DNA from: an uncultured Acidobacteriota bacterium
GTDB taxonomy: Bacteria; Acidobacteriota; Thermoanaerobaculia; UBA5066; Gp7-AA6
Direction of reading: 5' to 3'
NCBI GenBank assembly: GCA_963764715.1
Contig: CAVXTP010000022.1
Location: 1 to 64,000, forward strand
DNA length: 64,000 nucleotides
The notes beneath the pieces are model-generated. The model saw nothing but the letters and a program-made list of their open reading frames with translations, made no database searches and had not been told where the DNA came from. The position numbers were made by a program, and so were the translations under genes. Numbering within the stretch: the first letter of the stretch is position 1; each line of letters opens with the position of its first letter. Below, piece after piece: positions 1 to 64,000 of this stretch.

Positions 1-372
1 GAGCCGAAGGCGCGCGCGGTCCACGGGCTGCTCCGCAGCCTCGTGGCCAACAACGTCGAGGGCGTGACGAAGGGCTTCACCCGCGAGCTCGAGATCTCGG
101 GCGTCGGCTACAAGGCCGAGGTCAAGGGCAAGTCGGTCGTCTTCTCGCTCGGGTACTCGCACCCGGTCGACTTCCCGATCCCCGAGGGGATCGCGATCGC
201 GATCGACGCCAAGGCGGGCAAGATGACCGTCACGGGCGCCGACAAGCAGCGGGTCGGGCAGACGGCGGCGGAGATCCGGAAGCTCCGCGTGCCGGACCCG
301 TACAAGGCCAAGGGGATCAAGTACGCCAACGAAGTGATCAAGCGCAAGGTCGGCAAGGCGGGCGGGAAGTAA
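1..372 (+). CDS. rplF: 50S ribosomal protein L6 (5' partial)
   Basis: Frame open from base 1; GVGYKA, LGYSHPV and [11 protein letters not shown] motifs; position before rplR. Confidence 0.97.
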
Positions 373-374
373 TC

Positions 375-743
375 ATGAACACGTCGCAAGCACGAACAGA
401 GGCCCGGTCGCGCGTCCGCCTGCGGGTGCGGGCGAGGGTCCGCGGGGCCGCGGAGCGTCCGCGCCTGGCGGTCTTCAAGAGCGGCCGCCACATCTACGCC
501 CAGGTCATCGACGACGGGCAGGGCTCGACTCTCGCCCACGCCTCGTCGCTCGACGCGGGCCTGCGCAAGGACGGCCCCAAGGGCGGCTCGCGCGAGGCGG
601 CCACCCGGGTGGGAACGCTCGTCGCCGAGCGCGCGAAGAAGGCCGGCGTCACCAAGGTCGTCTTCGACCGCGGCGGCTACCGGTATCACGGCCGCGTGAA
701 GGCGCTGGCCGAGGGCGCCCGTTCGGGCGGCCTGGAGTTCTAG
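375..743 (+). CDS. rplR: 50S ribosomal protein L18
   Basis: [18 protein letters not shown] and [18 protein letters not shown] motifs. Confidence 0.98.
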
Positions 744-774
744 GCATGGTCGGGACTACGAGGAGAACGGAACG

Positions 775-1335
775 ATGAGCAGCAACCGGGGCCCGCGGGC
801 GCCGCGCGAGCGCGAAAAAGAGCGCGACGCGCAGGGTCGCGAACTGATCGACCGCGTCGTCCACATCAACCGCGTCACCAAGGTCGTCAAGGGCGGCAAG
901 AACTTCTCGTTCTCCGCGCTCGTCGTCGTGGGCGACGGCCAGGGTCGGGTGGGCTACGGCTCGGGCAAGGCGAAGGAAGTCCCGATGGCCATCAAAAAGG
1001 GCATCGAGATGGCCAAGAAGAACATGCAGAAGGTGTCGCTCAAGGGCACGACGATCCCGCACGCCATCATCGGGGCGTACGGCGCGGGGCGCGTCCTCCT
1101 GAAGCCGGCCGCGGCCGGCACGGGCGTCATCGCCGGCGGGCCGGTCCGGGCGGTGCTCGAGTCGGTCGGCATCCAGGACATCCTGACGAAGTCGCTCCGG
1201 ACGACCAACCCGCACAACGTCATCAAGGCCACGTTCGACGGCCTCCTGCGCCTGCGCAACGAGGACGAGTTCGCGCGCCGGCGCGGCCGCGCGGCGGCCA
1301 CGGCGCCCGAGGTTCCGGTGGAGGAGAAGGCGTGA
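775..1335 (+). CDS. rpsE: 30S ribosomal protein S5
   Basis: [24 protein letters not shown] and GTGVIAGG motifs. Confidence 0.98.
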
Positions 1336-1556
1336 CCGAGGCGGGCAAGGCCCCCGAGAAGCGGGGCAAGAAGGACGGCGGCCGGCTGACGATCACGCAG
1401 GTCCGGAGCGGGATCTGCACGCCGAAGGACCAGAAAGCGACGTTGGTCGGCCTCGGGTTCAGCCGCATGGGACAGAAGGTGGTTCGCGAGGATTCGCCGG
1501 CGCTGCGCGGAATGATCCGCAAGGTCCGCCACCTCGTCGAAGTGGCGAAGGGCTAA
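1332..1556 (+). CDS. rpmD: 50S ribosomal protein L30
   Basis: ITQVRSGI...[11 protein letters not shown]; GTGA overlap with rpsE stop. Confidence 0.95.
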
Positions 1557-1559
1557 GTC

Positions 1560-2192
1560 ATGGTCGAGAAGAAGAAGAAGACGACGAAGGCGGCTCCGGC
1601 CGCGAAGAAGCCGGCCAAGGCGGCGCCGAAGGCCCCCGCGAAGGCGGCGGCCGCGGCGAAGCCCGCCGCGAAGGCCGCGGCCCCGGCGGCGGCCCGTCCG
1701 CCCAAGGTCGCGAAGAAGGCGGCGCCGGCCCCCTCGCGTCCGCCGGCGCTGGGCGTGCACGACCTCGGCCCGGCCGCGGGCTCGACCCACTACCGCAAGC
1801 GCGTCGGGCGCGGCCCCGGCTCCGGCCACGGCAAGACCGCCGGGCGCGGCAGCAAGGGTCAGAAGTCGCGGACCGGGTACCGGCACCAGCGCGGCTTCGA
1901 GGGCGGCCAGATGCCGCTCCACCGCCGGCTGCCCAAGCGGGGCTTCACGAACATCTTCCGCGTCGAGTACGACATCGTCAACATCTCGGACCTCGATCGC
2001 TTCGACGCCGGAGCGGCCGTGAACCCGGAGCTGCTCGCGGCCTCGCGCCTGACCCGCAAGAACCGTCTCATCAAGATCCTCGGTGACGGGGAGATCAAGA
2101 AGGCCCTGACCGTGTCGGCCCACAAATTCTCGGCGTCCGCCAAGGCCTCGATCGAGGCCGCCGGCGGCCGCTGCGAGGTGCTGTCCCGTTGA
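1560..2192 (+). CDS. rplO: 50S ribosomal protein L15 with Lys/Ala/Pro-rich N-terminal extension
   Basis: [17 protein letters not shown] and [18 protein letters not shown] motifs. Confidence 0.97.
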
Positions 2193-3577
2193 GCGCTCTC
2201 CAGAGCTTCGCCAACATCTTCAGCGTGCCGGACCTGCGCAAGCGGGTCCTGTTCACGTTCCTCGTGCTCGCCGTCTACCGGCTGGGGGCGCACATCCCCA
2301 CGCCGGGCGTCGACCCCGAGGCGATCAACGCCTTCTTCAAGGCGTCGGCCGGGTCGATCTTCGGCTTCCTCGACATCTTCTCGGGCGGCGCGCTGCGGAG
2401 GCTCTCGGTCTTCGCCCTCGGCATCATGCCGTACATCTCGAGCTCGATCATCCTGCAGCTCCTGACGGTCGTCTGGCCCTACCTCGAGAAGCTCTCGAAG
2501 GAAGGCGAGATGGGCCGCAAGAAGATCACGCAGTACACCCGCTACGGGACGGTGGCGCTGTCGTTCATCCAGGCGATGGGAATCGCGCTCTGGCTCGAGA
2601 AGCAGACGGCGCCGGGCGGGGCGTTGCTCGTGCCGCACCCCGGCTGGGGCTTCCGCCTGATGACGGTGCTGACGCTGACGACCGGCACGATCTTCATCAT
2701 GTGGCTCGGCGAGCAGATCACCGAGCGGGGCATCGGCAACGGCATCTCGCTCATCATCTTCGCCGGCATCGTCGCGAACCTCCCGCGGGCGATCTTCGGG
2801 CTCTTCCAGCAGATCCGGAACCAGACGATCAGCGTCCTCGTGCTCATCGTCGTCCTGGTCTTCATGGTCGCGATCGTCGGCCTCGTCGTGTTCGTCGAGC
2901 GGGCGCAGCGCCGGATCCCCGTCCAGTATGCCAAGCGCGTCGTCGGGCGCCGGGTCTACGGCGGCCAGAACACGTACCTGCCGCTGCGCGTCAACACGGG
3001 CGGCGTCATCCCGATCATCTTCGCGATCTCGATCCTCCAGCTGCCGGCGTACCTCGCCCAGATCTCGGGCGCCGACTGGATGAAGCGCGTCGCCGAGTCG
3101 CTCTCGATGGGCCACCCGCTGTACCTGCTGCTCTATGCGGCCGGCATCCTCTTCTTCTGCTACTTCTACACGTCGATCGTGTTCAACCCGACCGACACGG
3201 CCGACAACATGCGCAAGTACGGCGGGTTCATCCCGGGCATCCGTCCGGGCAAGAAGACCGCGGACTACATCGACTCGGTGCTCTCGCGCATCACGATCGT
3301 GGGCGCCGCGTACCTGGCGTTCGTGGCCCTGCTGCCGGACATCCTCAACAACGGCCTCAAGGTCCAGGGGGTCCCGGGCATCGGGCCCTGGCTCGACGGC
3401 ATCCTGCCGAAGTTCCTGACGCAGGGCTTCGGGTTCAACTTCTACTTCGGCGGCACCTCGCTCCTGATCGTCGTCGGCGTCGCCATGGACACGGTGCAGC
3501 AGGTCGAGTCCAAGCTCGTCGAGCACCACTACACGGGCTTCCTCAAGAAGAGCCGCATCCGGGGACGGCGAGGCTGA
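2189..3577 (+). CDS. secY: Preprotein translocase subunit SecY
   Basis: [25 protein letters not shown] and IPGIRPG motifs; multiple TM segments. Confidence 0.98.
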
Positions 3578-4182
3578 TGCGCATCGTTTTCCTCGGACCT
3601 CCGGGCAGCGGCAAGGGCACCCAGGCGAAGCTCCTCGCGGAGCGGCTGGGCGTTCCGACCATTTCGACCGGCGAGATCCTCCGCGAGGCCGTCCGCCATA
3701 AGACCGCCCTGGGCCAGAAGGCTCAGGAGGTCATGGAGCGGGGCGACCTCGTTTCGGACGACCTCATCCTCGCGCTGATCGAGGAGCGCATCGGCCATCT
3801 CGACGCCCGCGGCGGATTCATTCTCGACGGGTTCCCGCGCACGATCGAGCAGGCCAGGGCGTTCGACACGACGCTCGCCGGGGTCGGCGAGAGCCTGTCG
3901 GCGGCGATCAACTTCTCGGTGCCTCCGGACCAGCTGACCCAGCGCATGCTCTCCCGCGGGAAGTCCGAGGGCCGCGCCGACGACCGCCCGGAGACGATCC
4001 GGGAGCGCCTGCGGGTCTACCGCGACAAGACCGAGCCCCTGGTCGAGTTCTATCGGGAGCGCGACATCCTCGCGGACGTGGACGGTGTCGGGTCCGTGGC
4101 CGACGTCGCCCAGCGGATCGACGAGGCTCTCTCCTCGGTGCGCCGGGCGGGTCCGGGTTCGGCTTCCGGGAGTCCGGCGTGA
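3577..4182 (+). CDS. adk: Adenylate kinase (short LID)
   Basis: ATG overlaps the secY TGA; [17 protein letters not shown] and RADD motifs. Confidence 0.96.
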
Positions 4183-4961
4183 TCACGATCCGAAGCCACG
4201 AGGAGCTCGTGAAGCTCGAGGAGGCCTCGCGCATCGTCCTCGAGACGCTCGACGTCGTCGAGAAGGCCGTGGCCCCGGGCATCACGACCGCCGAGCTCGA
4301 CGCGATCGCGGAGGCCGAGATCCGCCAGCGGGGCGGTCGTCCGGCCTTCGTGGGGTACCGCGGCTATCCCAAGACCCTCTGCACCTCGATCAACGACGAG
4401 GTCGTGCACGGCATCCCGGGCAAGCGGGCGCTGGCCGAAGGCGACGTCGTCGGAATCGACTGCGGCGCGGTCGTGGGCGGCTACTACGGGGACGCGGCGC
4501 GGACCGTGCCGGTCGGCCGCATCCGGAAGGAAACCGCCAGGCTGCTTCAGGTCACGAAGGAGGCCCTCGAGGCCGGCATCGCCGCGGCCCGCCCGGGCGG
4601 CCGGGTCTCGGACATCGGGGCCGCGGTCGAGGCGGTCGCCCTGGTGCACGGCTACGGGGTCGTCCGCGATTTCGTGGGCCACGGGGTCGGCACGGCGCTC
4701 CACGAGGAGCCCCAGATCCCCAACTACGGCCCGGCCGGGCGGGGCAGCGTGCTCAAGGCCGGGATGGTGCTCGCGATCGAGCCGATGTTCAACCTCGGCC
4801 GGGCCGAGGTGGCCGTCGACGCCGACGGCTGGACGGTCCGCACGCGGGACAAGTCGACCTCGGCGCACTTCGAGTACACGATCGCCCTCGAGCCCCGGGG
4901 GGCGTTGATTCTGGGGACGGGTGCCCTGTCCGCGCTGCGGACGGCGGCGGTTTCGGCTTAA
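4179..4961 (+). CDS. map: Methionine aminopeptidase type I
   Basis: [28 protein letters not shown] and SAHFE motifs. Confidence 0.97.
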
Positions 4962-4968
4962 GGGGACG

Positions 4969-5187
4969 ATGGCGAAAGAAGACGCAATCGAGGTCATGGC
5001 AACGGTCGTCGAGCCGCTGCCGAACGCGATGTTTCGAGTGGAGCTGGAGAACAAACACCAGGTCCTGGCGCACATCTCGGGCAAGATGCGGAAGAACTTC
5101 ATCCGCATCCTCCCGGGGGACAAGGTGCTCGTGGAGCTTTCGCCCTACGACCTGGCGCGGGGCCGGATCATCTATCGGTACAAGTGA
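4969..5187 (+). CDS. infA: Translation initiation factor IF-1
   Basis: MAKEDAIEV...LAHISGKMR...RGRIIYR, 72 aa. Confidence 0.98.
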
Positions 5188-5212
5188 GAACGGTACAAGC
5201 AGGGAGCCCATC

Positions 5213-5326
5213 GTGAAAGTACGAGCGTCGGTCAAGAAAATTTGCGCCAAGTGCAAGATCGTGCACCGCAAGGGAGTCGTCCGGGTCATCTGCACGACGC
5301 CCAAGCACAAGCAGAGGCAGGGGTAG
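5213..5326 (+). CDS. rpmJ: 50S ribosomal protein L36
   Basis: GTG start; [37 protein letters not shown], 37 aa. Confidence 0.97.
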
Positions 5327-5329
5327 GAC

Positions 5330-5713
5330 ATGGCACGCATTGCTGGAGTCGATCTTCCGCTCAACAAGCGGGTCGAGATCGGGCTGACCTACATCTACGG
5401 GATCGGCCGGCCGAAGGCGAACTTCATCCTCGAGAAGGCCGACGTGCGGCCCGACACGCGGGTCAAGGACCTGTCGGAGGAAGAGGTCGTCCGGATCCGC
5501 AAGGTCATCACCGACGACGTCAAGGTGGAGGGCGACCTGCGCCGGGACATCTCGGTCGACATCAAGCGCCTGATGGACATCGGCTGCTACCGGGGCACCC
5601 GCCACCGGCGCAACCTCCCCGTCCGCGGGCAGCGGACCCACACGAACGCCCGGACCCGGAAGGGCCCGCGCAAGCAGACCATCGCCGGCAAGAAGAAGGC
5701 GACGAAGAAGTAG
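5330..5713 (+). CDS. rpsM: 30S ribosomal protein S13
   Basis: [10 protein letters not shown] and [17 protein letters not shown] motifs. Confidence 0.98.
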
Positions 5714-5729
5714 GAAGTAAGAGGAAGAC

Positions 5730-6170
5730 ATGGCTGAACCGACACCCGCATCCGCCGTCCCCGAGAAGGGCGCCAAGCCCGCCAAGGGCAAGCGCGCCCG
5801 CACCGGGAAGAAGGAAAAGAAGAACATCCCGCACGGGATGGCGACGGTCAACGCGTCCTTCAACAACACGATCGTCTCGATCGCGGACGCCGAGGGCAAC
5901 GTGCTCGGCTGGTCCTCGGCCGGGCGCATCGGGTTCAAGGGCTCGCGCAAGGGCACGCCGTTCGCGGCCCAGCTCGCCGCGGCCAACTGCGCCGAGCACG
6001 CCAAGGAGCACGGCGTGCGCTCGGTCGACGTGCGCGTGACGGGCCCCGGCGCCGGCCGGGAGTCGGCCATCCGGGCGCTCCAGGCCAACGGAATCGACAT
6101 CAAGTCCATCAAGGACACGACCCCGATTCCCCACAACGGCTGCCGGCCGCGCAAGCGGCGGCGGGTGTAG
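5730..6170 (+). CDS. rpsK: 30S ribosomal protein S11
   Basis: [22 protein letters not shown] and [10 protein letters not shown] motifs. Confidence 0.98.
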
Positions 6171-6293
6171 GGAATAGGGGCTTGTTTCGAGAGCTGACAG
6201 CCGCGGGCTGACGGCTCGTCCGTAAACCGACGCTTCGGTCCCGGTCGGGAAGAAGGACGTAAAGCGAAGAATGGGGTCGAGGAGGTAAAGGGT

Positions 6294-6920
6294 TTGGCCC
6301 GTTATAGCGAGTCGGTCTGCCGGCTGTGCCGGCGAGAAGGCATGAAGCTGTTCCTCAAGGGGGACCGCTGCTTCAAGGACAAGTGCGCCATCGAGCGGCG
6401 CAACTATCCCCCCGGCCAGCACGGCCGGCGGCGTTCCAAGCTCCTGGGCTACGGCATCCAGCTCCGGGAAAAGCAGAAGGTCAAGCGGATCTACGGGCTC
6501 CTCGAGAGCCAGTTCCGGCTGGCCTTCGCCCGCGCCGAGCGGCGCAAGGGGATCACCGGCGCCAACCTGCTCGAGGAGCTCGAGCGCCGGCTGGACAACG
6601 TGACGTTCGCGCTGGGCTTCGCGGCCTCGCGCGCCCAGGCGCGGCAGCTCGTCCGCCACGGCCACGTCACGGTCGACGGCCGGAAGGTCTCGATCCCGTC
6701 CTTCCGCGTAGCCAAGGGCCAGGTCATCGCCATCAAGGAGAAGAGCCGCGCCAACGACCAGATCAAGTCGTCGGTCGAGACGGCCCGCGCCCGCGGCGTC
6801 CCGTCCTGGCTCGACCTGACGCCGGAGTCCTTCTCCGGGCGGGTCGTGGAGTTGCCGAAGCGCGAAGACATCAAGCTGCCGATCCAGGAGCAGCTGATCG
6901 TCGAGCTGTACTCGAAGTAA
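6294..6920 (+). CDS. rpsD: 30S ribosomal protein S4
   Basis: TTG start after GGAGGT; [15 protein letters not shown] and ARQLVRHGH motifs. Confidence 0.98.
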
Positions 6921-6940
6921 GTTCCTCAAGGAGAGTTTCC

Positions 6941-7921
6941 ATGACGCTTTGGAAAGGTTTTCAGAAGCCCAAGCGGCTCGAGATCGACACCGAGACGCTG
7001 ACGTCGACGTACGGAAAGTTCTACGCCCAGCCGTTCGAGCGGGGCTTCGGAACGACGATCGGCAACGCCCTGCGCCGGGTGCTGCTGTCCTCGATCGAAG
7101 GAGCGGCGATCACCGCCGTGAAGATCGAGGGCGTGCTGCACGAGTTCTCGTCCCTGCCGGGGGTCGTCGAGGACGTCACCGACATCATCCTGAATCTCAA
7201 GCAGATCCCCATCAAGATGCACACCACCGAGGAGAAGATCCTCACGATCGACGTCGAGCGCAAGGGCAAGGTCACGGCCGCCGACCTCCAGGGCGACTCG
7301 GCGATCGAGATCCTCGATCCGGATGCCCCGGTCGCGACCCTCTCGGAGAACGGCCGCCTGCGGGCCGAGCTCCGGGTCTCCACCGGCCGCGGATACGTTT
7401 CGGCCGACAAGAACTTCGACGACGACATGGGCATCGGCTACATCCCGATCGACTCGGTCCATTCGCCGGTCCGCCGGGTGAACTATCACGTCGAGGCGGC
7501 CCGGATCGGGCAGGCCACCGACTACGACCGGCTCGTCCTCGAGGTCTGGACCAACGGAACCATCTCCCCGACGGACGCGGTCGGCCTGGCGTCGACGCTG
7601 CTGCGGGACCACCTCACGATCTTCGTCAACGCCGACCACGAGACGGCGCTCGAGGGCGCCGGCGAGGGCGAGCTGCCGGAGAACCTGGCCGAATACCTCA
7701 ACAAGTCGGTCGACGAGCTGGAGCTGTCGGTCCGGAGCGCGAACTGCCTCAAGAACGCGGGCATCCGGACGATCCGGGACCTCGTTCAGCGCACCGAGAA
7801 GGACATGCTCGAGACCAAGAACTTCGGCCGCAAGTCCCTGAACGAGATCAAAGACATCCTCCGGCCCATGGGCCTGTCCCTCGGGATGGAGCTCGAGCCG
7901 GTCGAAGCCAAGAGCGAGTAG
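6941..7921 (+). CDS. rpoA: RNA polymerase subunit alpha
   Basis: [32 protein letters not shown] and [10 protein letters not shown] motifs. Confidence 0.98.
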
Positions 7922-8049
7922 TGGTTGGTCGCCGAGGTCATGAGGCGCTCCATGTCGACTCATCCGCGTCGGGGCTCTGGTACGAGAGTCCCTCGGCTGC
8001 GTCTCGGCCTCAAGGTTGATATCCAGATTTTTGTGATAGGACAATAGTC

Positions 8050-8649
8050 ATGCAGCACAACCGCGCGGGGCGCAAGCTCCGCCGCACGACGTCCCACCGG
8101 CTGGCGATGTTCTCGAACCAGCTCGCGTCCCTCGTGACGCACGAGCGGATCGAGACCACGCTGTCCAAGGCCAAGGAGCTCCGGCCGATCGCCGAGCGCC
8201 TGGTGACCCGGGCCAAGAGCGACGACGTGGCGGCCCGCCGCCACGTCGCCCGCTGGATCCCGGACCGCACGACGGTCAAGAAGCTCTTCGAGGCGATCGC
8301 GCCCCGCTTCGTCGACCGCCCGGGCGGATACACGCGCATCCTGAGACTCGGGTCGCGCAAGGGCGACGCCGCCGAGGCCGCGATCCTCGAGTTCGTCGAC
8401 TTCAAGTTCGAGCCGAAGGAGCGGGGCCCCAAGAAGGAGTCCCTCTCGGATCGGGCGCGCCGGGCCGCCGGCGGGCGCGTCGAGACGGTGCGCAAGCAGA
8501 AGACCGAAGGCGAGGGCGGGGAAGAGGCCGCCGGCCAGAAGCCGCAGCGCAAGGCCGCGGCGCCGAAGGCCGAGCGGGTCAAGCCGGCCGCCAAGCCCGC
8601 CCCGAAGAAGGGCCCGTCGCGGACGGGTCCGTCCAAGCGCGGGGCGTAG
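8050..8649 (+). CDS. rplQ: 50S ribosomal protein L17 with charged C-terminal extension
   Basis: HERIETTLSKAKELR and RPGGYTRI motifs. Confidence 0.97.
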   Translation: MQHNRAGRKLRRTTSHRLAMFSNQLASLVTHERIETTLSKAKELRPIAERLVTRAKSDDVAARRHVARWIPDRTTVKKLFEAIAPRFVDRPGGYTRILRLGSRKGDAAEAAILEFVDFKFEPKERGPKKESLSDRARRAAGGRVETVRKQKTEGEGGEEAAGQKPQRKAAAPKAERVKPAAKPAPKKGPSRTGPSKRGA

Positions 8650-8672
8650 CGATTCGAGGACCGTGGACTTCG

Positions 8673-8706
8673 AGGGCGTCGCGCCTGCGCGGCGCCCTTT
8701 TCCTTT
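8673..8706 (+). terminator. Rho-independent terminator of the alpha operon
   Basis: Stem AGGGCGTCGCG / CGCGGCGCCCT, 4-nt loop, TTTCCTTT tail, 23 bp after the rplQ stop. Confidence 0.75.
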
Positions 8707-8710
8707 GCCG

Positions 8711-9100
8711 ATGACGCTCCGGCGGGCCCGCGGCGCGGCGATCGCCTGGGGGATCTTCCTCCTCGCCCTGACCTCCTGGCCGTCGCCTCCCGAGGTGCCG
8801 GTCGTCTCGGCGATCCCGGACTTCGACAAGCTCGTGCACGGGCTGCTGTACGGCGTCGAGGGCTTCCTGCTCTACCTCTCGATCGTCTGGAGGGGGACCG
8901 CGGGGCGGTTCGCCTGGCGCCGGGCGCTCGCCGTCGCGGGCGTGCTCGCCCTCTGGGGGACGCTCGACGAGATCCACCAGGCGTTCATCCCGGGGCGGTC
9001 GATGGAGGCGGGGGACGCGCTCGCGGACGCGCTGGCGGGCTTCCTGGGGGCCCTGGTAGCGTCGCGGTTTGCGGGGAGGGCCGGCCGGCCTACTTCTTGA
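8711..9100 (+). CDS. VanZ-like membrane protein
   Basis: DKLVH-LY and DEIHQAFIPGRS...D motifs; hydrophobic segments. Confidence 0.85.
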   Translation: MTLRRARGAAIAWGIFLLALTSWPSPPEVPVVSAIPDFDKLVHGLLYGVEGFLLYLSIVWRGTAGRFAWRRALAVAGVLALWGTLDEIHQAFIPGRSMEAGDALADALAGFLGALVASRFAGRAGRPTS

Positions 9101-10538
9101 AGAAGCCGCCCTGGCCCGCCGCCGCCTTCGGCCCGCCCTCGGCGAGGACGAGGCGCTGGTTGAGCTCCTTGATGCGTTCGTTGAGCTGGGCGATCTTCTG
9201 CTGGAACTCGCGCGAGATCCGATCGGCGTCGGACTTCAGGCGGGTATTCTCGGTCTCGGCCTCGCTCAGGACGTGGTCGCGACCCTCGATGATGCGGCGC
9301 TGGTCGCGCAGCTCGACCATGTACTTGTTGAGCTCTTCGTCCTTCTCGGTCAGGCGGAGCTTCCACTTCTCCTCCTGCTCCTCGTAGAGGCGCTTGATCT
9401 CGATCAACTGGGTGATCTGGGAAAAGTCGTTGTCGGACGCCATCAGGCCACCTCGCTGGTTTTCCTCGATCTGCGGGAAGAGCTTGCGGAGCTTGAGGGA
9501 CAGGTCTTCGGGGTCGGTCGAGATCTCCATCGCTTTCGCGTAGGTAATCCGCCTGTTGACGAGCAGTGCGATGAGGCACTGGTTCATCGACTGCATCTTG
9601 TAGTAGTTGACGGAGTTCTCGATCTCCTCGTGGATCTCCTTGACCTCGCCGTTCAGGATGTGCTTCTCGATCTTCGGCGAGTTGATCATGACCTCGACGA
9701 CGGCGCAGCGGCCGGAGCCGTCCGAGGTCTCGATCAGGTTCATGGAGACGATCGCCCGCAGCACGATCGAGAGCTGGGAGCGGACCTGGGCCTGCTGTTC
9801 CTGGGGACAGGAGTCGATGATGCGGTCGATCGACTGCGCGGCGCTGTTGGTGTGGAGTGTCGAGAACACGAGGTGGCCGGTCTCGGCCGCCGTGATCGCG
9901 GTCTGCATGGTGTTCCAGTCCCGCATCTCGCCGACCATGATCACGTCCGGGTCCTGCCGGAACATGTTCTTCAGGGCCTCGTTGAAGCTGGGGGAGTCCG
10001 TCGAGACCTCGCGCTGGGAGACCGCGGCCTTGCCGTCGGCGAACAGGAACTCGATCGGGTCTTCGATCGTGACGATGTGGACCGGCCGCTTCTCGATGAT
10101 CGAGCGCATGATGCCGGCAAGCGTCGTGGACTTTCCCGACCCCGTCGGTCCGGTCACGAGCACGAGCCCCTTGGGCAGGTGGACGAAGCTCTCGAGCACC
10201 TCGGGGAGGTTCAGCTCGGCGATCGAGGGCAGCTTGAAGGGGATCCGCCGGAACACGGCGGCAAAGGAGCCGCGCTGGACGAAGATGTTGCAGCGGAAGC
10301 GCGCGACCCCCGTCAGGCCGTAGCCGACGTCGACGGACTGGGTGCGCTCCAGGCGCTCCTTCTGCGCCGGCGTCAGGATCTCGAGCAGCATCTCCTCGAG
10401 GTCCTTGGGCTGCAAGGCGTCTGCATTCAAGGGGATCAGTCGTCCCTTGATCCGGAGCAAGGGGGGGCGCATGGGCTTCAAGTGGAGGTCGGAAGCCTCC
10501 TTCTTGGCCATGAACTTGAGCAATTCAGCGAGGGTCAA
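9090..10538 (-). CDS. pilT: PilT/PilU-family type IV pilus ATPase with C-terminal coiled coil
   Basis: ASDLHL, GPTGSGKST, TIEDPIE, DPDVIMVGEMRD and AAETGHLVFSTLHT motifs; TTG start chosen 9 nt after TATAAT. Confidence 0.88.
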   Translation of the reverse strand: MTLAELLKFMAKKEASDLHLKPMRPPLLRIKGRLIPLNADALQPKDLEEMLLEILTPAQKERLERTQSVDVGYGLTGVARFRCNIFVQRGSFAAVFRRIPFKLPSIAELNLPEVLESFVHLPKGLVLVTGPTGSGKSTTLAGIMRSIIEKRPVHIVTIEDPIEFLFADGKAAVSQREVSTDSPSFNEALKNMFRQDPDVIMVGEMRDWNTMQTAITAAETGHLVFSTLHTNSAAQSIDRIIDSCPQEQQAQVRSQLSIVLRAIVSMNLIETSDGSGRCAVVEVMINSPKIEKHILNGEVKEIHEEIENSVNYYKMQSMNQCLIALLVNRRITYAKAMEISTDPEDLSLKLRKLFPQIEENQRGGLMASDNDFSQITQLIEIKRLYEEQEEKWKLRLTEKDEELNKYMVELRDQRRIIEGRDHVLSEAETENTRLKSDADRISREFQQKIAQLNERIKELNQRLVLAEGGPKAAAGQGGFFKK

Positions 10539-11803
10539 TGTCCCGAGATTATAGCCGGTGACGGCCCTTCCCGAACCTGTACGGACAGCCAGTTCCGGGC
10601 CTCGCGCCGCGTCCGGACCTCGCCGCACGCCGCCGCCACGGCGAGCTCCCGGAGCAGGACGCCGACTTTCGGCCCCGCGGGGATGCCGAGCCACCGCAGC
10701 ACGTCCTCGCCGCCGACGTCGACGCGCCGGGGCTTGCTCCGCGCGAGGCGGGCGAGGCGCGCCGCCAGACGCGTCTTCCCGCGGCGCGCGGCGAGGTGCG
10801 CGGCGTCGCGGGCGAGCGGTCCTGCCTCGATGGCCCAGCCCCAGGCTCGCCGCCGGTCGCCCGGCCGGATCGCGGCCGCCGCCTCGACGAGGGAGGCCAG
10901 CTTCGCCGCGTCGTCCGCGTCGCGCCGCGGCAGCCTTCGTCGGGACAGCCATGCGGCGGCCTCGCGGCCCGAAAGGCCGAGCGCGAGGGCCAGCGCGGCG
11001 AGCCGCAGCCGGCGCCGGCGAGCCTCGGGAAGCCGGCGTGTTCCGGTGTCGTCGAGGGCGGCGAGCGCGCGGGCGAGCGAACGGGCGCGGGCGGGGGAGA
11101 GCGGAAGTCCCAGCGTCGATGGGAGGAGCCCGGCCCTCGCCGCCCAGGCCAGGGCCGGCGCAGCGCGCGGGCTGCCGAGGATGCGCGACAGCTCGCCCGC
11201 GATCCGCTCGGCGGCGACGCGCGCGAGGCCCTCGGCGGCGGCCCCGGCCGCGTCGAGCGCCGCCTCGTCCGGCGCCAGGCCGTGGGTTGCGATGAACCTG
11301 GCCGCGCGGAGCGCCCGGAGCGGATCCTCGAGGATGTTCGCCGCGCTCACCGGGCGCAGGCGCCTCCGCGCGAGGTCCTCGAGCCCGCCGAACGGGTCGA
11401 GCACGGCGCCGGGTCCGCCGTCGACCGGGACGGCGAGGGCGTTGACCGTGAAGTCGCGCCGCGCGAGGTCCGTTCCGATCGAGCCTCCCTCGATCTCGGC
11501 GATGTCGAGCGGCCGCCGGCCCGCGACGCGATAGACGCGCGGCCCGGGCCGGTCCTTCGACAGGAAGACGGAGCGCCCGGCGCCCCCGGCCTCGAGCTCC
11601 CGCGCCGCGCCCTCGGCGTCGCGAGCGATCGCGGCGTCGATCTCGGGCACCGGGAGGCCGAGCCAGGCGTCGCGCACCGCGCCGCCGACGAGCCAGGCTT
11701 CGACGCCGAGACGCCGCGCGACGCGGGCGAGGTCGCGCACCTCGCGGCGCCGGAGAAGGCGCGCGAGGGCGCGGGAGCGGCGGAGCCGGGGGTGCTCGGA
11801 CAT
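10535..11803 (-). CDS. tRNA nucleotidyltransferase / poly(A) polymerase family protein
   Basis: LVGGAVRD, DLARRDFTVNA, EDPLRALRAARF and VAAERI motifs. Confidence 0.9.
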   Translation of the reverse strand: MSEHPRLRRSRALARLLRRREVRDLARVARRLGVEAWLVGGAVRDAWLGLPVPEIDAAIARDAEGAARELEAGGAGRSVFLSKDRPGPRVYRVAGRRPLDIAEIEGGSIGTDLARRDFTVNALAVPVDGGPGAVLDPFGGLEDLARRRLRPVSAANILEDPLRALRAARFIATHGLAPDEAALDAAGAAAEGLARVAAERIAGELSRILGSPRAAPALAWAARAGLLPSTLGLPLSPARARSLARALAALDDTGTRRLPEARRRRLRLAALALALGLSGREAAAWLSRRRLPRRDADDAAKLASLVEAAAAIRPGDRRRAWGWAIEAGPLARDAAHLAARRGKTRLAARLARLARSKPRRVDVGGEDVLRWLGIPAGPKVGVLLRELAVAAACGEVRTRREARNWLSVQVREGPSPAIISGH

Positions 11804-11825
11804 ACGGGCTGGTACAATTTTCAGG

Positions 11826-12132
11826 ATGTCATCCTCCTCCGCGGTTGTCACTCCCGAGGTCGTGCGGAAAGTGGCCGAGCTCGCCCGCCTGCGGGTGCCG
11901 GAGGCGGACCTGCCCCTCTGGACCGGCCAGATCTCGCGCATCCTCGGCCACATCGAGCAGCTGCGGCAGATCCCGGAGGAGGCCTTCGCGGTCCCCGGCC
12001 GGCGCCCCGGCGACCCCGCTCCGCGACGATGCGCCGAGGGACGGCCACGGCGCCGAGGCCCTCGCCGGCAACGCTCCCCGGCAGGTCCACGGCTACGGCG
12101 TCGTGCCCCGCGTCGTCGGCGCGGGGAGTTGA
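11826..12132 (+). CDS. gatC: Asp/Glu-tRNA amidotransferase subunit C, apparently frameshifted near 11993-11996
   Basis: N-terminal VRKVAELARL is in one frame; the conserved C-terminal TPLRDD...ALAGNAP...VPRVV is in the +1 frame ending at TGA 12132. Confidence 0.85.
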
Positions 12133-13583
12133 GAGTGGCCGGAGTCGTCGAAACCTCGGTCGAGGTGGGCGCGCGGCGCCGCTCCGCCGTGGAGGTCGTC
12201 CGCGAGTCGCTCGAGTCGATCCGGGAAGGGGACGGCCGCCTCCGCGCCTTTCTCGAGGTGACCGGGGACCTCGCCCTGAAGGAGGCGGAGGAGGTCGACC
12301 GCCGGGTCGCCGCGGGGGAGGCCCTGCCCCTCGCCGGGGTGCCGCTCGCCATGAAGGACAACATCTGGGTCGCGGGACGGCGCACGACCTGCGCCTCCCG
12401 GATCCTGGAAGGGTTCCGGCCGCCGGGCGACTCGACCGTCGCCGCGCGCCTTCGCCGGGCCGGCGCCGTCTTCATCGGCCGCGCCAACATGGACGAGTTC
12501 GCCATGGGCTCCTCGACCGAGAACAGCTCGTCCCACGTGACCCGGAATCCCTGGGACACGACCCGGATCCCGGGCGGCTCGTCCGGGGGCAGCGCCGCGG
12601 CCGTGGCCGCGCGGTTCGTCCCGGGGGGCTTCGGCTCCGACACCGGCGGATCGATCCGGCAGCCCGCGGCCTGCTGCGGCGTGGTCGGGTTCAAGCCGAC
12701 CTACGGCCGCGTCTCGCGGTACGGCCTCGTCGCCTTCGCCTCGTCGCTCGACCAGATCGGGCCGCTCACCCGGAGCGTCGGCGACGCCGCCCGCCTCTAC
12801 GGCGTCATCGCCGGAGCGGACCCGCTCGACTCGACCACGGCGGACGTGCCGGTGGGCTCGCCCGAGGGGGCCCTCGAACGGGGCGTCGAGGGCCTGCGGG
12901 TCGGCTTTCTCCAGGAAGCCGAGGACGGCGGCCTCGACCCGGAAGTTGCCGCGAACCTGGAGGAGGCGCGCCGGATCTTCCGCGACGCCGGCGCCGAGGT
13001 CGTGCCCGTCTCGGTGCCGCGCGCGCCCGCGGCGATCGCGATCTACTACGTCATCGCGAGCGCCGAAGCCTCCTCGAACCTGGCGCGCTTCGACGGCGTC
13101 CGCTACGGACCCCGGCGCTCCGACGCCGACCTGCTCTCGGTCTACGTCGAGAGCCGCACGGCCGGGTTCGGGGCGGAGGTCAAGCGCCGGATCCTGCTCG
13201 GGACCTTCGCGCTCGCCTCCGGCTACTACGAGGCGTATTACGGGCTCGCGACGCGGGCCCGCCAGCTTCTCTCGGACGACTTCGCCCGCGCGTTCGCGGC
13301 CGCCGACGTCATCGTCTGTCCCTCGATCCCGGGGCCGGCCTTCAAGATCGGCGAGAAGACCGACGACCCGCTCACGATGTACCTCTCGGACGTCTTCACC
13401 GTGCCGGCGTCGCTCGCCGGCCTGCCGGCCATCTCGGTCCCGTCGGGCCTGACGCGCCACGGCCTTCCCCTCGGAGTCCAGGTTCTCGGGCCGCGCTTCG
13501 GGGAAGAGGCGATGTTCGCCGCCGCGCGCGCGTTCGAGGCGGGCGCCGGCTTTCCGGATGCGCTTGCCCCCGTCTCGGGCTAG
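12129..13583 (+). CDS. gatA: Asp/Glu-tRNA amidotransferase subunit A
   Basis: Amidase signature GGSSGGSAAAVAA, GSDTGGSIRQPA, SSNLARFDG; TTG overlaps the gatC stop. Confidence 0.95.
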   Translation: MRVAGVVETSVEVGARRRSAVEVVRESLESIREGDGRLRAFLEVTGDLALKEAEEVDRRVAAGEALPLAGVPLAMKDNIWVAGRRTTCASRILEGFRPPGDSTVAARLRRAGAVFIGRANMDEFAMGSSTENSSSHVTRNPWDTTRIPGGSSGGSAAAVAARFVPGGFGSDTGGSIRQPAACCGVVGFKPTYGRVSRYGLVAFASSLDQIGPLTRSVGDAARLYGVIAGADPLDSTTADVPVGSPEGALERGVEGLRVGFLQEAEDGGLDPEVAANLEEARRIFRDAGAEVVPVSVPRAPAAIAIYYVIASAEASSNLARFDGVRYGPRRSDADLLSVYVESRTAGFGAEVKRRILLGTFALASGYYEAYYGLATRARQLLSDDFARAFAAADVIVCPSIPGPAFKIGEKTDDPLTMYLSDVFTVPASLAGLPAISVPSGLTRHGLPLGVQVLGPRFGEEAMFAAARAFEAGAGFPDALAPVSG

Positions 13584-15312
13584 CTGGCGGCTCGCGGCGA
13601 CGCTCCTCGGAGCCGCCGTCGTCGCGCCTCCGCTGTCGGCGGCGGAGAGGACCGTCGTCGTCTCGCCCGAGATCCGCGTCACGATCGCGGCGGGCGACGA
13701 GATCTCGCTCGCCGCCCGCCCGCTTCCGGGGGAGGGCGTCGACGCGTTCGTCAAGCGCGTGACGGAGGACCCCAGGACGAAGAAGGAGATCCTGCAGGGC
13801 AACGGCGGCCTGCGGCGCCTCCGCACGGACCGCTACGTCCGGGTCCCGTACCGGCTGCTCTCGCAGAGCTTCCGGAAGATCGCCATCGAGGCGCTGTACC
13901 CGGGCGACCGGATCACCCGCTCGGGCTGGGAGCACAAGGTGACCGGCCTGACGGGCTCGCCCGAGAGCCTCTGGCGGATCGCGGAGTGGTTCACCGGGGA
14001 CGGCGCGAACTACAAGCAGCTCCGCCAGGAGGGCGCGATCCCGTCGCTCGAGACCCGCAACGGCCAGGTCGTCGTGATTCCCGGCCGGCTCCTGACCCAC
14101 GCGTTCCGGGAAGCGGTCGAGGCCGCGGCGCCGGCCGCCGAGACGCCGCCTCCGCTCGAGTTCGCCTCCGACGCCGCCGGCCGCTACGCCCTCTACCGGC
14201 TCCAGAAGGGCGAGGCGCTCTACTCGGCGGTCGTCGTGCGGTTCACGGGCCGCGTCCACGCCGAGGACGTCAACGCGAAGGCCGCCGAGATCGCCGCCCG
14301 CAGCGGGATCGAGGACGTGCGCTCGATCCCGGTCGGGTTTGCGATCAAGATCCCGGTCGCCGACCTCGCCCCGGAGTTCCGGCCGCCGGACGATCCGGCC
14401 CGGATCGAGGAGGAGAAGTCCCGCCTCGAGGCCGCCCAGTTCGCCAACACCGTCCGGACGGCCGACCTCTCGGGCGTGACGCTCGTCCTCGACGCGGGCC
14501 ACGGCGGACGCGACACCGGCGCGATCGTCGACGGGATGCAGGAGGCGGCCTACGTCTACGACATCGCGTGCCGGGTCGAGCGGCTGGTGCGCGAGCGGAC
14601 CAAGGCCCGCGTGGTGCCGACCGTGGGCCGCGACGCGCCCTGCGCCGCGGCCCGGTCGGATGCGGTCTCCGAGTTCCGCAGCGCGCGCGTCCTGACGACG
14701 CCGCCGTATCCCATCGAGGACTCGGTCGCGGGGGTGAACTTCCGGTGGTACCTCGCCAACTCGGTCTTCCGTCACGTCGAGAAGAACGGGGGGCAGGAGG
14801 ACCGCACCGTCTTCCTGTCGCTCCACGCCGACTCGCTGCACCCCGCGGTGCGCGGCACGATGATCTACGTTCCAGGCGAGAAGTTCCTGGACGGGTCCTT
14901 CCAGAAGACGGGCGAGCCCTACGCGTCGCGCCGCGAGGTCCGGGAGTCTCCGAAGGTGTCTTTCTCGCGGCGCGAGAGGGTCGCCGCCGAGGGCGTCTCG
15001 CAGGACCTCGCCGACCGCGTCGTGGCCTCCTTCCGCGAGGCGGACCTCCCGCTCCATGCGTTCCAGCCCGTGCGCCGCAACGTGATCCGGGGAGGCCGGG
15101 AATGGGTCCCGGCGATCCTCCGGTACAACCGCATTCCCGCGCGCATCCTCGTCGAGATCTGCAACCTCAACAATCCCGACGACCGGAAGCTGCTCCGCAC
15201 CCGGGCCTACCGCGAGAAGGTCGCCGAGGCGCTCGTCGACGCGCTCATCGACTTCTACGGTGGCTCGGAGCGGGGTGGTGTGGCGAAGGCGTCGTCCGGA
15301 GGGAAGCGCTAG
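13558..15312 (+). CDS. N-acetylmuramoyl-L-alanine amidase with LysM-like N-terminal repeats
   Basis: Signal peptide; VLDAGHGGRDTGA, FLSLHAD and ILVEICNL motifs; ESLWRIA and GEALYS LysM-like segments. Confidence 0.88.
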   Translation: MRLPPSRASWRLAATLLGAAVVAPPLSAAERTVVVSPEIRVTIAAGDEISLAARPLPGEGVDAFVKRVTEDPRTKKEILQGNGGLRRLRTDRYVRVPYRLLSQSFRKIAIEALYPGDRITRSGWEHKVTGLTGSPESLWRIAEWFTGDGANYKQLRQEGAIPSLETRNGQVVVIPGRLLTHAFREAVEAAAPAAETPPPLEFASDAAGRYALYRLQKGEALYSAVVVRFTGRVHAEDVNAKAAEIAARSGIEDVRSIPVGFAIKIPVADLAPEFRPPDDPARIEEEKSRLEAAQFANTVRTADLSGVTLVLDAGHGGRDTGAIVDGMQEAAYVYDIACRVERLVRERTKARVVPTVGRDAPCAAARSDAVSEFRSARVLTTPPYPIEDSVAGVNFRWYLANSVFRHVEKNGGQEDRTVFLSLHADSLHPAVRGTMIYVPGEKFLDGSFQKTGEPYASRREVRESPKVSFSRRERVAAEGVSQDLADRVVASFREADLPLHAFQPVRRNVIRGGREWVPAILRYNRIPARILVEICNLNNPDDRKLLRTRAYREKVAEALVDALIDFYGGSERGGVAKASSGGKR

Positions 15313-15378
15313 ACGGGCGGAAGGCGGTCGGCGGTCTGCTTTCCTCCCCATATACTTTCCCTCCGCAGGAGGACCCGC

Positions 15379-16344
15379 ATGCGTCATCGCTCGATGCTCA
15401 TGGTCGCCGCGCTCGCCCTGGCCCTCGCCTCGCCGCTCGCCGCCCAGGAGTGGCGCGGAAAAGGCCGCGTGGACGGCCTGGTCAAGAACGACAAGGGCGA
15501 GCCCATCGAGGGCTGCGTCGTGAAGCTGCGGTGGGGCAGGAGCGGGCACGGCGGTCCCGACGAGAAGACCGACAAGAAGGGCAAGTGGGCGATCTTCGGG
15601 CTGGCAGGCGGCCCGTGGGACCTCGACTTCGACGCCCCCGGGTACAAGACGAAGAAGATCGGGATCACGCTCCAGGAGACCGGCCGCAACGACACGGTCG
15701 AGGTCGCCCTGGAGCCCGCGCCCGCGGCGAGCCCGGCAGCGGCCGCGCCGACGCAGGAGACCCTCGTGGGAGGCCAGAAGATCTCGAAGGAGACGGCCCA
15801 GGCCATCGAAGCCGGCAACGCGGCGATGACCGCCCAGAACTGGCCCGTGGCGCGCGAGAGCTACGTCAAGGCGCTCGCCGAGCTGCCCGACAACGCGGCG
15901 CTCATCGAGCGGGTCGCGGTCGCGTACCTCGCCGAGGGCAACAAGGACGAGGCGCTCCGGTACGCCCGGATGGCCACGGAGAAGGCGCCGGCCGACACCC
16001 AGCCGTGGCAAATCATCGCGGAGGTCGAGATCGAGAAGGGCAACGCGGAGGCCGGGCTCGCGGCTCTCGACAAGCTGCCCCGCGAGAGGATCCTCGACCC
16101 GGCCCTGTACCTGAACGCCGGGATCATCCTTTACAACGCCGGGAAGCTGCCGGAGGCCGTGGCCGCGTTCGACAAGGCGATCGGGGTCAAGGCGGACGCC
16201 ACCGCCTACTACTACCGCGGGCTCGCCGAGCTCCAGCAGAAGAAGAACGCGGAGGCCAGGGCCGACTTCCAGAAGGCGCTGGAGCTCGCGCCCGACGGTC
16301 CCGACGCCAGGGACATCAAGGATCTCCTGAAGTCGATTCGATAG
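15379..16344 (+). CDS. Secreted carboxypeptidase-regulatory-like domain + TPR protein
   Basis: Signal peptide; G-V...GEPIEG...TDKKG beta-sandwich; TPR repeats; GGAGG SD and TATACT upstream. Confidence 0.8.
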   Translation: MRHRSMLMVAALALALASPLAAQEWRGKGRVDGLVKNDKGEPIEGCVVKLRWGRSGHGGPDEKTDKKGKWAIFGLAGGPWDLDFDAPGYKTKKIGITLQETGRNDTVEVALEPAPAASPAAAAPTQETLVGGQKISKETAQAIEAGNAAMTAQNWPVARESYVKALAELPDNAALIERVAVAYLAEGNKDEALRYARMATEKAPADTQPWQIIAEVEIEKGNAEAGLAALDKLPRERILDPALYLNAGIILYNAGKLPEAVAAFDKAIGVKADATAYYYRGLAELQQKKNAEARADFQKALELAPDGPDARDIKDLLKSIR

Positions 16345-16365
16345 GTCTGCCGGCCGGGTCGCGGG

Positions 16366-17706
16366 CTACGGGGCGGTCTCCTCGCCGAGGAAGGCGACCC
16401 AGGCCGGATCCGTCGCGATCGCGAGATAGGCGGGGTCGCTCCGCAGCGCCCGCCGGTCGAGGTGGCCGTCCGCCGCGAGCGGGCGCAGGGCGGCGATCGC
16501 CGCGGCGGCGTTGCCGGCCCGCGCGTAGATCTGGGCTTCGAGCTCCGCGCGCTTCCAGCCCTCGGGTAGAAGGGCCCGGGTCTCGTGGATCGCGCGCACC
16601 GCGGCCGGCGTATCGCCGAGGTTCGACTCGACGACGGCGAGCGTCGAGAGCGTGTCCGGATCGGGCCCCGCCTCGCGCAGGTAGCGCGTCAGCAGCGTGC
16701 GCGCCTCGGCGTTGCGGCCCTCGGCGAGGGCCATGGCGGCGAGCTCCTTGGCGGCCCCGGGCGCCGGCGGGTCCTCGGCGAGGGCGCGCTCGAAGTCGAC
16801 GCGGGCCGCCTCGGGCTCCCCGGCCGCTCGCGCCGCGAGTCCCTTCTGGTACTCGACCGGGGCGCGCGGAGCGCCCGCCTCGAGCGCCCTCGTCCAGGCG
16901 GCCTGCGTGGCCGCGGCGTCGCCTTCCCGCTGCGCCTGTCGGGCGGCTTCCTCGAACGGGCGCCAGGGCTGGGCGGGAGCCTCCGCCAGGGCGAAGGGCT
17001 CGGACAGCGTGCGGCGGATGGCGAGGATGCCGTCCACGGCGAAGAGCACCGCGGGCACGGCCGCGGCGAGCCACAGGAGCCGGCGGCGCTCGGGAGGCAG
17101 CCGGCGCCCGAAAACGAGGACGACCGCCGCGATTGCGGCGAGCCCCAGGACGCGCGGCCACGCGCTCGAGCGCGCCTCCGCGGCGCCTTCGCGGCGCCGC
17201 AGCGGCTCGGGCCCCAGCAGGCGGCCGAGCTCCCCGGCGAGCGAGAGACCCGGGTCGACGAGCACGACGTCCTCGACCTTCCACCCCCGCGGGCCGCGCC
17301 GGACCGCCCAGCGCGTCTTGAGCAGGCTCGTCCCGTAGCGCAGGCCCAGGTCCACCAGGACCGGCGGCCCGGGGACCCCCGGGAGAGCGGCCCAGGCGAC
17401 CTCCGAGGGCGTCGAAGGCGGCGCCGCGAGAGCGCGGGCGAAGTGGTCCCTCGTCGTCGCGGCGAGCAGTCCCTTCTGGCGGTCCGTCAGGCCGCCCCAG
17501 ACCGGCGCTCCGAGGAGCCGGCGCAGGATGGCGTCGGTGTCGAGCGACTCGTAGAAGATCTTCGGCGGCCCGTGGAGCGCGGCCGAGGCGGCGCGGCGCG
17601 CGAAGTCGGCGGCTTCCTCGGCTTCGGGGACCTCCTGGCCGGGCAGGGCCGCGGCGGCGAGCAGGACGAAAACCGCGAGAGCGCGCGCGCGGCGCAGGGC
17701 GCTCAC
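16366..17706 (-). CDS. Membrane protein: MlaC/Ttg2D-like N-domain, 2 TM segments, TPR C-domain
   Basis: Signal peptide; W..LTDRQK and GWKVEDVV segments; two hydrophobic helices; TPR-like repeats. Confidence 0.6.
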   Translation of the reverse strand: MSALRRARALAVFVLLAAAALPGQEVPEAEEAADFARRAASAALHGPPKIFYESLDTDAILRRLLGAPVWGGLTDRQKGLLAATTRDHFARALAAPPSTPSEVAWAALPGVPGPPVLVDLGLRYGTSLLKTRWAVRRGPRGWKVEDVVLVDPGLSLAGELGRLLGPEPLRRREGAAEARSSAWPRVLGLAAIAAVVLVFGRRLPPERRRLLWLAAAVPAVLFAVDGILAIRRTLSEPFALAEAPAQPWRPFEEAARQAQREGDAAATQAAWTRALEAGAPRAPVEYQKGLAARAAGEPEAARVDFERALAEDPPAPGAAKELAAMALAEGRNAEARTLLTRYLREAGPDPDTLSTLAVVESNLGDTPAAVRAIHETRALLPEGWKRAELEAQIYARAGNAAAAIAALRPLAADGHLDRRALRSDPAYLAIATDPAWVAFLGEETAP

Positions 17707-17725
17707 GTCGCCGAAACCCCGAGGA

Positions 17726-18382
17726 TCAGTAGCCCGTCGCGGTCTCGCTCGTGTGCGGCTTCGAGATGATCTTCATGACCATCGGGACGCTGCCGATCCG
17801 GAGCTCGTCGCCGTCCCGCAGCGCGATCGGCTGCGAGAGCTTGATCCCGTTGACGAACGTGCCGTTCTTCGAGCCGAGGTCCTCGAGGGTCGCCAGGCCC
17901 ATGTCGATCAGGACGCGCGCGTGGCGCCGCGAAACGCTCTTCGAGTCGATCCAGACGAGCGAGTCGTTGCCGCGGCCCAGGATGTTCTCGCCGTCGCCGA
18001 GGGCGACCTCCCGCTGCCCCCAGAGGAGCCGGAAGATCTGGTCGCCGTTGGAGGACCGGGAACCCGCGCCCTTGACCGTCGTCGCGGCCCCGGAGAACGC
18101 GTAGCCGTAGCCGTAGACGGTGCGGATGAACTCCGGGGCGCGGGCCCCGTCGCCGATCGCCTGCCGGATCTCGGCGATCAGCGTCGGAAGATTGACCTCC
18201 GACACGATCGTGTCGGGCCAGAGCCGCTGGTGCAGCTCGGCCTTGGGGATCGCCCTCGGCCGCCCCTCGAGGAGCACCTGGAGGAGCTTGAAGGCCTTGG
18301 GCGAGATCGCGACGTTGCGTCCGTCCCGGGTCAGCGCCCGGCAATCCGTATCGAGCGTGAAGTTCCCAAATCGGAAGGTCAT
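17726..18382 (-). CDS. Winged-helix (OmpR-type) + FHA domain transcriptional regulator
   Basis: FRFGNFTLD...IRTVYGYGYAF wHTH; GR...VSRRHA...DLGSKNGTFVNG FHA motif. Confidence 0.9.
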   Translation of the reverse strand: MTFRFGNFTLDTDCRALTRDGRNVAISPKAFKLLQVLLEGRPRAIPKAELHQRLWPDTIVSEVNLPTLIAEIRQAIGDGARAPEFIRTVYGYGYAFSGAATTVKGAGSRSSNGDQIFRLLWGQREVALGDGENILGRGNDSLVWIDSKSVSRRHARVLIDMGLATLEDLGSKNGTFVNGIKLSQPIALRDGDELRIGSVPMVMKIISKPHTSETATGY

Positions 18383-18492
18383 AGCGCCTCCATGGAGACG
18401 GTATCGCCTTCCGCTGGCGAGGGTATCGGGCCGGGGACGAAATGGGCGATTCGCGGGACGAAGCCTTGCCGCCGTCGCGCGGGCGCATCCGT

Positions 18493-19566
18493 TCAGGCCG
18501 GCAGCGGCTCCAGCCGCTCCACGCGGGGCGACAGCGACTCGGCGCCGCGCGCCGTGCACACGATGTCGTCCTCGATCCGAACGCCGAATTTCCCGGGCAG
18601 GTAGATGCCGGGCTCCGAGGTGAACGTCATCCCGGGCTCGAGGACGGTGCGGTCGTGGCCGACCATGTACGGCGGCTCGTGGACGTCGATGCCGAGGCCG
18701 TGGCCGAGGCGGTGCGTGAAGTACTCGCCGTACCCGGCCTTCTCGATGACCCGCCGGGCCGCCGCGTCGACCTCGAAGCAGGGCACGCCCGGCGCGGCCT
18801 TGTCGATCGCCGCGCCCTGGGCCTCGAGCACGATCGACCAGACCTTGCGGTACTCGTCGGTCGGGGTCCCGAAGAAGGTCGAGCGGGTGATGTCGTAGTA
18901 GTAGCCCTCGGGCTTGTCCCAGGCGTCGATCAGGACGGCCTGGTTCTTCGAGAGCGCGGTCGGCCCCGAGGCGCCGTGCGGGAAGGCCGAGGACGGACCG
19001 AACTGCACGACGTTCTCGCCGCCGAAAGCGTGAGAGATCCCGGCCTCCGTCGCGCCCGGGCGCAGCGACTCGAACGCCTGCCGGAAGCGGGGAAGCGCCA
19101 CCTCGATGGCCTTGCGCATCAACTGGATCTCGTCCGGAGTCTTGATCATCCGGAGGGCCGCGAAGAGGCCCGCGGCCGAGACGGGCTTCCAGCCCGGCCG
19201 CGCCGAAAGGAGGCGCTCGACGTCGTCGTAGGCGGTCGAAGGCTCGACGGCGAGCGTGCCCGCGGAGGCCGGGAAGAGCTTCGCGGCCGTGCTCCACGCG
19301 TCGCCGGTCTCTTCCCACGTCACGACCTCGCCGACCGCCGACATGCTCTTCAGGCGCGCCGCCTCGAAGGCCGGGCAGACGACGACGGGGTCGCGGTCCC
19401 GGAAGAGAAAGAGGGCCGTCAGGCGCTCGCTGCGGTGAAAGTCGATGCCGGTCAGGTAAAAGAGGTTCGAGGACGGAGTCGCGTAGAGGCCGTCGGCCGG
19501 AACCGACCGGAGGCGCTCCCGCACGGTCTCGAGCCGTCGGAGATAGATTTCACGGGGAGTCGGCAT
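18493..19566 (-). CDS. Xaa-Pro peptidase (M24 family)
   Basis: DITRS, HRLGHGLGIDVHE, EPGIY and GVRIEDD motifs. Confidence 0.93.
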   Translation of the reverse strand: MPTPREIYLRRLETVRERLRSVPADGLYATPSSNLFYLTGIDFHRSERLTALFLFRDRDPVVVCPAFEAARLKSMSAVGEVVTWEETGDAWSTAAKLFPASAGTLAVEPSTAYDDVERLLSARPGWKPVSAAGLFAALRMIKTPDEIQLMRKAIEVALPRFRQAFESLRPGATEAGISHAFGGENVVQFGPSSAFPHGASGPTALSKNQAVLIDAWDKPEGYYYDITRSTFFGTPTDEYRKVWSIVLEAQGAAIDKAAPGVPCFEVDAAARRVIEKAGYGEYFTHRLGHGLGIDVHEPPYMVGHDRTVLEPGMTFTSEPGIYLPGKFGVRIEDDIVCTARGAESLSPRVERLEPLPA

Positions 19567-19573
19567 GGCGCGG

Positions 19574-21754
19574 ATGCTAGCAGAGTCGAAAAGGCGCGGG
19601 GCGGCGGCCGCCCTCGCCGCGGCATTGGCTGTCACGGGGGGCCTCGCGGGCTGCCGCCGGGAGGCCGGGACCGTGTTCCGCGGGGCCCCGGTCGTGCTCA
19701 TCTCCGTCGACACGCTGCGGGCCGACCACCTGCCGGCCTACGGCTACCGGTCGGTCGACACGCCGAACCTCGACGCCTTCCGCCGCGACGCCGTGCTCTT
19801 CGAGAACGCGTATTCGCACGTTCCGCTGACGCTGCCGTCCCACACGACGATCTTCACGGGCCTGCTGCCGCCCCAGAACGGCGTGCGGGACAACCTGGGC
19901 TACGCGCTCTCGGCCGGGCCGGCCACGCTCGCCGGCTACCTCAAGTCCCGGGGCTACGCGACGGGCGGCGCGGTCTCCTCGATCGTCCTCTCGCACGCCA
20001 CCGGGATCGCGCGGGGCTTCGACTTCTACGAGGACAACGTCGAGCCGACGAAGGCGAGCCAGACGCTGTCCCGCGTCCAGCGCCACGGCGGGGAGACCGC
20101 GGCCCTGCTCGAGGACTGGATCGGCCCGCGGGCCGACGCGCCGTTCTTCGCGTTCCTCCATCTCTTCGAGCCCCACTCGCCGTACGAGCCGCCGGAGCCC
20201 TACGCCAGCCGGTACAAGCTGCCCTACGACGGCGAGATCGCGCGCGCCGACGAGATCGTCGGCTCGTTCCTGAAGTACCTCAAGGACCAGGACGTCTACG
20301 ACCGCGCCCTCGTCATCTTCCTGTCGGACCACGGCGAGGGGCTGAACGACCACGGCGAGGACGAGCACGGCGTTCTCCTCTACCGCGAGGCGATCCACGT
20401 TCCGCTGATGATCAAGCTGCCGCGCTCGCGGCGAGCCGGCGAGAGCGTGACGGCGCCGGTGGCGCTCACCGACGTCTTCCCGACCGTGGCCGCCGTCGCG
20501 AGCCTCGAGGTCCCGCCGGGCCTCGCCGGTCGGCCGCTCCTGGCGTCGCCGCCCGCGCCGGACGCCGCCGCGCGCCGCGTCTACGGGGAGACGCTCTACC
20601 CGCGCCTGCACCTGGGCTGGAGCGATCTCGCTTCGCTCGTGGACGCGGGCCACCAGTACATCGAGTCTCCCCGGCCCGAGCTCTACGACCTCGTCGCCGA
20701 CCCGCGCGAGAAGAACGACCTCTCGGCGGGCCTGCCCCCGGCCTTCCGGTCCATGCGGGCGGAGCTCGCGCGGATTCCGCGGCCGCTTCAGCCGCCGGGC
20801 GGCTCGGATCCCGAGCAGGTCAAGAAGCTCGCCGCGCTCGGCTACATCAGCGCCTCGACCGCCGACTTCGCGAAGAGGGACCTTCCCGCGCCGCGCGACC
20901 GCATCGCCGCCGTCGAGCAGCTCAAGGCGGGGTTCACCGCCCTCCAGGCCGGGCGCTACGCGGAGGCCGCGAAGATCCTGTCGAAGCTCCTCCAGTCGGA
21001 GCCCGGCATGACGGACGTCTGGCAGATGTACTCGGACGCCCTCATGAAGCTCGGCCGGGAGAAGGAGGCCCTCGAGGCCCTGCAGACCGCGGCGAAGCTC
21101 GCCCCCGGAAATCCCCAGATCCTCATGGCCCTCGCCGACTACTTCACGGTCACGGGCGACTTCGCCCAGGCGCGCCGGCACGCCGAGCTCCTCGGCGAGG
21201 CCGGAACGGCGAGCGGGCACGAGAACCTCGCCCGGATCGCGCTCGCCGAAGGGGACCTCGCCACCGCCGAGCGCGAGGCCCGCGCCGCCCTCGAGCGGTA
21301 TCCGTCGCGCCGGGTCCCGCGGATGATCCTCGGGCGCGCCCTGCACGACCGCCGCGACTATCGCGGCGCCCTGATGGAGCTCGACGAGGCCGCGCGGCCG
21401 CGGGCGGGCGAGGGCGCCGTGACGCTCCAGAACCTCCAGTACCTCCGCGGCGACTGCCTGGCGCGCCTCGGCCGCGCGCCGGAGGCGGAGGCCGCCTTTC
21501 GCGAGGAGATCCACCTCTATCCCGGGAGCCCCGCGCCGCGCGCCGCGCTGGCGATGCTCTATGCGAGCGAGGGGCGCGAGGCGGAGGCCCGGCAGGCCCT
21601 CACGGATCTCGTCCAGAAGCTCGGCACGCCCGAGGCCTACTTCGCGGCCAGCCAGACCTACGAGATCCTCGGCGACGCGATCACCGCGGCGCGCCTGCGC
21701 GTCGAGGCCAAGCGGCTCTTCCCGACGGCCCGGGAGAGGAAGGCGGCCGGCTGA
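19574..21754 (+). CDS. Sulfatase-like hydrolase/transferase lipoprotein with TPR C-terminus
   Basis: LAGC lipobox; DTLRADHL, TLPSH, HLFEPH and SDHGE motifs; start uncertain (19565 or 19574). Confidence 0.85.
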   Translation: MLAESKRRGAAAALAAALAVTGGLAGCRREAGTVFRGAPVVLISVDTLRADHLPAYGYRSVDTPNLDAFRRDAVLFENAYSHVPLTLPSHTTIFTGLLPPQNGVRDNLGYALSAGPATLAGYLKSRGYATGGAVSSIVLSHATGIARGFDFYEDNVEPTKASQTLSRVQRHGGETAALLEDWIGPRADAPFFAFLHLFEPHSPYEPPEPYASRYKLPYDGEIARADEIVGSFLKYLKDQDVYDRALVIFLSDHGEGLNDHGEDEHGVLLYREAIHVPLMIKLPRSRRAGESVTAPVALTDVFPTVAAVASLEVPPGLAGRPLLASPPAPDAAARRVYGETLYPRLHLGWSDLASLVDAGHQYIESPRPELYDLVADPREKNDLSAGLPPAFRSMRAELARIPRPLQPPGGSDPEQVKKLAALGYISASTADFAKRDLPAPRDRIAAVEQLKAGFTALQAGRYAEAAKILSKLLQSEPGMTDVWQMYSDALMKLGREKEALEALQTAAKLAPGNPQILMALADYFTVTGDFAQARRHAELLGEAGTASGHENLARIALAEGDLATAEREARAALERYPSRRVPRMILGRALHDRRDYRGALMELDEAARPRAGEGAVTLQNLQYLRGDCLARLGRAPEAEAAFREEIHLYPGSPAPRAALAMLYASEGREAEARQALTDLVQKLGTPEAYFAASQTYEILGDAITAARLRVEAKRLFPTARERKAAG

Positions 21755-21793
21755 GCGACCTCCGAAAGACCCCCCGCCCTGCCGAGCCCCGGT

Positions 21794-21847
21794 CGTAGGG
21801 GAGGGGCTTGTCCCCTCCCCGGGGCCGCCGCGAGGGCCGCCCCTACG
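21794..21847. repeat. REP doublet (GTAG-type palindromes)
   Basis: CGTAGGGGAGGGGCTTGTCCCCTCCCC followed by inverted CGTAGGGGCGGCCCTCGCGGCGGCCCC, between convergent genes. Confidence 0.75.
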
Positions 21848-23372
21848 AAGATCTCAAGTCTCTTCCCTTCATCTCCGGCGGCGCGTCCAGGCCCTGGAGC
21901 CCGAGCAGCGTCGGCGCGACGTCCGCGAGCGTCCCCCCGGCCGCGAGCGCGGGCCCCGGCGTGCAGACGATGAAGGGCACCGGGTTGGTCGTGTGCGCCG
22001 TGTGCGGCTCTCCCGTGACGGGATCCAGCATCTGCTCGGCGTTGCCGTGGTCGGCGGTCATCGCCAGCACCACGCCCGCGTCGCGGCAGGCCGCTTCGAG
22101 GATCCCGAGGCAGCGGTCGAGCGTCTCGACGGCGGCGATCGTCTCCGGGAGCTTGCCCGTGTGGCCGACCATGTCGGCGTTGGCGAAGTTGACGACGTAG
22201 GCGCCGTGGCGGCGCGCGGCGAGCGCCCGCACGGCTTCCTCGGTGATCTCCGCCGCGCTCATCTGCGGGTGGAGGTCGTAGGTCGCCCCCTTCCAGGAAG
22301 GGACGAGGATCCGCTCCTCTCCGGGGTAGGCGGTCTCGATGCCGCCGTTGAAGAAGTAGGTCACGTGCGCGTATTTCTCGGTCTCCGCCAGCCGCAGGTT
22401 CTCGACGCCGGCCGCGGCCCAGACGTCGGCGAGGATGTGGACGAGGTCCTGGGGCGGAAACGCCGCCGGCAGGCCGAAGTCCTTCTTGTATTCGGTGAAG
22501 CCGACGAAGTGAATGCGGGGCGGTTTCGGCCGCGGAAAGTCCGCGAACGCCGGGTCCGTCAGCGCCCGGGTGATCTGCCTTGCGCGGTCCGCGCGGAAGT
22601 CGAAGAAGACCACGGCGTCGCCGTCGCGGATCGGGCCGACCGGCTCGCCGTCCTCGAGGAGGACCGTCGGCTGGATGAACTCGTCGGTTTCCCCGCGGGC
22701 GTAGGCCTCGGCGACCGCCTCGGCGGCGCTTCCCGCCCGCAGGCCCGACGAGAACACGAGGGCCGCGTAGGCGCGGGCGACGCGGTCCCACCGCTTGTCG
22801 CGGTCCATGGCGTAGTAGCGGCCGGAGACCGTCGCGATCTTCGTGGTCGCCGGATCCATCACCTTTTCGAGCCGTGCGAGGTAACGCTCGGCGGACTTCG
22901 GGGGAGTGTCTCGTCCGTCCGTGAAGGCGTGGATGCGGACGCGCGGCACCCCCTCCCGCGCGGCCAGCCGCAGGAGCCCCTCGAGGTGGCGCTCGTGCGA
23001 GTGGACGCCCCCGTCCGAGAGGAGGCCCATGACGTGGAGCGTCGCACCGCGGCGCTTGCCGGCGGCGCAGGCCTCGCGCAGCGCGGGATTCTCGTCGAAC
23101 GAGCCATCGCGCAGCGCGAGGTCGATCCGCAAGAGGTCCTGCGGAACCATGCGGCCCGCGCCGAGCGTCAGGTGGCCGACCTCCGAGTTGCCCATCACTC
23201 CGGCCGGGAGCCCCACGGCCTCGCCGGAGGCCTCGAGGAGCGTCCAGGGATACTCGGCGAGCCACCGGTCGTAGATCGGCGTGCGGGCCAGCGTGATGGC
23301 GTTGCCGGGCGAGGGCGGCGCGTGGCCCCAGCCGTCGCAGACGAGGAGGAAGACCGGCTTCGTCTTCTTCAA
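21843..23372 (-). CDS. gpmI: 2,3-bisphosphoglycerate-independent phosphoglycerate mutase
   Basis: DGWG, MGNSEVGH, SGRYYAMDRD, AETEKYAHVT and NADMVGHTG motifs; TTGA overlap with upstream stop. Confidence 0.96.
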   Translation of the reverse strand: MKKTKPVFLLVCDGWGHAPPSPGNAITLARTPIYDRWLAEYPWTLLEASGEAVGLPAGVMGNSEVGHLTLGAGRMVPQDLLRIDLALRDGSFDENPALREACAAGKRRGATLHVMGLLSDGGVHSHERHLEGLLRLAAREGVPRVRIHAFTDGRDTPPKSAERYLARLEKVMDPATTKIATVSGRYYAMDRDKRWDRVARAYAALVFSSGLRAGSAAEAVAEAYARGETDEFIQPTVLLEDGEPVGPIRDGDAVVFFDFRADRARQITRALTDPAFADFPRPKPPRIHFVGFTEYKKDFGLPAAFPPQDLVHILADVWAAAGVENLRLAETEKYAHVTYFFNGGIETAYPGEERILVPSWKGATYDLHPQMSAAEITEEAVRALAARRHGAYVVNFANADMVGHTGKLPETIAAVETLDRCLGILEAACRDAGVVLAMTADHGNAEQMLDPVTGEPHTAHTTNPVPFIVCTPGPALAAGGTLADVAPTLLGLQGLDAPPEMKGRDLRSS

Positions 23373-24595
23373 AGGCGGGCGGTCGCCCGGCCGGGCGCGG
23401 CCGTGGCGGAGGGCCGGCGGGCCGGGCGCGGGAGGCGCCGCTCGAGGTCCGACAGCACGTGCATGAAGGCAATGTACGCCTCGTACGGCGATTCGTGGGG
23501 CGAGAAATACGCGTGCACCTCGCCGTCCTCGGCGGCCTTGGTCGCCATGTAATAGAAGTGGTCCGAGGTCGTGAGACGGCGGAAGTCCGACAGAATCTCG
23601 GCCGAGCCCGCCGCCCGGACCCGGGACTCGAGCGCGAAGAGCCGCTTCAGGGCGTCGCGCTGGAGGTCGTTGCCCTGCCAGGCGGAGACGTCCCGGGCCT
23701 CGTCGGCCCAGGACAGCAGGCGCGGCGAGGACAGCCGGTCGCCGGGCGGCCCAGTCGCGATCGCCCGCGAGGGCGTCAGGAACCCGTCGCCCGGGTGCGC
23801 GAGGTGCCGGGCGACCCATTCCTCGAAGAAGTCGAAGATGCCGGTCTCCCGGTCCTGGTGCTCGCCGAACGTCTCGAAGTCCATGAAGAGCGAGAGGAGG
23901 CTGCCGTCGAGCGGCGCGATCCAGCGGTCGTACTTCTCGGGCGTCAGCGGCCACTCGCTCCAGGAACGGTTGGAGAAGCGGAACGCGATGTCGTCGGACA
24001 GGCGGTAGTCCCGCAGGAGCAGGGGCAGGCCGCCGGGCGTCGCGGCCCGGAAGACCCCGCGGGCCGAGCGCGGTCCCGTCAAGGGCTCGACGCCGTCGGC
24101 GAGCACGCCGCGGTATCCCTGCGCCTCCAGGCGCGCCGCCAGGGCGTCGGAGTAGATGAGCTCGGTATTGCGGAAGACCCGCGGCTCCCGGCCGAACGTC
24201 TCCGCGATCGCGGCCCGGTGGAGGGCGACCTGGGCGTCGAACTCCTCGAGCGACGCGAGCCAGGCGAGCGAGTGGTGGGAAGTCTCCGCGAGGATCTCGA
24301 CGCGCTCGTCGGCCGCGAGCCGGCGAAAGGCGGCGAGAACGTCGGGTGACCAGGCCGAGAGCTGCTCGAGGAGCGTCCCCGAGAACGAGAAGGCCACCGC
24401 GAAGCGCGGGTGGCGCGCGAGCAGCCGCTCGAGCATCGCGGTCGCGGGCCGGTACGAGCGCTCGGCGACGCGCGACAGGATCGCCCGGTTCGCCCCGTCG
24501 TCGAAGTAGCGGTGCTCGCGGCCGACGTCGAAGTACGTATACCGGCGCAGGCGGTGCGGCTGGTGGACCTGGAAGTAGAGACAGACCGGAATCAT
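23369..24595 (-). CDS. Glycoside hydrolase family 57 (alpha-amylase-like)
   Basis: YFQVHQP, FRNTELIY, FMDFETFGEH and TSDHFYYM motifs. Confidence 0.92.
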   Translation of the reverse strand: MIPVCLYFQVHQPHRLRRYTYFDVGREHRYFDDGANRAILSRVAERSYRPATAMLERLLARHPRFAVAFSFSGTLLEQLSAWSPDVLAAFRRLAADERVEILAETSHHSLAWLASLEEFDAQVALHRAAIAETFGREPRVFRNTELIYSDALAARLEAQGYRGVLADGVEPLTGPRSARGVFRAATPGGLPLLLRDYRLSDDIAFRFSNRSWSEWPLTPEKYDRWIAPLDGSLLSLFMDFETFGEHQDRETGIFDFFEEWVARHLAHPGDGFLTPSRAIATGPPGDRLSSPRLLSWADEARDVSAWQGNDLQRDALKRLFALESRVRAAGSAEILSDFRRLTTSDHFYYMATKAAEDGEVHAYFSPHESPYEAYIAFMHVLSDLERRLPRPARRPSATAAPGRATARL

Positions 24596-24605
24596 CGGGC
24601 GGGCC

Positions 24606-25847
24606 TCATTCTGCCACCACCTCGCCGTAGATCGTCCGGCAGCGCCACGCAGCTTCGCGCCACGAGAGGCGCTCGACCTCCGCGCGGCCACGCGTCGAGA
24701 GCGCGTGGGAGAGCGGCGGGAACAGAAGGACCGAGAGGATCTTGGAGGCGAGGTCCTCGACGTCGCCGAAGCGGACGCGCAGGACGTGGCGGACGACCTC
24801 GGAGACGCCGGCCGAGCGGGAGACGATGACCGGCGTGCCGTGCTGGAGGGCCTCGAGCGCCGTGAGGCCGAAGGGCTCCGACACCGAGGGCATCACGTAC
24901 ACGTCGGCCCGGGCGTACAGGCGGTCGAGCTCCTCGGGCGGCAGGAACCCGGTGAAGAGGAACCGGTCCTCGAGGCCGGCGTCGGCCACCCGCTGCATCA
25001 TGGGTCGCAGGCGATCGCCGGCGCCGGCCACGGCGAACCGGACGCCGGGCATCTCCGCCGCGACGCGGGCGGCGGCCTCGACGAAGTAGTCGGGTCCCTT
25101 CTGCCACGTGATCCGGCCGGCGAAGAGCACCAGCGGCTCGTCCTCCGCGACGGTCCAGCGGGGCCGCCGGGCGCGGGCGTCGATCGCGTTGTGGACGACC
25201 CGCAGCTTGTCGCCGGGAACGCCGTACCGGGTGGCCAGGACGTCGGCCGTGTACGCGGACACGGCGACCACCCGGTCGGCCGCCGCGAGGCCGGCCCGCT
25301 CGACCCCCGCGACGAAACCGCCGTCGACCTGGCCCGAGCGGTCGTACTCGGTGGCGTGCACGTGCAGGACGAGGGGCTTGCCGCTCGAGCGCTTCGCGCG
25401 CATCCCCGCCATGAAGGTCAGCCAGTCGTGCGCGTGGATGACGTCGAAGGACTCGCGGGCCGCGATGCGCGCCGCCTCCTCGGCGTAGCGCAGCACCTCC
25501 GCATGAAGGTCCGGTCCGTAGAGGCCCGGACCGCCGGCCGCGCCGCGGGAGAGCGCGAGGATCTCCTCTTCGTAGATCTCCTCGGTGACGTAGGGCTTCA
25601 GGAGCGTCCGGATGCGCCGGACGCGCAGCCGCAGTCGCCGGGTCTTCGGCGCCCGTGCGCGGCTCTCGCCGGAGCGGCCGGCCGTGAGGATGCGCAGCCG
25701 CGGCGAGAAGCTCGGGACGCGGCGCGGCAGCACCAGGGAGACCTCGGTCGAGAGCTCCAGGAGGCCCCGCACCAGCCCCTCGCAGGCCACGCCGAGGCCT
25801 CCCGAGACGTACGGGGGGAACTCCCAGCCGAACATGAGGACCTTCAT
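24606..25847 (-). CDS. Glycosyltransferase family 4
   Basis: FGWEFPP..SGGLG, HAHDWLT and MPSVSEPFG motifs. Confidence 0.93.
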   Translation of the reverse strand: MKVLMFGWEFPPYVSGGLGVACEGLVRGLLELSTEVSLVLPRRVPSFSPRLRILTAGRSGESRARAPKTRRLRLRVRRIRTLLKPYVTEEIYEEEILALSRGAAGGPGLYGPDLHAEVLRYAEEAARIAARESFDVIHAHDWLTFMAGMRAKRSSGKPLVLHVHATEYDRSGQVDGGFVAGVERAGLAAADRVVAVSAYTADVLATRYGVPGDKLRVVHNAIDARARRPRWTVAEDEPLVLFAGRITWQKGPDYFVEAAARVAAEMPGVRFAVAGAGDRLRPMMQRVADAGLEDRFLFTGFLPPEELDRLYARADVYVMPSVSEPFGLTALEALQHGTPVIVSRSAGVSEVVRHVLRVRFGDVEDLASKILSVLLFPPLSHALSTRGRAEVERLSWREAAWRCRTIYGEVVAE

Positions 25848-25874
25848 GGAGCGGTCAGGAGGCTCGCCCGTTCC

Positions 25875-27863
25875 TCATTCCCCTCCGCGCATGTGCGTGT
25901 AGAGGACCCGCGCGATCTCGCCCTCGGCCCAGGCCGAGGCGAAGCAGCCGCGCGGCGTGTGCGGCGGATCGCCGTCGAACATCTCCGCCACGTGCCCGAG
26001 CCCGGCCTCCCGCACGTGCGCGCGCAGCGGCGCGAGCAGGGCCCGCATCGTCCGGCGCGACTGCTCGGTGTTGCCGAAGACCCGGAAGTGGGCGTCGGCG
26101 AAAGCCCCCATCAGCCAGGGCCACACCGTTCCCTGGTGCATGGCCGAGAGCCGGGAGCGCTCGTCGCCCGTGCACTCGCCGCGGTAGCGGGGGTCCTCCG
26201 GATCCAGCGTGCGCAGGCCGAAGGGCGTCAGGAGATGGCGCCGCACGCTCCAGTAGACCGACCGCGCGCGGTGCGGCGGGAGCAGGTCGTCGGTCAGCGC
26301 GACGGCGAAGATCTGGTTCGGCCGCACGCTCGGGTCCGGGCCGAAGTCCCCGACGACGTCGTAGAGGCAGCCCTTCTCGGCCCACCAGAAGGTCTCGTTG
26401 AACCGCCGCGCCAGGTGCCAGGCCTCCGACTCGAGCTCGCGCGCCCGCCCGGTTTCCCCGGCGAGCCGCTCGAGCCGGGCCGCGGCCTTGAGGGCGGCGT
26501 GCCAGAGGGCGTTGACCTCGACCGGGCGGCCGGCGCGCGGCGTCACGGCCTGGCCGTCGAGGACCGCGTCCATCCAGGTCAGGGGCCGCCGGGGCGAGTC
26601 GCCGGCGAGCAGCCCGTCCGGCCCGACCCCGATGTGCGAGCGGGTTCCCCGCCGGTACGCCTCGACGATCGCGCGCACCGCGCCGAGGAACGGGGACGGC
26701 CGGGACGGGTTGCGCCGGGCGCGCGAAAACCACTCGACCGCGAGGATGAACCAGAGGGAGGCGTCGATCGAGTCGTACTCGGGCTGGGCGGCGTCGCCGT
26801 CGTAGTGGCCCGGGATGAGGCCGTCGCGCTGGTCGGCGCCGAACGTGTTGAGCACGCGCGCGAGCGTGCCGGCGCGTCCCTGGGCGAGCGCCAGCCCGGG
26901 CGCCGCGACCATGGCCTGCCGGCCCCAGTCGGTCAGCCACGGGTATCCCGCGAGCACCGTGGTCCGCCGGTGGTCGGCCTCGGCGACGAACGCCTCGGAG
27001 CGCCGGGCGAGCTCGTCGAAGACGGAGTCGCCGGTCGGGGCAAACTCCTGCCGGCGCTTTCGCTCCGCGTCGAGGAATCCGTCGGGGTCGCCCGCGACCT
27101 CGTCGAGCGAGAACAGCGCGAAGGCCTGGGCGTCGGGGCGGAGCGTCCACTCCCACTCGAGCGGGCTCCAGAGGTCCTCCTCGCAGTCGTAGCCCCGCGC
27201 CGCCTCCTCGGCGTAGCGGAAGCGCCGGTACCACGCCGGGTCGCTCCGCGTCGCGGCGAAGACGCCGCGGAGGAACAGCCGGGGAAGGTAGGGGAGCGGC
27301 TTGACCCAGGACGTCTCCCCGCGGATCTCGACGGATGCGTCCCAGTCGGCCGTCTCGGTCTGCAGGCGATGCAGCCCGCGGAACGCCAGGAGCGGCCGCA
27401 CGCGCAGCGTCAGCTCCGAGGCGCCGCGATTGACCCAGCGGACGATCGTGACCGCGCGGTCGCGGACGAGGCAGAGCGAGCGCTCGACGGCGAAGTCCGC
27501 GCTCTCGTGGCGCCAGGTCGGGAACGGCTCGAGCCGGAAGCGGGTGAGGTTATTCATCCCCTCGGGATGAAAGATGTCGTGGTACTCCTGCGTCGAGATG
27601 CCGGTCGTGCGGCCGCGCGCCGTGACGAACTCGTCGCAACCCGAGACCAGCAACCAGCGGCGCCGGGGCGGCGGGATGGCCGGGACGTGCCACCCGTGGT
27701 AACGGCGGCTCCGCGGTCCGGCCACCGTGCCGCACGCGAAGCCCCCGAGGCCGTCGGTCTCGAGCCATTCCATGGAGAGCGCCCGGTCGGAGAGGTCTCC
27801 GCCGGACCACTCGAGCGGATTTCGGGCGCCGCGCGGGGCGGTCACGGATTCTTCGATCTTCAC
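25875..27863 (-). CDS. Glycogen debranching enzyme / amylo-alpha-1,6-glucosidase
   Basis: EWLETDGLGGFA, AGYPW, LTWMDA, VEVNALW, RPNQIFA and HQGTVWPWL motifs; start uncertain. Confidence 0.9.
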   Translation of the reverse strand: MKIEESVTAPRGARNPLEWSGGDLSDRALSMEWLETDGLGGFACGTVAGPRSRRYHGWHVPAIPPPRRRWLLVSGCDEFVTARGRTTGISTQEYHDIFHPEGMNNLTRFRLEPFPTWRHESADFAVERSLCLVRDRAVTIVRWVNRGASELTLRVRPLLAFRGLHRLQTETADWDASVEIRGETSWVKPLPYLPRLFLRGVFAATRSDPAWYRRFRYAEEAARGYDCEEDLWSPLEWEWTLRPDAQAFALFSLDEVAGDPDGFLDAERKRRQEFAPTGDSVFDELARRSEAFVAEADHRRTTVLAGYPWLTDWGRQAMVAAPGLALAQGRAGTLARVLNTFGADQRDGLIPGHYDGDAAQPEYDSIDASLWFILAVEWFSRARRNPSRPSPFLGAVRAIVEAYRRGTRSHIGVGPDGLLAGDSPRRPLTWMDAVLDGQAVTPRAGRPVEVNALWHAALKAAARLERLAGETGRARELESEAWHLARRFNETFWWAEKGCLYDVVGDFGPDPSVRPNQIFAVALTDDLLPPHRARSVYWSVRRHLLTPFGLRTLDPEDPRYRGECTGDERSRLSAMHQGTVWPWLMGAFADAHFRVFGNTEQSRRTMRALLAPLRAHVREAGLGHVAEMFDGDPPHTPRGCFASAWAEGEIARVLYTHMRGGE

Positions 27864-27988
27864 AGGAGTCGGGCCCTCGCGCCCCGATTCTCTCTCAGAA
27901 CGAGCCGAGGGTTTCGCTCCCGGCGAACCGGCCGGATCGTGCACGCCGCTTCCCACCCGCGTAATAAGATCCGGCCGAGGAGGTCCGC

Positions 27989-30013
27989 TTGACCACTGCC
28001 GCGAAGTCTCTCGAAGAGCTCGCGATCGACACGATTCGGACCCTGTCGATCGATACCGTTCAGAAAGCCAACTCCGGCCATCCCGGCCTGCCGCTCGGAG
28101 CCGCCCCGATGGCCTACGTCCTCTGGCACCGGCACCTCGCGCACAATCCCCGGAATCCGCACTGGCCGGACCGCGATCGGTTCGTGCTGTCGGCCGGCCA
28201 CGGGTCGGCGCTCCTCTACAGCTTGCTGCACCTGACGGGCTACGACCTTTCCCTCGACGACCTCAAGGCCTTCCGCCAGTGGGGCAGCCGCACGCCGGGG
28301 CATCCCGAGGTGCACCTGACCCCGGGCGTCGAGGCGACCACGGGCCCCCTCGGCCAGGGGACGGCCAACGCGGTCGGCATGGCGATCGCGGAGCGGTTCC
28401 TGGCCCACCGATTCAACCGTCCCGGCCACGAGATCGTCTCCCACCGGACCTTCTGCCTCGTCGGCGACGGCGACCTGATGGAGGGCATCTCCGGGGAGGC
28501 CGCCTCGCTCGCCGGCCACCTGAAGCTCGGCAAGCTCGTCTACCTCTACGACGACAACCACGTCACGCTCGACGGCCCGGCGCAGCAGAGCTTCACCGAG
28601 GACGTTCTCGCGCGCTACGCGGCCTACGGCTGGCAGGTGCTGCGCGTCGAGAACGGCAATACCGACCTCGAGGGAATCGACCGCGCGATCGCGACCGCGG
28701 TGTCGCAGGAGGAGCGGCCGACGATCATCGCCGTTCGCACCACGATCGGCTACGGCTCGCCCCACAAGGCCGGGACCAACGCTGCTCACGGGAGCCCGCT
28801 CGGCGCCGAAGAGGTCGCGCTGACGAAGAAGGCGCTGGGCTGGGAGTGGACGGACGCGTTCCACGTGCCGAAGGAGGCCCTCGAGCACCTGCGCTCGGCG
28901 GTCGCCCGCGGCGAGAAGGCCGAGGCCGCGTGGCTGCAGCGCTTCGAGGCCTGGGCGAAGGAGTACCCGGACCTCGCCGAGGAGTGGCGGGCGGACGCGA
29001 AGGGCGCGCTGCCGAAGGGCTGGGACGCCGACCTGCCGAAGTGGAAGGCGGGGGAGTCCCTCGCGACCCGCGTCGCGTCGGGAAAGGCGATCAATGCGAT
29101 CGCGAAGCACGTGCCGGCGCTTCTCGGCGGCGACGCGGACCTCGCCGAGTCGACCAAGACCCACATCGACGGCGCCGCCGAGTTCGACGGCCGGACCGGC
29201 GACGGGAACAACATCCACTACGGCGTCCGCGAGCACGCGATGGCGGCGATCGCCAACGGCATGGCCTGCCACGGGGGAGTGCGCCCCTTCGTCGCCACGT
29301 TCTTCTGCTTCTCCGACTACATGCGCCCGTCGATCCGCCTCGCGGCCCTTTCGCATCTCTCGACGATCTTCGTCTGGACGCACGACTCGATCGGGCTCGG
29401 CGAGGACGGCCCGACGCACCAGGCGGTCGAGCAGCTCATGTCGCTCCGGGCGATGCCGCACTTCGCGATCCTCCGTCCGGGCGACGCGAACGAGACCGCC
29501 GAGGCCTGGCGGGCCGCGATCGAGCACCGCGAGGGGGCCGTGGGCCTCGTGCTCTGCCGCCAGAACGTGCCGGTCCTCGACCGGTCCGGCGCGAAGGGCG
29601 ACGTATCGCGGGGCGCCTACATCCTCGCCGAGGCGTCGGGCGGGAAACCGCGCCTGATCCTGATCGCCACGGGCTCCGAGCTGCAGCTGGCGGTCGCGGC
29701 GCGCCCGAAGCTCGAGGCCGAGGGCATCCCGACGCGCGTCGTCTCGATGCCGTGCTGGGAGTTCTTCGAAGCGCAGCCCCGGGAGTACCGCGACGAGGTC
29801 CTTCCGCCGGACGTCCGGTCGAGGCTATCGATCGAGGCCGGGGTGACGCTCGGCTGGGAGCGTTGGGTCGGCGACCACGGCGGATCGATCGGCGTCGATC
29901 GCTACGGCGCTTCGGCGCCGGGCGAGATCGTGATGAAGGAATACGGATTCACCGTCGAGCACGTCGTGAAGTACGCGCACGGGGTGCTCGGCAGGCAAGG
30001 AGGCAGGGCATGA
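27989..30013 (+). CDS. tkt: Transketolase
   Basis: [21 protein letters not shown] and [10 protein letters not shown] motifs. Confidence 0.97.
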
Positions 30014-31125
30014 GCACGAATCCTCTGAAGCGGCTGGGAGAGCTCGGCCAGAGCGTCTGGTACGACTACATCCGGCGGGACCTCTACACCGGTCCGGGAC
30101 TGAAGAAGCTGATCGCGGAGGACGGCCTGCGCGGCATGACGTCCAACCCGACGATCTTCCAGAACGCCATCGCCAAGAGCACTCTCTACGACGAGGTCAT
30201 CGGCGGCGCCGCCGGGCAGCCGCCGGCCGCCATCTACGAGAGCCTCGCGGTGGCGGACGTCTCCGCGGCGGCCGACCAGTTCCGCCCGGTCTTCGACGCG
30301 AGCGGCGGGGAGGACGGCTTCGTCTCGATCGAGGTCGCGCCGCGTCTCGCCCGCGACACGCAGGGCACGATCGCCGAGGCCCACCGCCTGTGGGACCGGT
30401 GCAAGCGGCCCAACGTCATGGTCAAGATCCCGGGGACGGCCCAGGGCGTCCCGGCGATCCGCCAGTGCCTTTCCGACGGCCTCAACATCAACGTCACGCT
30501 CCTCTTCGGCGTTCCCCGGTACCGCGAGGTCATGGACGCCTACCTCTCCGCGCTCGAGGACCGGGTCAAGCGAGGCGAGGCGATCGACCGGATCCGCTCG
30601 GTCGCGAGCTTCTTCGTGTCGCGCGTCGACACCAACGTCGACGGCAAGCTCGACGCCCTGACGAAGGCCGGCAACCCGGACGCGAAGACCTGGCGGGCGA
30701 AGCTCGGCGTCGCCAACGCGCGGATCGCGTACGCGGCCTTCGAGGAGGTCTTCGGCGGGGCGCGGTTCGCGGCGCTGAAGGCCAGGGGCGCCCGCGTCCA
30801 GCGGCCCCTCTGGGCGTCGACCTCGACCAAGGACAAGTCGCTCCCCGACGTCTACTACGTCGAGGCGCTGATCGCGCCGCAGTCGGTCGACACGATCCCG
30901 CCCGAGACCTTCGAGGCCTACCGGGACCACGGCGACCCGAAGGTCCGCATCCACGACGACCTCGAGGCCGCCCGCGCCGCCTTCCGGGCCCTGCCGGACC
31001 TCAAGATCGACTTCGGCCAGGTCGTCCAGGAGCTCGAGGACGAGGGCGTCAAGAAGTTCTCGGACTCCTACGACGCTCTCCTCCAGGCGATCGAGGAGAA
31101 GGAGAAGTCGATGAGGGTGGCGTGA
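30010..31125 (+). CDS. tal: Transaldolase (type 2)
   Basis: [27 protein letters not shown] and RPLWAST motifs. Confidence 0.95.
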
Positions 31126-31159
31126 TCGGGGCCCCGGGGCATCTCGGACTATCGCGCGC

Positions 31160-32683
31160 ATGAGCTCTCCGAGCGTTTCCGTTCCCGGAACGACGCGGCG
31201 CTCCGAGGAGGAGATCCGTCCCCCGTGCACGCTCGTGATCTTCGGGGCCTCGGGCGACCTCACGCGGCGCCTGCTCGCGCCGGCGATCGCGCACCTGAAC
31301 CGGGACGGCGCGATCTCGCCGGACTTCGCGATCGTCGGCATCGGCCGCACGCACTACTCCGACGACGAGTTCCGCCGGCACCTCGAGGAGGGCGCCCGCG
31401 AGTTCACGCCGCCGACCCAGGGCCGGCCCGGGGACCTCCCGGCGGTCGTTCGGTACGTCGCCGGGAACTTCACGGACCCGTCGCTCTATCGCGACGTCCG
31501 CGCGGCGCTCGACGCGATCGAGGGGAAGCGCTCGGGGAACCGCAACCGGATCTTCTACTTCGCGACGCCCCCCGACGCCGACGAGCCGATCCTCCATGGT
31601 CTCGGCGAGGCGGAGCTGACGCGCGTCGCCAACGGCTGGGTGCGCGCCGTCGTCGAGAAGCCGTTCGGCCACGACCTGCCGTCCTGCCGCCACCTCAACG
31701 AGGTGCTCCTCAAGGTCTTCCCCGAGAAGCAGGTCTACCGGATCGACCACTATCTCGGAAAGGAAACGGTCCAGAACATCTTCGTCCTGCGGTTCGCCAA
31801 CGGAATCTTCGAGCCGATGTGGAACCACCGCTACGTCGACCACGTCCAGATCTCGGTCGCGGAGTCGGTCGGGGTCGGGCATCGCGCCGGGTTCTACGAG
31901 GAAGCGGGCGTCGTGCGCGACATGTTCCAGAACCACATCATGCAGCTTCTGACCCTGACGGCGATGGAGCCGCCGGCCGCCTACGAGGCCGACGCGATCC
32001 GCGCCGAGAAGGTCAAGGTCCTCGAGTCGATCCGGCCGTTCGAGAACGACGGGATCGCCGAGTGGGCGGTCCGGGGCCAGTACGGCCCGGGGGTCGTCAA
32101 CGGCAAGCGCGTGCCCGGGTACCGCGAGGAGGAGAAGGTCGATCCGCAGTCCTTCACGCCGACCTACGCCGCCATCAAGGTCGCGATCGACAACTGGCGC
32201 TGGGCCGGCGTGCCGTTCTACCTGCGCTCCGGCAAGCGGCTCGCCAAGCGCGTCACCGAGGTCGCGATCGAGTTCAAACAGGTGCCCCACCGCTTCTTCA
32301 GCAAGGCCTCGGGGGAGCTCTCGCCGAACGTCCTGCGCCTGCACATTCAGCCGGACGAGGGCGTGTCGCTCAAGTTCGGCGTCAAGGTCCCGGGCTCGGT
32401 GCTGCAGGTGCAGTCGGTCTACATGGACTTCCCGTACTCGAAGCTCGGGGCGCCGATCGCCGGCGGGTACGAGCGGCTTCTCGTCGACGTCACGCACGGG
32501 GACCAGACCCTCTTCATCCGCGGCGACGAAGCGGAGCACGCGTGGGAAGTGCTGACCCCGATCCTCGACGCCTGGGAGCGCACGCCGCCGGCCGATTTCC
32601 CCAACTACGCCGCCGGCACGTTCGGGCCCGAGGCCGCGGACCGCTTCCTCGAAAAGGACGGCAGACGCTGGCGCACGCTGTAG
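31160..32683 (+). CDS. zwf: Glucose-6-phosphate 1-dehydrogenase
   Basis: FGASGDL, EKPFG, RIDHYLGKE and RDMFQNH motifs. Confidence 0.97.
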   Translation: MSSPSVSVPGTTRRSEEEIRPPCTLVIFGASGDLTRRLLAPAIAHLNRDGAISPDFAIVGIGRTHYSDDEFRRHLEEGAREFTPPTQGRPGDLPAVVRYVAGNFTDPSLYRDVRAALDAIEGKRSGNRNRIFYFATPPDADEPILHGLGEAELTRVANGWVRAVVEKPFGHDLPSCRHLNEVLLKVFPEKQVYRIDHYLGKETVQNIFVLRFANGIFEPMWNHRYVDHVQISVAESVGVGHRAGFYEEAGVVRDMFQNHIMQLLTLTAMEPPAAYEADAIRAEKVKVLESIRPFENDGIAEWAVRGQYGPGVVNGKRVPGYREEEKVDPQSFTPTYAAIKVAIDNWRWAGVPFYLRSGKRLAKRVTEVAIEFKQVPHRFFSKASGELSPNVLRLHIQPDEGVSLKFGVKVPGSVLQVQSVYMDFPYSKLGAPIAGGYERLLVDVTHGDQTLFIRGDEAEHAWEVLTPILDAWERTPPADFPNYAAGTFGPEAADRFLEKDGRRWRTL

Positions 32684-32687
32684 GAGA

Positions 32688-32770
32688 GGGCGGGGACGAG
32701 CCCCGCCCCTACGAACCGGGGCCTCCAAGGCCCGCCCTTCGGTCGTAGGGGCGGCCCTCGCGGCCGCCCC
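32688..32770. repeat. REP doublet (GTAG-type palindromes)
   Basis: Inverted CGTAGGGGCGGGGCTCGTCCCCGCCC (32688-32713) and CGTAGGGGCGGCCCTCGCGGCCGCCCC (32744-32770); same two types as at 21.8 kb. Confidence 0.75.
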
Positions 32771-32779
32771 CTCTCGAGC

Positions 32780-33556
32780 ATGAGCCCGTCGGCGTATCGC
32801 GACTTCCCGTTTCCCCTGAACGTTCTCCTCTCCGTCCTCGAGCGCGAAGAGGGGAGCGCCGCCTCCATGCACTACGGCCTCTTCGAGCACCCCGGCGACA
32901 CGATCGCCGCGGCCCAGGAGCGCTCGACGCAGCTGCTTCTGTCCCGACTCCCGCCGCCCTCGGCGTCGCTTCTCGAGGTCGGCATCGGCCTCGGGACGAC
33001 GCTCGCCCGGCTGACGGGGATGGGATACGCGGCTCAGGGCATCACGCCCGACCCCGTGCAGGCCGCGGCCGCGGCGGAGCGCTTCGGAGGGAGCATCCGA
33101 GTCCACACGACCCCGCTCGAGCACTACGAGACGACCGACCGCTTCGACGCCGTTCTTTTTCAGGAGTCCTCGCAGTACATCGAGAGCGGCGCGCTCTTCC
33201 GGAAGGTCCGCGCCCTCGCGGCCCCCGGCGCCCGCGTGGTCGTTCTCGACGAGTTCGCGCTCGCGCCCGTCGAAACGCCCGACGCCCTCCATCGCCTCGA
33301 CCGCTTCCTCGAGGCCGCGGAGGCGGCGGGCTTCCGGCGGGAGGAGGAGCTCGACGTCACGGCGAAAGCCGCTCCCACGATCGACTATTTCCTCGAGCGG
33401 ATTCCCCGGCACCGCGCGGCGATCGAACGGGACCTCGGCCTGGAGCCCGCTCGGATCGACGCGCTCCTCGAGAGCGGCCACGGCTACCGTGCGCTCTATG
33501 CCTCCGGCGCCTACGGCTACCGTCTGCTCCGGTTCGAACGCCGGCCGACGCCTTGA
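32780..33556 (+). CDS. Class I SAM-dependent methyltransferase
   Basis: MHYGLF, LLEVGIGLG motif I and FDAVLFQES. Confidence 0.85.
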   Translation: MSPSAYRDFPFPLNVLLSVLEREEGSAASMHYGLFEHPGDTIAAAQERSTQLLLSRLPPPSASLLEVGIGLGTTLARLTGMGYAAQGITPDPVQAAAAAERFGGSIRVHTTPLEHYETTDRFDAVLFQESSQYIESGALFRKVRALAAPGARVVVLDEFALAPVETPDALHRLDRFLEAAEAAGFRREEELDVTAKAAPTIDYFLERIPRHRAAIERDLGLEPARIDALLESGHGYRALYASGAYGYRLLRFERRPTP

Positions 33557-35133
33557 AGAAACGGGCTCGGCGGGCGCTGGCCTGGGCCGGAATCCTGGCC
33601 GCTGCACTCGCCGTTCGGGCCCTGCCGCTCGGAGCGGCGAAGCCGTACATGTCTTATGTCGACGAAGGCAACTATCTCCACCCCGCGTTCGCGATTCTGC
33701 GATCCGGAGACTGGGACCAGCCGGCCTTCCTGTACCCACAGCTTCCGATCTTCGGCGCGGCGGCGGCGATGCATGTTGCCGACGGCCTCTCGCGCGCGCT
33801 CGGCGGACGCTCGCTTCGAGCCGAGGTCCCCCGTGACGTTCAGATCTACGACGAGCTGGAGCCCTTCGAGTTTCTCCTCGCCGCCAGGCTCGCCGTGCTG
33901 GCCGTGAGTCTTGGAATCGTCATCCTCACGGGCGTGCTCGCGAGCCGGATGGCGGGTCCGGAGGCTGGGCTGGCGGCGGGACTTCTGGCGGCCCTGGTCC
34001 CGGCGCTCGTCGTGCGCAGCGCGTATGCCACGGTCGACCCGTGGGCGACCTTCTTCGCGCTCGGGACACTGATTCTGACCGACGTGTCCCGGACCTCGCG
34101 GCGGCCCGGCCTGGCCTCCCTCGGGGCGGGAGCGCTCGCGGGCCTGGCGTTCGCATCGAAGTACCCGGCGGGTCTCGTCATCCTGAGCTTCATGGTGACC
34201 ACGATCCTCGCCGGCCTCCCGGCGAAGGAGAAGTCGCGTCGAGTCCTGCTCGCCCTCTCGGGGCTCGTCGTCGGGGCCGTCGTCGCGATGCCCGCGCTCG
34301 TCGCCCACCCGCGAGCGGTCTTCGATGCGATCGTGCAACAGGGAACGCAGTATTCCGAGCTCGCTTCGCCCGCGCTCTGGCGTCAGGCCCTGGTCCGAGC
34401 CGAGTGGGACGTCCCGTACGACCGCCCCGAGCTCGGACCGGCGTTCGTTCTGTTCGCCACCGGGGGCCTGCTGCTCGGCCTTCGAACGAAGGAGATCGCT
34501 CCCGCGATCCGGGGGTGGTGGGCGTGGATCGGTGTGGCCGCCGCGCTGTACGGTACGAGATCCTTCCAACCGTTCCGAAACATGCTCCCGCTCGTGCCCC
34601 CGGCCTGCGTCGGCGTTTCCCTGCTCTACGTTCGCTGGAGTGCCCTGTCGAAGAGGCCGCGCCTCGTGGCGCTGGCCGGGGTGGTCTGGGTGCTCGCGAG
34701 CTTCGGCGTTCCCGTCGCAATCCAGTCGGTCGCTCGTGCCCGCCTCGTCGACAGCCGTGTGGCGGCGATCGACTGGCTGGCGGGGCACAGCCGGCCCGGA
34801 GAAACGGGCATCGTCGTCCGCGAACTCGGTGTGCTGCGACAGGAGATTCGCCGGGTCCCGGCCTGGGTGGGACCGCGGTGGGCCCGAATGGCGCCCGATG
34901 CCATTGCAACCCACGAGCCGCGGTGGGTCGTCGCGGGCGTATCGGCCGGAGCCGGCGCCGTGGATGGACAGCTCCTGGACCACCCGGAGATTCGCGACGA
35001 GTATGTCGTCCGTTTTCGGGCCGGTCGGCGGGCGACCCCGTCTGACCCGGGCGGCTGGCGAGGCAACGACGAGATGGTCTGCGTGCTGGAGAGAAAGAAC
35101 CCCTCGGTTTCCGCGCCCGAGCAGAGCCGATGA
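33553..35133 (+). CDS. GT-C (ArnT/PMT-like) membrane glycosyltransferase
   Basis: YVDE acidic motif after TM1; GLAFASKY; many TM segments. Confidence 0.75.
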   Translation: MKKRARRALAWAGILAAALAVRALPLGAAKPYMSYVDEGNYLHPAFAILRSGDWDQPAFLYPQLPIFGAAAAMHVADGLSRALGGRSLRAEVPRDVQIYDELEPFEFLLAARLAVLAVSLGIVILTGVLASRMAGPEAGLAAGLLAALVPALVVRSAYATVDPWATFFALGTLILTDVSRTSRRPGLASLGAGALAGLAFASKYPAGLVILSFMVTTILAGLPAKEKSRRVLLALSGLVVGAVVAMPALVAHPRAVFDAIVQQGTQYSELASPALWRQALVRAEWDVPYDRPELGPAFVLFATGGLLLGLRTKEIAPAIRGWWAWIGVAAALYGTRSFQPFRNMLPLVPPACVGVSLLYVRWSALSKRPRLVALAGVVWVLASFGVPVAIQSVARARLVDSRVAAIDWLAGHSRPGETGIVVRELGVLRQEIRRVPAWVGPRWARMAPDAIATHEPRWVVAGVSAGAGAVDGQLLDHPEIRDEYVVRFRAGRRATPSDPGGWRGNDEMVCVLERKNPSVSAPEQSR

Positions 35134-35148
35134 CGACCGGGCCGGGTC

Positions 35149-37233
35149 CTAGGCTTCCTTGACCTCGCCGCCCTTGCCGGCCTTGGACTGGGCGATCACC
35201 TTCTCCTGGAGCGCGTGCGGGACCTCGGCGTAGTGCGAGAACTCGAGGTGGAAGGAGCCGCGGCCCTGGGTGATCGAGCGCAGCTGCGCGCCGTAGGTCA
35301 GAAGCTCCGACATCGGGACCTGCGCCTTGATGACGGTGTCGTCTTCGGCGGCGTCCATGCCCTCGACCTTTCCCCGGCGGGACGAGAGGTCCCCCATGAG
35401 ATCGCCGACGTACTCGTTGGGAGCCGTGATCTCGACGTTCATGACGGGCTCGAGCAGCGTGGGCCTGGCGGCCGCCATCGCCTCCTTGTAGGCGAGGGCC
35501 CCGGCGAGCTTGAACGCGAGCTCGGAGGAGTCGACGTCGTGGTACTGGCCGTCGTAGAGCGTGACGCGGAAGTCGACCATCGGGTACCCGGCGAGGAAGC
35601 CCTTGCGGCGGACCTCCTGGATCCCCTTCTCGACGGCGGGGATGAAGTTGCGCGGGATCGCTCCGCCGTAAATGTCGTCGACGAACTCGAAGTCCTTGCC
35701 GCGGGGCAGCGGCTCGACGCGGATGCGGCAGTCGGCGAACTGGCCGTGGCCGCCGGTCTGCTTCTTGTGCCGGCCGTGGGCCTCGGCCTTGCGGGTGATG
35801 GTCTCGCGGTAGGGGACCTTGGGCGGGTGGAGGATGACCTCGACGCCGTACCGCTTCTTGAGGCGGGCGACGGCGATCTCGACGTGGAGCTGCGAGGCGC
35901 CGGCGAGGTGGAACTCCTTGGTCTCCTCGTCCCGCTGGAAGGAGAGCGAGGGATCTTCCTCGATCAGCTTGTGGAGGGCCGTCGAGATCTTGTCCTCGTC
36001 GCCCTTGGCCTTCGGCTCGATGGCGTAGGCGATCGAGGCCTCCGGGACCTTGAGCGCCGGGATGACGACGGGGTGGTCCTTGGCCGTGAGCGTGTCGCCC
36101 GTCAGCGTTTCCTTGAGCTTGGCGACGGCGACGATGTCGCCGGCCTTCGCCTCGGCGACGCTGACGTGCTCCTTGCCCTGCGGCAGGAACAGGCCCGAGA
36201 AGCGCTCCGGGACGCTCTTTCCGGAATTCCAGTAGGTTCCGTCGGACTGGAAGTGGCCCGCGAGAACACGCAGGTACGAGATGCGGCCCGCGAAGGGGTC
36301 CGAGACCGTCTTGAAGACCTGCGCGACCGCGGGGTCTTTCTCGTTGCAGAAGATCATGGCGGGCTTGCCGTCCTTGCCGACCGCCTCGGTCTTCCGCTCT
36401 TCGGGGGTCGGCAGGAGCGCGACGCAGGCGTCGAGGATCCGCAGGGCGCCGACGGTGTGGGAGGAGGAGGCGCAAAGGACGGGGAAGATCTTGCGCTCGA
36501 CGATCTCGCGCTTCAACCCGGGCACGATGTCCTGGGCGTCGAGGGTGCCCTGGGCGAAGAACTTCTCCATGAGGTCGTCCTCGCCCTCGGCGACGGCCTC
36601 GACGAGCGCCTCGTGCTCGGCCTTCGCGCGCTCGGCCAGGTCGGCCGGGATGGGCCCGTCGCTGCGCTTGCCGTCGTCGTTGACGTGCGCTTCCATCCGG
36701 ACGAGGTCGACGGTGCCGTGGAAGCCCTTCTCCTCGCCGATCGGGATCTGGAGGGCGACGACGCCCCGGCCGAACTTCTTCTGGAGGCTGGCGATCGAGC
36801 GGTCGAAGGAGGCGCGCTCGCGGTCCATCCGGTTGACGACGAAGAGCACCGGCCGCCCGAACTCGGCGGCGAACTTCCAGACCCGCTCGGTCTGGACCTC
36901 GACTCCCGAAACGGCGTCGAGCACGATGATGGCGGCGTCGGCGGCGTAGACGGCCGCGCGCGCTTCGGTCGCGAAGATGCCGTAGCCGGGGGCGTCGATG
37001 AAGTTGATCTTCGTGTCGCGGTGGACGACGTGGGCGCAGGCCAGGTTGATCGAGATCTTGCGGTCGATTTCCTCGCCGTCGAAGTCCGTCGGGCAGGTGC
37101 CATCCTCGATGCGGCCGGCCCGGGTGGTTGCCCCGGCGGCGTACAGGAGGGAGGCGACGAGGGTGGTCTTGCCGACCGTGTTGTGTCCCACGACGGCGAC
37201 GTTGCGCAGGTTGGGAGCGGAGAATGACTTCAT
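35149..37233 (-). CDS. fusA: Elongation factor G-like protein (EF-G2)
   Basis: DAPG, KKQTGGHGQF, YHDVDSSELAF and LRSITQGRG motifs; divergent G1 (GHNTVGKT) and G4 (NRMD). Confidence 0.9.
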   Translation of the reverse strand: MKSFSAPNLRNVAVVGHNTVGKTTLVASLLYAAGATTRAGRIEDGTCPTDFDGEEIDRKISINLACAHVVHRDTKINFIDAPGYGIFATEARAAVYAADAAIIVLDAVSGVEVQTERVWKFAAEFGRPVLFVVNRMDRERASFDRSIASLQKKFGRGVVALQIPIGEEKGFHGTVDLVRMEAHVNDDGKRSDGPIPADLAERAKAEHEALVEAVAEGEDDLMEKFFAQGTLDAQDIVPGLKREIVERKIFPVLCASSSHTVGALRILDACVALLPTPEERKTEAVGKDGKPAMIFCNEKDPAVAQVFKTVSDPFAGRISYLRVLAGHFQSDGTYWNSGKSVPERFSGLFLPQGKEHVSVAEAKAGDIVAVAKLKETLTGDTLTAKDHPVVIPALKVPEASIAYAIEPKAKGDEDKISTALHKLIEEDPSLSFQRDEETKEFHLAGASQLHVEIAVARLKKRYGVEVILHPPKVPYRETITRKAEAHGRHKKQTGGHGQFADCRIRVEPLPRGKDFEFVDDIYGGAIPRNFIPAVEKGIQEVRRKGFLAGYPMVDFRVTLYDGQYHDVDSSELAFKLAGALAYKEAMAAARPTLLEPVMNVEITAPNEYVGDLMGDLSSRRGKVEGMDAAEDDTVIKAQVPMSELLTYGAQLRSITQGRGSFHLEFSHYAEVPHALQEKVIAQSKAGKGGEVKEA

Positions 37234-37242
37234 GGCGCCGGA

Positions 37243-37389
37243 TTATATTGAAGGCCTGGCGCAGCCCCGGGCCAAAAGAACCCACAGAAAGACCGCCGTG
37301 GCCGCGAGAATTACGCCCGCGAGCAGCAGCGCCGCCGCGACGGCTTTGCCGCTTTTGAGCCGTTCCTCCGGGTCCTCGCGCGGCGTCAC
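37243..37389 (-). CDS. Putative small single-TM protein (48 aa)
   Basis: GTG start with GGAG upstream; hydrophobic AVAAALLLAGVILAATAVFLWVLLA. Confidence 0.45.
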   Translation of the reverse strand: MTPREDPEERLKSGKAVAAALLLAGVILAATAVFLWVLLARGCARPSI

Positions 37390-37416
37390 CGCCGCTCCGG
37401 CGACAATGAGGGCGGC

Positions 37417-37569
37417 ATGACCGCGCTCTCCTGTGTGGGCATCGGGCTCGCCTTCGCGATCGCCGTCGGCCTGCTCGTGTTCGCGGGCTTCCTGCTGGGC
37501 TGGGTGATCCCCGCGATCATCGAGCGTTCGCGGCAACGCCGAGACGGTCCTCCGCCGAGTAGAGATTGA
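37417..37569 (+). CDS. Putative small single-TM protein (50 aa)
   Basis: MTALSCVGIGLAFAIAVGLLVFAGFLLGWVIPAIIERSRQRR...; GC3-rich codons. Confidence 0.5.
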   Translation: MTALSCVGIGLAFAIAVGLLVFAGFLLGWVIPAIIERSRQRRDGPPPSRD

Positions 37570-38344
37570 AGCCTCCCTCCCGCAGGAAGCCCACGAGGGC
37601 GACGCGCGCGGCGCGCGCGAGATCGATCGCGAGCGAGGAGGGCGCGGACACCGCGGCGAGGATCGGCACCCCGGCGGCCACGGCCTTCTGAACGATCTCG
37701 AACGAGGCGCGGCCGGACACGAGCAGGACGTTCTGCGACAGGGGAACTCGGCCCTCGCGAAAGAGGTGCCCGAGGACCTTGTCGACGGCGTTGTGCCGTC
37801 CGACGTCCTCGCGCGAAGCCACGAGCTCGCCCGAGAGCGTGAAGACACCCGCCCCGTGGAGCCCGCCCGTCTCCGCGAAATCGGCCTGCGCCCGTCGCAG
37901 CTTCGCCGGCAGAGATGCGAGCACGTCGGGGGAGATCCGGGCGTCCGAGGCGACCGGGGGAAACCGCCCGTGGATCGACTCGATCGAGCCCTTGCCGCAG
38001 AGGCCGCAGGAGGAGCTCGTCAGGAGGAGCCGCTTCGCGCGGTCGAGGCCGCGGGCCGGCGCGGTGGAGCGGACGATGACGACGTTGCCTTCCTCCTCCT
38101 CCGAGCGGACCTCGCGGCAGTGCTCCAGCCGGACGATCTCCTCGGGCCGCCGGACGATGCCCTCGGAGAGGAGCCATCCGGCCGCCAGGTCGAAATCGTG
38201 GCCGGGGGTCCGCATGGTGACGGCGAGCGTCTCGGACCCGACGCGGATCTCGAGCGGCTCCTCGACCGTCACACGGTCCTCGCGGGGCCGGGCCTCGCCC
38301 CCCGCCTCGAACCGGAGGATGCGTTCGCCTCGGACCGGGTCCAT
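37517..38344 (-). CDS. fdhD: Formate dehydrogenase accessory sulfurtransferase FdhD
   Basis: EEPLEI, TMRTPG, SSCGLCG, TGGLHGA and REDVGRHNAVDK motifs. Confidence 0.95.
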   Translation of the reverse strand: MDPVRGERILRFEAGGEARPREDRVTVEEPLEIRVGSETLAVTMRTPGHDFDLAAGWLLSEGIVRRPEEIVRLEHCREVRSEEEEGNVVIVRSTAPARGLDRAKRLLLTSSSCGLCGKGSIESIHGRFPPVASDARISPDVLASLPAKLRRAQADFAETGGLHGAGVFTLSGELVASREDVGRHNAVDKVLGHLFREGRVPLSQNVLLVSGRASFEIVQKAVAAGVPILAAVSAPSSLAIDLARAARVALVGFLREGGFNLYSAEDRLGVAANAR

Positions 38345-38512
38345 AGGGCGCAGAATACCGCTCCAATACGGCCTCCGACGACACCCGCAGGCCGTCCGGA
38401 CCGCCCCGATTCACACGCGGATCCGGCCAACCTGCTAGAATTTCGGCGGTCCGGCGCCCACTTGCATCACCGCGGGTCGTCCGCCGGGCGGGGAGGGACT
38501 CGTTCCGAGCCT

Positions 38513-40678
38513 ATGGCGGAGAAAGTAGCGGGAGCGCGCGTGGGCAGGCTCGGCCGCTACGAAGTCTTGAACGAGCTCGGCAAGGGCGCGATGGGAGTCG
38601 TGTACCTCGCCAAGGACCCCGTCATCGGCCGGCTCGTCGCCATCAAGACCATCAAGACGTCCCAGGGCGACGAGGACGACTCGGAGTCCCGCGAGTTCCG
38701 GGAGCGCTTCGTGCGCGAGGCGCAGACGGCCGGGATCCTCTCCCATCCCAACATCGTCACGATCCACGACATCGGGGAGGACACCGAAAGCCGCGCGTCC
38801 TTCATCGCCATGGAGTACATCGAGGGGCGCAACCTCAAGTCGCTCCTGGCCGACAAGAACCGGTTCACCTGGGACGAGATCGCGGACCTCGTGGCGCAGA
38901 TCGGCGAAGCCCTCGACTACGCCCACCGCAAGGGCATCATCCACCGCGACGTCAAGCCGGCGAACATCATCCTGACGACCGACGGCAAGGTCAAGATCAC
39001 CGATTTCGGGATCGCGAAGGTCGCCTCGTCCAACCTCACGACCACCGGCCAGTTTCTCGGGACCCCCAACTACATGTCGCCCGAGCAGGTCTCCGGCGCC
39101 CCCGTCGACGGCCGGAGCGACATCTTTTCGCTGGGCGTCGTGCTGTACGAGATGCTGACCTTGCGCAAGCCCTTCCAGGGCGACAACCTCACGGCGATCT
39201 CGTACAAGATCGTCCACGAGGACTTCACGCCTCCGGCCGACCTCTCGAGCGACGTCCCGCCGGAGTTCAACCCGATCGTCGCCCGCGCGATGGCCAAGGA
39301 CCCGTGGAACCGGTACCAGCGCGGCAAGGACATGGCCCTCGCGCTCTACCAGCTCAAGGCCCACATGGAGGAGCAGAAGGCGCTCCAGGACCTCGGCACG
39401 ATGGTCTCGGCCGCCGAGAATCTGCCGACCCTGAAGCTCGCGAACCTGCAGGAGCTCGCGGCGCAGGGCGCGCCGCGCGACACGACGGCCGTTCCTCCCG
39501 CTGCGCCGCCGCCGCCCGGTCCGCCGCCCGCGCCCTCCGACGTGCCGGGCGGCGAGGACGACCGCGAGTCGACGAACCCCGTGCGCGTCGCCGCGGCGGA
39601 TGCGCCCGCCGAGCCGGAGGCCGAGACCTCGATCCCGCTCGAGGGCGGCTTCGAGAACGCGGATCAGCTTCCGCCCATCCCGGGCTCGACGCCGGTGGCG
39701 GCGCCGGCGCCCGTCCCCGCGCAGGAGTGGAAGAAGATCGCGAAGGCCGAGGTCAATCCCAAGTGGTTCTGGCGCGTCGTGGCCGGTGCCGCGGGACTCG
39801 CGATCCTCGTCATCGGCTTCTTCGCGCTGCGGGCGAGGTCGGCCTCGACGCCGACCGTGGCCCCCGACGCGGCGCTCGAGCAGGAAGTCCACGACCGCAA
39901 GCAGGCGCTGGAAGAGGGTCAGAAGCTCTTCGCCGCGGGCCAGTACGCCGAGAGCCTGGCGAAGTTCCGGCAAGTCCTCGCGCGCAGCCCCAACAACGAG
40001 GAGGCCCGCAAGTACGCCCAGATGGCGGAGAACGCCGTCAAGAGCCAGCAGGAGGAGACGCAGCGCCGCGAGCAGGAAGCCGCGACGCTCGCCGCCGCGC
40101 GCACGGCGCTCGCCGAGGGGCGGCCCGAGGAGGCCAAGCAGAAGGCCGAAGAGGTGCTCGCGGCCGACGCCGCCAACGCCGACGCCCAGTCGGTCCGCGA
40201 CGAGGCCGACGCGAAGATCGCCGAGAAGGTCGCGGCCGAGGCCGCCGCGCGCAAGAAGGTGTCGAAGCCCAAGGAGGCGCCCGCGGTCGCCAGGAAGGGA
40301 GCCGCTCCCGCCCCGGCCGGCGGGCCCGCCCGAGCCGCCGCCGCCGCGCCGCCGTCGCAGGGCGCGGCCCCGGCCCCCGCCCCCGGCACCGCGACCGTCC
40401 GCCTCGTGTTCGACTCGCCGCTGCCCGAAGGCCACGTCATGATCGCCGTCAACGACCAGATCCTTCTGCGCAAGCCCTTCTCGTTCAAGAAGGGCGAGAG
40501 CCGCAGCGTGATCGCGAGCCTCACGGTGCAGCCCGGGCCCGCGACGATCAAGGCCTGGCTCTCGGGCCCGGACATGCCGTCGGCATTCGCCACGACGAGC
40601 GCGCAGGTCTCGGGCGGCGAGACGAAGACGCTCCGGCTCGACTATTCGGGCGGAAAGCTCGGGATCCAGCTCCAGTAG
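38513..40678 (+). CDS. Hanks-type Ser/Thr protein kinase with TM segment and extracellular TPR-like domain
   Basis: [27 protein letters not shown] and YMSPEQ motifs; Pro-rich linker; TM helix. Confidence 0.95.
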
Positions 40679-40703
40679 CGGCCCGCGCGCCATTCGGGGG
40701 CCT

Positions 40704-40732
40704 TTGCCAAAAGGCCCGGAATCGCGTATAAC
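40704..40732 (+). promoter_or_regulatory. Sigma70-type promoter of tRNA-Pro
   Basis: TTGCCA-17bp-TATAAC, 11 bp before the tRNA. Confidence 0.7.
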
Positions 40733-40743
40733 CCGCAACTCCT

Positions 40744-40829
<86 letters not shown>

Positions 40830-40830
40830 G

Positions 40831-42003
40831 TCACTTGCGAGAGGAACCCTCGCTCGATCCTAACCCGAGTACGCTCACATTGTCCCTCTTCTGTCCCACT
40901 TCTCCGGATTCGCGGCGGTAGCGCTGCGTCCGCTCTAGCCCCGACCGCACGTCGCGGCCGTCGACGATGTCGTACCTCTCGAAGACCGCGTCGCTGCGGT
41001 GGCCGCTGATGGTGCGGGCGATCGTCGGCGCGACGCCGGCGCGGACCATGTCCCGCACGGCGCTCCGCCGGAGGTCATGGAAGAGCTTCCCGACGTAGCG
41101 CTCCTTCTCGGGATCCGATTCGTCTGCGACCATGCGGCCGACGCCCGCCGCGCAGCAGGCCTTCTGCCACGACTTGCGGAAATCCACTACGGGACGTCCG
41201 TTCGCGTGAAACACGTAGGCGGAGAGCGCCGGACCGTCCGGCCCCTCGAACGTCCGTTTGTTCCACCGTTCCTCGAAGAGGGCACGGAGGTCGTCGTCGA
41301 ACGCGAGCACGCGGCCACGACCGTTCTTCGAATCGAACAGCCGAACCTCGCCAGCCGCCCGGTCCACCTGGTCCCACGTCATGCCGACGATCTCGCCCTT
41401 GCGCCAGCCGGTCAGGTATCCGAAACGCACGACATCGCATACCGGATCCGGGAGCCCGGCCGCGACCTTCTCGAACTCCACCCGCTCGAAGAAGCCGCGG
41501 CGGACGTTGTCCTCGCGCAACATCGGGAAGTGGGGGAGCCGTGAGACCTTGCCCTCCTTCGCAGCCAGCCGATAAGCCGCGCGGAGCGTCTCCACGTACC
41601 TGTTGACCGTTGCGGACGCCTTGGGCTCAGCCAGTTTCCGCTGTTGGAATGCCCGGATCTCGTCGGCAGCGAGAGTGGAGGCTCTCCGTGCTCCGAGCAC
41701 TTCCTCCACCGCCTTCCGATGTGCGCGGAAGGAGACCATCGATTTGGCCCCGCGCATGAGGAGATCCGCCTCGAGTGACTCGAGAAGCTCGGCCACCGTC
41801 AATCGCTCGGCCGCGGGCGGGACGAAGCGGTCGCCTGCAATTTCCTTCCGCTTCGCCTTGAGCGCCCGCCTGGCGTCGTCCTCAGTTGAACCCGCCGGCT
41901 GCCGGTAGTTGCGACCGTTCACGTTGTACGAGATCCACCAGCGTGATCCCCGCTGAAAAATCCGACCGTCACCCCGCATTCCTTCGGCCTCCCTTCTTCC
42001 CAT
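40831..42003 (-). CDS. Phage-type tyrosine integrase
   Basis: N-terminal arm-binding-like GRIFQRGSRWWISY; TGWRKGE, FHDLRRS, GHRS and ERY catalytic motifs; start may be 41979. Confidence 0.95.
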   Translation of the reverse strand: MGRREAEGMRGDGRIFQRGSRWWISYNVNGRNYRQPAGSTEDDARRALKAKRKEIAGDRFVPPAAERLTVAELLESLEADLLMRGAKSMVSFRAHRKAVEEVLGARRASTLAADEIRAFQQRKLAEPKASATVNRYVETLRAAYRLAAKEGKVSRLPHFPMLREDNVRRGFFERVEFEKVAAGLPDPVCDVVRFGYLTGWRKGEIVGMTWDQVDRAAGEVRLFDSKNGRGRVLAFDDDLRALFEERWNKRTFEGPDGPALSAYVFHANGRPVVDFRKSWQKACCAAGVGRMVADESDPEKERYVGKLFHDLRRSAVRDMVRAGVAPTIARTISGHRSDAVFERYDIVDGRDVRSGLERTQRYRRESGEVGQKRDNVSVLGLGSSEGSSRK

Positions 42004-42160
42004 CTGACCGTTCGGGAAACGCCATTTCCTCCGCGCGTTTCACACCGAAATAGTTTTCCAGTGCTTCGTTGACAATGTCGGCCAGATCTTTCCGCTCCTG
42101 CGCCGCGCGGATTTTTGCCGCCTCCCAGAGGTCATCCCGAAGCTTCAGGCTGGTCTTCAT
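41969..42160 (-). CDS. Ribbon-helix-helix regulator
   Basis: KTSLKL beta-strand followed by DDLWEAAKIRA and LADIVNEALENY helices. Confidence 0.75.
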   Translation of the reverse strand: MKTSLKLRDDLWEAAKIRAAQERKDLADIVNEALENYFGVKRAEEMAFPERSDGKKGGRRNAG

Positions 42161-42308
42161 CAGGAATCAGGATATCACAATATCTTGCCCTTGCTTGGGC
42201 GGCCTCGGGCCGCTCGCATTGCTCGACACGTAGTATGCTGCAACGGCATAAGGAATCACACCAAGGATGGAGGCCGAATGGTGGCAGTCAGGACGAAGCG
42301 ATGAAGCC

Positions 42309-42390
42309 GCCGCCTAACCTGCGGGTGCAGCGGACGCGTTCATCGCCTTCGACTCTTCACGCGCCGCTGACCCGCCACCCGTTAGGCGGC
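42309..42390 (+). repeat. attC-like site 1 (intact)
   Basis: GCCTAAC...GTTAGGC cores; L boxes GGTGCAGC / GCTGACC; two unpaired bases in the stem. Confidence 0.85.
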
Positions 42391-42410
42391 CGAAGACAGA
42401 AGGGAGCCTT

Positions 42411-43181
42411 GTGAAGGCGCTGCCAAGAGTTACCTGCTGGCTGTTTGCCTCGCTAGTCATGGCCACGTCAGCATGGCTGCGTGCTGATGAACGCCAGAGG
42501 CCGGCAGGTCGTCCGCTGAGTCAACGCAGCATCGTGACATGGCCGGCTGAATGGGGTGTTGACGAGCCAACGCTTTACCGCGTCTCCGCGATGGGATTCG
42601 CACCGCTATCCTCGACGCAGCAGTATGAGTCGGTGAATGGCGGCAAGAGATGCTTGGGCTCGACCTGCTCTTTCGGCTCTGCGCTTCCCCTTCCCTCCGG
42701 GGTTCTGATCACAGCGATCACCCTGGAAGCGTGCGACAGTGACACCACCAGCGTCGTGACACTGTCGCTGTACGAATGCGAGGGCGGTGCGTCGCCTGCC
42801 TGCACTCTGGTCGGTTCAGCCGACACTGGTATCCCGTACGAACTAGGCTGCGGGTACTACGGGGGAGATCCGCTGCCGTCACCGGTGACGGTTGAAAACA
42901 ACGCGATGACTTATTGGCTGGAAGCCCAGAGCAACGGCGCAAACGTCGAATTCAGGAGCGCAACAGTCTGGTACCAGCGGCAGGTCAGCCCGGCCCCGCT
43001 GGTAGCCACGTTTAATGACGTCCCAACAAGCCATCCACAGTTCCGGTTCATAGAGGCTCTCTCTCAATCGGGTATCACCGCAGGTTGCGGAGCAGGTAGT
43101 TTCTGTCCTGACGCAACAGTGACTCGAGCTCAACTAGCGGTCTTCCTGGCGAAGGCGCTGGGACTTCATTGGCCATTCTGA
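42411..43181 (+). CDS. Secreted protein with C-terminal SLH domain
   Basis: Signal peptide; FNDVPTSHP...GITAGCG..FCPDATVTRAQLAVFL. Confidence 0.85.
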   Translation: MKALPRVTCWLFASLVMATSAWLRADERQRPAGRPLSQRSIVTWPAEWGVDEPTLYRVSAMGFAPLSSTQQYESVNGGKRCLGSTCSFGSALPLPSGVLITAITLEACDSDTTSVVTLSLYECEGGASPACTLVGSADTGIPYELGCGYYGGDPLPSPVTVENNAMTYWLEAQSNGANVEFRSATVWYQRQVSPAPLVATFNDVPTSHPQFRFIEALSQSGITAGCGAGSFCPDATVTRAQLAVFLAKALGLHWPF

Positions 43182-43254
43182 CCAGCGATCCGATGTCCAG
43201 AGTTAGTGGTCTGGCTACCGAGACGGAAAGGACGATCCAGTCAACCGAAGGGCG

Positions 43255-43339
43255 GCCGCCTAACCCGCAGGTGCAGCGGACCCGCGTGGCTCGCTGCGCT
43301 CGCCCCGGCTCGCCGCTGACCCGCCACCCCTTGGGCGGC
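43255..43339 (+). repeat. attC-like site 2 (R' core mutated to CTTGGGC)
   Basis: GCCGCCTAAC-ccgca-GGTGCAGCGGAC...GCCGCTGACCCGCCACCC-CTTGGGCGGC. Confidence 0.8.
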
Positions 43340-46300
43340 CTTCGCAAGCTGGTAGGGCACGCTTCCACCCCGGCCCGGCGACTGTTCCTGGTTCCGGTGG
43401 TTCTTTGGGCCGTCTTTGTCGGCGGAGCGGAGGCCCGCGTTCAGATCCTCGAGCCTTCCATGAGCGCGGCCCAGACCTTCGAGGTCCTTCACGTGTTCAG
43501 CAACGCGCTGGGCGCTCCTTCGAGCACCTTGGTCGAAGCGGATGGGGGCCTTGTCTACGGCACTACCCAAACCGGCGGCGTCTTCGGACTCGGCTCGGTA
43601 TTCGCACTGGTGCCGCGCGAAACCGGGGGCTATGACTTCGTTGAATTGCACGCCTTTAGTGGCCCAGACGGTGCCAACCCGGAGGCCGGCGTGACCCGCG
43701 CTCCGGATGGAAGCCTTTGGGGTACCGCCGTCAACGGGGGAGCTCACGAGGCGGGCACAGTCTTCAGCATCACGCCGAAGGGCCACCTCACGGTGATGCA
43801 CCAATTCAGTGGCCCTGACGGAAAGTACCCCGTCGCGGGCCTGACTCCGACGCCTAACGGCTCCTTCCTCGGCGTCACGAGGGAGGTTGACGGAGGCGGA
43901 GGCAGCATTTTCAAGATCGGACTTGACGGTCACTTCGAGTCGCTACACTTCTTCGGCGGGTGGGACGGTATCTCGCCTGTCAGCACTCTGGTGAGAGCCA
44001 GCGACGGCGCCTACTACGGCACGGCAATGTACGGAGGCTACGACGGTACCGTCTTTCGGATAGACGAAGTCGGAAACTTCACACGGCTCCACACCTTCCA
44101 AGGCGACGGGATGACTCCCCGCGGGGGACTGGTGCAGGGAGCCGACGGGTATCTCTACGGTACGACGGTCGGAGGAGGTGCATCGCACTTCGGAGTCGTG
44201 TTTCGGATGGATTTCGGTGGGAACACGACGGTGATCCACGACTTCGATGGTGCTCTCGCGCTCAATCCCTTGACCGGCCTCGTCCAGGTCGCACCCAATG
44301 TGTTTCGCGGCATGACGGCGAGCGGCGGCACCGCGGGTCAGGGAGTGATCTTTCAGATCGAGCCGAATGGTGTCTTCACGATGCTCCACAGCTTCGATGG
44401 ATCGGATGGAGCGACCCCGTTGGGGGCGCTCAGCGTGCGAAGCGACGGAGCGCTCCTCGGGACTACCGCCGCAGGGGGAAGTCAAGGCCTGGGCACCGTC
44501 TTCCAACTGGACCCTGGAAACACGTTGTCGACGCTTTCCGATTTCCAGGCGGATATTTCCGGACCGTTCAGCGCGCTGGTTCAAGCCACGGACGGGAGCC
44601 TCTATGGGGCGACCGCATGGCGCGGAAACAAAGACTTCGGCAGCATTTTTCGATCCGATCTCAGCGGTGTGGTTTCGAGCGTGTACGGTTCGCCGACTCT
44701 GGGTATCGCGAGTTACAGCGGCTCGTTGATCCAGGCTTCGGATGAGCGTTTGTATGGCTCGAGTTACGACCCCAGCGGCAATACCGGTCGAATCTTCAGC
44801 GTCGGGCTGGATGGGGATTTTCGTCTGATGCGGACGCTCACCCCGGACGAGGGATTGGCACTGCTCGGCGGCCTGGCGGAAGGCGGAGACGGCTGGCTCT
44901 ACGGAACGGCGCGCTTCGGCGGATCTTCGGGGCTCGGCACGATTTTTCGAATCGACACGGACGCCAATTTCGAGTTACTGCACACGTTCACGGGCACCGA
45001 TGGCTCCGAGCCTTGCGCGGCTCCTATTCAGGCTGCCGACGGCAACCTGTACGGTACGACTTTCTCCGGAGGGAGCGAAGGAGGTGGCACGGCCTTTCGC
45101 GTCGACGCAGCCGGGAACGTCGGATCGATCCACTCCTTTGTTTACGACGAAGGGGTTCGACCCTCGGCGTCCTTCGCTCCAGCATCCGACGGCACATTGC
45201 TCGGCAGTGCGACGATCGGCGGCGCAAACACGGCCGGGACGCTGTTCAAGATGTCTCTGGAGGGCAACGTCACTCCGTTCCATGCGTTTGTCGTCGCCAC
45301 GGGCTGGACTCCCGACACCACACTTCTGGCAGCTGGTGATGGGAGCTTTTTCGGGACAACCCTCTACGGCGGCCAGGGAGAACCACCCTGGGGCCATGGC
45401 ACCGTTTTCCGCGTCGACCCGAACGGAAACGTGGAAACTGTGCATGAATTCACCGGCGGGCCCGGCGGCGGTTTCCCGTGCTGTGCGCTCACGCAGGCTA
45501 GTGACGGCAACTTCTACGGGGTCGCCGGCGAAGGAATCGGGAATCGCGGCGTCATCTACCGACTCCTCGCGAATCCTCCGGAGACCACGTTGGATTCGAT
45601 TTCCCCCAGCTCGGGTCGGGCTCAGGGAGGCACGTCGATCCAATTGGCGGGGATTCATTTTCGCCCCGGGATGCTCATCTCCATTGGTGACGCCCCCGCC
45701 ACCGGAATAGTCGAGGTCGACTATCGAGCGATTCGGTCGCTCAGTCCCATCCTCGTGCCTGGGAAACTCTACGACGTGGTCCTTTCGACATCCGACGGAG
45801 CCGAGCCAGCCACCCTGCCGGATGGCTGGTTTGCGGACTTCCTCGATGTACCATCGAGTCAACCGTTCCACGATGCGATCGAGGAGATAGTTCGGTCTGG
45901 ACTCACAGCGGGGTGCGGCAACGGTAACTATTGCCCGGACAGTCCCGTCACTCGCGCCCAGAGTGCGGTCTTCCTGCTGAAGGCCGCGCACGGCCCGGAC
46001 TACACGCCGCCAGCGTGCCAGGGGCTTTTCGGCGACGTGGCCTGTCCCTCGCAGTTTGCCGACTGGATCGAGCAGCTGGCTGCAGAGGGAATCACCGGAG
46101 GGTGCGGTGGAGCGAATTTCTGTCCTGCAAGCCTGGTAACCCGCGAACAGATTGCAGTGCTGCTCCTCAAAACGAAGCATGGACCGGATTACGAACCGCC
46201 AGTTTGTTCCGGAATCTTCACGGACGTTCAGTGCCCGAGCACATACGCAGCGTGGATCGAGGCTCTGTACGACGAGAACGTCACGGCCGGATGCTCCAGC

Positions 46301-46384
46301 GAGCCGCGAAACTACTGCCCGGGCGATTCCGTGAGTCGAGGCCAACACGCAGTATTTCTGAGCAACACGTTTAAATTGCAATAG
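43331..46384 (+). CDS. Large surface protein: tandem LYGTT..GG..G.VF beta repeats + IPT/TIG + three SLH domains
   Basis: Many DG.LYGTT..GG...GTVF...LH.F repeats; ISPSSG..GGT IPT-like segment; three SLH repeats; start codon ambiguous (frame open from 43169/43193). Confidence 0.85.
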   Translation: MGGLRKLVGHASTPARRLFLVPVVLWAVFVGGAEARVQILEPSMSAAQTFEVLHVFSNALGAPSSTLVEADGGLVYGTTQTGGVFGLGSVFALVPRETGGYDFVELHAFSGPDGANPEAGVTRAPDGSLWGTAVNGGAHEAGTVFSITPKGHLTVMHQFSGPDGKYPVAGLTPTPNGSFLGVTREVDGGGGSIFKIGLDGHFESLHFFGGWDGISPVSTLVRASDGAYYGTAMYGGYDGTVFRIDEVGNFTRLHTFQGDGMTPRGGLVQGADGYLYGTTVGGGASHFGVVFRMDFGGNTTVIHDFDGALALNPLTGLVQVAPNVFRGMTASGGTAGQGVIFQIEPNGVFTMLHSFDGSDGATPLGALSVRSDGALLGTTAAGGSQGLGTVFQLDPGNTLSTLSDFQADISGPFSALVQATDGSLYGATAWRGNKDFGSIFRSDLSGVVSSVYGSPTLGIASYSGSLIQASDERLYGSSYDPSGNTGRIFSVGLDGDFRLMRTLTPDEGLALLGGLAEGGDGWLYGTARFGGSSGLGTIFRIDTDANFELLHTFTGTDGSEPCAAPIQAADGNLYGTTFSGGSEGGGTAFRVDAAGNVGSIHSFVYDEGVRPSASFAPASDGTLLGSATIGGANTAGTLFKMSLEGNVTPFHAFVVATGWTPDTTLLAAGDGSFFGTTLYGGQGEPPWGHGTVFRVDPNGNVETVHEFTGGPGGGFPCCALTQASDGNFYGVAGEGIGNRGVIYRLLANPPETTLDSISPSSGRAQGGTSIQLAGIHFRPGMLISIGDAPATGIVEVDYRAIRSLSPILVPGKLYDVVLSTSDGAEPATLPDGWFADFLDVPSSQPFHDAIEEIVRSGLTAGCGNGNYCPDSPVTRAQSAVFLLKAAHGPDYTPPACQGLFGDVACPSQFADWIEQLAAEGITGGCGGANFCPASLVTREQIAVLLLKTKHGPDYEPPVCSGIFTDVQCPSTYAAWIEALYDENVTAGCSSEPRNYCPGDSVSRGQHAVFLSNTFKLQ

Positions 46385-46414
46385 CGCAATGACGAAGCTG
46401 CTGACTTCGCAGGA

Positions 46415-46447
46415 GGCTCGCCGCTGACCCGCCACCCGTTAGGCGGC
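46415..46447 (+). repeat. attC-like site 3 (right half only)
   Basis: GGCTCGCCGCTGACCCGCCACCCGTTAGGCGGC; left arm absent. Confidence 0.75.
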
Positions 46448-46459
46448 GCGATCAGGCTG

Positions 46460-47206
46460 TTGGGGCTACTCACCGCACTCATGCCAGCTGCCTCCGCGGC
46501 ATCTGCAGCTACCAGGCTGATTGTGTCCAACGACCCTTGCCTTGCATCGCTCTGTCCCGCAACGCGGCCACCGTGGCCCACCTGGGTCGAGGCGGGGTCG
46601 AGCTTTGCGCTCATTGTGTTGGCCGTCGACGACTTTGGAGTTCTTGACCCGTCCTACACGGGAACTGTGACGCTCTCCACCACCGATCCGCAAGCCACCT
46701 TGCCCCCGGACTACACGTTTACCCTTGCAGACTCTGGCAGAAAGATGCTCAACGGCGCGGTCTTGCGTAGCCCCGGGGCGCAGCGCGTGGCGGCTGCAGA
46801 TCTCTCCCTTGACGTGCTGCCGGGGAGTTTCGGATTGACCGTGTACCAAATCGGGTCGTGCATTCCTAGCGTAACAACCCTATGCCTTGCTCGGGGCCGG
46901 TTTCAGGTCGATGCCAGATGGCGGCGCTCAACCGAGCCTACAACTTCGACGGCGACCTCGGTGTCGCTCACATCGGATACCGGCTACTTCTGGTTCTTCA
47001 GCCCGAGTAACATCGAGGTTGTCGTCAAAGTCCTGAATGCTTGCTCTTTCGATGCCCACTGGTGGGTTTTCGCAGGAGGCTTGACCAGTGTTGAAGTGAC
47101 TCTCACGGTGGTTGATAGCGAGGCAGGAACAGTGAGGAGCTACACGAACCTGGCTGGCGGCGCATTTCAGCCGATTCAAGACACGGTAGCTTTTGATTGT
47201 CCTTGA
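46460..47206 (+). CDS. Secreted/surface protein
   Basis: Hydrophobic N-terminus; YTGTV..STTDP.ATLP.DYTF Ig-like segment; C-terminal LCL..GRF.V / TGYFWFF.PSN.EV.VKVLNAC domain. Confidence 0.75.
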   Translation: MGLLTALMPAASAASAATRLIVSNDPCLASLCPATRPPWPTWVEAGSSFALIVLAVDDFGVLDPSYTGTVTLSTTDPQATLPPDYTFTLADSGRKMLNGAVLRSPGAQRVAAADLSLDVLPGSFGLTVYQIGSCIPSVTTLCLARGRFQVDARWRRSTEPTTSTATSVSLTSDTGYFWFFSPSNIEVVVKVLNACSFDAHWWVFAGGLTSVEVTLTVVDSEAGTVRSYTNLAGGAFQPIQDTVAFDCP

Positions 47207-47254
47207 GGAGCAACCGGGCTTGCCGACGTGTGCTGCAGTGATTGCGACCATGAC

Positions 47255-47280
47255 GCCGCCTAACTCGCGGGTGCAGCGGA
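47255..47280 (+). repeat. attC-like site 4 (left half only)
   Basis: GCCGCCTAACTCGCGGGTGCAGCGGA; right arm lost next to the xis gene end. Confidence 0.7.
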
Positions 47281-47305
47281 TCTTCCCTTCGCTGGGGTCA
47301 CTCGG

Positions 47306-47794
47306 TTAGCGTTTCTCGCCACTTGCCGACGCGCCTGGCCCGGGATGTCCCAAGTCTGGGACCCGTCGCGCGCTCACGAATTCCGCCAGGTCGCCGGGCG
47401 AGAAGCGCAAGGTGTCGGCGCCGATCCTCACTGCGGTGATTCGGCGTTGGTGAACCAACCTGTAGATAGTCGGCAGGCTGACTCCCAGCCGTCGGGCGGC
47501 TCCCTTTGCGTCCAGGAGGTCAGTCTCAGGCGTAACGGCGGTGGTCGTTGCCGCCGCCAGCGATAGATTGCGAGCGGCCAGGGCCGCGCTTAGCCTGGCA
47601 GCCGCGCCCAGCAGGTCCAGACAGGCCTCGGCGCCCAATGAGGGAACGGCGGCCTCGATGTCGGCGAGGGCCTGCGCGGGGGACAATTGAGGGACAGCCG
47701 AGGGAAAGCCACTGGCCACACGCAACTTAGGGCGGCCCTGTCGGTGCGGCACCGATTGCTCCCTCGGTGGCTCGATCCGCTCCTTCCGGCTCAT
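47306..47794 (-). CDS. Excisionase-like HTH protein
   Basis: LLDAKGAARRLGVSLPTIYRLV...VRIG..LRF...DL; ATGA overlap with the upstream ORF. Confidence 0.8.
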   Translation of the reverse strand: MSRKERIEPPREQSVPHRQGRPKLRVASGFPSAVPQLSPAQALADIEAAVPSLGAEACLDLLGAAARLSAALAARNLSLAAATTTAVTPETDLLDAKGAARRLGVSLPTIYRLVHQRRITAVRIGADTLRFSPGDLAEFVSARRVPDLGHPGPGASASGEKR

Positions 47795-48117
47795 GCAGCC
47801 GGTCCCGTCCCGTTTGGGGCACGGCGACGGCCTTCCGCGAGCTGGCGGCGGTGGTCGGCGCAGCAGGACGGGCAGAGGTAGATCCGCTGCCCGTGACCGA
47901 GCTCGACCAGCATTGAGAGGCACCACGTCAGACACTGGCCGCACTGATTCTGTGTCGGGATGACGGTCGCTGACTCGGTACGCACGAGCGGGGCGGGGTA
48001 GCCGGTGAGGTCGGCAACTCGGGCCTGGTAGGCCGGAGCAGCCGGTTTCACGTCGGGGTTCACCGGTGGCCTGGGCTCTGCTCCGAGGGCGCGCCGGGCG
48101 ATCTTCAGGTAGTTCAC
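47791..48117 (-). CDS. Small hypothetical protein with CxxC motifs
   Basis: GGAG SD then GTG; NYLKIARRAL; CGQC and CPSC. Confidence 0.55.
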   Translation of the reverse strand: MNYLKIARRALGAEPRPPVNPDVKPAAPAYQARVADLTGYPAPLVRTESATVIPTQNQCGQCLTWCLSMLVELGHGQRIYLCPSCCADHRRQLAEGRRRAPNGTGPAA

Positions 48118-48136
48118 GGGCTGGACTCCGCGGGGT

Positions 48137-48213
48137 ACGAAATGAACGAAATCGACGAAGGACGGCCAATCCCAGCGAAGGCCGGACGCCCGGAATTCGT
48201 CGAATTCGTTTCG
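48137..48213. repeat. Iteron-like repeats (putative replication origin)
   Basis: ACGAA x3 at 9-bp period, then inverted TTCGT copies, directly after the primase-helicase stop. Confidence 0.6.
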
Positions 48214-48220
48214 GGACGCA

Positions 48221-50317
48221 TTACAGGGCAATCCACCGTTCCGCGGTTCGACTTCCGGACCCGGCAAGGACGGGCGTGGCGAGCCCCGCCGTTCTCAGCA
48301 ACTCGAGCGCCCGGTCGATTTCCTCGGCCGCGACGTTCCGCTGGAACAGGCCGGAGATGTCGGTGCGCGTCAACCCGTGCTCGGACCGGCGAAGGGCCGG
48401 AAGGATCTTGTCGGCCGTCGGGTCTCCCAGCGACTCCCCGAAGATGTGACGCGCGGAATCCTCCGCGTACGTCCAAACCGCCAGTGCTGCGAGGAGATGC
48501 TGCTCCCGGATCAGCTGCGAGCCGTCCAGGAGAGCGTAGAGAAGTGAGAGCCGGAGCACCTGGGCTTCCGCCCGGGAGGTGAGGGACCCGAACATTCCGA
48601 GGCGGTCTCTGGACAGGACCGGGTAGACGTCGTGCCACGCGCGGGTCGCTCTCTGGTCGCGCTCCACTTCGCGTAGCTGCCGGGCGGCCTCGAGAATGCG
48701 TGTTGTTTCCCGCGCCAGACGTTCGAGCTCCGGGGCCGGCGGAGACCCGCCGTCCGGAAGACACTTCGATCGGGCCACGGCTATCCAGAGGAAGCGGTTG
48801 CCGAACCCGTTGGCCGTTTCGGTGGTTCCGAGGTTTCGCAGGAGCTCCTGGCGAGTGATGTGGCCCAGGACGGATATGTGGGCGCCCGTGGCCACCTCGG
48901 GATTGTTCTTCGTGAGCACCCGAAGGTCGCCCGTGTCCCATGCCTGTCGGACGACGGCGGAGAGGATGTTCCCGTCACGTGCCATGACGCGAAGCGTCGA
49001 CGCGAACTCCGCCTCGATGACCATCAGGCGCTTGTCCTGGACGCCCTCGTCGACGCGGACCATCTGATAGTCGACCACTCGCCCCTTTTCCTTGACGGGC
49101 TCCTCCTCCATCCGCGCGTCACGAACGGCGTGGATCAGTCCCTCGCCGCTCGACAGGCCCGACTGGATCCGGTTGCTGGTCCAGTCCGTGTCGGCCGCGC
49201 GAAGGACGCGCCGAACATCGCTCTCCGCCGTCCCTTTCCGTCCCCGGGACGTGTTGCCGACGAGGACGCCGAACAAGTTGCAGCGGTGCTCGACCGCCCC
49301 GACGCGGCAGAACGGGCCCCGGCCGATCGCGTTGCCCGCCATGATGAGGAAGTGAACGAGTACGGCGGCGGGATCGGCTTCCGTGAAAGGCTCCACGGTC
49401 CGCACGACGTCCCCTGCCACGCCGTGGTAGGCGTCGTTGTCCAGGGGCTTCGGCCAGGCGGCAGTCGGGGAGCTGGGCACCGTGACGGTCGATTCGATGG
49501 CGGTGGAGACTCCCAGCCAGCGGAACGCGGTGTCGAGCACCACTTCCGGGAAGTAGTCGCGAAGCCGGCTCCCGCCGGTCGTCGGGTTGCCGGCGGCGAG
49601 TTGCTGCGCCGTGTCGCGCACGTCGCTCGCGACTTTGCGCCGGTCCGCGCCGACGGCCTCCGCCATAACGTCGAGGAACTCCGTGGTACGGACCTCCGAC
49701 CATCCGTGTCGAAGAAGGAACCCGGCGAGCGCGAGTGTTGCGTCGTGCCGCTGTCCGTCCTGCCAGAAGCGCGCGAGGAGTGCGCAGGCGGCGATTTGCG
49801 AGGCGACGTTACGAAGATCGGCCACAGCGATGTCGGCTAGGTCCCCGAGTTCCTCCCATTCGACCGTCTCGCCGGACGGGTGGGTGCTCGGCTCCGCCAA
49901 GGTCTGACAGCCGGAGCCACGAAGCTCGAGCAGCATCACCTTCTTCGAGCCCAGGCCGGCAGGCACCTCAAACGTCTCCCGGCGGATCTCGTCGCCGATG
50001 GCCCTGTAGTAGTGGTGGGAGGAGCGCTTGCCCTTGCGTCCGTGCCGCCATCCCGTGCGCGGTAGCCAGCGGCGCGCTGCGACCACTGCCTCTGGTGCGT
50101 CGAGGTCTACGTCGATCAGCCCGTTGGAAGCGGCTCCCGTGAGGATCCCGATGTTCGCGGCGGGGTCGAAAATCGAGTCCACCCGTTCTGGGGAAACCCG
50201 GAGATCCTGCCAACCCGAAAGGCGGGGGCCCTTCTCGCCCCGCGGGACTGGAACCGGGTAGATGCCCAGGTCGAGGTAGGCAAGGGCGGCGGCGCGGGTG
50301 TCGGAGTAGCTTCCCAT
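48221..50317 (-). CDS. Bifunctional primase/polymerase fused to a DUF3987-like helicase domain
   Basis: Prim-Pol motifs KGP..GWQ, NIGILTG, DVDLD, HHYY, PSTHPSG; P-loop-like GNTSRGRKGT, SSGEGLI and NGFGNRFL. Confidence 0.85.
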   Translation of the reverse strand: MGSYSDTRAAALAYLDLGIYPVPVPRGEKGPRLSGWQDLRVSPERVDSIFDPAANIGILTGAASNGLIDVDLDAPEAVVAARRWLPRTGWRHGRKGKRSSHHYYRAIGDEIRRETFEVPAGLGSKKVMLLELRGSGCQTLAEPSTHPSGETVEWEELGDLADIAVADLRNVASQIAACALLARFWQDGQRHDATLALAGFLLRHGWSEVRTTEFLDVMAEAVGADRRKVASDVRDTAQQLAAGNPTTGGSRLRDYFPEVVLDTAFRWLGVSTAIESTVTVPSSPTAAWPKPLDNDAYHGVAGDVVRTVEPFTEADPAAVLVHFLIMAGNAIGRGPFCRVGAVEHRCNLFGVLVGNTSRGRKGTAESDVRRVLRAADTDWTSNRIQSGLSSGEGLIHAVRDARMEEEPVKEKGRVVDYQMVRVDEGVQDKRLMVIEAEFASTLRVMARDGNILSAVVRQAWDTGDLRVLTKNNPEVATGAHISVLGHITRQELLRNLGTTETANGFGNRFLWIAVARSKCLPDGGSPPAPELERLARETTRILEAARQLREVERDQRATRAWHDVYPVLSRDRLGMFGSLTSRAEAQVLRLSLLYALLDGSQLIREQHLLAALAVWTYAEDSARHIFGESLGDPTADKILPALRRSEHGLTRTDISGLFQRNVAAEEIDRALELLRTAGLATPVLAGSGSRTAERWIAL

Positions 50318-50375
50318 GTTCGGGACCCATGATCGACGGCTACCCGAACAGAAGCGAGGGACACAATTCGGCGAA

Positions 50376-51143
50376 TTATGTCCGCCGTTTTTCGGGTCGC
50401 CCTGGCGAGGGCTCCCGACGCGTAGCGAGCCTGCCGATCCTGTCGATCTCGCGGATGGCGGCGGAGATGTCGGTCTGGGGCGTGCCCTTCTTGTACTCCA
50501 TGAACCAGAGCGCGGTTGCTTCGCGCGGCGATAAGCCCGCGCGGTACCGACCCGAGCGCAACCGAGACAGTGCTCGGGCAAGCCCGGGGACAAAGGCGGC
50601 CGGAACTTCGGGAACGCGCGAACCTGGCTGCTCGAGCGCTTTGGCAATCTCGCTGGGGCGGTTCAGTGTACGTGGGACCAACCGTCGCGCTTTCGCGAGC
50701 CAGTTCACCATCTCGCGGTAGAGCTTCCAGTCCTGAATGTCGCCGAGGTTTTGATACAGAGGCCTTTCGGGTCTTCCGGCACCCTTCTGCCGCATGGCGA
50801 TCAGGTCGCCGATATCGTCGATGATCTCGTCGCCTTCGTTGCGGACACCGATGTATCGAGTCATTCGCCAGAACCTTAACGACCAGATCAGCTTCGTGCA
50901 GTTGAGGGGGTCCGGCGTGTTCGTCACGTTCAGCATCGGAATCGCCGCCTGCAGCAACGCCAGGATCTCGGCGGGCGACATGATCGACTTTTTCACGGCG
51001 TCGGGTTGCTGTTCTCGCACCCACACCTCCGCATCGACCGCGTATCGCAGAGTTGCGACGGGATCAGGGCCCATCGTCTTCAACCGCTCGGCAAGAGCCA
51101 GGATCCTTTCGCGCTCCTCTACCGTAAGAGACGTTTCCGTCAT
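50376..51143 (-). CDS. Hypothetical protein
   Basis: 255-aa ORF with GGAGG/GAGG upstream, co-oriented with the replication module. Confidence 0.6.
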   Translation of the reverse strand: MTETSLTVEERERILALAERLKTMGPDPVATLRYAVDAEVWVREQQPDAVKKSIMSPAEILALLQAAIPMLNVTNTPDPLNCTKLIWSLRFWRMTRYIGVRNEGDEIIDDIGDLIAMRQKGAGRPERPLYQNLGDIQDWKLYREMVNWLAKARRLVPRTLNRPSEIAKALEQPGSRVPEVPAAFVPGLARALSRLRSGRYRAGLSPREATALWFMEYKKGTPQTDISAAIREIDRIGRLATRREPSPGRPEKRRT

Positions 51144-51273
51144 GCCTCGCGCCTCCGCCCCGCAACGAGTCAGGGCGGAAGCGTGCGAGGCGATCGCTTG
51201 TCGGCGAAGTGATCAGCTGCGCCTATCCGCCGATGCGATTATCCCTCTGGGATCCGAGAGTGGGGGTGGCAGC

Positions 51274-51402
51274 GACCGGACAGCACTGCAGCGGACTCGC
51301 GGCCTCGCGACTATAAGGCTGGTCGGGGTGCCGCAACCCGCCCGGCGGTTCAGACCCCTGTCCGGCGTCGGCTCGCCGCTGAACGGCTGCCCGTCAGGCG
51401 GC
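51274..51402 (+). repeat. attC-like site 5 (degenerate)
   Basis: CTGCAGCGGAC ... GGCTCGCCGCTGAACGGCTGCCC-GTCAGGCGGC. Confidence 0.6.
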
Positions 51403-51659
51403 CAAAGGTCATGACGTTCTCACGTCTCGAAGAAGACCTGGCAGGTGACTTTGCGAAGCTGGATCTCGGCCTCTGGGAGGTTTTCCAGTTTGGCGGCTGC
51501 ACTCACCGGGCCGGTGTTGGCGCTATCTAGTTGTCTCCAATTCGGCCGCGATAAGCACCTTATGGGCGAGCGAGTTGCGGTCCGAGCATGCAAACGCTCT
51601 AGCGTGGGCGAGCGTCCCATCGCTTAGAATAGGTGCCGTACACAACGTCGGAGGCCAGA

Positions 51660-52823
51660 ATGAGGCGGCTGCTGATCATCCCGGTTGCCCTCGTGGCAGT
51701 CTTGGCGGGAGGTGCCGTCCGCCAAGTCCAGGACGTGTGCGGACCGTTCGCTGACGTCTCACCCGCCCTTTGCCCATACGTCCTCGAGATGTACTACCTC
51801 GGCATCACCGCGGGCACTTCGCCGACGACTTACTCGCCCGACAACCCGGTGACGCGCGGACAAGCGGCCGTGTTCGTATCGAAGGGCGTCAATCAGGCGA
51901 TCGCTCGCTCCTCGCGGCGCGCGGCACTCGGGCAGTGGTGGACGACAATGCCGCAGTGGAACCTCGGGCTCGGCGTCACGGATACCGGCAACCTGCCCTA
52001 TCTCGTGGCCTCCGACGGGGCTGACGTCTGGGTGGCCAGTTCTGGCGCGGTCGCGCGCGTGAGAGCGAGCGACGGGCGGCTTCTTGAGTCTTGGACCGGC
52101 GCAACAAATGCCATCGGCGTTGCGGTCGCCATGGGCCGGGTCCTCGTCACCGGCGACTCGAACCCGGCGATCCGAAGCGGGGCGGATACGGGTGTTCTCT
52201 ACCTGATCGACCCGTCTCAGCCCGCCGGCCCGGTCACCGTTGCCGCGAGCGGACTCGGAACCGGAACGCATGGCGTTGCGTTCGACGGATCCCGGGTGTG
52301 GACCACGAACCACGGGAGCGTTTCGATCGTCACGCCGCTTCCTTTTCTCCCCTGGTCTTCGACGAGCGTCACCGAAGGGTTCACGCAGCCTCTCGGAATC
52401 GTGTGGGACGGTTCGCACATGTGGGTCGGCGACCTTATCTCGGGAGACGTCCTTCGCCTCGATTCCAACGGAGCGATCCTCCAGCGGGTGCACACGGGCA
52501 CTCCGGGATTCATGACTTTCGACGGCGCGAATATCTGGGTTCCCGCGGTGACGTCCGTCTCGGTTATCCGTGTTACGGACGGCGCGATCGTCGGCACGCT
52601 CACCGGTAACGGACTCGACAACGCATACGCCGCCGCCTTCGACGGGGAGCGCGTCCTCGTGACGAACCCCCAAGCGGGCACTCTCTCGCTTTTCCGCGCC
52701 GCGGACCTGGCGCCACTCGGTTCGGTGTCGGCAGGAGCGGGCACGGACCCGACAGGGATCTGCAGCGACGGACTGAACTTCTGGATTACGTTGCGGTCGA
52801 CCGGCAAGTTGGCCCGGTTCTGA
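51660..52823 (+). CDS. SLH domain + YncE-like beta-propeller protein (paralog A)
   Basis: GGAGG SD; signal peptide; FADV...GITAGTSPTTYSPDNPVTRGQAAVF; repeated FDG..WV blades. Confidence 0.85.
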   Translation: MRRLLIIPVALVAVLAGGAVRQVQDVCGPFADVSPALCPYVLEMYYLGITAGTSPTTYSPDNPVTRGQAAVFVSKGVNQAIARSSRRAALGQWWTTMPQWNLGLGVTDTGNLPYLVASDGADVWVASSGAVARVRASDGRLLESWTGATNAIGVAVAMGRVLVTGDSNPAIRSGADTGVLYLIDPSQPAGPVTVAASGLGTGTHGVAFDGSRVWTTNHGSVSIVTPLPFLPWSSTSVTEGFTQPLGIVWDGSHMWVGDLISGDVLRLDSNGAILQRVHTGTPGFMTFDGANIWVPAVTSVSVIRVTDGAIVGTLTGNGLDNAYAAAFDGERVLVTNPQAGTLSLFRAADLAPLGSVSAGAGTDPTGICSDGLNFWITLRSTGKLARF

Positions 52824-52829
52824 GTGGAC

Positions 52830-53978
52830 ATGCGTCGACTTCGATTCGCCGCGATTGCTCTGGCCACGGCCCTCGCCGGAGCCGCCACTGGAGTCGTTCA
52901 GGACCAATGCGGTCCCTTCACGGACGTCTCGGCGTCGCTCTGTCCGTTCGTCCTCGAGATGTACGTTCTCGGGATCACCGCCGGGACCTCGCCGACGACG
53001 TACTCCCCGAGCGCGCCTCTGACGCGCGGCCAGGCGGCGGTCTTCGTCTCGAGGGCCGTGAACCAGTCGATCGCGCGGTCGTCCGATCGCGCCGCCCGAG
53101 GACAGTGGTGGAATCCGACTCCGCTCACGCTGCTCGCCAGAACCAACGTGGGATCAAACCCTTTCGGCGTTGCATCCGACGGTTCGGACGTCTGGGTCAC
53201 GAACCACTTCGGAGCAGGCATCGCCGATGTCTCCCGCGTACGTGCGAGCGACGGCCGACTGCTCGAGACCTGGAGCGGAGCGCACGGCGCGTATGCGATC
53301 GCGATCGGCTTGGGACGCGTCGTCGCAACGAGTCAGCGCGGGTTCGGAAACCCTCACCAGCTCTATGCCATTGACCCTGCGGACCCGTCCCTCCAGGCGA
53401 AGGTCGTCGTGCCGAGTTTCCCAAACGACGGGATCGACATCCTCTTCGACGGCGGCCGATTTTGGGTGCGGTCGACCATCTCGGAGCTCCACATAGTCAC
53501 ACCGACCGGCCGTTCGACCTGGGACTACACGACGGTCACGGGATTCGATTCCCTGAGCGGAATGTTCTTCGACGGCCGAAACGTCTGGGTTGTCGAGGTC
53601 GGGGGCGTCAACGGCTGGCTCCTCAGGCTTGGTCCCGCGGGCGAGATCCTGCAGCGCTTCTCGATCGGCAAGAACACCGGTTACCCGGCCTTCGACGGCG
53701 AGAACATCTGGATCCCGAATACTCAGGACCACACGATCTCGGTCGTCCGCGCCTCGACCGGCAAGGAGATCGCGCTTCTCGAAACGGACCTGAACCCCTA
53801 CATGGCAGCGTTCGACGGCGAGCGCATGGCGATTCTCCAGGGTCTCAATGTCACCGTGTGGCGGGCCGCCGATCTGAAGAGAATCGGAAGCGCTCCGGCC
53901 CGCGGCGTCCAGATCTGCAGCGGCGGCGGGCGGTTCTGGGTCTCCGACAATACGTTCGATCAGGTCGTCGGTTTCTGA
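52830..53978 (+). CDS. SLH domain + YncE-like beta-propeller protein (paralog B)
   Basis: Near-identical SLH segment and RVRASDGRLLE motif to paralog A; FDG..W repeats. Confidence 0.85.
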   Translation: MRRLRFAAIALATALAGAATGVVQDQCGPFTDVSASLCPFVLEMYVLGITAGTSPTTYSPSAPLTRGQAAVFVSRAVNQSIARSSDRAARGQWWNPTPLTLLARTNVGSNPFGVASDGSDVWVTNHFGAGIADVSRVRASDGRLLETWSGAHGAYAIAIGLGRVVATSQRGFGNPHQLYAIDPADPSLQAKVVVPSFPNDGIDILFDGGRFWVRSTISELHIVTPTGRSTWDYTTVTGFDSLSGMFFDGRNVWVVEVGGVNGWLLRLGPAGEILQRFSIGKNTGYPAFDGENIWIPNTQDHTISVVRASTGKEIALLETDLNPYMAAFDGERMAILQGLNVTVWRAADLKRIGSAPARGVQICSGGGRFWVSDNTFDQVVGF

Positions 53979-54071
53979 TAACTAGTATTCGCGCTCCTCC
54001 GGTTGACCGGCGGCCTGTTACAGATGCAATGAGTACAGAGTTGCGTCAGAACCTCGGTGACAATTTGACGG

Positions 54072-54100
54072 CGCCGCCGTCTCGCCACCCATTAGGCGGC
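54072..54100 (+). repeat. attC-like site 6 (internally deleted remnant)
   Basis: GCCGCC...CGCCACCC-ATTAGGCGGC. Confidence 0.55.
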
Positions 54101-54123
54101 GTCAAGTGACCGTTAGTGGCAGC

Positions 54124-54249
54124 ATGCTACGCCTCGTCCTTTCGGTCTGTCTCTTCGGCGCGGGACTGCTCTGGCTTGTGACGATCGGTGTCTTGCCAAA
54201 CGAACTCCGAGCCTTCTCTACCGAAGTCACCGAACGGCTTGAACGCTAA
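54124..54249 (+). pseudogene. Short signal-peptide-like ORF, possible truncated cassette gene
   Basis: MLRLVLSVCLFGAGLLWLVTIG..., 41 aa, starting 24 bp after attC-like site 6. Confidence 0.3.
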
Positions 54250-55207
54250 TGTCCAATGCCGCCGGGGGGCCACAAGTGCCGAGGCGATATGCCTGCAGAC
54301 GCTGTAGCTCGTGGAGAGTCCGGAGCAAGGAGCGCTCGAGGGTAGTTTCATAGCGGACGACCTTGTCCAGTACATCCTGTGGGGGGAGGGTGTTCTCGAG
54401 TTTCGCCTGCTCCTTAGCTCGCTTCGCCGCCTGGACGGCGACCCGGGCGCGCGCGCAATCCTCGGACGCCCGTTCGCTCATTCGAATCGAGAGACTCTCT
54501 GGGGAGATGCCGACCTTGGCAGAGTAGGCCGCGCAGGCCCTCCTGAGAAGTCCTGGGGTCCACCGTTCGAACGCGTCGAATTCGTCATCTTCGTCCGGGA
54601 TGCCGGGCACCGATACCTCGACGTCCCGGGTGACGAACGCGGCCTTGTACGCCAGCCAGAGGAAGACCACGGCGGCGTTTTTCTCCATGGCCTCATCGTC
54701 TCCGAGCTGTTCAAAGTGATCGACCAGATCGAGCACCGCCTCGGCGTGCTCCAGAGAGGCTGTTGCCTCCTCCAAGTCTGTCGACGAGAATCCGGGTCGT
54801 CCCGCCGGTAGCAACCCGAGCTTTGCCAGAGACTGGTTGCTCTCGATGGCGCTGGTCTCGTACCTGACGACACGACCCAGGCGCCACAGCTGGATGGCAA
54901 TCCTTTCCGTGAGGGCAGCCTCCAGTTCATTAACCGGGGAAGTGCTACTGAATATCGACGCCCGATGGTCTTCCCAAAGCTGGGCGTCCTCCATGCCAGT
55001 GACTACAGGCCGAACGCTCAGAATCCCATGCCGCAGTGCGTTGGCAGACGAGCGCCGTTTCCCCGGTTCAGTTTTGGGGCCACCGCGGCTGGGCCGGTCG
55101 GTGGACTTCCCCTGTCCCTCGGTTGTCCCACTTCCCTCGTTGTCTGGTGTGATCTCTGGGGTCGATCCACCGGCAGAATCCGTGATTTCTTGGTCCTTGT
55201 TACTCAT
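54227..55207 (-). CDS. Conserved hypothetical protein with GPKT..GK..SS.NAL.HG motif
   Basis: GGPKTEPGKRRSSANALRHGI, WRLGRVVRYE and RYETTLERSL..TLHEL segments. Confidence 0.7.
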   Translation of the reverse strand: MSNKDQEITDSAGGSTPEITPDNEGSGTTEGQGKSTDRPSRGGPKTEPGKRRSSANALRHGILSVRPVVTGMEDAQLWEDHRASIFSSTSPVNELEAALTERIAIQLWRLGRVVRYETSAIESNQSLAKLGLLPAGRPGFSSTDLEEATASLEHAEAVLDLVDHFEQLGDDEAMEKNAAVVFLWLAYKAAFVTRDVEVSVPGIPDEDDEFDAFERWTPGLLRRACAAYSAKVGISPESLSIRMSERASEDCARARVAVQAAKRAKEQAKLENTLPPQDVLDKVVRYETTLERSLLRTLHELQRLQAYRLGTCGPPAALDISVQAVR

Positions 55208-55234
55208 TGGATGTCCCTGAACCCCTTCAGAAAA

Positions 55235-55291
<57 letters not shown>

Positions 55292-55320
55292 ACTGGATAC
55301 ACTTCTGCCGGACGCCGCGC

Positions 55321-56415
55321 GTGAGCCCTGTCAAAGCCCCCAGTCTCCTGCAGCTTCGCCGCTACGCGATCGCGCGCAGCCTCTTCAGGGCCACCAGCCT
55401 GCCGCGGGCCATTGCGCGCCTGGGCTTCGTCCAGGCCGACCCGATGCGGGCGCCCGCTCGGGCCCAGGATCTGATCCTCGCGCAGCGCGTCGAGGGCTAT
55501 CGCGCCGGCGATCTGGAGCGCCGCTACCCGCGCCTGGCGATCGAAGAGGCCTTCTTCGTCAACTACGGTTTCCTGCCTCGCGAGACCGTGGACCTGCTTC
55601 ATCCGCGCGGGGCGCCGAGGTCGTGGGACGCCAGGATGCATGCGCACGCGGAGGAGGTGCTGGCGTTCGTGCGCCGGCATGGTCCCACCCGACCCAAAGA
55701 CGTGCAGGCGCATTTCGACCATGGCCGGATCAAGCGCTGGGGCGGCGATCTGAATGTCAGCGCTCATCTGCTGGAGGGCCTGCACCATCGCGGGCTGCTG
55801 CGCGTCGAGCGGCGCGAGGCCGGCACCCGGGTCTACCAGGCGATCGAGCACCCGCCGCAGGACGACAGCCCCGAGGCCAGGCAAGCGCGCGCCGGCTTGT
55901 TGCTGGACATCGTGGTGCGGCTCTACGCGCCGCTGCCTGCGGCCACCCTGGGCTATCTATGCGGGCTGTTGCGCCATGGAGTGCCGCACCTGGCCGCGGA
56001 GACGCGGCAGGTCCAGGAGCACGCCAGTTCCCGCTATGCCCGTGCCCGGGTCGACGGCCTGCTGTGGTTCTGGCCGCGCGGAGAGAAGGGCGTGGCCGCT
56101 CGGCACACGGTTGACGACAGGCTGCGCTTCCTCGCGCCCTTCGACCCCGTGGTCTGGGACCGACGGCGCTTCCAGCTGTTCTGGGGCTGGGAATACAAGC
56201 TCGAGGCCTATGTGCCGGCCCACAAGCGCCGCATGGGCCATTACGCGATGCCCATGCTGTGGGGCGAGCGAGTGGTGGGCTGGGCCAATCTGAAGGTGGT
56301 CGATGGCCGGCTGCGGCACGAGCTGGGCTTCGCCGGCCCGCGGCCACGCGGCAGCGCCTTTCAGCGGGCGCTCGACGAGGCGTTGCAGCGGATGCAGGAG
56401 TTTCTGGAGCTCTAA
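55321..56415 (+). CDS. AlkZ/YcaQ-like crosslink-repair DNA glycosylase (winged-helix)
   Basis: LGFVQADP (QxD), FLAPFDPVVWDR and EAYVP..KR.MG.YAMP motifs. Confidence 0.85.
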   Translation: MSPVKAPSLLQLRRYAIARSLFRATSLPRAIARLGFVQADPMRAPARAQDLILAQRVEGYRAGDLERRYPRLAIEEAFFVNYGFLPRETVDLLHPRGAPRSWDARMHAHAEEVLAFVRRHGPTRPKDVQAHFDHGRIKRWGGDLNVSAHLLEGLHHRGLLRVERREAGTRVYQAIEHPPQDDSPEARQARAGLLLDIVVRLYAPLPAATLGYLCGLLRHGVPHLAAETRQVQEHASSRYARARVDGLLWFWPRGEKGVAARHTVDDRLRFLAPFDPVVWDRRRFQLFWGWEYKLEAYVPAHKRRMGHYAMPMLWGERVVGWANLKVVDGRLRHELGFAGPRPRGSAFQRALDEALQRMQEFLEL

Positions 56416-56428
56416 TGCGCGCCGTTCT

Positions 56429-56455
56429 GAGTGGTCGGAGGTTCAAACCCTCTCG
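56429..56455 (+). repeat. Degenerate third copy of the tRNA-Pro 3' att sequence
   Basis: GAGTGGTCGGAGGTTCAAACCCTCTCG, 26 of 27 identical to the tRNA T-arm region. Confidence 0.8.
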
Positions 56456-56564
56456 AAAGTTCGATGTCCCTGCTGCCGATACCGAGGGGCCTCGTTCCTC
56501 AACGTTCACAGTCGCGCTCGGACGGCCTGGACAGGCTCATCCGGATTCGAGCAGCCGACGGTCG

Positions 56565-57818
56565 TCAGCCGCCCGGTGGCCGGCCGACCCGGGCCGCCGC
56601 TCCGATCCCGGCCGCCCGACCGGTCGACCACGCCCACTGGAAATTGAAGCCCCCGATCGGGCCAAACGCGTCGAGGATCTCCCCGCAGAGGAAGAGCCCG
56701 GGATACTTCCGGCTCTCCATCGTCGTCGGGTCGATCTCGTCGAGCGCGACGCCGCCCCCAGTGACCTCGGCCTTCGCGTAGCCTTCGTGGCCCGACCAGG
56801 GCAGCTCGCCGCGCGTCAGCGTGTCGATCAGGCGGAAGCGTTCCTCGCGGCGCAGTTGCGCGAGCGGCCGGCCCGGGTCGACGCGCGCCTGAAGGCACAG
56901 GGCGCCCGCGAGCCGGTCGGGCAGGCCGGGGCGGAGGGCGCCGGCGACCGTTCGCGGGCCGGCGGGCTTGAGCGCCGCCTCCCAGGCCTTCTCGTCGAAG
57001 CGTGTCCAGCGGACGGCGAGCTTCGCCGGAGCGCCGCCCGCCATCTGGGACCGGACGGCGACATGGGAGACGTCGAGGACCGCGGGCCCGCTATAGCCGC
57101 GGTGGGTGAAGAGAAAGCCGCCTGCCGAGGAGGCCGTCTCTCCGTCCGCGCGCGCGGCGATCGTCACCGGGAGCGAGACGCCGGCGAGGGCCGAGAACGG
57201 GCCGGGCGGTGCGAGCAGGGGTGTCAGCGCGGGATACGTCGGATGGACCGTGTGGCCCAGGCGCTCGAGGATGGAGAGGCCGATCCCGTCGCTTCCCGAC
57301 TTGGGAACCGAGAGGCCTCCGGTCGCGACGACGACCGAATCCGCCTCGAGGGCGGTTCCGCCCTCGAGCGCGACGCGCCAGCGGCCGGCGGTCGGAACGA
57401 GGTCCTGAACGAGGGTGTCCGTCTGCAGCGCCACGCCGCGGCGGCGGGCGAGCGCGAGGAGAGCGTCCCGGACGTCCCGCGCCCGGTTGGACGCCGGGAA
57501 GAGCTTGGCGATTTCCGGTTCCTCGACGAGCGCTATCCCGAGGTCGCGCTCGAAGAAGGGGACCTGCTCGCGGAGCGGCCAGCTTCGGAGCATCCGCAGG
57601 AGCGCGCGGCGGGGAGAGGCCGTCACGAACCGGGCCTCGTCGGACCGTGCGGGAAGGACGTTGCAGCGCCCGCCTCCGCTGATGAGGATCTTGCGGCCGC
57701 CGTCGGGCGTGCGCTCGAGGAGAAGCGTCTCCGCGTCGGCGGCGGCGGCAAAGATCGCCGCCATCGTGCCGGCCGCGCCGGCGCCGATCACCGCAATCCG
57801 TCGTCTTCGCCGCGCCAT
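56565..57818 (-). CDS. HI0933/YhiN-family FAD-dependent oxidoreductase
   Basis: IGAGAAG, GRKILISGGGRCN, ATGG.S.P, TGGGV and GPIGGFNFQ.A.STG motifs. Confidence 0.92.
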   Translation of the reverse strand: MARRRRRIAVIGAGAAGTMAAIFAAAADAETLLLERTPDGGRKILISGGGRCNVLPARSDEARFVTASPRRALLRMLRSWPLREQVPFFERDLGIALVEEPEIAKLFPASNRARDVRDALLALARRRGVALQTDTLVQDLVPTAGRWRVALEGGTALEADSVVVATGGLSVPKSGSDGIGLSILERLGHTVHPTYPALTPLLAPPGPFSALAGVSLPVTIAARADGETASSAGGFLFTHRGYSGPAVLDVSHVAVRSQMAGGAPAKLAVRWTRFDEKAWEAALKPAGPRTVAGALRPGLPDRLAGALCLQARVDPGRPLAQLRREERFRLIDTLTRGELPWSGHEGYAKAEVTGGGVALDEIDPTTMESRKYPGLFLCGEILDAFGPIGGFNFQWAWSTGRAAGIGAAARVGRPPGG

Positions 57819-57858
57819 CCCGCCGCACGATATCCGGGCGGGCGTCCGGCCCGCAGGA

Positions 57859-58320
57859 CTAGTTGCGGCGCGAGAAGCTGACGGAGCCGCCCGGATAGAC
57901 GGGACGATCGCCCGTCACCAGAGGCTTCTTGAAATCCGAAATCGTCATCTGCAGTCCGGAAGCCGTGACGGTGCCCCCGACGGCGCCCCCCGTGCAGCCC
58001 ATCATGTTGACGCTTCCCGTGAGGTAGTTGCCGTCCACGGTTCCCCGGAACGTCCCCTCGATCCCGCAGCCCGTGGCCGTGAAGGAACCCGTGACGACGT
58101 TGCCATTCTGCGTGAACGACGCGGTGGCGGAGCTGCCGCTGCACATCGCCGGACTGTCGGATTGAAAGTCTCCTGTCCAGGTCCCCGCCACGTTCGCGCC
58201 GGTCGCCATCGGGCCCGGGGAGGTGACGGCGTTCGAATCGTTGCATCCCGCGGAAGCCATCAGCGCGACGACCGCGGTGCAGGCCGCCGCCGCCAGGAAT
58301 CGGAATCGCATCGCACGCAT
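57859..58320 (-). CDS. Putative lipoprotein
   Basis: SAGC lipobox; Gly/Thr-rich beta domain (VAGTWTG, TQNGNVVTGS). Confidence 0.75.
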   Translation of the reverse strand: MRAMRFRFLAAAACTAVVALMASAGCNDSNAVTSPGPMATGANVAGTWTGDFQSDSPAMCSGSSATASFTQNGNVVTGSFTATGCGIEGTFRGTVDGNYLTGSVNMMGCTGGAVGGTVTASGLQMTISDFKKPLVTGDRPVYPGGSVSFSRRN

Positions 58321-58421
58321 GCGGAGCTCCTTTCCGTGGCCCGAGCCACCGGACTCTTGGACGATCATTACCACCGTTCAGGTCCGCGGGATCGGAATTG
58401 AGTCAGGCTGAAGCCGGTCGC

Positions 58422-58450
58422 TTGACTTACGCCGCCTTTGCGCCTACCGT
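58422..58450 (+). promoter_or_regulatory. Sigma70-type promoter
   Basis: TTGACT-17bp-TACCGT. Confidence 0.55.
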
Positions 58451-58512
58451 ATTGCTCGAGGCCGATGGGCCGACCCGCTCAGGCCTGCGGGCGGCCGCGG
58501 TGGTTCCCTCGG

Positions 58513-58636
58513 CCTTATTTTATTAGGTGATTATGGCATTTATTCTAATTGTATTAGGACGTCATCGAGGTCTTATCGCATCGTCGTTTCCAGTATAAAT
58601 TTCGTGTCAATGCCTATTCTGCCGAATTAAGTTAGG
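58513..58636. promoter_or_regulatory. Three candidate LexA operator palindromes
   Basis: CCTTA-TTTTA-TTAGG (58513), TCTAA-TTGTA-TTAGG (58544), CCGAA-TTAAG-TTAGG (58622). Confidence 0.6.
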
Positions 58637-58642
58637 AAAATT

Positions 58643-59251
58643 ATGAACTTGACCAAGAGGCAGAAGGAAATTCTCGATTTTATCCGTACGTATCGGACCG
58701 AGAACGGCATCTCGCCGACCCAGCGCGAGATCCGCGAGACCTTCCGCCTCTCCTCCTTCGGGACGGTCCAGAAGCACCTGAAGCGCCTGGAGGAGAAGGG
58801 CGCCCTTTCCCGGGAGTGGAACCGGAGCCGCGGAATCGCGCCCAAGGACGACCCGTCGGTCGCGCGGGGCGTGCCGCTCCTCGGCCAGGTGGCGGCGGGC
58901 CGCCCGATCGAGCCCTTTCCGAACGAGGAGTCGATCGAGGTCCCCGCCGCGCTGCTCGGCAAGGGCGAGCACTTCGTCCTGCGCGTGCGGGGCGAGTCGA
59001 TGGTCGAGGACGGGATCCTCGACGGCGATTACGTCGTCGTCGCGCGGCGGTCGAAGGCCGACAGCGGCCAGACCGTGGTGGCGCTCGTGCGGGGAGAGGC
59101 GACCCTCAAGCGGTACTACTCCGAGGGCGCGAAGGTGCGGCTGCAGCCGGCCAATTCCGCGATGCGCCCCCTGACCTTCGACGCGCGCGACGTCACGATC
59201 CAGGGCGTCGTGACGGGGTTGATCCGGGACTACGCGCGGGCCGCCCGGTGA
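58643..59251 (+). CDS. lexA: SOS repressor LexA
   Basis: LTKRQKEIL..I HTH; VAAG cleavage site; GESM (Ser) and EATLKR (Lys) catalytic dyad. Confidence 0.93.
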   Translation: MNLTKRQKEILDFIRTYRTENGISPTQREIRETFRLSSFGTVQKHLKRLEEKGALSREWNRSRGIAPKDDPSVARGVPLLGQVAAGRPIEPFPNEESIEVPAALLGKGEHFVLRVRGESMVEDGILDGDYVVVARRSKADSGQTVVALVRGEATLKRYYSEGAKVRLQPANSAMRPLTFDARDVTIQGVVTGLIRDYARAAR

Positions 59252-59289
59252 GCCGGACCGGCGCCCTGCGGTAGAATCCGCCGTTCAAA

Positions 59290-59365
59290 GGCGACGTACC
59301 CAAGTGGTTAAGGGAGAGGTCTGCAAAACCTTTATTCGGCGGTTCGAATCCGCCCGTCGCCTCCA
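59290..59365 (+). tRNA. tRNA-Cys (GCA)
   Basis: GGCGACG...CGTCGCC TCCA; anticodon loop CTGCAAA; TAGAAT upstream. Confidence 0.96.
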
Positions 59366-59443
59366 TTCCCTCCCCGCCCCACGGCGCACGTCATGATCCT
59401 TTCGGGCATGCTTCCGTCGGCCTTACGCGCGGCCGCCGGCTTT

Positions 59444-59532
59444 GCCGGAGTGGCGGAATTGGTAGACGCACGGGACTTAAAATCCCGAGGGCCGCAAGGC
59501 CCGTGCCGGTTCGACTCCGGCCTCCGGCACCA
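59444..59532 (+). tRNA. tRNA-Leu (TAA)
   Basis: GCCGGAG...CTCCGGC ACCA; loop CTTAAAA; long variable arm. Confidence 0.96.
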
Positions 59533-59543
59533 CTGATACGGGC

Positions 59544-60284
59544 ATGAACGGTTCGACCGCTCCGGGAATGAACGGGCCTACCGCGGACACGGTTTCCGCG
59601 TTCCAGGCGCGCCTGGGGTACGAGTTCCGCAACCTCGACCTGCTCGAGCGGGCCCTCACGCACAAGTCATTCTCCAACGAGAACCGGGAGCTGCGCTCGC
59701 CCAACAACGAGCGCCTGGAGTTCCTCGGGGACGCGGTCCTCGGCTTCGTCATCGGCGAGCTGATCTACCACTCGTTTCCCAACCTGCAGGAAGGGGCCCT
59801 CTCGAAGATCAAGGCCCACCTCGTCTCGGCCAGCATGCTGTCGTCCAAGGGCCGCGGGCTCGAGATCGGGCGATACCTGCGCATGGGCGCGGGCGAGGCG
59901 CGCTCCGGAGGGGCGGAGAAGCTGTCGCTGCTCGCGGATGCGTTCGAGGCCGTCGTGGCGGCGATCTATCTCGACGGAGGCGTGGCGCCGACGGAGGCGT
60001 TCGTTCGCCGCGTGTTCGAGCCGGAGGTCGCCGGAATCGACATCGGCGACCTGTCGTTTCACGACTACAAGACCACGCTGCAGGAGACGGCCCAGAGCCT
60101 CGGGCTGCCCCTGCCGGACTATCGGGTCATCGAGGAGTCCGGGCCGGACCACGAGAAGGCCTTCGTCGTCGAGCTCGCCTGGGACGGCGAGCCGTTCGCG
60201 CGCGGGCAGGGTCCCTCCAAGCGCGAGGCCCAGCGCAAGGCCGCCAAGGAGGCGCTGAAAAAACTCGGCCGGCTCCCCGCTTAG
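59544..60284 (+). CDS. rnc: Ribonuclease III
   Basis: NERLEFLGDAVL, ADAFEA and DYKT.LQE dsRBD motifs; start may be 59568. Confidence 0.96.
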   Translation: MNGSTAPGMNGPTADTVSAFQARLGYEFRNLDLLERALTHKSFSNENRELRSPNNERLEFLGDAVLGFVIGELIYHSFPNLQEGALSKIKAHLVSASMLSSKGRGLEIGRYLRMGAGEARSGGAEKLSLLADAFEAVVAAIYLDGGVAPTEAFVRRVFEPEVAGIDIGDLSFHDYKTTLQETAQSLGLPLPDYRVIEESGPDHEKAFVVELAWDGEPFARGQGPSKREAQRKAAKEALKKLGRLPA

Positions 60285-60314
60285 GCCCTTGTCACTCGCC
60301 AGCGCGAGCGACGG

Positions 60315-62030
60315 TTACCGCGAGCGTTCGATCCGCTTCAAGAACGCGTCGGCGTCTTCGAAGCCCACGAGGCGAAGCTCGGTCCGCTCCTTCCCGGAGG
60401 CGTCGAGGAAGATAATGGTGGGCACGCCGAGGATGCCGAACTTCTGCGCGAGCGCGACGGACTCGGGCGAGCCGAGCCGGGTCATGTCGGCCTTGAAAAG
60501 GTCGTGGCCCGAGAGGGCCTTCCGGACACGCGCGTCCGAAAACGTACGCTTCTCGAGCTCGAGGCACGGCAGGCACCAGTCGGCGGAGAAGTCGATCACG
60601 GCCGGGCGCCCGGTCGGGGCCGCACTGGCGGCGGGGTAGGGCTGCCAGCCGGACAGCGTCCGCGGCACGAAGAAAATCGCGATCGCGAGGAAGAGCGCCG
60701 CGACGCCCGCGCGGAGCGGCCACCGCAGGCCGTAGCCGCGGACGAGCACCGCGACGAGCGCGATCGCCAGAACGACCGGCAGCAGCCAGTGCCCCAGGGG
60801 CCGCGGCAGGACGCTCCGCAGGAAATAGGCCGCCATCGCGAGGAGGATCCAGCCGAAGACCTTCTTGACCGACTCCATCCAGGCGCCCGCGCGGGGCAGG
60901 CGCGAGAGGCTGCCCGAGAACGCTCCGAGGAAGAGGTAGGGGAGCCCGAGGCCGAGCGACAGCACGAAGAACATGAGGAGGCCGAGGCCGGGGTCCTGCC
61001 GCGCGGCCACGAAGGCGAGGAGTCCCACGATGAATCCGCCGACGCAGGGGGCGGCGACCACGCCGACGAACAGGCCCATCCCGAACGCCCCCGCGACGCC
61101 GCTGCGCGCGCCCGCGCGGTTCATGAGGGCCGTCGGCATCCGGATCTCCCAGTAGCCGAACATCGAGAGGGCCATGAGGACGAGGACTCCGGCGATTCCG
61201 GCGAGGACGACGGGATTCTGGAGCAGGGAGCCGAAGAGCTTCCCCGAGAGCGCCGCGGCGACCCCGAGGGCCGAGTAGGTCGTGGCCATGCCGAGCACGT
61301 AGAGCGCCGAGAGACCGAAGGCGCGCGAGGTCGAGCCGCGGGCCTCGCGCGAGAAGAACCCGACCGTCAGCGGGATGACGGGGTAGACGCAGGGCGTCAG
61401 GTTGAGGGCGAGGCCGCCGAGGAAGATCGAGAGGAGCACGATGAAGAGTCCGCGCTTCTCGAGCAGCGCCTCGAGCTCGCTCGAGCCGCTTCCGGCCTGG
61501 ACGCGCCGCGCTTCCGACAGCGGGACGGCGCCGCCCGAGAGCGGTCCGGCCGCCGGAGCCGCGGCGCTCGCCGGGGCCCCGGGCGTCGCGAACTTGACGC
61601 TCGCCGGCGCGAGGCACTGCTTGTCGTTGCAGGCCTGGTAGTTGATCGCGCCCGAGAGCGCCGGCGCCGCGCCCGAGCCCCAGCGGACCGGGACGAGGAT
61701 CTGGAACTCTCCCGCGTAAACGGAGAGCGGCGTCTCCGCGAAGGCGAACTTCTCCAGCTTGCCTTCGGGGTAGACCGGATCGCCGAAGGTCACGCCCGGC
61801 ACGGCGGCGAGCGCGACCTCGGTCGCGATGAGGTAGTCCTCGGTCGGCTTGTGGCTGTTGACGTGCCAGCCCTCGGCGAGCCGGGCGCGGACCGTCAGCG
61901 TGCCCTGGCCGGCCTCCGCTGCGGGCGCCACGGAGGCCTCGACGGTCATGAGCGTCGCCGGATCCGGAGCCGCCGCGACGGCGAGAGCCGCCGCCAGGAA
62001 GACGAGGCCCGCGAGCGCGACGCGTTTCAT
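60315..62030 (-). CDS. dsbD: DsbD-like thiol:disulfide interchange protein
   Basis: YQACNDKQC N-domain; LTPCVYP and APC TM domain; WCLPC thioredoxin domain. Confidence 0.88.
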   Translation of the reverse strand: MKRVALAGLVFLAAALAVAAAPDPATLMTVEASVAPAAEAGQGTLTVRARLAEGWHVNSHKPTEDYLIATEVALAAVPGVTFGDPVYPEGKLEKFAFAETPLSVYAGEFQILVPVRWGSGAAPALSGAINYQACNDKQCLAPASVKFATPGAPASAAAPAAGPLSGGAVPLSEARRVQAGSGSSELEALLEKRGLFIVLLSIFLGGLALNLTPCVYPVIPLTVGFFSREARGSTSRAFGLSALYVLGMATTYSALGVAAALSGKLFGSLLQNPVVLAGIAGVLVLMALSMFGYWEIRMPTALMNRAGARSGVAGAFGMGLFVGVVAAPCVGGFIVGLLAFVAARQDPGLGLLMFFVLSLGLGLPYLFLGAFSGSLSRLPRAGAWMESVKKVFGWILLAMAAYFLRSVLPRPLGHWLLPVVLAIALVAVLVRGYGLRWPLRAGVAALFLAIAIFFVPRTLSGWQPYPAASAAPTGRPAVIDFSADWCLPCLELEKRTFSDARVRKALSGHDLFKADMTRLGSPESVALAQKFGILGVPTIIFLDASGKERTELRLVGFEDADAFLKRIERSR

Positions 62031-62929
62031 GGCGCCGGAGCGGGCTCGAGACGCGCGATGAAGGACTTCACGCGCTCGTTGTACCTGGAGTTGGGGTGGT
62101 CCTTGACGAACTGCTTGTACAGGGCGAGCGCCTCGGCGGGCTTGTCCTGCGACAGGGGGATCTGCGCGCGGAAGAGCTCGGCGCGCTCCTTCTGGTCGGC
62201 GTTCTTCGTGGATGCGATCAGCCGGTCGATCGCCTCGCGCGAGGCCGCGGGGTTGCCCGTCTCGAGCTCGGCCGCGGCGAGGCCCTCGAGCGCCGTTTCG
62301 CGGACGCCCGCGCCGGCATTCGGGGCCGCGGCCGCGCGCCGGAGGTACGGAATCGACGTCTTCATGTCGAACCGCGCGTAGAGCTCCTTGCCGATCGCGA
62401 GGGCGTCGGCGGCCGACAGCGAGTCCACGGGCTGCTCGAGCTTCGCGGCGAGCTTCCGGTAGGCGTCGATGTCCTTGTGCGCGTGCGAATAGAAGTCGGG
62501 CGCGTCCTTGAAGCCCTGCATCAGGAAGACGAGCCGGCCCTCGGGCGTCGTGATCAGCACGGAGGGCGTCTCGGTGACTTTGTACTTCTGCTCGAGCGCC
62601 TTCGCGTCCGGAGCGTCGTTCTTGAGCTTGACCGGGACCATGCCGACGAGCAGGGCCTCGAAATCGAACGCGGGGTAGAGGAGGCTCTGCATGCGCCGGC
62701 AGTCGCCGCAGGCCTCGCTCTCGAACTCGTAGTAGACGAGCTTCTTCTCGGACGCGGCGCGCGCGCGGGCCTCTTCGGCCGTCGCCGCCCAGACCGCGTT
62801 GCCCGGGCTCGTGACCGGCCGCTTGGAGCCGTGCGGAGCCGGGGTCGTCTGGGCCACCGCCGTTCCCGCGGCGAGCCCGAATGCGAGAACCGCGGCGGCG
62901 GTCCGGGGGCGCTGAATTCTTGGCAACAT
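62027..62929 (-). CDS. Secreted thioredoxin-like + TPR protein
   Basis: Signal peptide; CGDC; TP cis-Pro region; helical repeats. Confidence 0.75.
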   Translation of the reverse strand: MLPRIQRPRTAAAVLAFGLAAGTAVAQTTPAPHGSKRPVTSPGNAVWAATAEEARARAASEKKLVYYEFESEACGDCRRMQSLLYPAFDFEALLVGMVPVKLKNDAPDAKALEQKYKVTETPSVLITTPEGRLVFLMQGFKDAPDFYSHAHKDIDAYRKLAAKLEQPVDSLSAADALAIGKELYARFDMKTSIPYLRRAAAAPNAGAGVRETALEGLAAAELETGNPAASREAIDRLIASTKNADQKERAELFRAQIPLSQDKPAEALALYKQFVKDHPNSRYNERVKSFIARLEPAPAP

Positions 62930-63000
62930 CTTGCGGGCAAACCCTTTCGCGCTCCCTGGAATTCCCGGGCGGCGGGGCGCAGGCCCTATGATCTCCCATC

Positions 63001-64000
63001 ATGAAGAAGTTCGCTCGGGTTTCCACGGTGCTCGGGATTCTCGCCGCCGTCACGGCCGCCCCGGCCGCCCGGGCCGACTGGCCTCAGTGGGGACGCACGC
63101 CCCAGCACGGCGGAGCGGCCCCCGTCACGGGCCAGTCGCTCGACCGCATTCTCGCCCACGCCGTCTACGATCCCTTCGTCGAGGCGATGAAGGCCGAGTC
63201 GAACGGAAACCTGCTCGCCCACTATGCCGTCCCCCTCGTCGACGCGTCCGGCGTGTACATGGTGTTCAAGACCGGGACGTGGACGGGCTTCGGAAACTGG
63301 GACTCGATCACCTGGACCGTGCGCAAGCTCCGCTGGAGCGGCGGGACGCTCGAGCCGGACTGGACGTTCGTGAGCGACTGGAAGCCCGAGCCGCTCGCTC
63401 TGACCGCCTGGGAGTCGGTGTTCCTGCCGGCGATCTCGGGCTCGGACATCTGGGTCCCGGGCCTCGGCGGCACGGTCTTCCGCGTGAACAAGGAGACCGG
63501 CGCGTCCCTCGGCCGCGTCAACCCGTTCGGAGACCTCGACGCGAACCGCTACGTCGCCGGGGGCCTCGCCGTCGCGCCGGACGGAGGCGTCCTCTACGAC
63601 GTCCTCGGTCTCGCGGACGACCCGTCCGAGTCGACCGGCGCGTGGCTCGTGCGCGTCGCGCCCGGAGGCTCCGGCTCTTCGCGCGTCGACTTCGCGACCC
63701 TCGTGCCGGGAGCGCCGGCGGCGACGGACCTCTGCGTCGGCACGTTCCTCACGAGCCAGAGGCCGTGGCCGCCGTCGACGACGGCCGTCCCGCCCTCGGC
63801 GCCCTGCGGCGCGCAGCGGCCCGGGATCAACGTCGTGCCCGCGATCGCGCCGGACGGCACGATCTACACGCTGAGCCGCGCCCACCGCAACGACCGCTAC
63901 GCCTACCTCGTCGCGGTCCACCCGGACCTGACGCCCGCGTGGGCCGCGTCGTTTCGGGGGATCCTCGACGACGGCTGCGGCGTCCTGCTCGAGAACGACA
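63001..64000 (+). CDS. Secreted protein, PQQ-like beta-propeller candidate (3' partial)
   Basis: MKKFARV...AARA-DWPQWGRTPQH; frame open to the window end; TATGAT 8 nt upstream. Confidence 0.75.
   Translation, partial: MKKFARVSTVLGILAAVTAAPAARADWPQWGRTPQHGGAAPVTGQSLDRILAHAVYDPFVEAMKAESNGNLLAHYAVPLVDASGVYMVFKTGTWTGFGNWDSITWTVRKLRWSGGTLEPDWTFVSDWKPEPLALTAWESVFLPAISGSDIWVPGLGGTVFRVNKETGASLGRVNPFGDLDANRYVAGGLAVAPDGGVLYDVLGLADDPSESTGAWLVRVAPGGSGSSRVDFATLVPGAPAATDLCVGTFLTSQRPWPPSTTAVPPSAPCGAQRPGINVVPAIAPDGTIYTLSRAHRNDRYAYLVAVHPDLTPAWAASFRGILDDGCGVLLEND

Follow-up and report, generated by a model that had tools for sequence, protein, structure and literature searches.

Clusters of attC sites lacking an integron integrase were defined as CALINs by Cury et al. 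2016 (PMC4889954), where insertion at secondary sites is given as one possible origin. A preprint (10.1101/2022.09.11.507474) describes the insertion of cassettes by IntI at genomic 5'-GWT-3' sites, and proposes that small CALINs may arise in this way and that the inserted cassettes may be 'domesticated' via attC loss. Ghaly et al. 2021 (PMC8352920) list an attC model for Acidobacteria. The DNA analysed here, a window of 64,000 nucleotides from an uncultured Acidobacteriota bacterium (GCA_963764715.1, contig CAVXTP010000022.1; unprefixed coordinates refer to the window), carries two small cassette clusters that are similar to CALINs in having at least two attC sites with cassettes, no nearby intI and an integron elsewhere in the genome. 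They also share with CALINs and SALIN/attG insertions the secondary-site insertion proposed as their origin, and fixation through attC loss is already part of the preprint. Unlike described CALINs, they lie inside a tRNA-integrating element and are split in two by its replication genes, and their sites are mostly half-sites that published detection criteria would probably miss.

The attC sites resemble those of sedentary chromosomal integrons, such as Vibrio with its VCRs and Xanthomonas, in their homogeneous fixed length (82 nt), their large array, a family common to the genus and compensatory changes in the variable loop stem. The difference is that the window sites lie outside the main array and that the intI of this genome is frameshifted and co-oriented with the array cassettes. 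Mobile integrons ride on transposons, plasmids, ICEs and phages, and the window cassettes are likewise carried by another mobile element; this element, however, carries no integron integrase or attI, and the cassettes are therefore regarded as passive cargo. The element itself is like other tRNA-integrated islands: the tRNA 3' end is duplicated, the integrase adjoins the tRNA, there is a regulator as well as an excisionase-like HTH protein and a primase-helicase, the GC content is lower than in the host, and in a relative the same tRNA bears tandem arrays. About half of this element, however, consists of integron cassettes with attC relics. Our literature search found no paper on integron cassettes with attC relics in tRNA-integrated elements.

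The attC family and its main array

A sequence-only reading of the window had described six co-oriented attC-like sites, and their coordinates were borne out; all six lie on the + strand and belong to one 82-nt attC family. The comparison with genomic copies, which that reading had proposed, located the same family in an array of about 41 sites that is spread over contigs C17 and C15 and adjoins an integron-integrase gene. When both arms of site 1 were scanned over the whole 4.36-Mb genome with up to 6 mismatches, the right arm gave 43 matches (27 on C15, 11 on C17, 5 in the window) and the left arm 46 (27, 11 and 3, with 5 elsewhere). Those five carried 6 mismatches each, and at 5 or fewer mismatches the arms were confined to C15 and C17 (27+11) and the window. 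A covariance model, R1, was built from 34 of 35 full array sites, the 94-nt site C15:207771-207864 being excluded; over the whole genome at E <=1 it gave 45 matches, 41 on C15/C17, three in the window and one weak match (E 0.17) on C21. Compensatory changes were found at 7 of the 23 pairs modelled in the array alignment, and the variable loop stem carries such changes. The array sites have a regular length of 82 nt and a single orientation, and lie at gene ends. The family is present in 39 of the 44 genomes of the genus, with up to 99 matches in one relative, and in another relative (G006) an intact IntI (434 bits) stands beside at least 41 R1 sites scoring 80-101 bits. Because this genome and its relatives have the family in a dense array next to an IntI-type gene, the repeats are, to judge from this setting, genuine sites of integron recombination, and only one of them is unbroken.

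The only intI of the genome was recovered as TIGR02249 pieces of 190, 35 and 137 bits at C17:9551-10538, adjoining the first array site (8794-8875), and it is split over three reading frames (frame path 2-3-2-1-3). The breakage could in principle be an assembly error, yet long ORFs elsewhere in the window are intact, and judged from its frames the gene is a pseudogene. In the main array decay grows with distance from intI (Spearman rho -0.62 over 41 sites), and of the 8 right arms farthest from it, 3 have GTC cores.

Preservation and decay of the window sites

Site 1 (42309..42390, + strand), which had been called canonical, is an intact 82-nt attC that scores 92.1 bits with R1 and is identical at 80 of 82 positions to the array site C17:7770-7851. 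Its bottom strand folds as DNA at -31.7 kcal/mol (z -5.5), and two array sites gave z of -5.7 and -4.3. Bottom-strand folding, suggested as a check in the sequence-only reading, singled out site 1 as the only window site that folds like an array attC; sites 2-6 gave z of -0.7 to +1.0, with site 2 at +0.97 (no better than shuffled), site 3 at -0.27 and site 4 at -0.10, and folding of site 5 gave no hairpin. Site 1 is thus the sole window site that looks recombination-competent on its sequence.

Site 2 (43255..43339, +; R1 53.4 bits) is a full-length attC with four substitutions including GTT to CTT. Its closest relative is an intact array site of another genome (G015), to which it is identical at 81 of 85 positions; the differences lie in L'' (one), at the start of the loop region (one) and in R' (two), and three are in paired arms. 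Site 3 (46397..46447, +; 14.5 bits) consists of the right half only, as had been described, with loop-right, L' and an R' that keeps GTT; the right arm is identical at 29/29, and AT-rich sequence takes the place of the left arm directly after the stop codon of cassette gene c2. Site 4 (47255..47311, +; 12.9 bits) had been said to keep only the left arm. The left arm is indeed there (24/26), but so are the loop region, whose loop-right GTCACTCG matches the array variant C17:7301-7382, and an R'-like GTTAGCG at 47305-47311, which follows after a clean 17-nt loss of L' and the spacer. Site 5 (51287..51402, +; 17.5-25.3 bits) is a relic with a GTC core, a right arm of 24/29, an over-long middle and no remaining R''; it begins with an exact 14-nt L''/loop piece (51287-51300), the only zero-mismatch match in the window. 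Site 6 (54010..54100, +) is heavily mutated with an ATT core. Over its length of about 91 nt the right arm (54072-54100, 25/29) can be recognised and the left arm barely so. The internal deletion ascribed to this site thus fell away, and its whole-site alignment score was 45.5 against a null of 31.7 +/- 7.4. The core changes of sites 2, 5 and 6 were as originally read, but with the corrected descriptions of sites 4-6 the GTT core is mutated in three of the five damaged sites and not in four.

Scoring with R1 in the window, run with filters off, clearly recovered sites 1 and 2 only; unrelated places in the window reach 15-19 bits, sites 3-6 lie at background, and site 6 was absent from the 98 matches at E <=10. 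The identification of sites 3-6 therefore rests on half-site identity, and the fact that the covariance model alone does not separate them from background counts against the explanation preferred below. A seventh relic, which had been overlooked together with the island setting, is an isolated R' tail, J_L (CTTGGGCGGCCT, 42194..42205, +), identical at 12/12 to R' of site 2.

The tRNA-Pro element and the cluster borders

The attC sites lie inside a 14.5-kb integrative element at tRNA-Pro, in two clusters. The target, tRNA-Pro(cgg) (40744..40820, +), was identified by ARAGORN and by Rfam (65.6 bits). The borders of the island are exact 57-nt direct repeats (family D3, 100% identity): attL (40773..40829, +) is the 3' part of tRNA-Pro plus 9 nt, and attR (55235..55291, +), an exact copy of the tRNA-Pro 3' end, matches the ends of tRNA-Pro in G006 and G055 with 100% identity as well. 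Next to attL is a tyrosine integrase of 390 aa (40831..42003, -; Pfam Phage_integrase 6e-14, phrog_1 integrase 9e-37), to which TIGR02249 gave no match at E <=0.01; by its family matches it is a generic integrase and not an integron integrase. Its relatives, 73-77% identical, adjoin tRNA-Pro in G006 and G055. Upstream of the integrase gene is a gene for an Arc-like ribbon-helix-helix protein of 63 aa (41969..42160, -; phrog_6506 Arc-like repressor 1.3e-6, weak Pfam RHH).

The other backbone genes, all likewise on the - strand, encode a protein with a C-terminal excisionase-type HTH_17 domain (47306..48169; Pfam 2e-8, phrog_66 excisionase/regulator), a Prim-Pol primase-helicase (48221..50317; Pfam Prim-Pol 9e-18, PHROG primase/helicase), orfU (50376..51143, 255 aa) and orfR (54227..55264). 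The primase-helicase frame is open up to 50647; its first 110 residues, however, do not look coding, and alignments to relatives begin only at residue 112. Family searches gave no match for orfU (including PHROG) or for orfR (including Pfam and PHROG); orfR is unique in the genome, and its listed start overlaps attR. By its GC at the three codon positions (0.62/0.49/0.76) orfU was judged real, and an antisense ORF at 50794-51414 (0.54/0.62/0.75) spurious. The backbone genes, the HTH_17 gene included, have no paralogues in the genome. Outside this genome, the primase-helicase was found in 1 of 43 genomes of the genus and the HTH protein in 1 of 400 genomes of the phylum. G006 has a related HTH gene and integrase together within 1 kb, uninterrupted by cassettes, and in G054 a distance of 1.4 kb separates the same tRNA-Pro from the gene found after attR in the window. 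A cassette-free relative with the same backbone was not found in searches of genus and phylum genomes, and the empty insertion site is therefore reconstructed and not observed.

Clusters A (about 42195-47305) and B (about 51287-54100) are antisense to the backbone and occupy its intergenic gaps. The motif TTRGGCGGC has 8 matches in the window against 1.45 expected, seven of them in known sites and the eighth in J_L, and the exact 12-mer of J_L is present only at 42194 and 43330. Similarity to attC begins in J_L at the crossover TT and none was detected to its left, and J_L is taken as the putative left junction of cluster A. The putative right junction is G47305|TTA47306-8, whose TTA, read on the opposite strand, is the HTH gene's stop codon. 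At J_L the crossover is preceded by C and not by the G of the published GWT consensus, which distinguishes J_L from SALIN/attG insertions and counts against entry at a secondary site. Cluster B has no R'-type left junction, and its left border cuts the L'' box of site 5.

Origin and fixation of the clusters

Most probably, attC sites of a genus-wide integron family form CALIN-type cassette clusters inside a tRNA-Pro element, where they are now fixed cargo. An integron integrase of the same lineage or of a congeneric host would have delivered the cassettes into the element, for cluster A at a secondary site lying between the stop codon of the HTH gene and the start of the repressor gene, and later cassettes would have joined at the integrase-proximal end. 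The hairpins would then have decayed via arm substitutions and one-arm deletions, with the cassette ORFs remaining open. With site 1 alone looking recombination-competent and the genome's own intI apparently a pseudogene, the cassettes appear fixed with respect to the integron; being inside the tRNA-Pro integrative element, they may still be mobile as its cargo, its integrase presumably recognising the 57-nt att repeat instead of attC. The clusters may thus illustrate a route out of the integron to fixed cargo of another mobile element.

Several observations sit uneasily with delivery by IntI. A border inside an L'' box is a product that an IntI reaction would not give, half-sites such as 3 and 4 are not IntI products and need extra deletion events, and the 12-nt identity between J_L and R' of site 2 also counts against the preferred explanation. 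Pieces of the array might instead have reached the island by hairpin breakage and end joining, or by homologous or illegitimate recombination, a possibility that we regard as unlikely though worth keeping in mind. The start of cluster B and the C at position -1 of J_L would fit it, as would the right-then-left order around c3, which is preceded by the right-arm-only site 3 and followed by site 4 with its left arm first. The same order is found in G055, where a right-arm-only piece (L040:7619-7591), a small ORF and a left-arm-only piece (7241-7216) follow each other and both arms are of the rare GCGCGT/ACGCGC subtype. Site 4, however, retains the loop and loop-right and was not simply cut at the loop, and cluster A starts exactly at the R' TT and ends exactly at G|TT, which would be rare for random breaks.

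The sequence-only reading had held that the cassettes were locked in place after capture. In the sense of being effectively immobile for an integron integrase this stands; locking as a selected or directed outcome is unsupported, since similar decay, including the GTC change, is seen at the distal end of the main array. That selection favoured mutations killing the crossover core, and so prevented the excision of useful cassettes, is improbable in our view. The ORFs are open while the sites are damaged, GTT is changed in sites 2, 5 and 6 whose right arms are otherwise 27/29, 24/29 and 25/29 identical, and two of the four changes of site 2 fall in the 7-nt R' core (hypergeometric p ~0.03). But these statistics on the GTT core are post hoc and weak, GTT is kept in sites 3 and 4, and with intI already broken there would be nothing to select against. 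It is far less probable still that the island's own tyrosine recombinase uses the attC sites, which would make the block an integron-like platform built on a non-IntI integrase. The integrase (-) and the cassettes (+) point away from each other like those of a classical integron, 300 nt apart, and integrase relatives in G055 and G045 are likewise found within 3 kb of attC-family sites; the best match of the island integrase is nevertheless the general phage integrase family and not the integron-integrase model, the borders of the element are repeats derived from a tRNA, as is typical for tRNA-targeting integrases, an attC-family site is absent at 7 of 9 other loci with integrase relatives, and the integron attI region showed no similarity to the sequence left of J_L (local score 16, shuffle mean 14.2). 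That the family is a dispersed REP/MITE-type repeat without relation to integrons, which had been named as the refuting scenario, can be rejected almost outright: only the form of a GC-rich imperfect palindrome speaks for it, whereas the family is restricted to the island and one array adjoining an IntI-type gene, its sites are of regular length, at gene ends and in one orientation, and the arrangement recurs beside the intact IntI of G006.

Cassette genes

The cassette ORFs are all open although the sites are damaged, and a co-oriented site lies directly past the 3' end of c1, c2, c3 and c6. The GC content of cluster A (0.621) and cluster B (0.643) is near that of the array (0.629), while the island backbone has 0.676 and the genome about 0.70. 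The first gene, c1 (42411..43181, +), encodes a small exported protein with a C-terminal SLH domain (Pfam 1.9e-9), and has distant paralogues in two main-array cassettes, C15:203880-204587 (E 6e-38) and C15:217920-218672 (4e-31). A large surface protein with GloVer repeats (TIGR03803, 519 bits), a TIG domain and an SLH anchor (both Pfam) is encoded by c2 (43400..46384, +; start approximate), which has a signal-peptide-like start after site 2 and chromosomal paralogues of 35-40% identity. No match was found for c3 (46460..47206, +) in Pfam, NCBIfam, PHROG or PADLOC; the genome has 7 paralogous matches to the C-terminal domain of the c3 product. In cluster B, c5 (51633-52823, +) and c6 (52824-53978, +) are tandem paralogues with 45% mutual identity, each with an N-terminal SLH domain (Pfam), and a tandem pair at C6:290495-292779 is 43-56% identical to them.

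Class of the locus

The six attC-like repeats of the window (sites 1-6, 42309-54100) form a CALIN-type cluster of the attC family of the genus's sedentary integrons, carried in an integrative element at a tRNA-Pro gene. Sites 1 and 2 are model-detectable and stand 865 nt apart, in agreement with the CALIN definition of at least two attC within 4 kb with IntI, the integron integrase, absent nearby. The sole recombinase near the sites is not IntI, the intI gene of the genome lies on another contig, and the window does not hold the combination of IntI-specific domain and attI beside cassettes that defines a complete integron. An attI-like site left of J_L, the isolated R' tail at 42194-42205, was considered and dropped because the sequence there is not similar to the attI region of the integron. 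By every feature tested in the sequence the locus fits the attC and CALIN kinds, and recombination of site 1 by IntI is predicted. CALINs, cassettes on mobile elements and attC loss are already known ideas; the available text of PMC4889954 names secondary-site insertion as one CALIN origin, and the accessible part of the preprint 10.1101/2022.09.11.507474 reports experimental insertion of cassettes by the integrase at attG sites, 5'-GWT-3'. Our literature search returned no account of small primase elements that integrate at tRNA genes and carry attC cassettes.

The attC family and the main cassette array

The whole genome (G000, with the window at C22:1-64000; 4.36 Mb, 26 contigs, about 70% GC) was scanned with fuzzy patterns of the two arms of site 1, allowing at most six mismatches. 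The right arm gave 43 matches (27 on contig C15, 11 on C17 and five in the window) and the left arm 46 (27, 11 and three in the same places, and five elsewhere, all with six mismatches), so the attC repeat is present far beyond chance and is not dispersed. R1, a covariance model built from the array sites, gave 45 matches at E<=1 across the genome: 41 on C15/C17, three in the window (42309, 43255 and 51272-51402) and one weak match on C21. A dispersed REP/MITE had been named in the sequence-only reading as the rival identity of these repeats. The many copies over unrelated intergenic regions expected of such an element were found neither by the arm scan nor by R1 anywhere in the genome, the family being confined, apart from weak matches, to the C15/C17 array and the window, and this explanation was rejected.

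The arms on C17 and C15 pair into 35 full sites on a single strand, 32 of them exactly 82 nt long and spaced 385-2554 nt apart (median near 660). The array is cut by the start of C17 and by the end of C15, so the two contigs probably carry one array. The 41 R1 matches cover C17:599-8875 and C15:201589-225688 and adjoin the pieces of intI, where the IntI model TIGR02249 matches in three parts (190, 35 and 137 bits; C17:9551-10538) beside the first array site at C17:8794-8875. The alignment and R1 were built from 34 of the 35 full sites, the 94-nt site at C15:207771-207864 being left out. The consensus hairpin has a 6-bp R box, 2- and 5-nt unpaired spacers, a 12-bp L box with one extra base and a variable terminal stem, and compensatory changes occur at 7 of its 23 pairs in the 34 aligned sites. 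The attC family is present in 39 of 44 genus genomes and in all 20 high-quality ones; in the relative G006 at least 41 sites (80-101 bits) adjoin an intact IntI, and IntI above the family cut-off was found in 24 of 41 related genomes, a tally that takes in the unpublished genome G030. An Acidobacteria-specific attC model is listed in the accessible part of Ghaly et al. 2021 (PMC8352920), which indicates that integrons were already known in the phylum.

Some further features of the large sedentary chromosomal integron of G000 (loci L009-L011; C17:1-10600 and C15:201000-225692) were also observed. On C17, intI and the cassettes share one direction of transcription, and at C17:9339 the junction of attI with the first cassette reads GCGAGC G/TTAGGCGGC ATG, the slash marking the junction. 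One array site (C17:6306-6351, 45 bits) is collapsed internally to 46 nt with overlapping arms, an in-array example of the hairpin deletions found in the window. The site at C15:203327-203407 pairs R'' CCTGAC with R' GTCAGG, so that the canonical AAC/GTT triplet is altered in a compensated way; this site might be a functional GTC variant and not a product of decay.

State of the sites in the window

All six sites proposed in the sequence-only reading were recovered between 42309 and 54100, each on the plus strand. R1, used in place of the published attC model and run on the window with filters off, scored sites 1 to 5 at 92.1, 53.4, 14.5, 12.9 and 17.5 bits (25.3 for site 5 in the genome-wide run), and site 6 fell below its listing. 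Unrelated places in the window reach 15-19 bits, and sites 3-6 are therefore identified by half-site identity and not by R1. The Rfam scan of the window reported no attC family and only three tRNAs.

Site 1 has the canonical anatomy that had been claimed for it, with R'' GCCTAAC at 42312-42318 and R' GTTAGGC at 42381-42387, and folding of its bottom strand gave a hairpin of -31.7 kcal/mol with a z score of -5.5, as compared to -5.7 and -4.3 for two array sites. In this fold the unpaired spacers are 5 and 2 nt long and the 3' arm carries two bulged bases (C and T), matching the array sites; bulged bases on this arm are the canonical attC arrangement. Site 1 is identical to the array site C17:7770-7851 at 80 of 82 positions, the differences lying in the spacer and loop region, and this identity is well inside the spread of the array itself (mean 72.8 of 82). 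The 11 nt ahead of site 1 (42298-42308, GCGATGAAGCC) are found again in the relatives G023 and G056, ahead of array sites that share its loop subtype; the first 8 of these 11 nt are the reverse complement of TTCATCGC in the loop stem, and an alternative pairing is possible.

The complete R''/R' core is kept by site 1, and none of sites 2-6 has it in full. The changed triplets read beforehand were all seen, namely CTT in site 2, GTC in site 5 and ATT in site 6; R'' is lost in sites 3 and 5, and R' of site 4 is GTTAGCG. Sites 2-6 also lack the hairpin: shuffled sequence folds as well as site 2 does, and sites 3-6 all fail to fold on the bottom strand. Site 2 is identical at 81 of 85 positions to an intact array site of the relative G015. 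Two of its four changes fall in R', which becomes CTTGGGC, and the other two lie one each in L'' and at the start of the loop region. Site 3 keeps its right half as described (loop-right, L' and R', 29 of 29 identical), with the left arm replaced by AT-rich sequence directly after the c2 stop codon. The description of site 4 as only a left arm holds for the arm itself and is incomplete beyond it, since the loop and the loop-right in the variant GTCACTCG, which also occurs in C17:7301-7382, are kept as well; exactly 17 nt (L' and spacer) are missing, followed by GTTAGCG. Site 5 keeps an exact 14-nt L''/loop piece at 51287-51300, which is the sole perfect match in the window. Between this piece and the right arm, which has the GTC core, the middle is over-long. 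Site 6 has a right arm of 25 of 29 identical positions and a barely recognisable left part.

The motif TTRGGCGGC occurs eight times in the window against 1.45 expected; seven copies lie in known sites and the eighth is at 42195-42203. With its flanks this copy is identical to R' of site 2 at 12 of 12 positions, and to judge by its sequence it is a seventh attC relic (J_L). Sequence comparison found no attC similarity left of J_L.

The tRNA-Pro integrative element

One end of the element is tRNA-Pro(cgg) at 40744-40820, whose last 48 nt together with 9 further nt are repeated exactly at 55235-55291. The tRNA gene, the second copy of its 3' part at the far end and the neighbouring tyrosine integrase make up the structure of a tRNA-integrated element. 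The span between the 57-nt repeats is 14.46 kb with a GC content of 0.64 versus about 0.70 outside, and its deviating composition and variable presence are those of a genomic island. The integrase (40831-42003, minus strand) is a generic tyrosine integrase by Pfam Phage_integrase and phrog_1, and it gave no TIGR02249 match at E<=0.01; close relatives occur in 2 of 43 other genus genomes. The other backbone genes, likewise on the minus strand, encode an Arc-like ribbon-helix-helix protein, an HTH_17-domain protein of excisionase type (47306-48169) and a Prim-Pol primase-helicase, which probably starts near 50317; two further backbone ORFs on that strand have no assigned function. Each backbone gene is unique in the G000 genome and rare among relatives. 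The integrase ORF is intact and the two repeats are identical, and the element may be mobile.

In G006 and G055, integrases of 73-77% identity adjoin the same tRNA-Pro. An AlkZ-like glycosylase gene lies to the right of attR, the distal 57-nt repeat, and in G054 the tRNA-Pro is 1.4 kb from the AlkZ-like gene. This gene adjoins tRNA-Asp, tRNA-Ala or tRNA-Pro in relatives and may therefore be an old tRNA-linked cargo gene itself. At its 3' end, at 56417-56473, the tRNA-Pro T-arm region occurs a third time in degenerate form (27 nt, 96% identical). Locus L035 of G006 (C1, 7814-13941) is a tandem array of islands at the same tRNA, in which three tRNA-Pro att repeats accompany one full integrase and two fragmentary ones; an SLH gene with a very decayed attC-like tail follows.

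Cassette clusters and their genes

The sites and the cassette genes, which are on the plus strand, lie in two clusters kept apart by the HTH and primase-helicase genes. Cluster A runs J_L, site 1, c1, site 2, c2, site 3, c3 and site 4, and cluster B site 5, c5, c6 and site 6; c1, c2 and c3 are each followed by the next site, and c5-c6 by site 6, as in cassettes. The GC contents of clusters A and B (0.621 and 0.643) are similar to that of the main array (0.629) and not to those of the backbone (0.676) or the genome. All cassette ORFs are open. The c1 product is a small SLH-anchored protein of a family also found in two main-array cassettes, c2 encodes a surface protein with GloVer repeats, TIG and SLH, c5 and c6 are tandem paralogues bearing SLH, and c3 has no assigned function. 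The only defence-system content found was a weak mads_1 HTH match.

The ORF at 50794-51414 was rejected as the cassette gene of site 5, being judged spurious by its codon-position GC and its overlap with orfU, an island ORF without assigned function. An ancestral SLH cassette shared with the tRNA-Pro islands of G006 and G055 was likewise rejected, the N-terminal domains being at most 25% identical to c1. The idea that cassettes c0 or c1 occur in other genomes was dropped too, since the only matches of 42195-43339 there were to attC sites and to the part that encodes SLH. The starts of c2 and c3 are alike over the first approximately 20 nt after attC (43330-43360 and 46438-46466; 81% over 52 nt including the right arm). 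The C-terminal domain of c3 may be common cargo of islands, since genes that encode it were found in L042 (G055:C2) and L044 (G047:C16), where more distant integrase relatives lie 3-4 kb away.

Route of entry and locking of the cassettes

Cluster A ends on the right between G at 47305 and TTA, the stop codon of the HTH gene. On the left it ends with TT of J_L, and the Arc-like gene starts 34 nt away from there. Removal of the cluster would leave a compact HTH/Arc-like/integrase operon, and in G006 a related HTH gene and integrase are found within about 1 kb and are not separated by cassettes. By analogy, these borders are the signature expected of integrase-mediated secondary-site insertion. 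The base left of the crossover is C at J_L and site 2, versus G in all 34 aligned array sites, so that the block 42195-43329 is flanked by identical 12-mers; it looks like the footprint of a two-cassette circle, integrated or excisable through that core. Cluster B has no R'-type left junction, and its border cuts the L'' box of site 5. The one-arm sites are not integrase products and need deletions, which fits the remark, in the accessible text of the preprint 10.1101/2022.09.11.507474, that replication slippage readily removes attC hairpins. For sites 3 and 4, opening of a cassette circle at the hairpin loop was weighed as an explanation and set aside because site 4 keeps its loop and loop-right. 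A cassette-free relative of the backbone was not found in genus, phylum, genome, viral or metagenome contig searches. For the primase-helicase locus, genome and viral contigs gave nothing, and seven metagenome loci share part of the primase-helicase and no other backbone gene. The sole genus relative of this protein (G047, 52% identity) lies in a different gene order with no attC-family site, and the HTH protein had a partial match in one of 400 other phylum genomes.

The proposal that the cassettes were locked in place after capture stands as a description, because only site 1 is foldable and intI is split. The single intI of the genome needs the frame path 2-3-2-1-3 to match an intact relative, implying at least four frameshifts, and no other IntI was found in the 96.8%-complete assembly. 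Locking by selection is not shown, since the main array decays alike. Its site quality falls with distance from intI (Spearman rho -0.62, p 1.7e-5, 41 sites), the median R1 score dropping from 103 bits over the first 28 sites to 82 bits over the last 13; the GTC core recurs in three of the eight most distal right arms, and the crossover core shows a marginal, post hoc excess of changes. The alignment scores of sites 1-6 in the window (125.5, 113.5, 70.5, 65, 65 and 45.5) would be the age series expected if new cassettes entered integrase-proximally, and the overall monotony of this gradient may be partly luck, given two separate clusters.

Cassettes outside arrays in relatives

Among nine other loci with relatives of the island integrase, two (G055:C3 and G045:C6) have attC-family sites nearby and the other seven have none. 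G055 repeats the one-arm pattern of the window, a truncated integrase being accompanied there by an SLH gene, a right-arm-only site, a small ORF and then a left-arm-only site. G051 (three sites) and G054 (two sites) also have small attC clusters far from their main arrays; the sites in these loci, L038 (G051:C2, 10356-11275) and L039 (G054:C2, 10658-11320), are intact, and the 20 kb examined around them contained no tRNA, IntI or island integrase.

How cassettes depart and spread from large sedentary integrons is a practical question. One tentative, rather doubtful idea is that cassettes repeatedly leave the sedentary integrons of the genus by way of tRNA-Pro elements with this family of integrase. 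The integron integrase would drop cassettes into intergenic gaps of the element, loss of one hairpin arm would turn an IntI-mobile cassette into fixed cargo, and the element would then carry it between genomes. The attC relics beside integrase relatives in G055 and G045, a possible further relic in G006, and the best match of site 2 to an array site of another genome hint at this route. Laboratory work in the preprint 10.1101/2022.09.11.507474, in its accessible part, describes genomic secondary-site insertion and proposes fixation by attC loss. The present element is a natural example of the stages in one place, from an intact site through four point changes and one-arm deletions to near-erased relics, and its cassettes ride a second kind of mobile element and could move without any integron integrase. 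As four of the six sites score no higher than background, integron finders that rely on models will undercount clusters of this kind.

A further observation was made in L040 (G055:C3, 7241-6803, minus strand), where L'' of the left-arm-only relic supplies the ATG of an ORF with a lipoprotein-type signal peptide, an attC arm thus being reused as a gene start.
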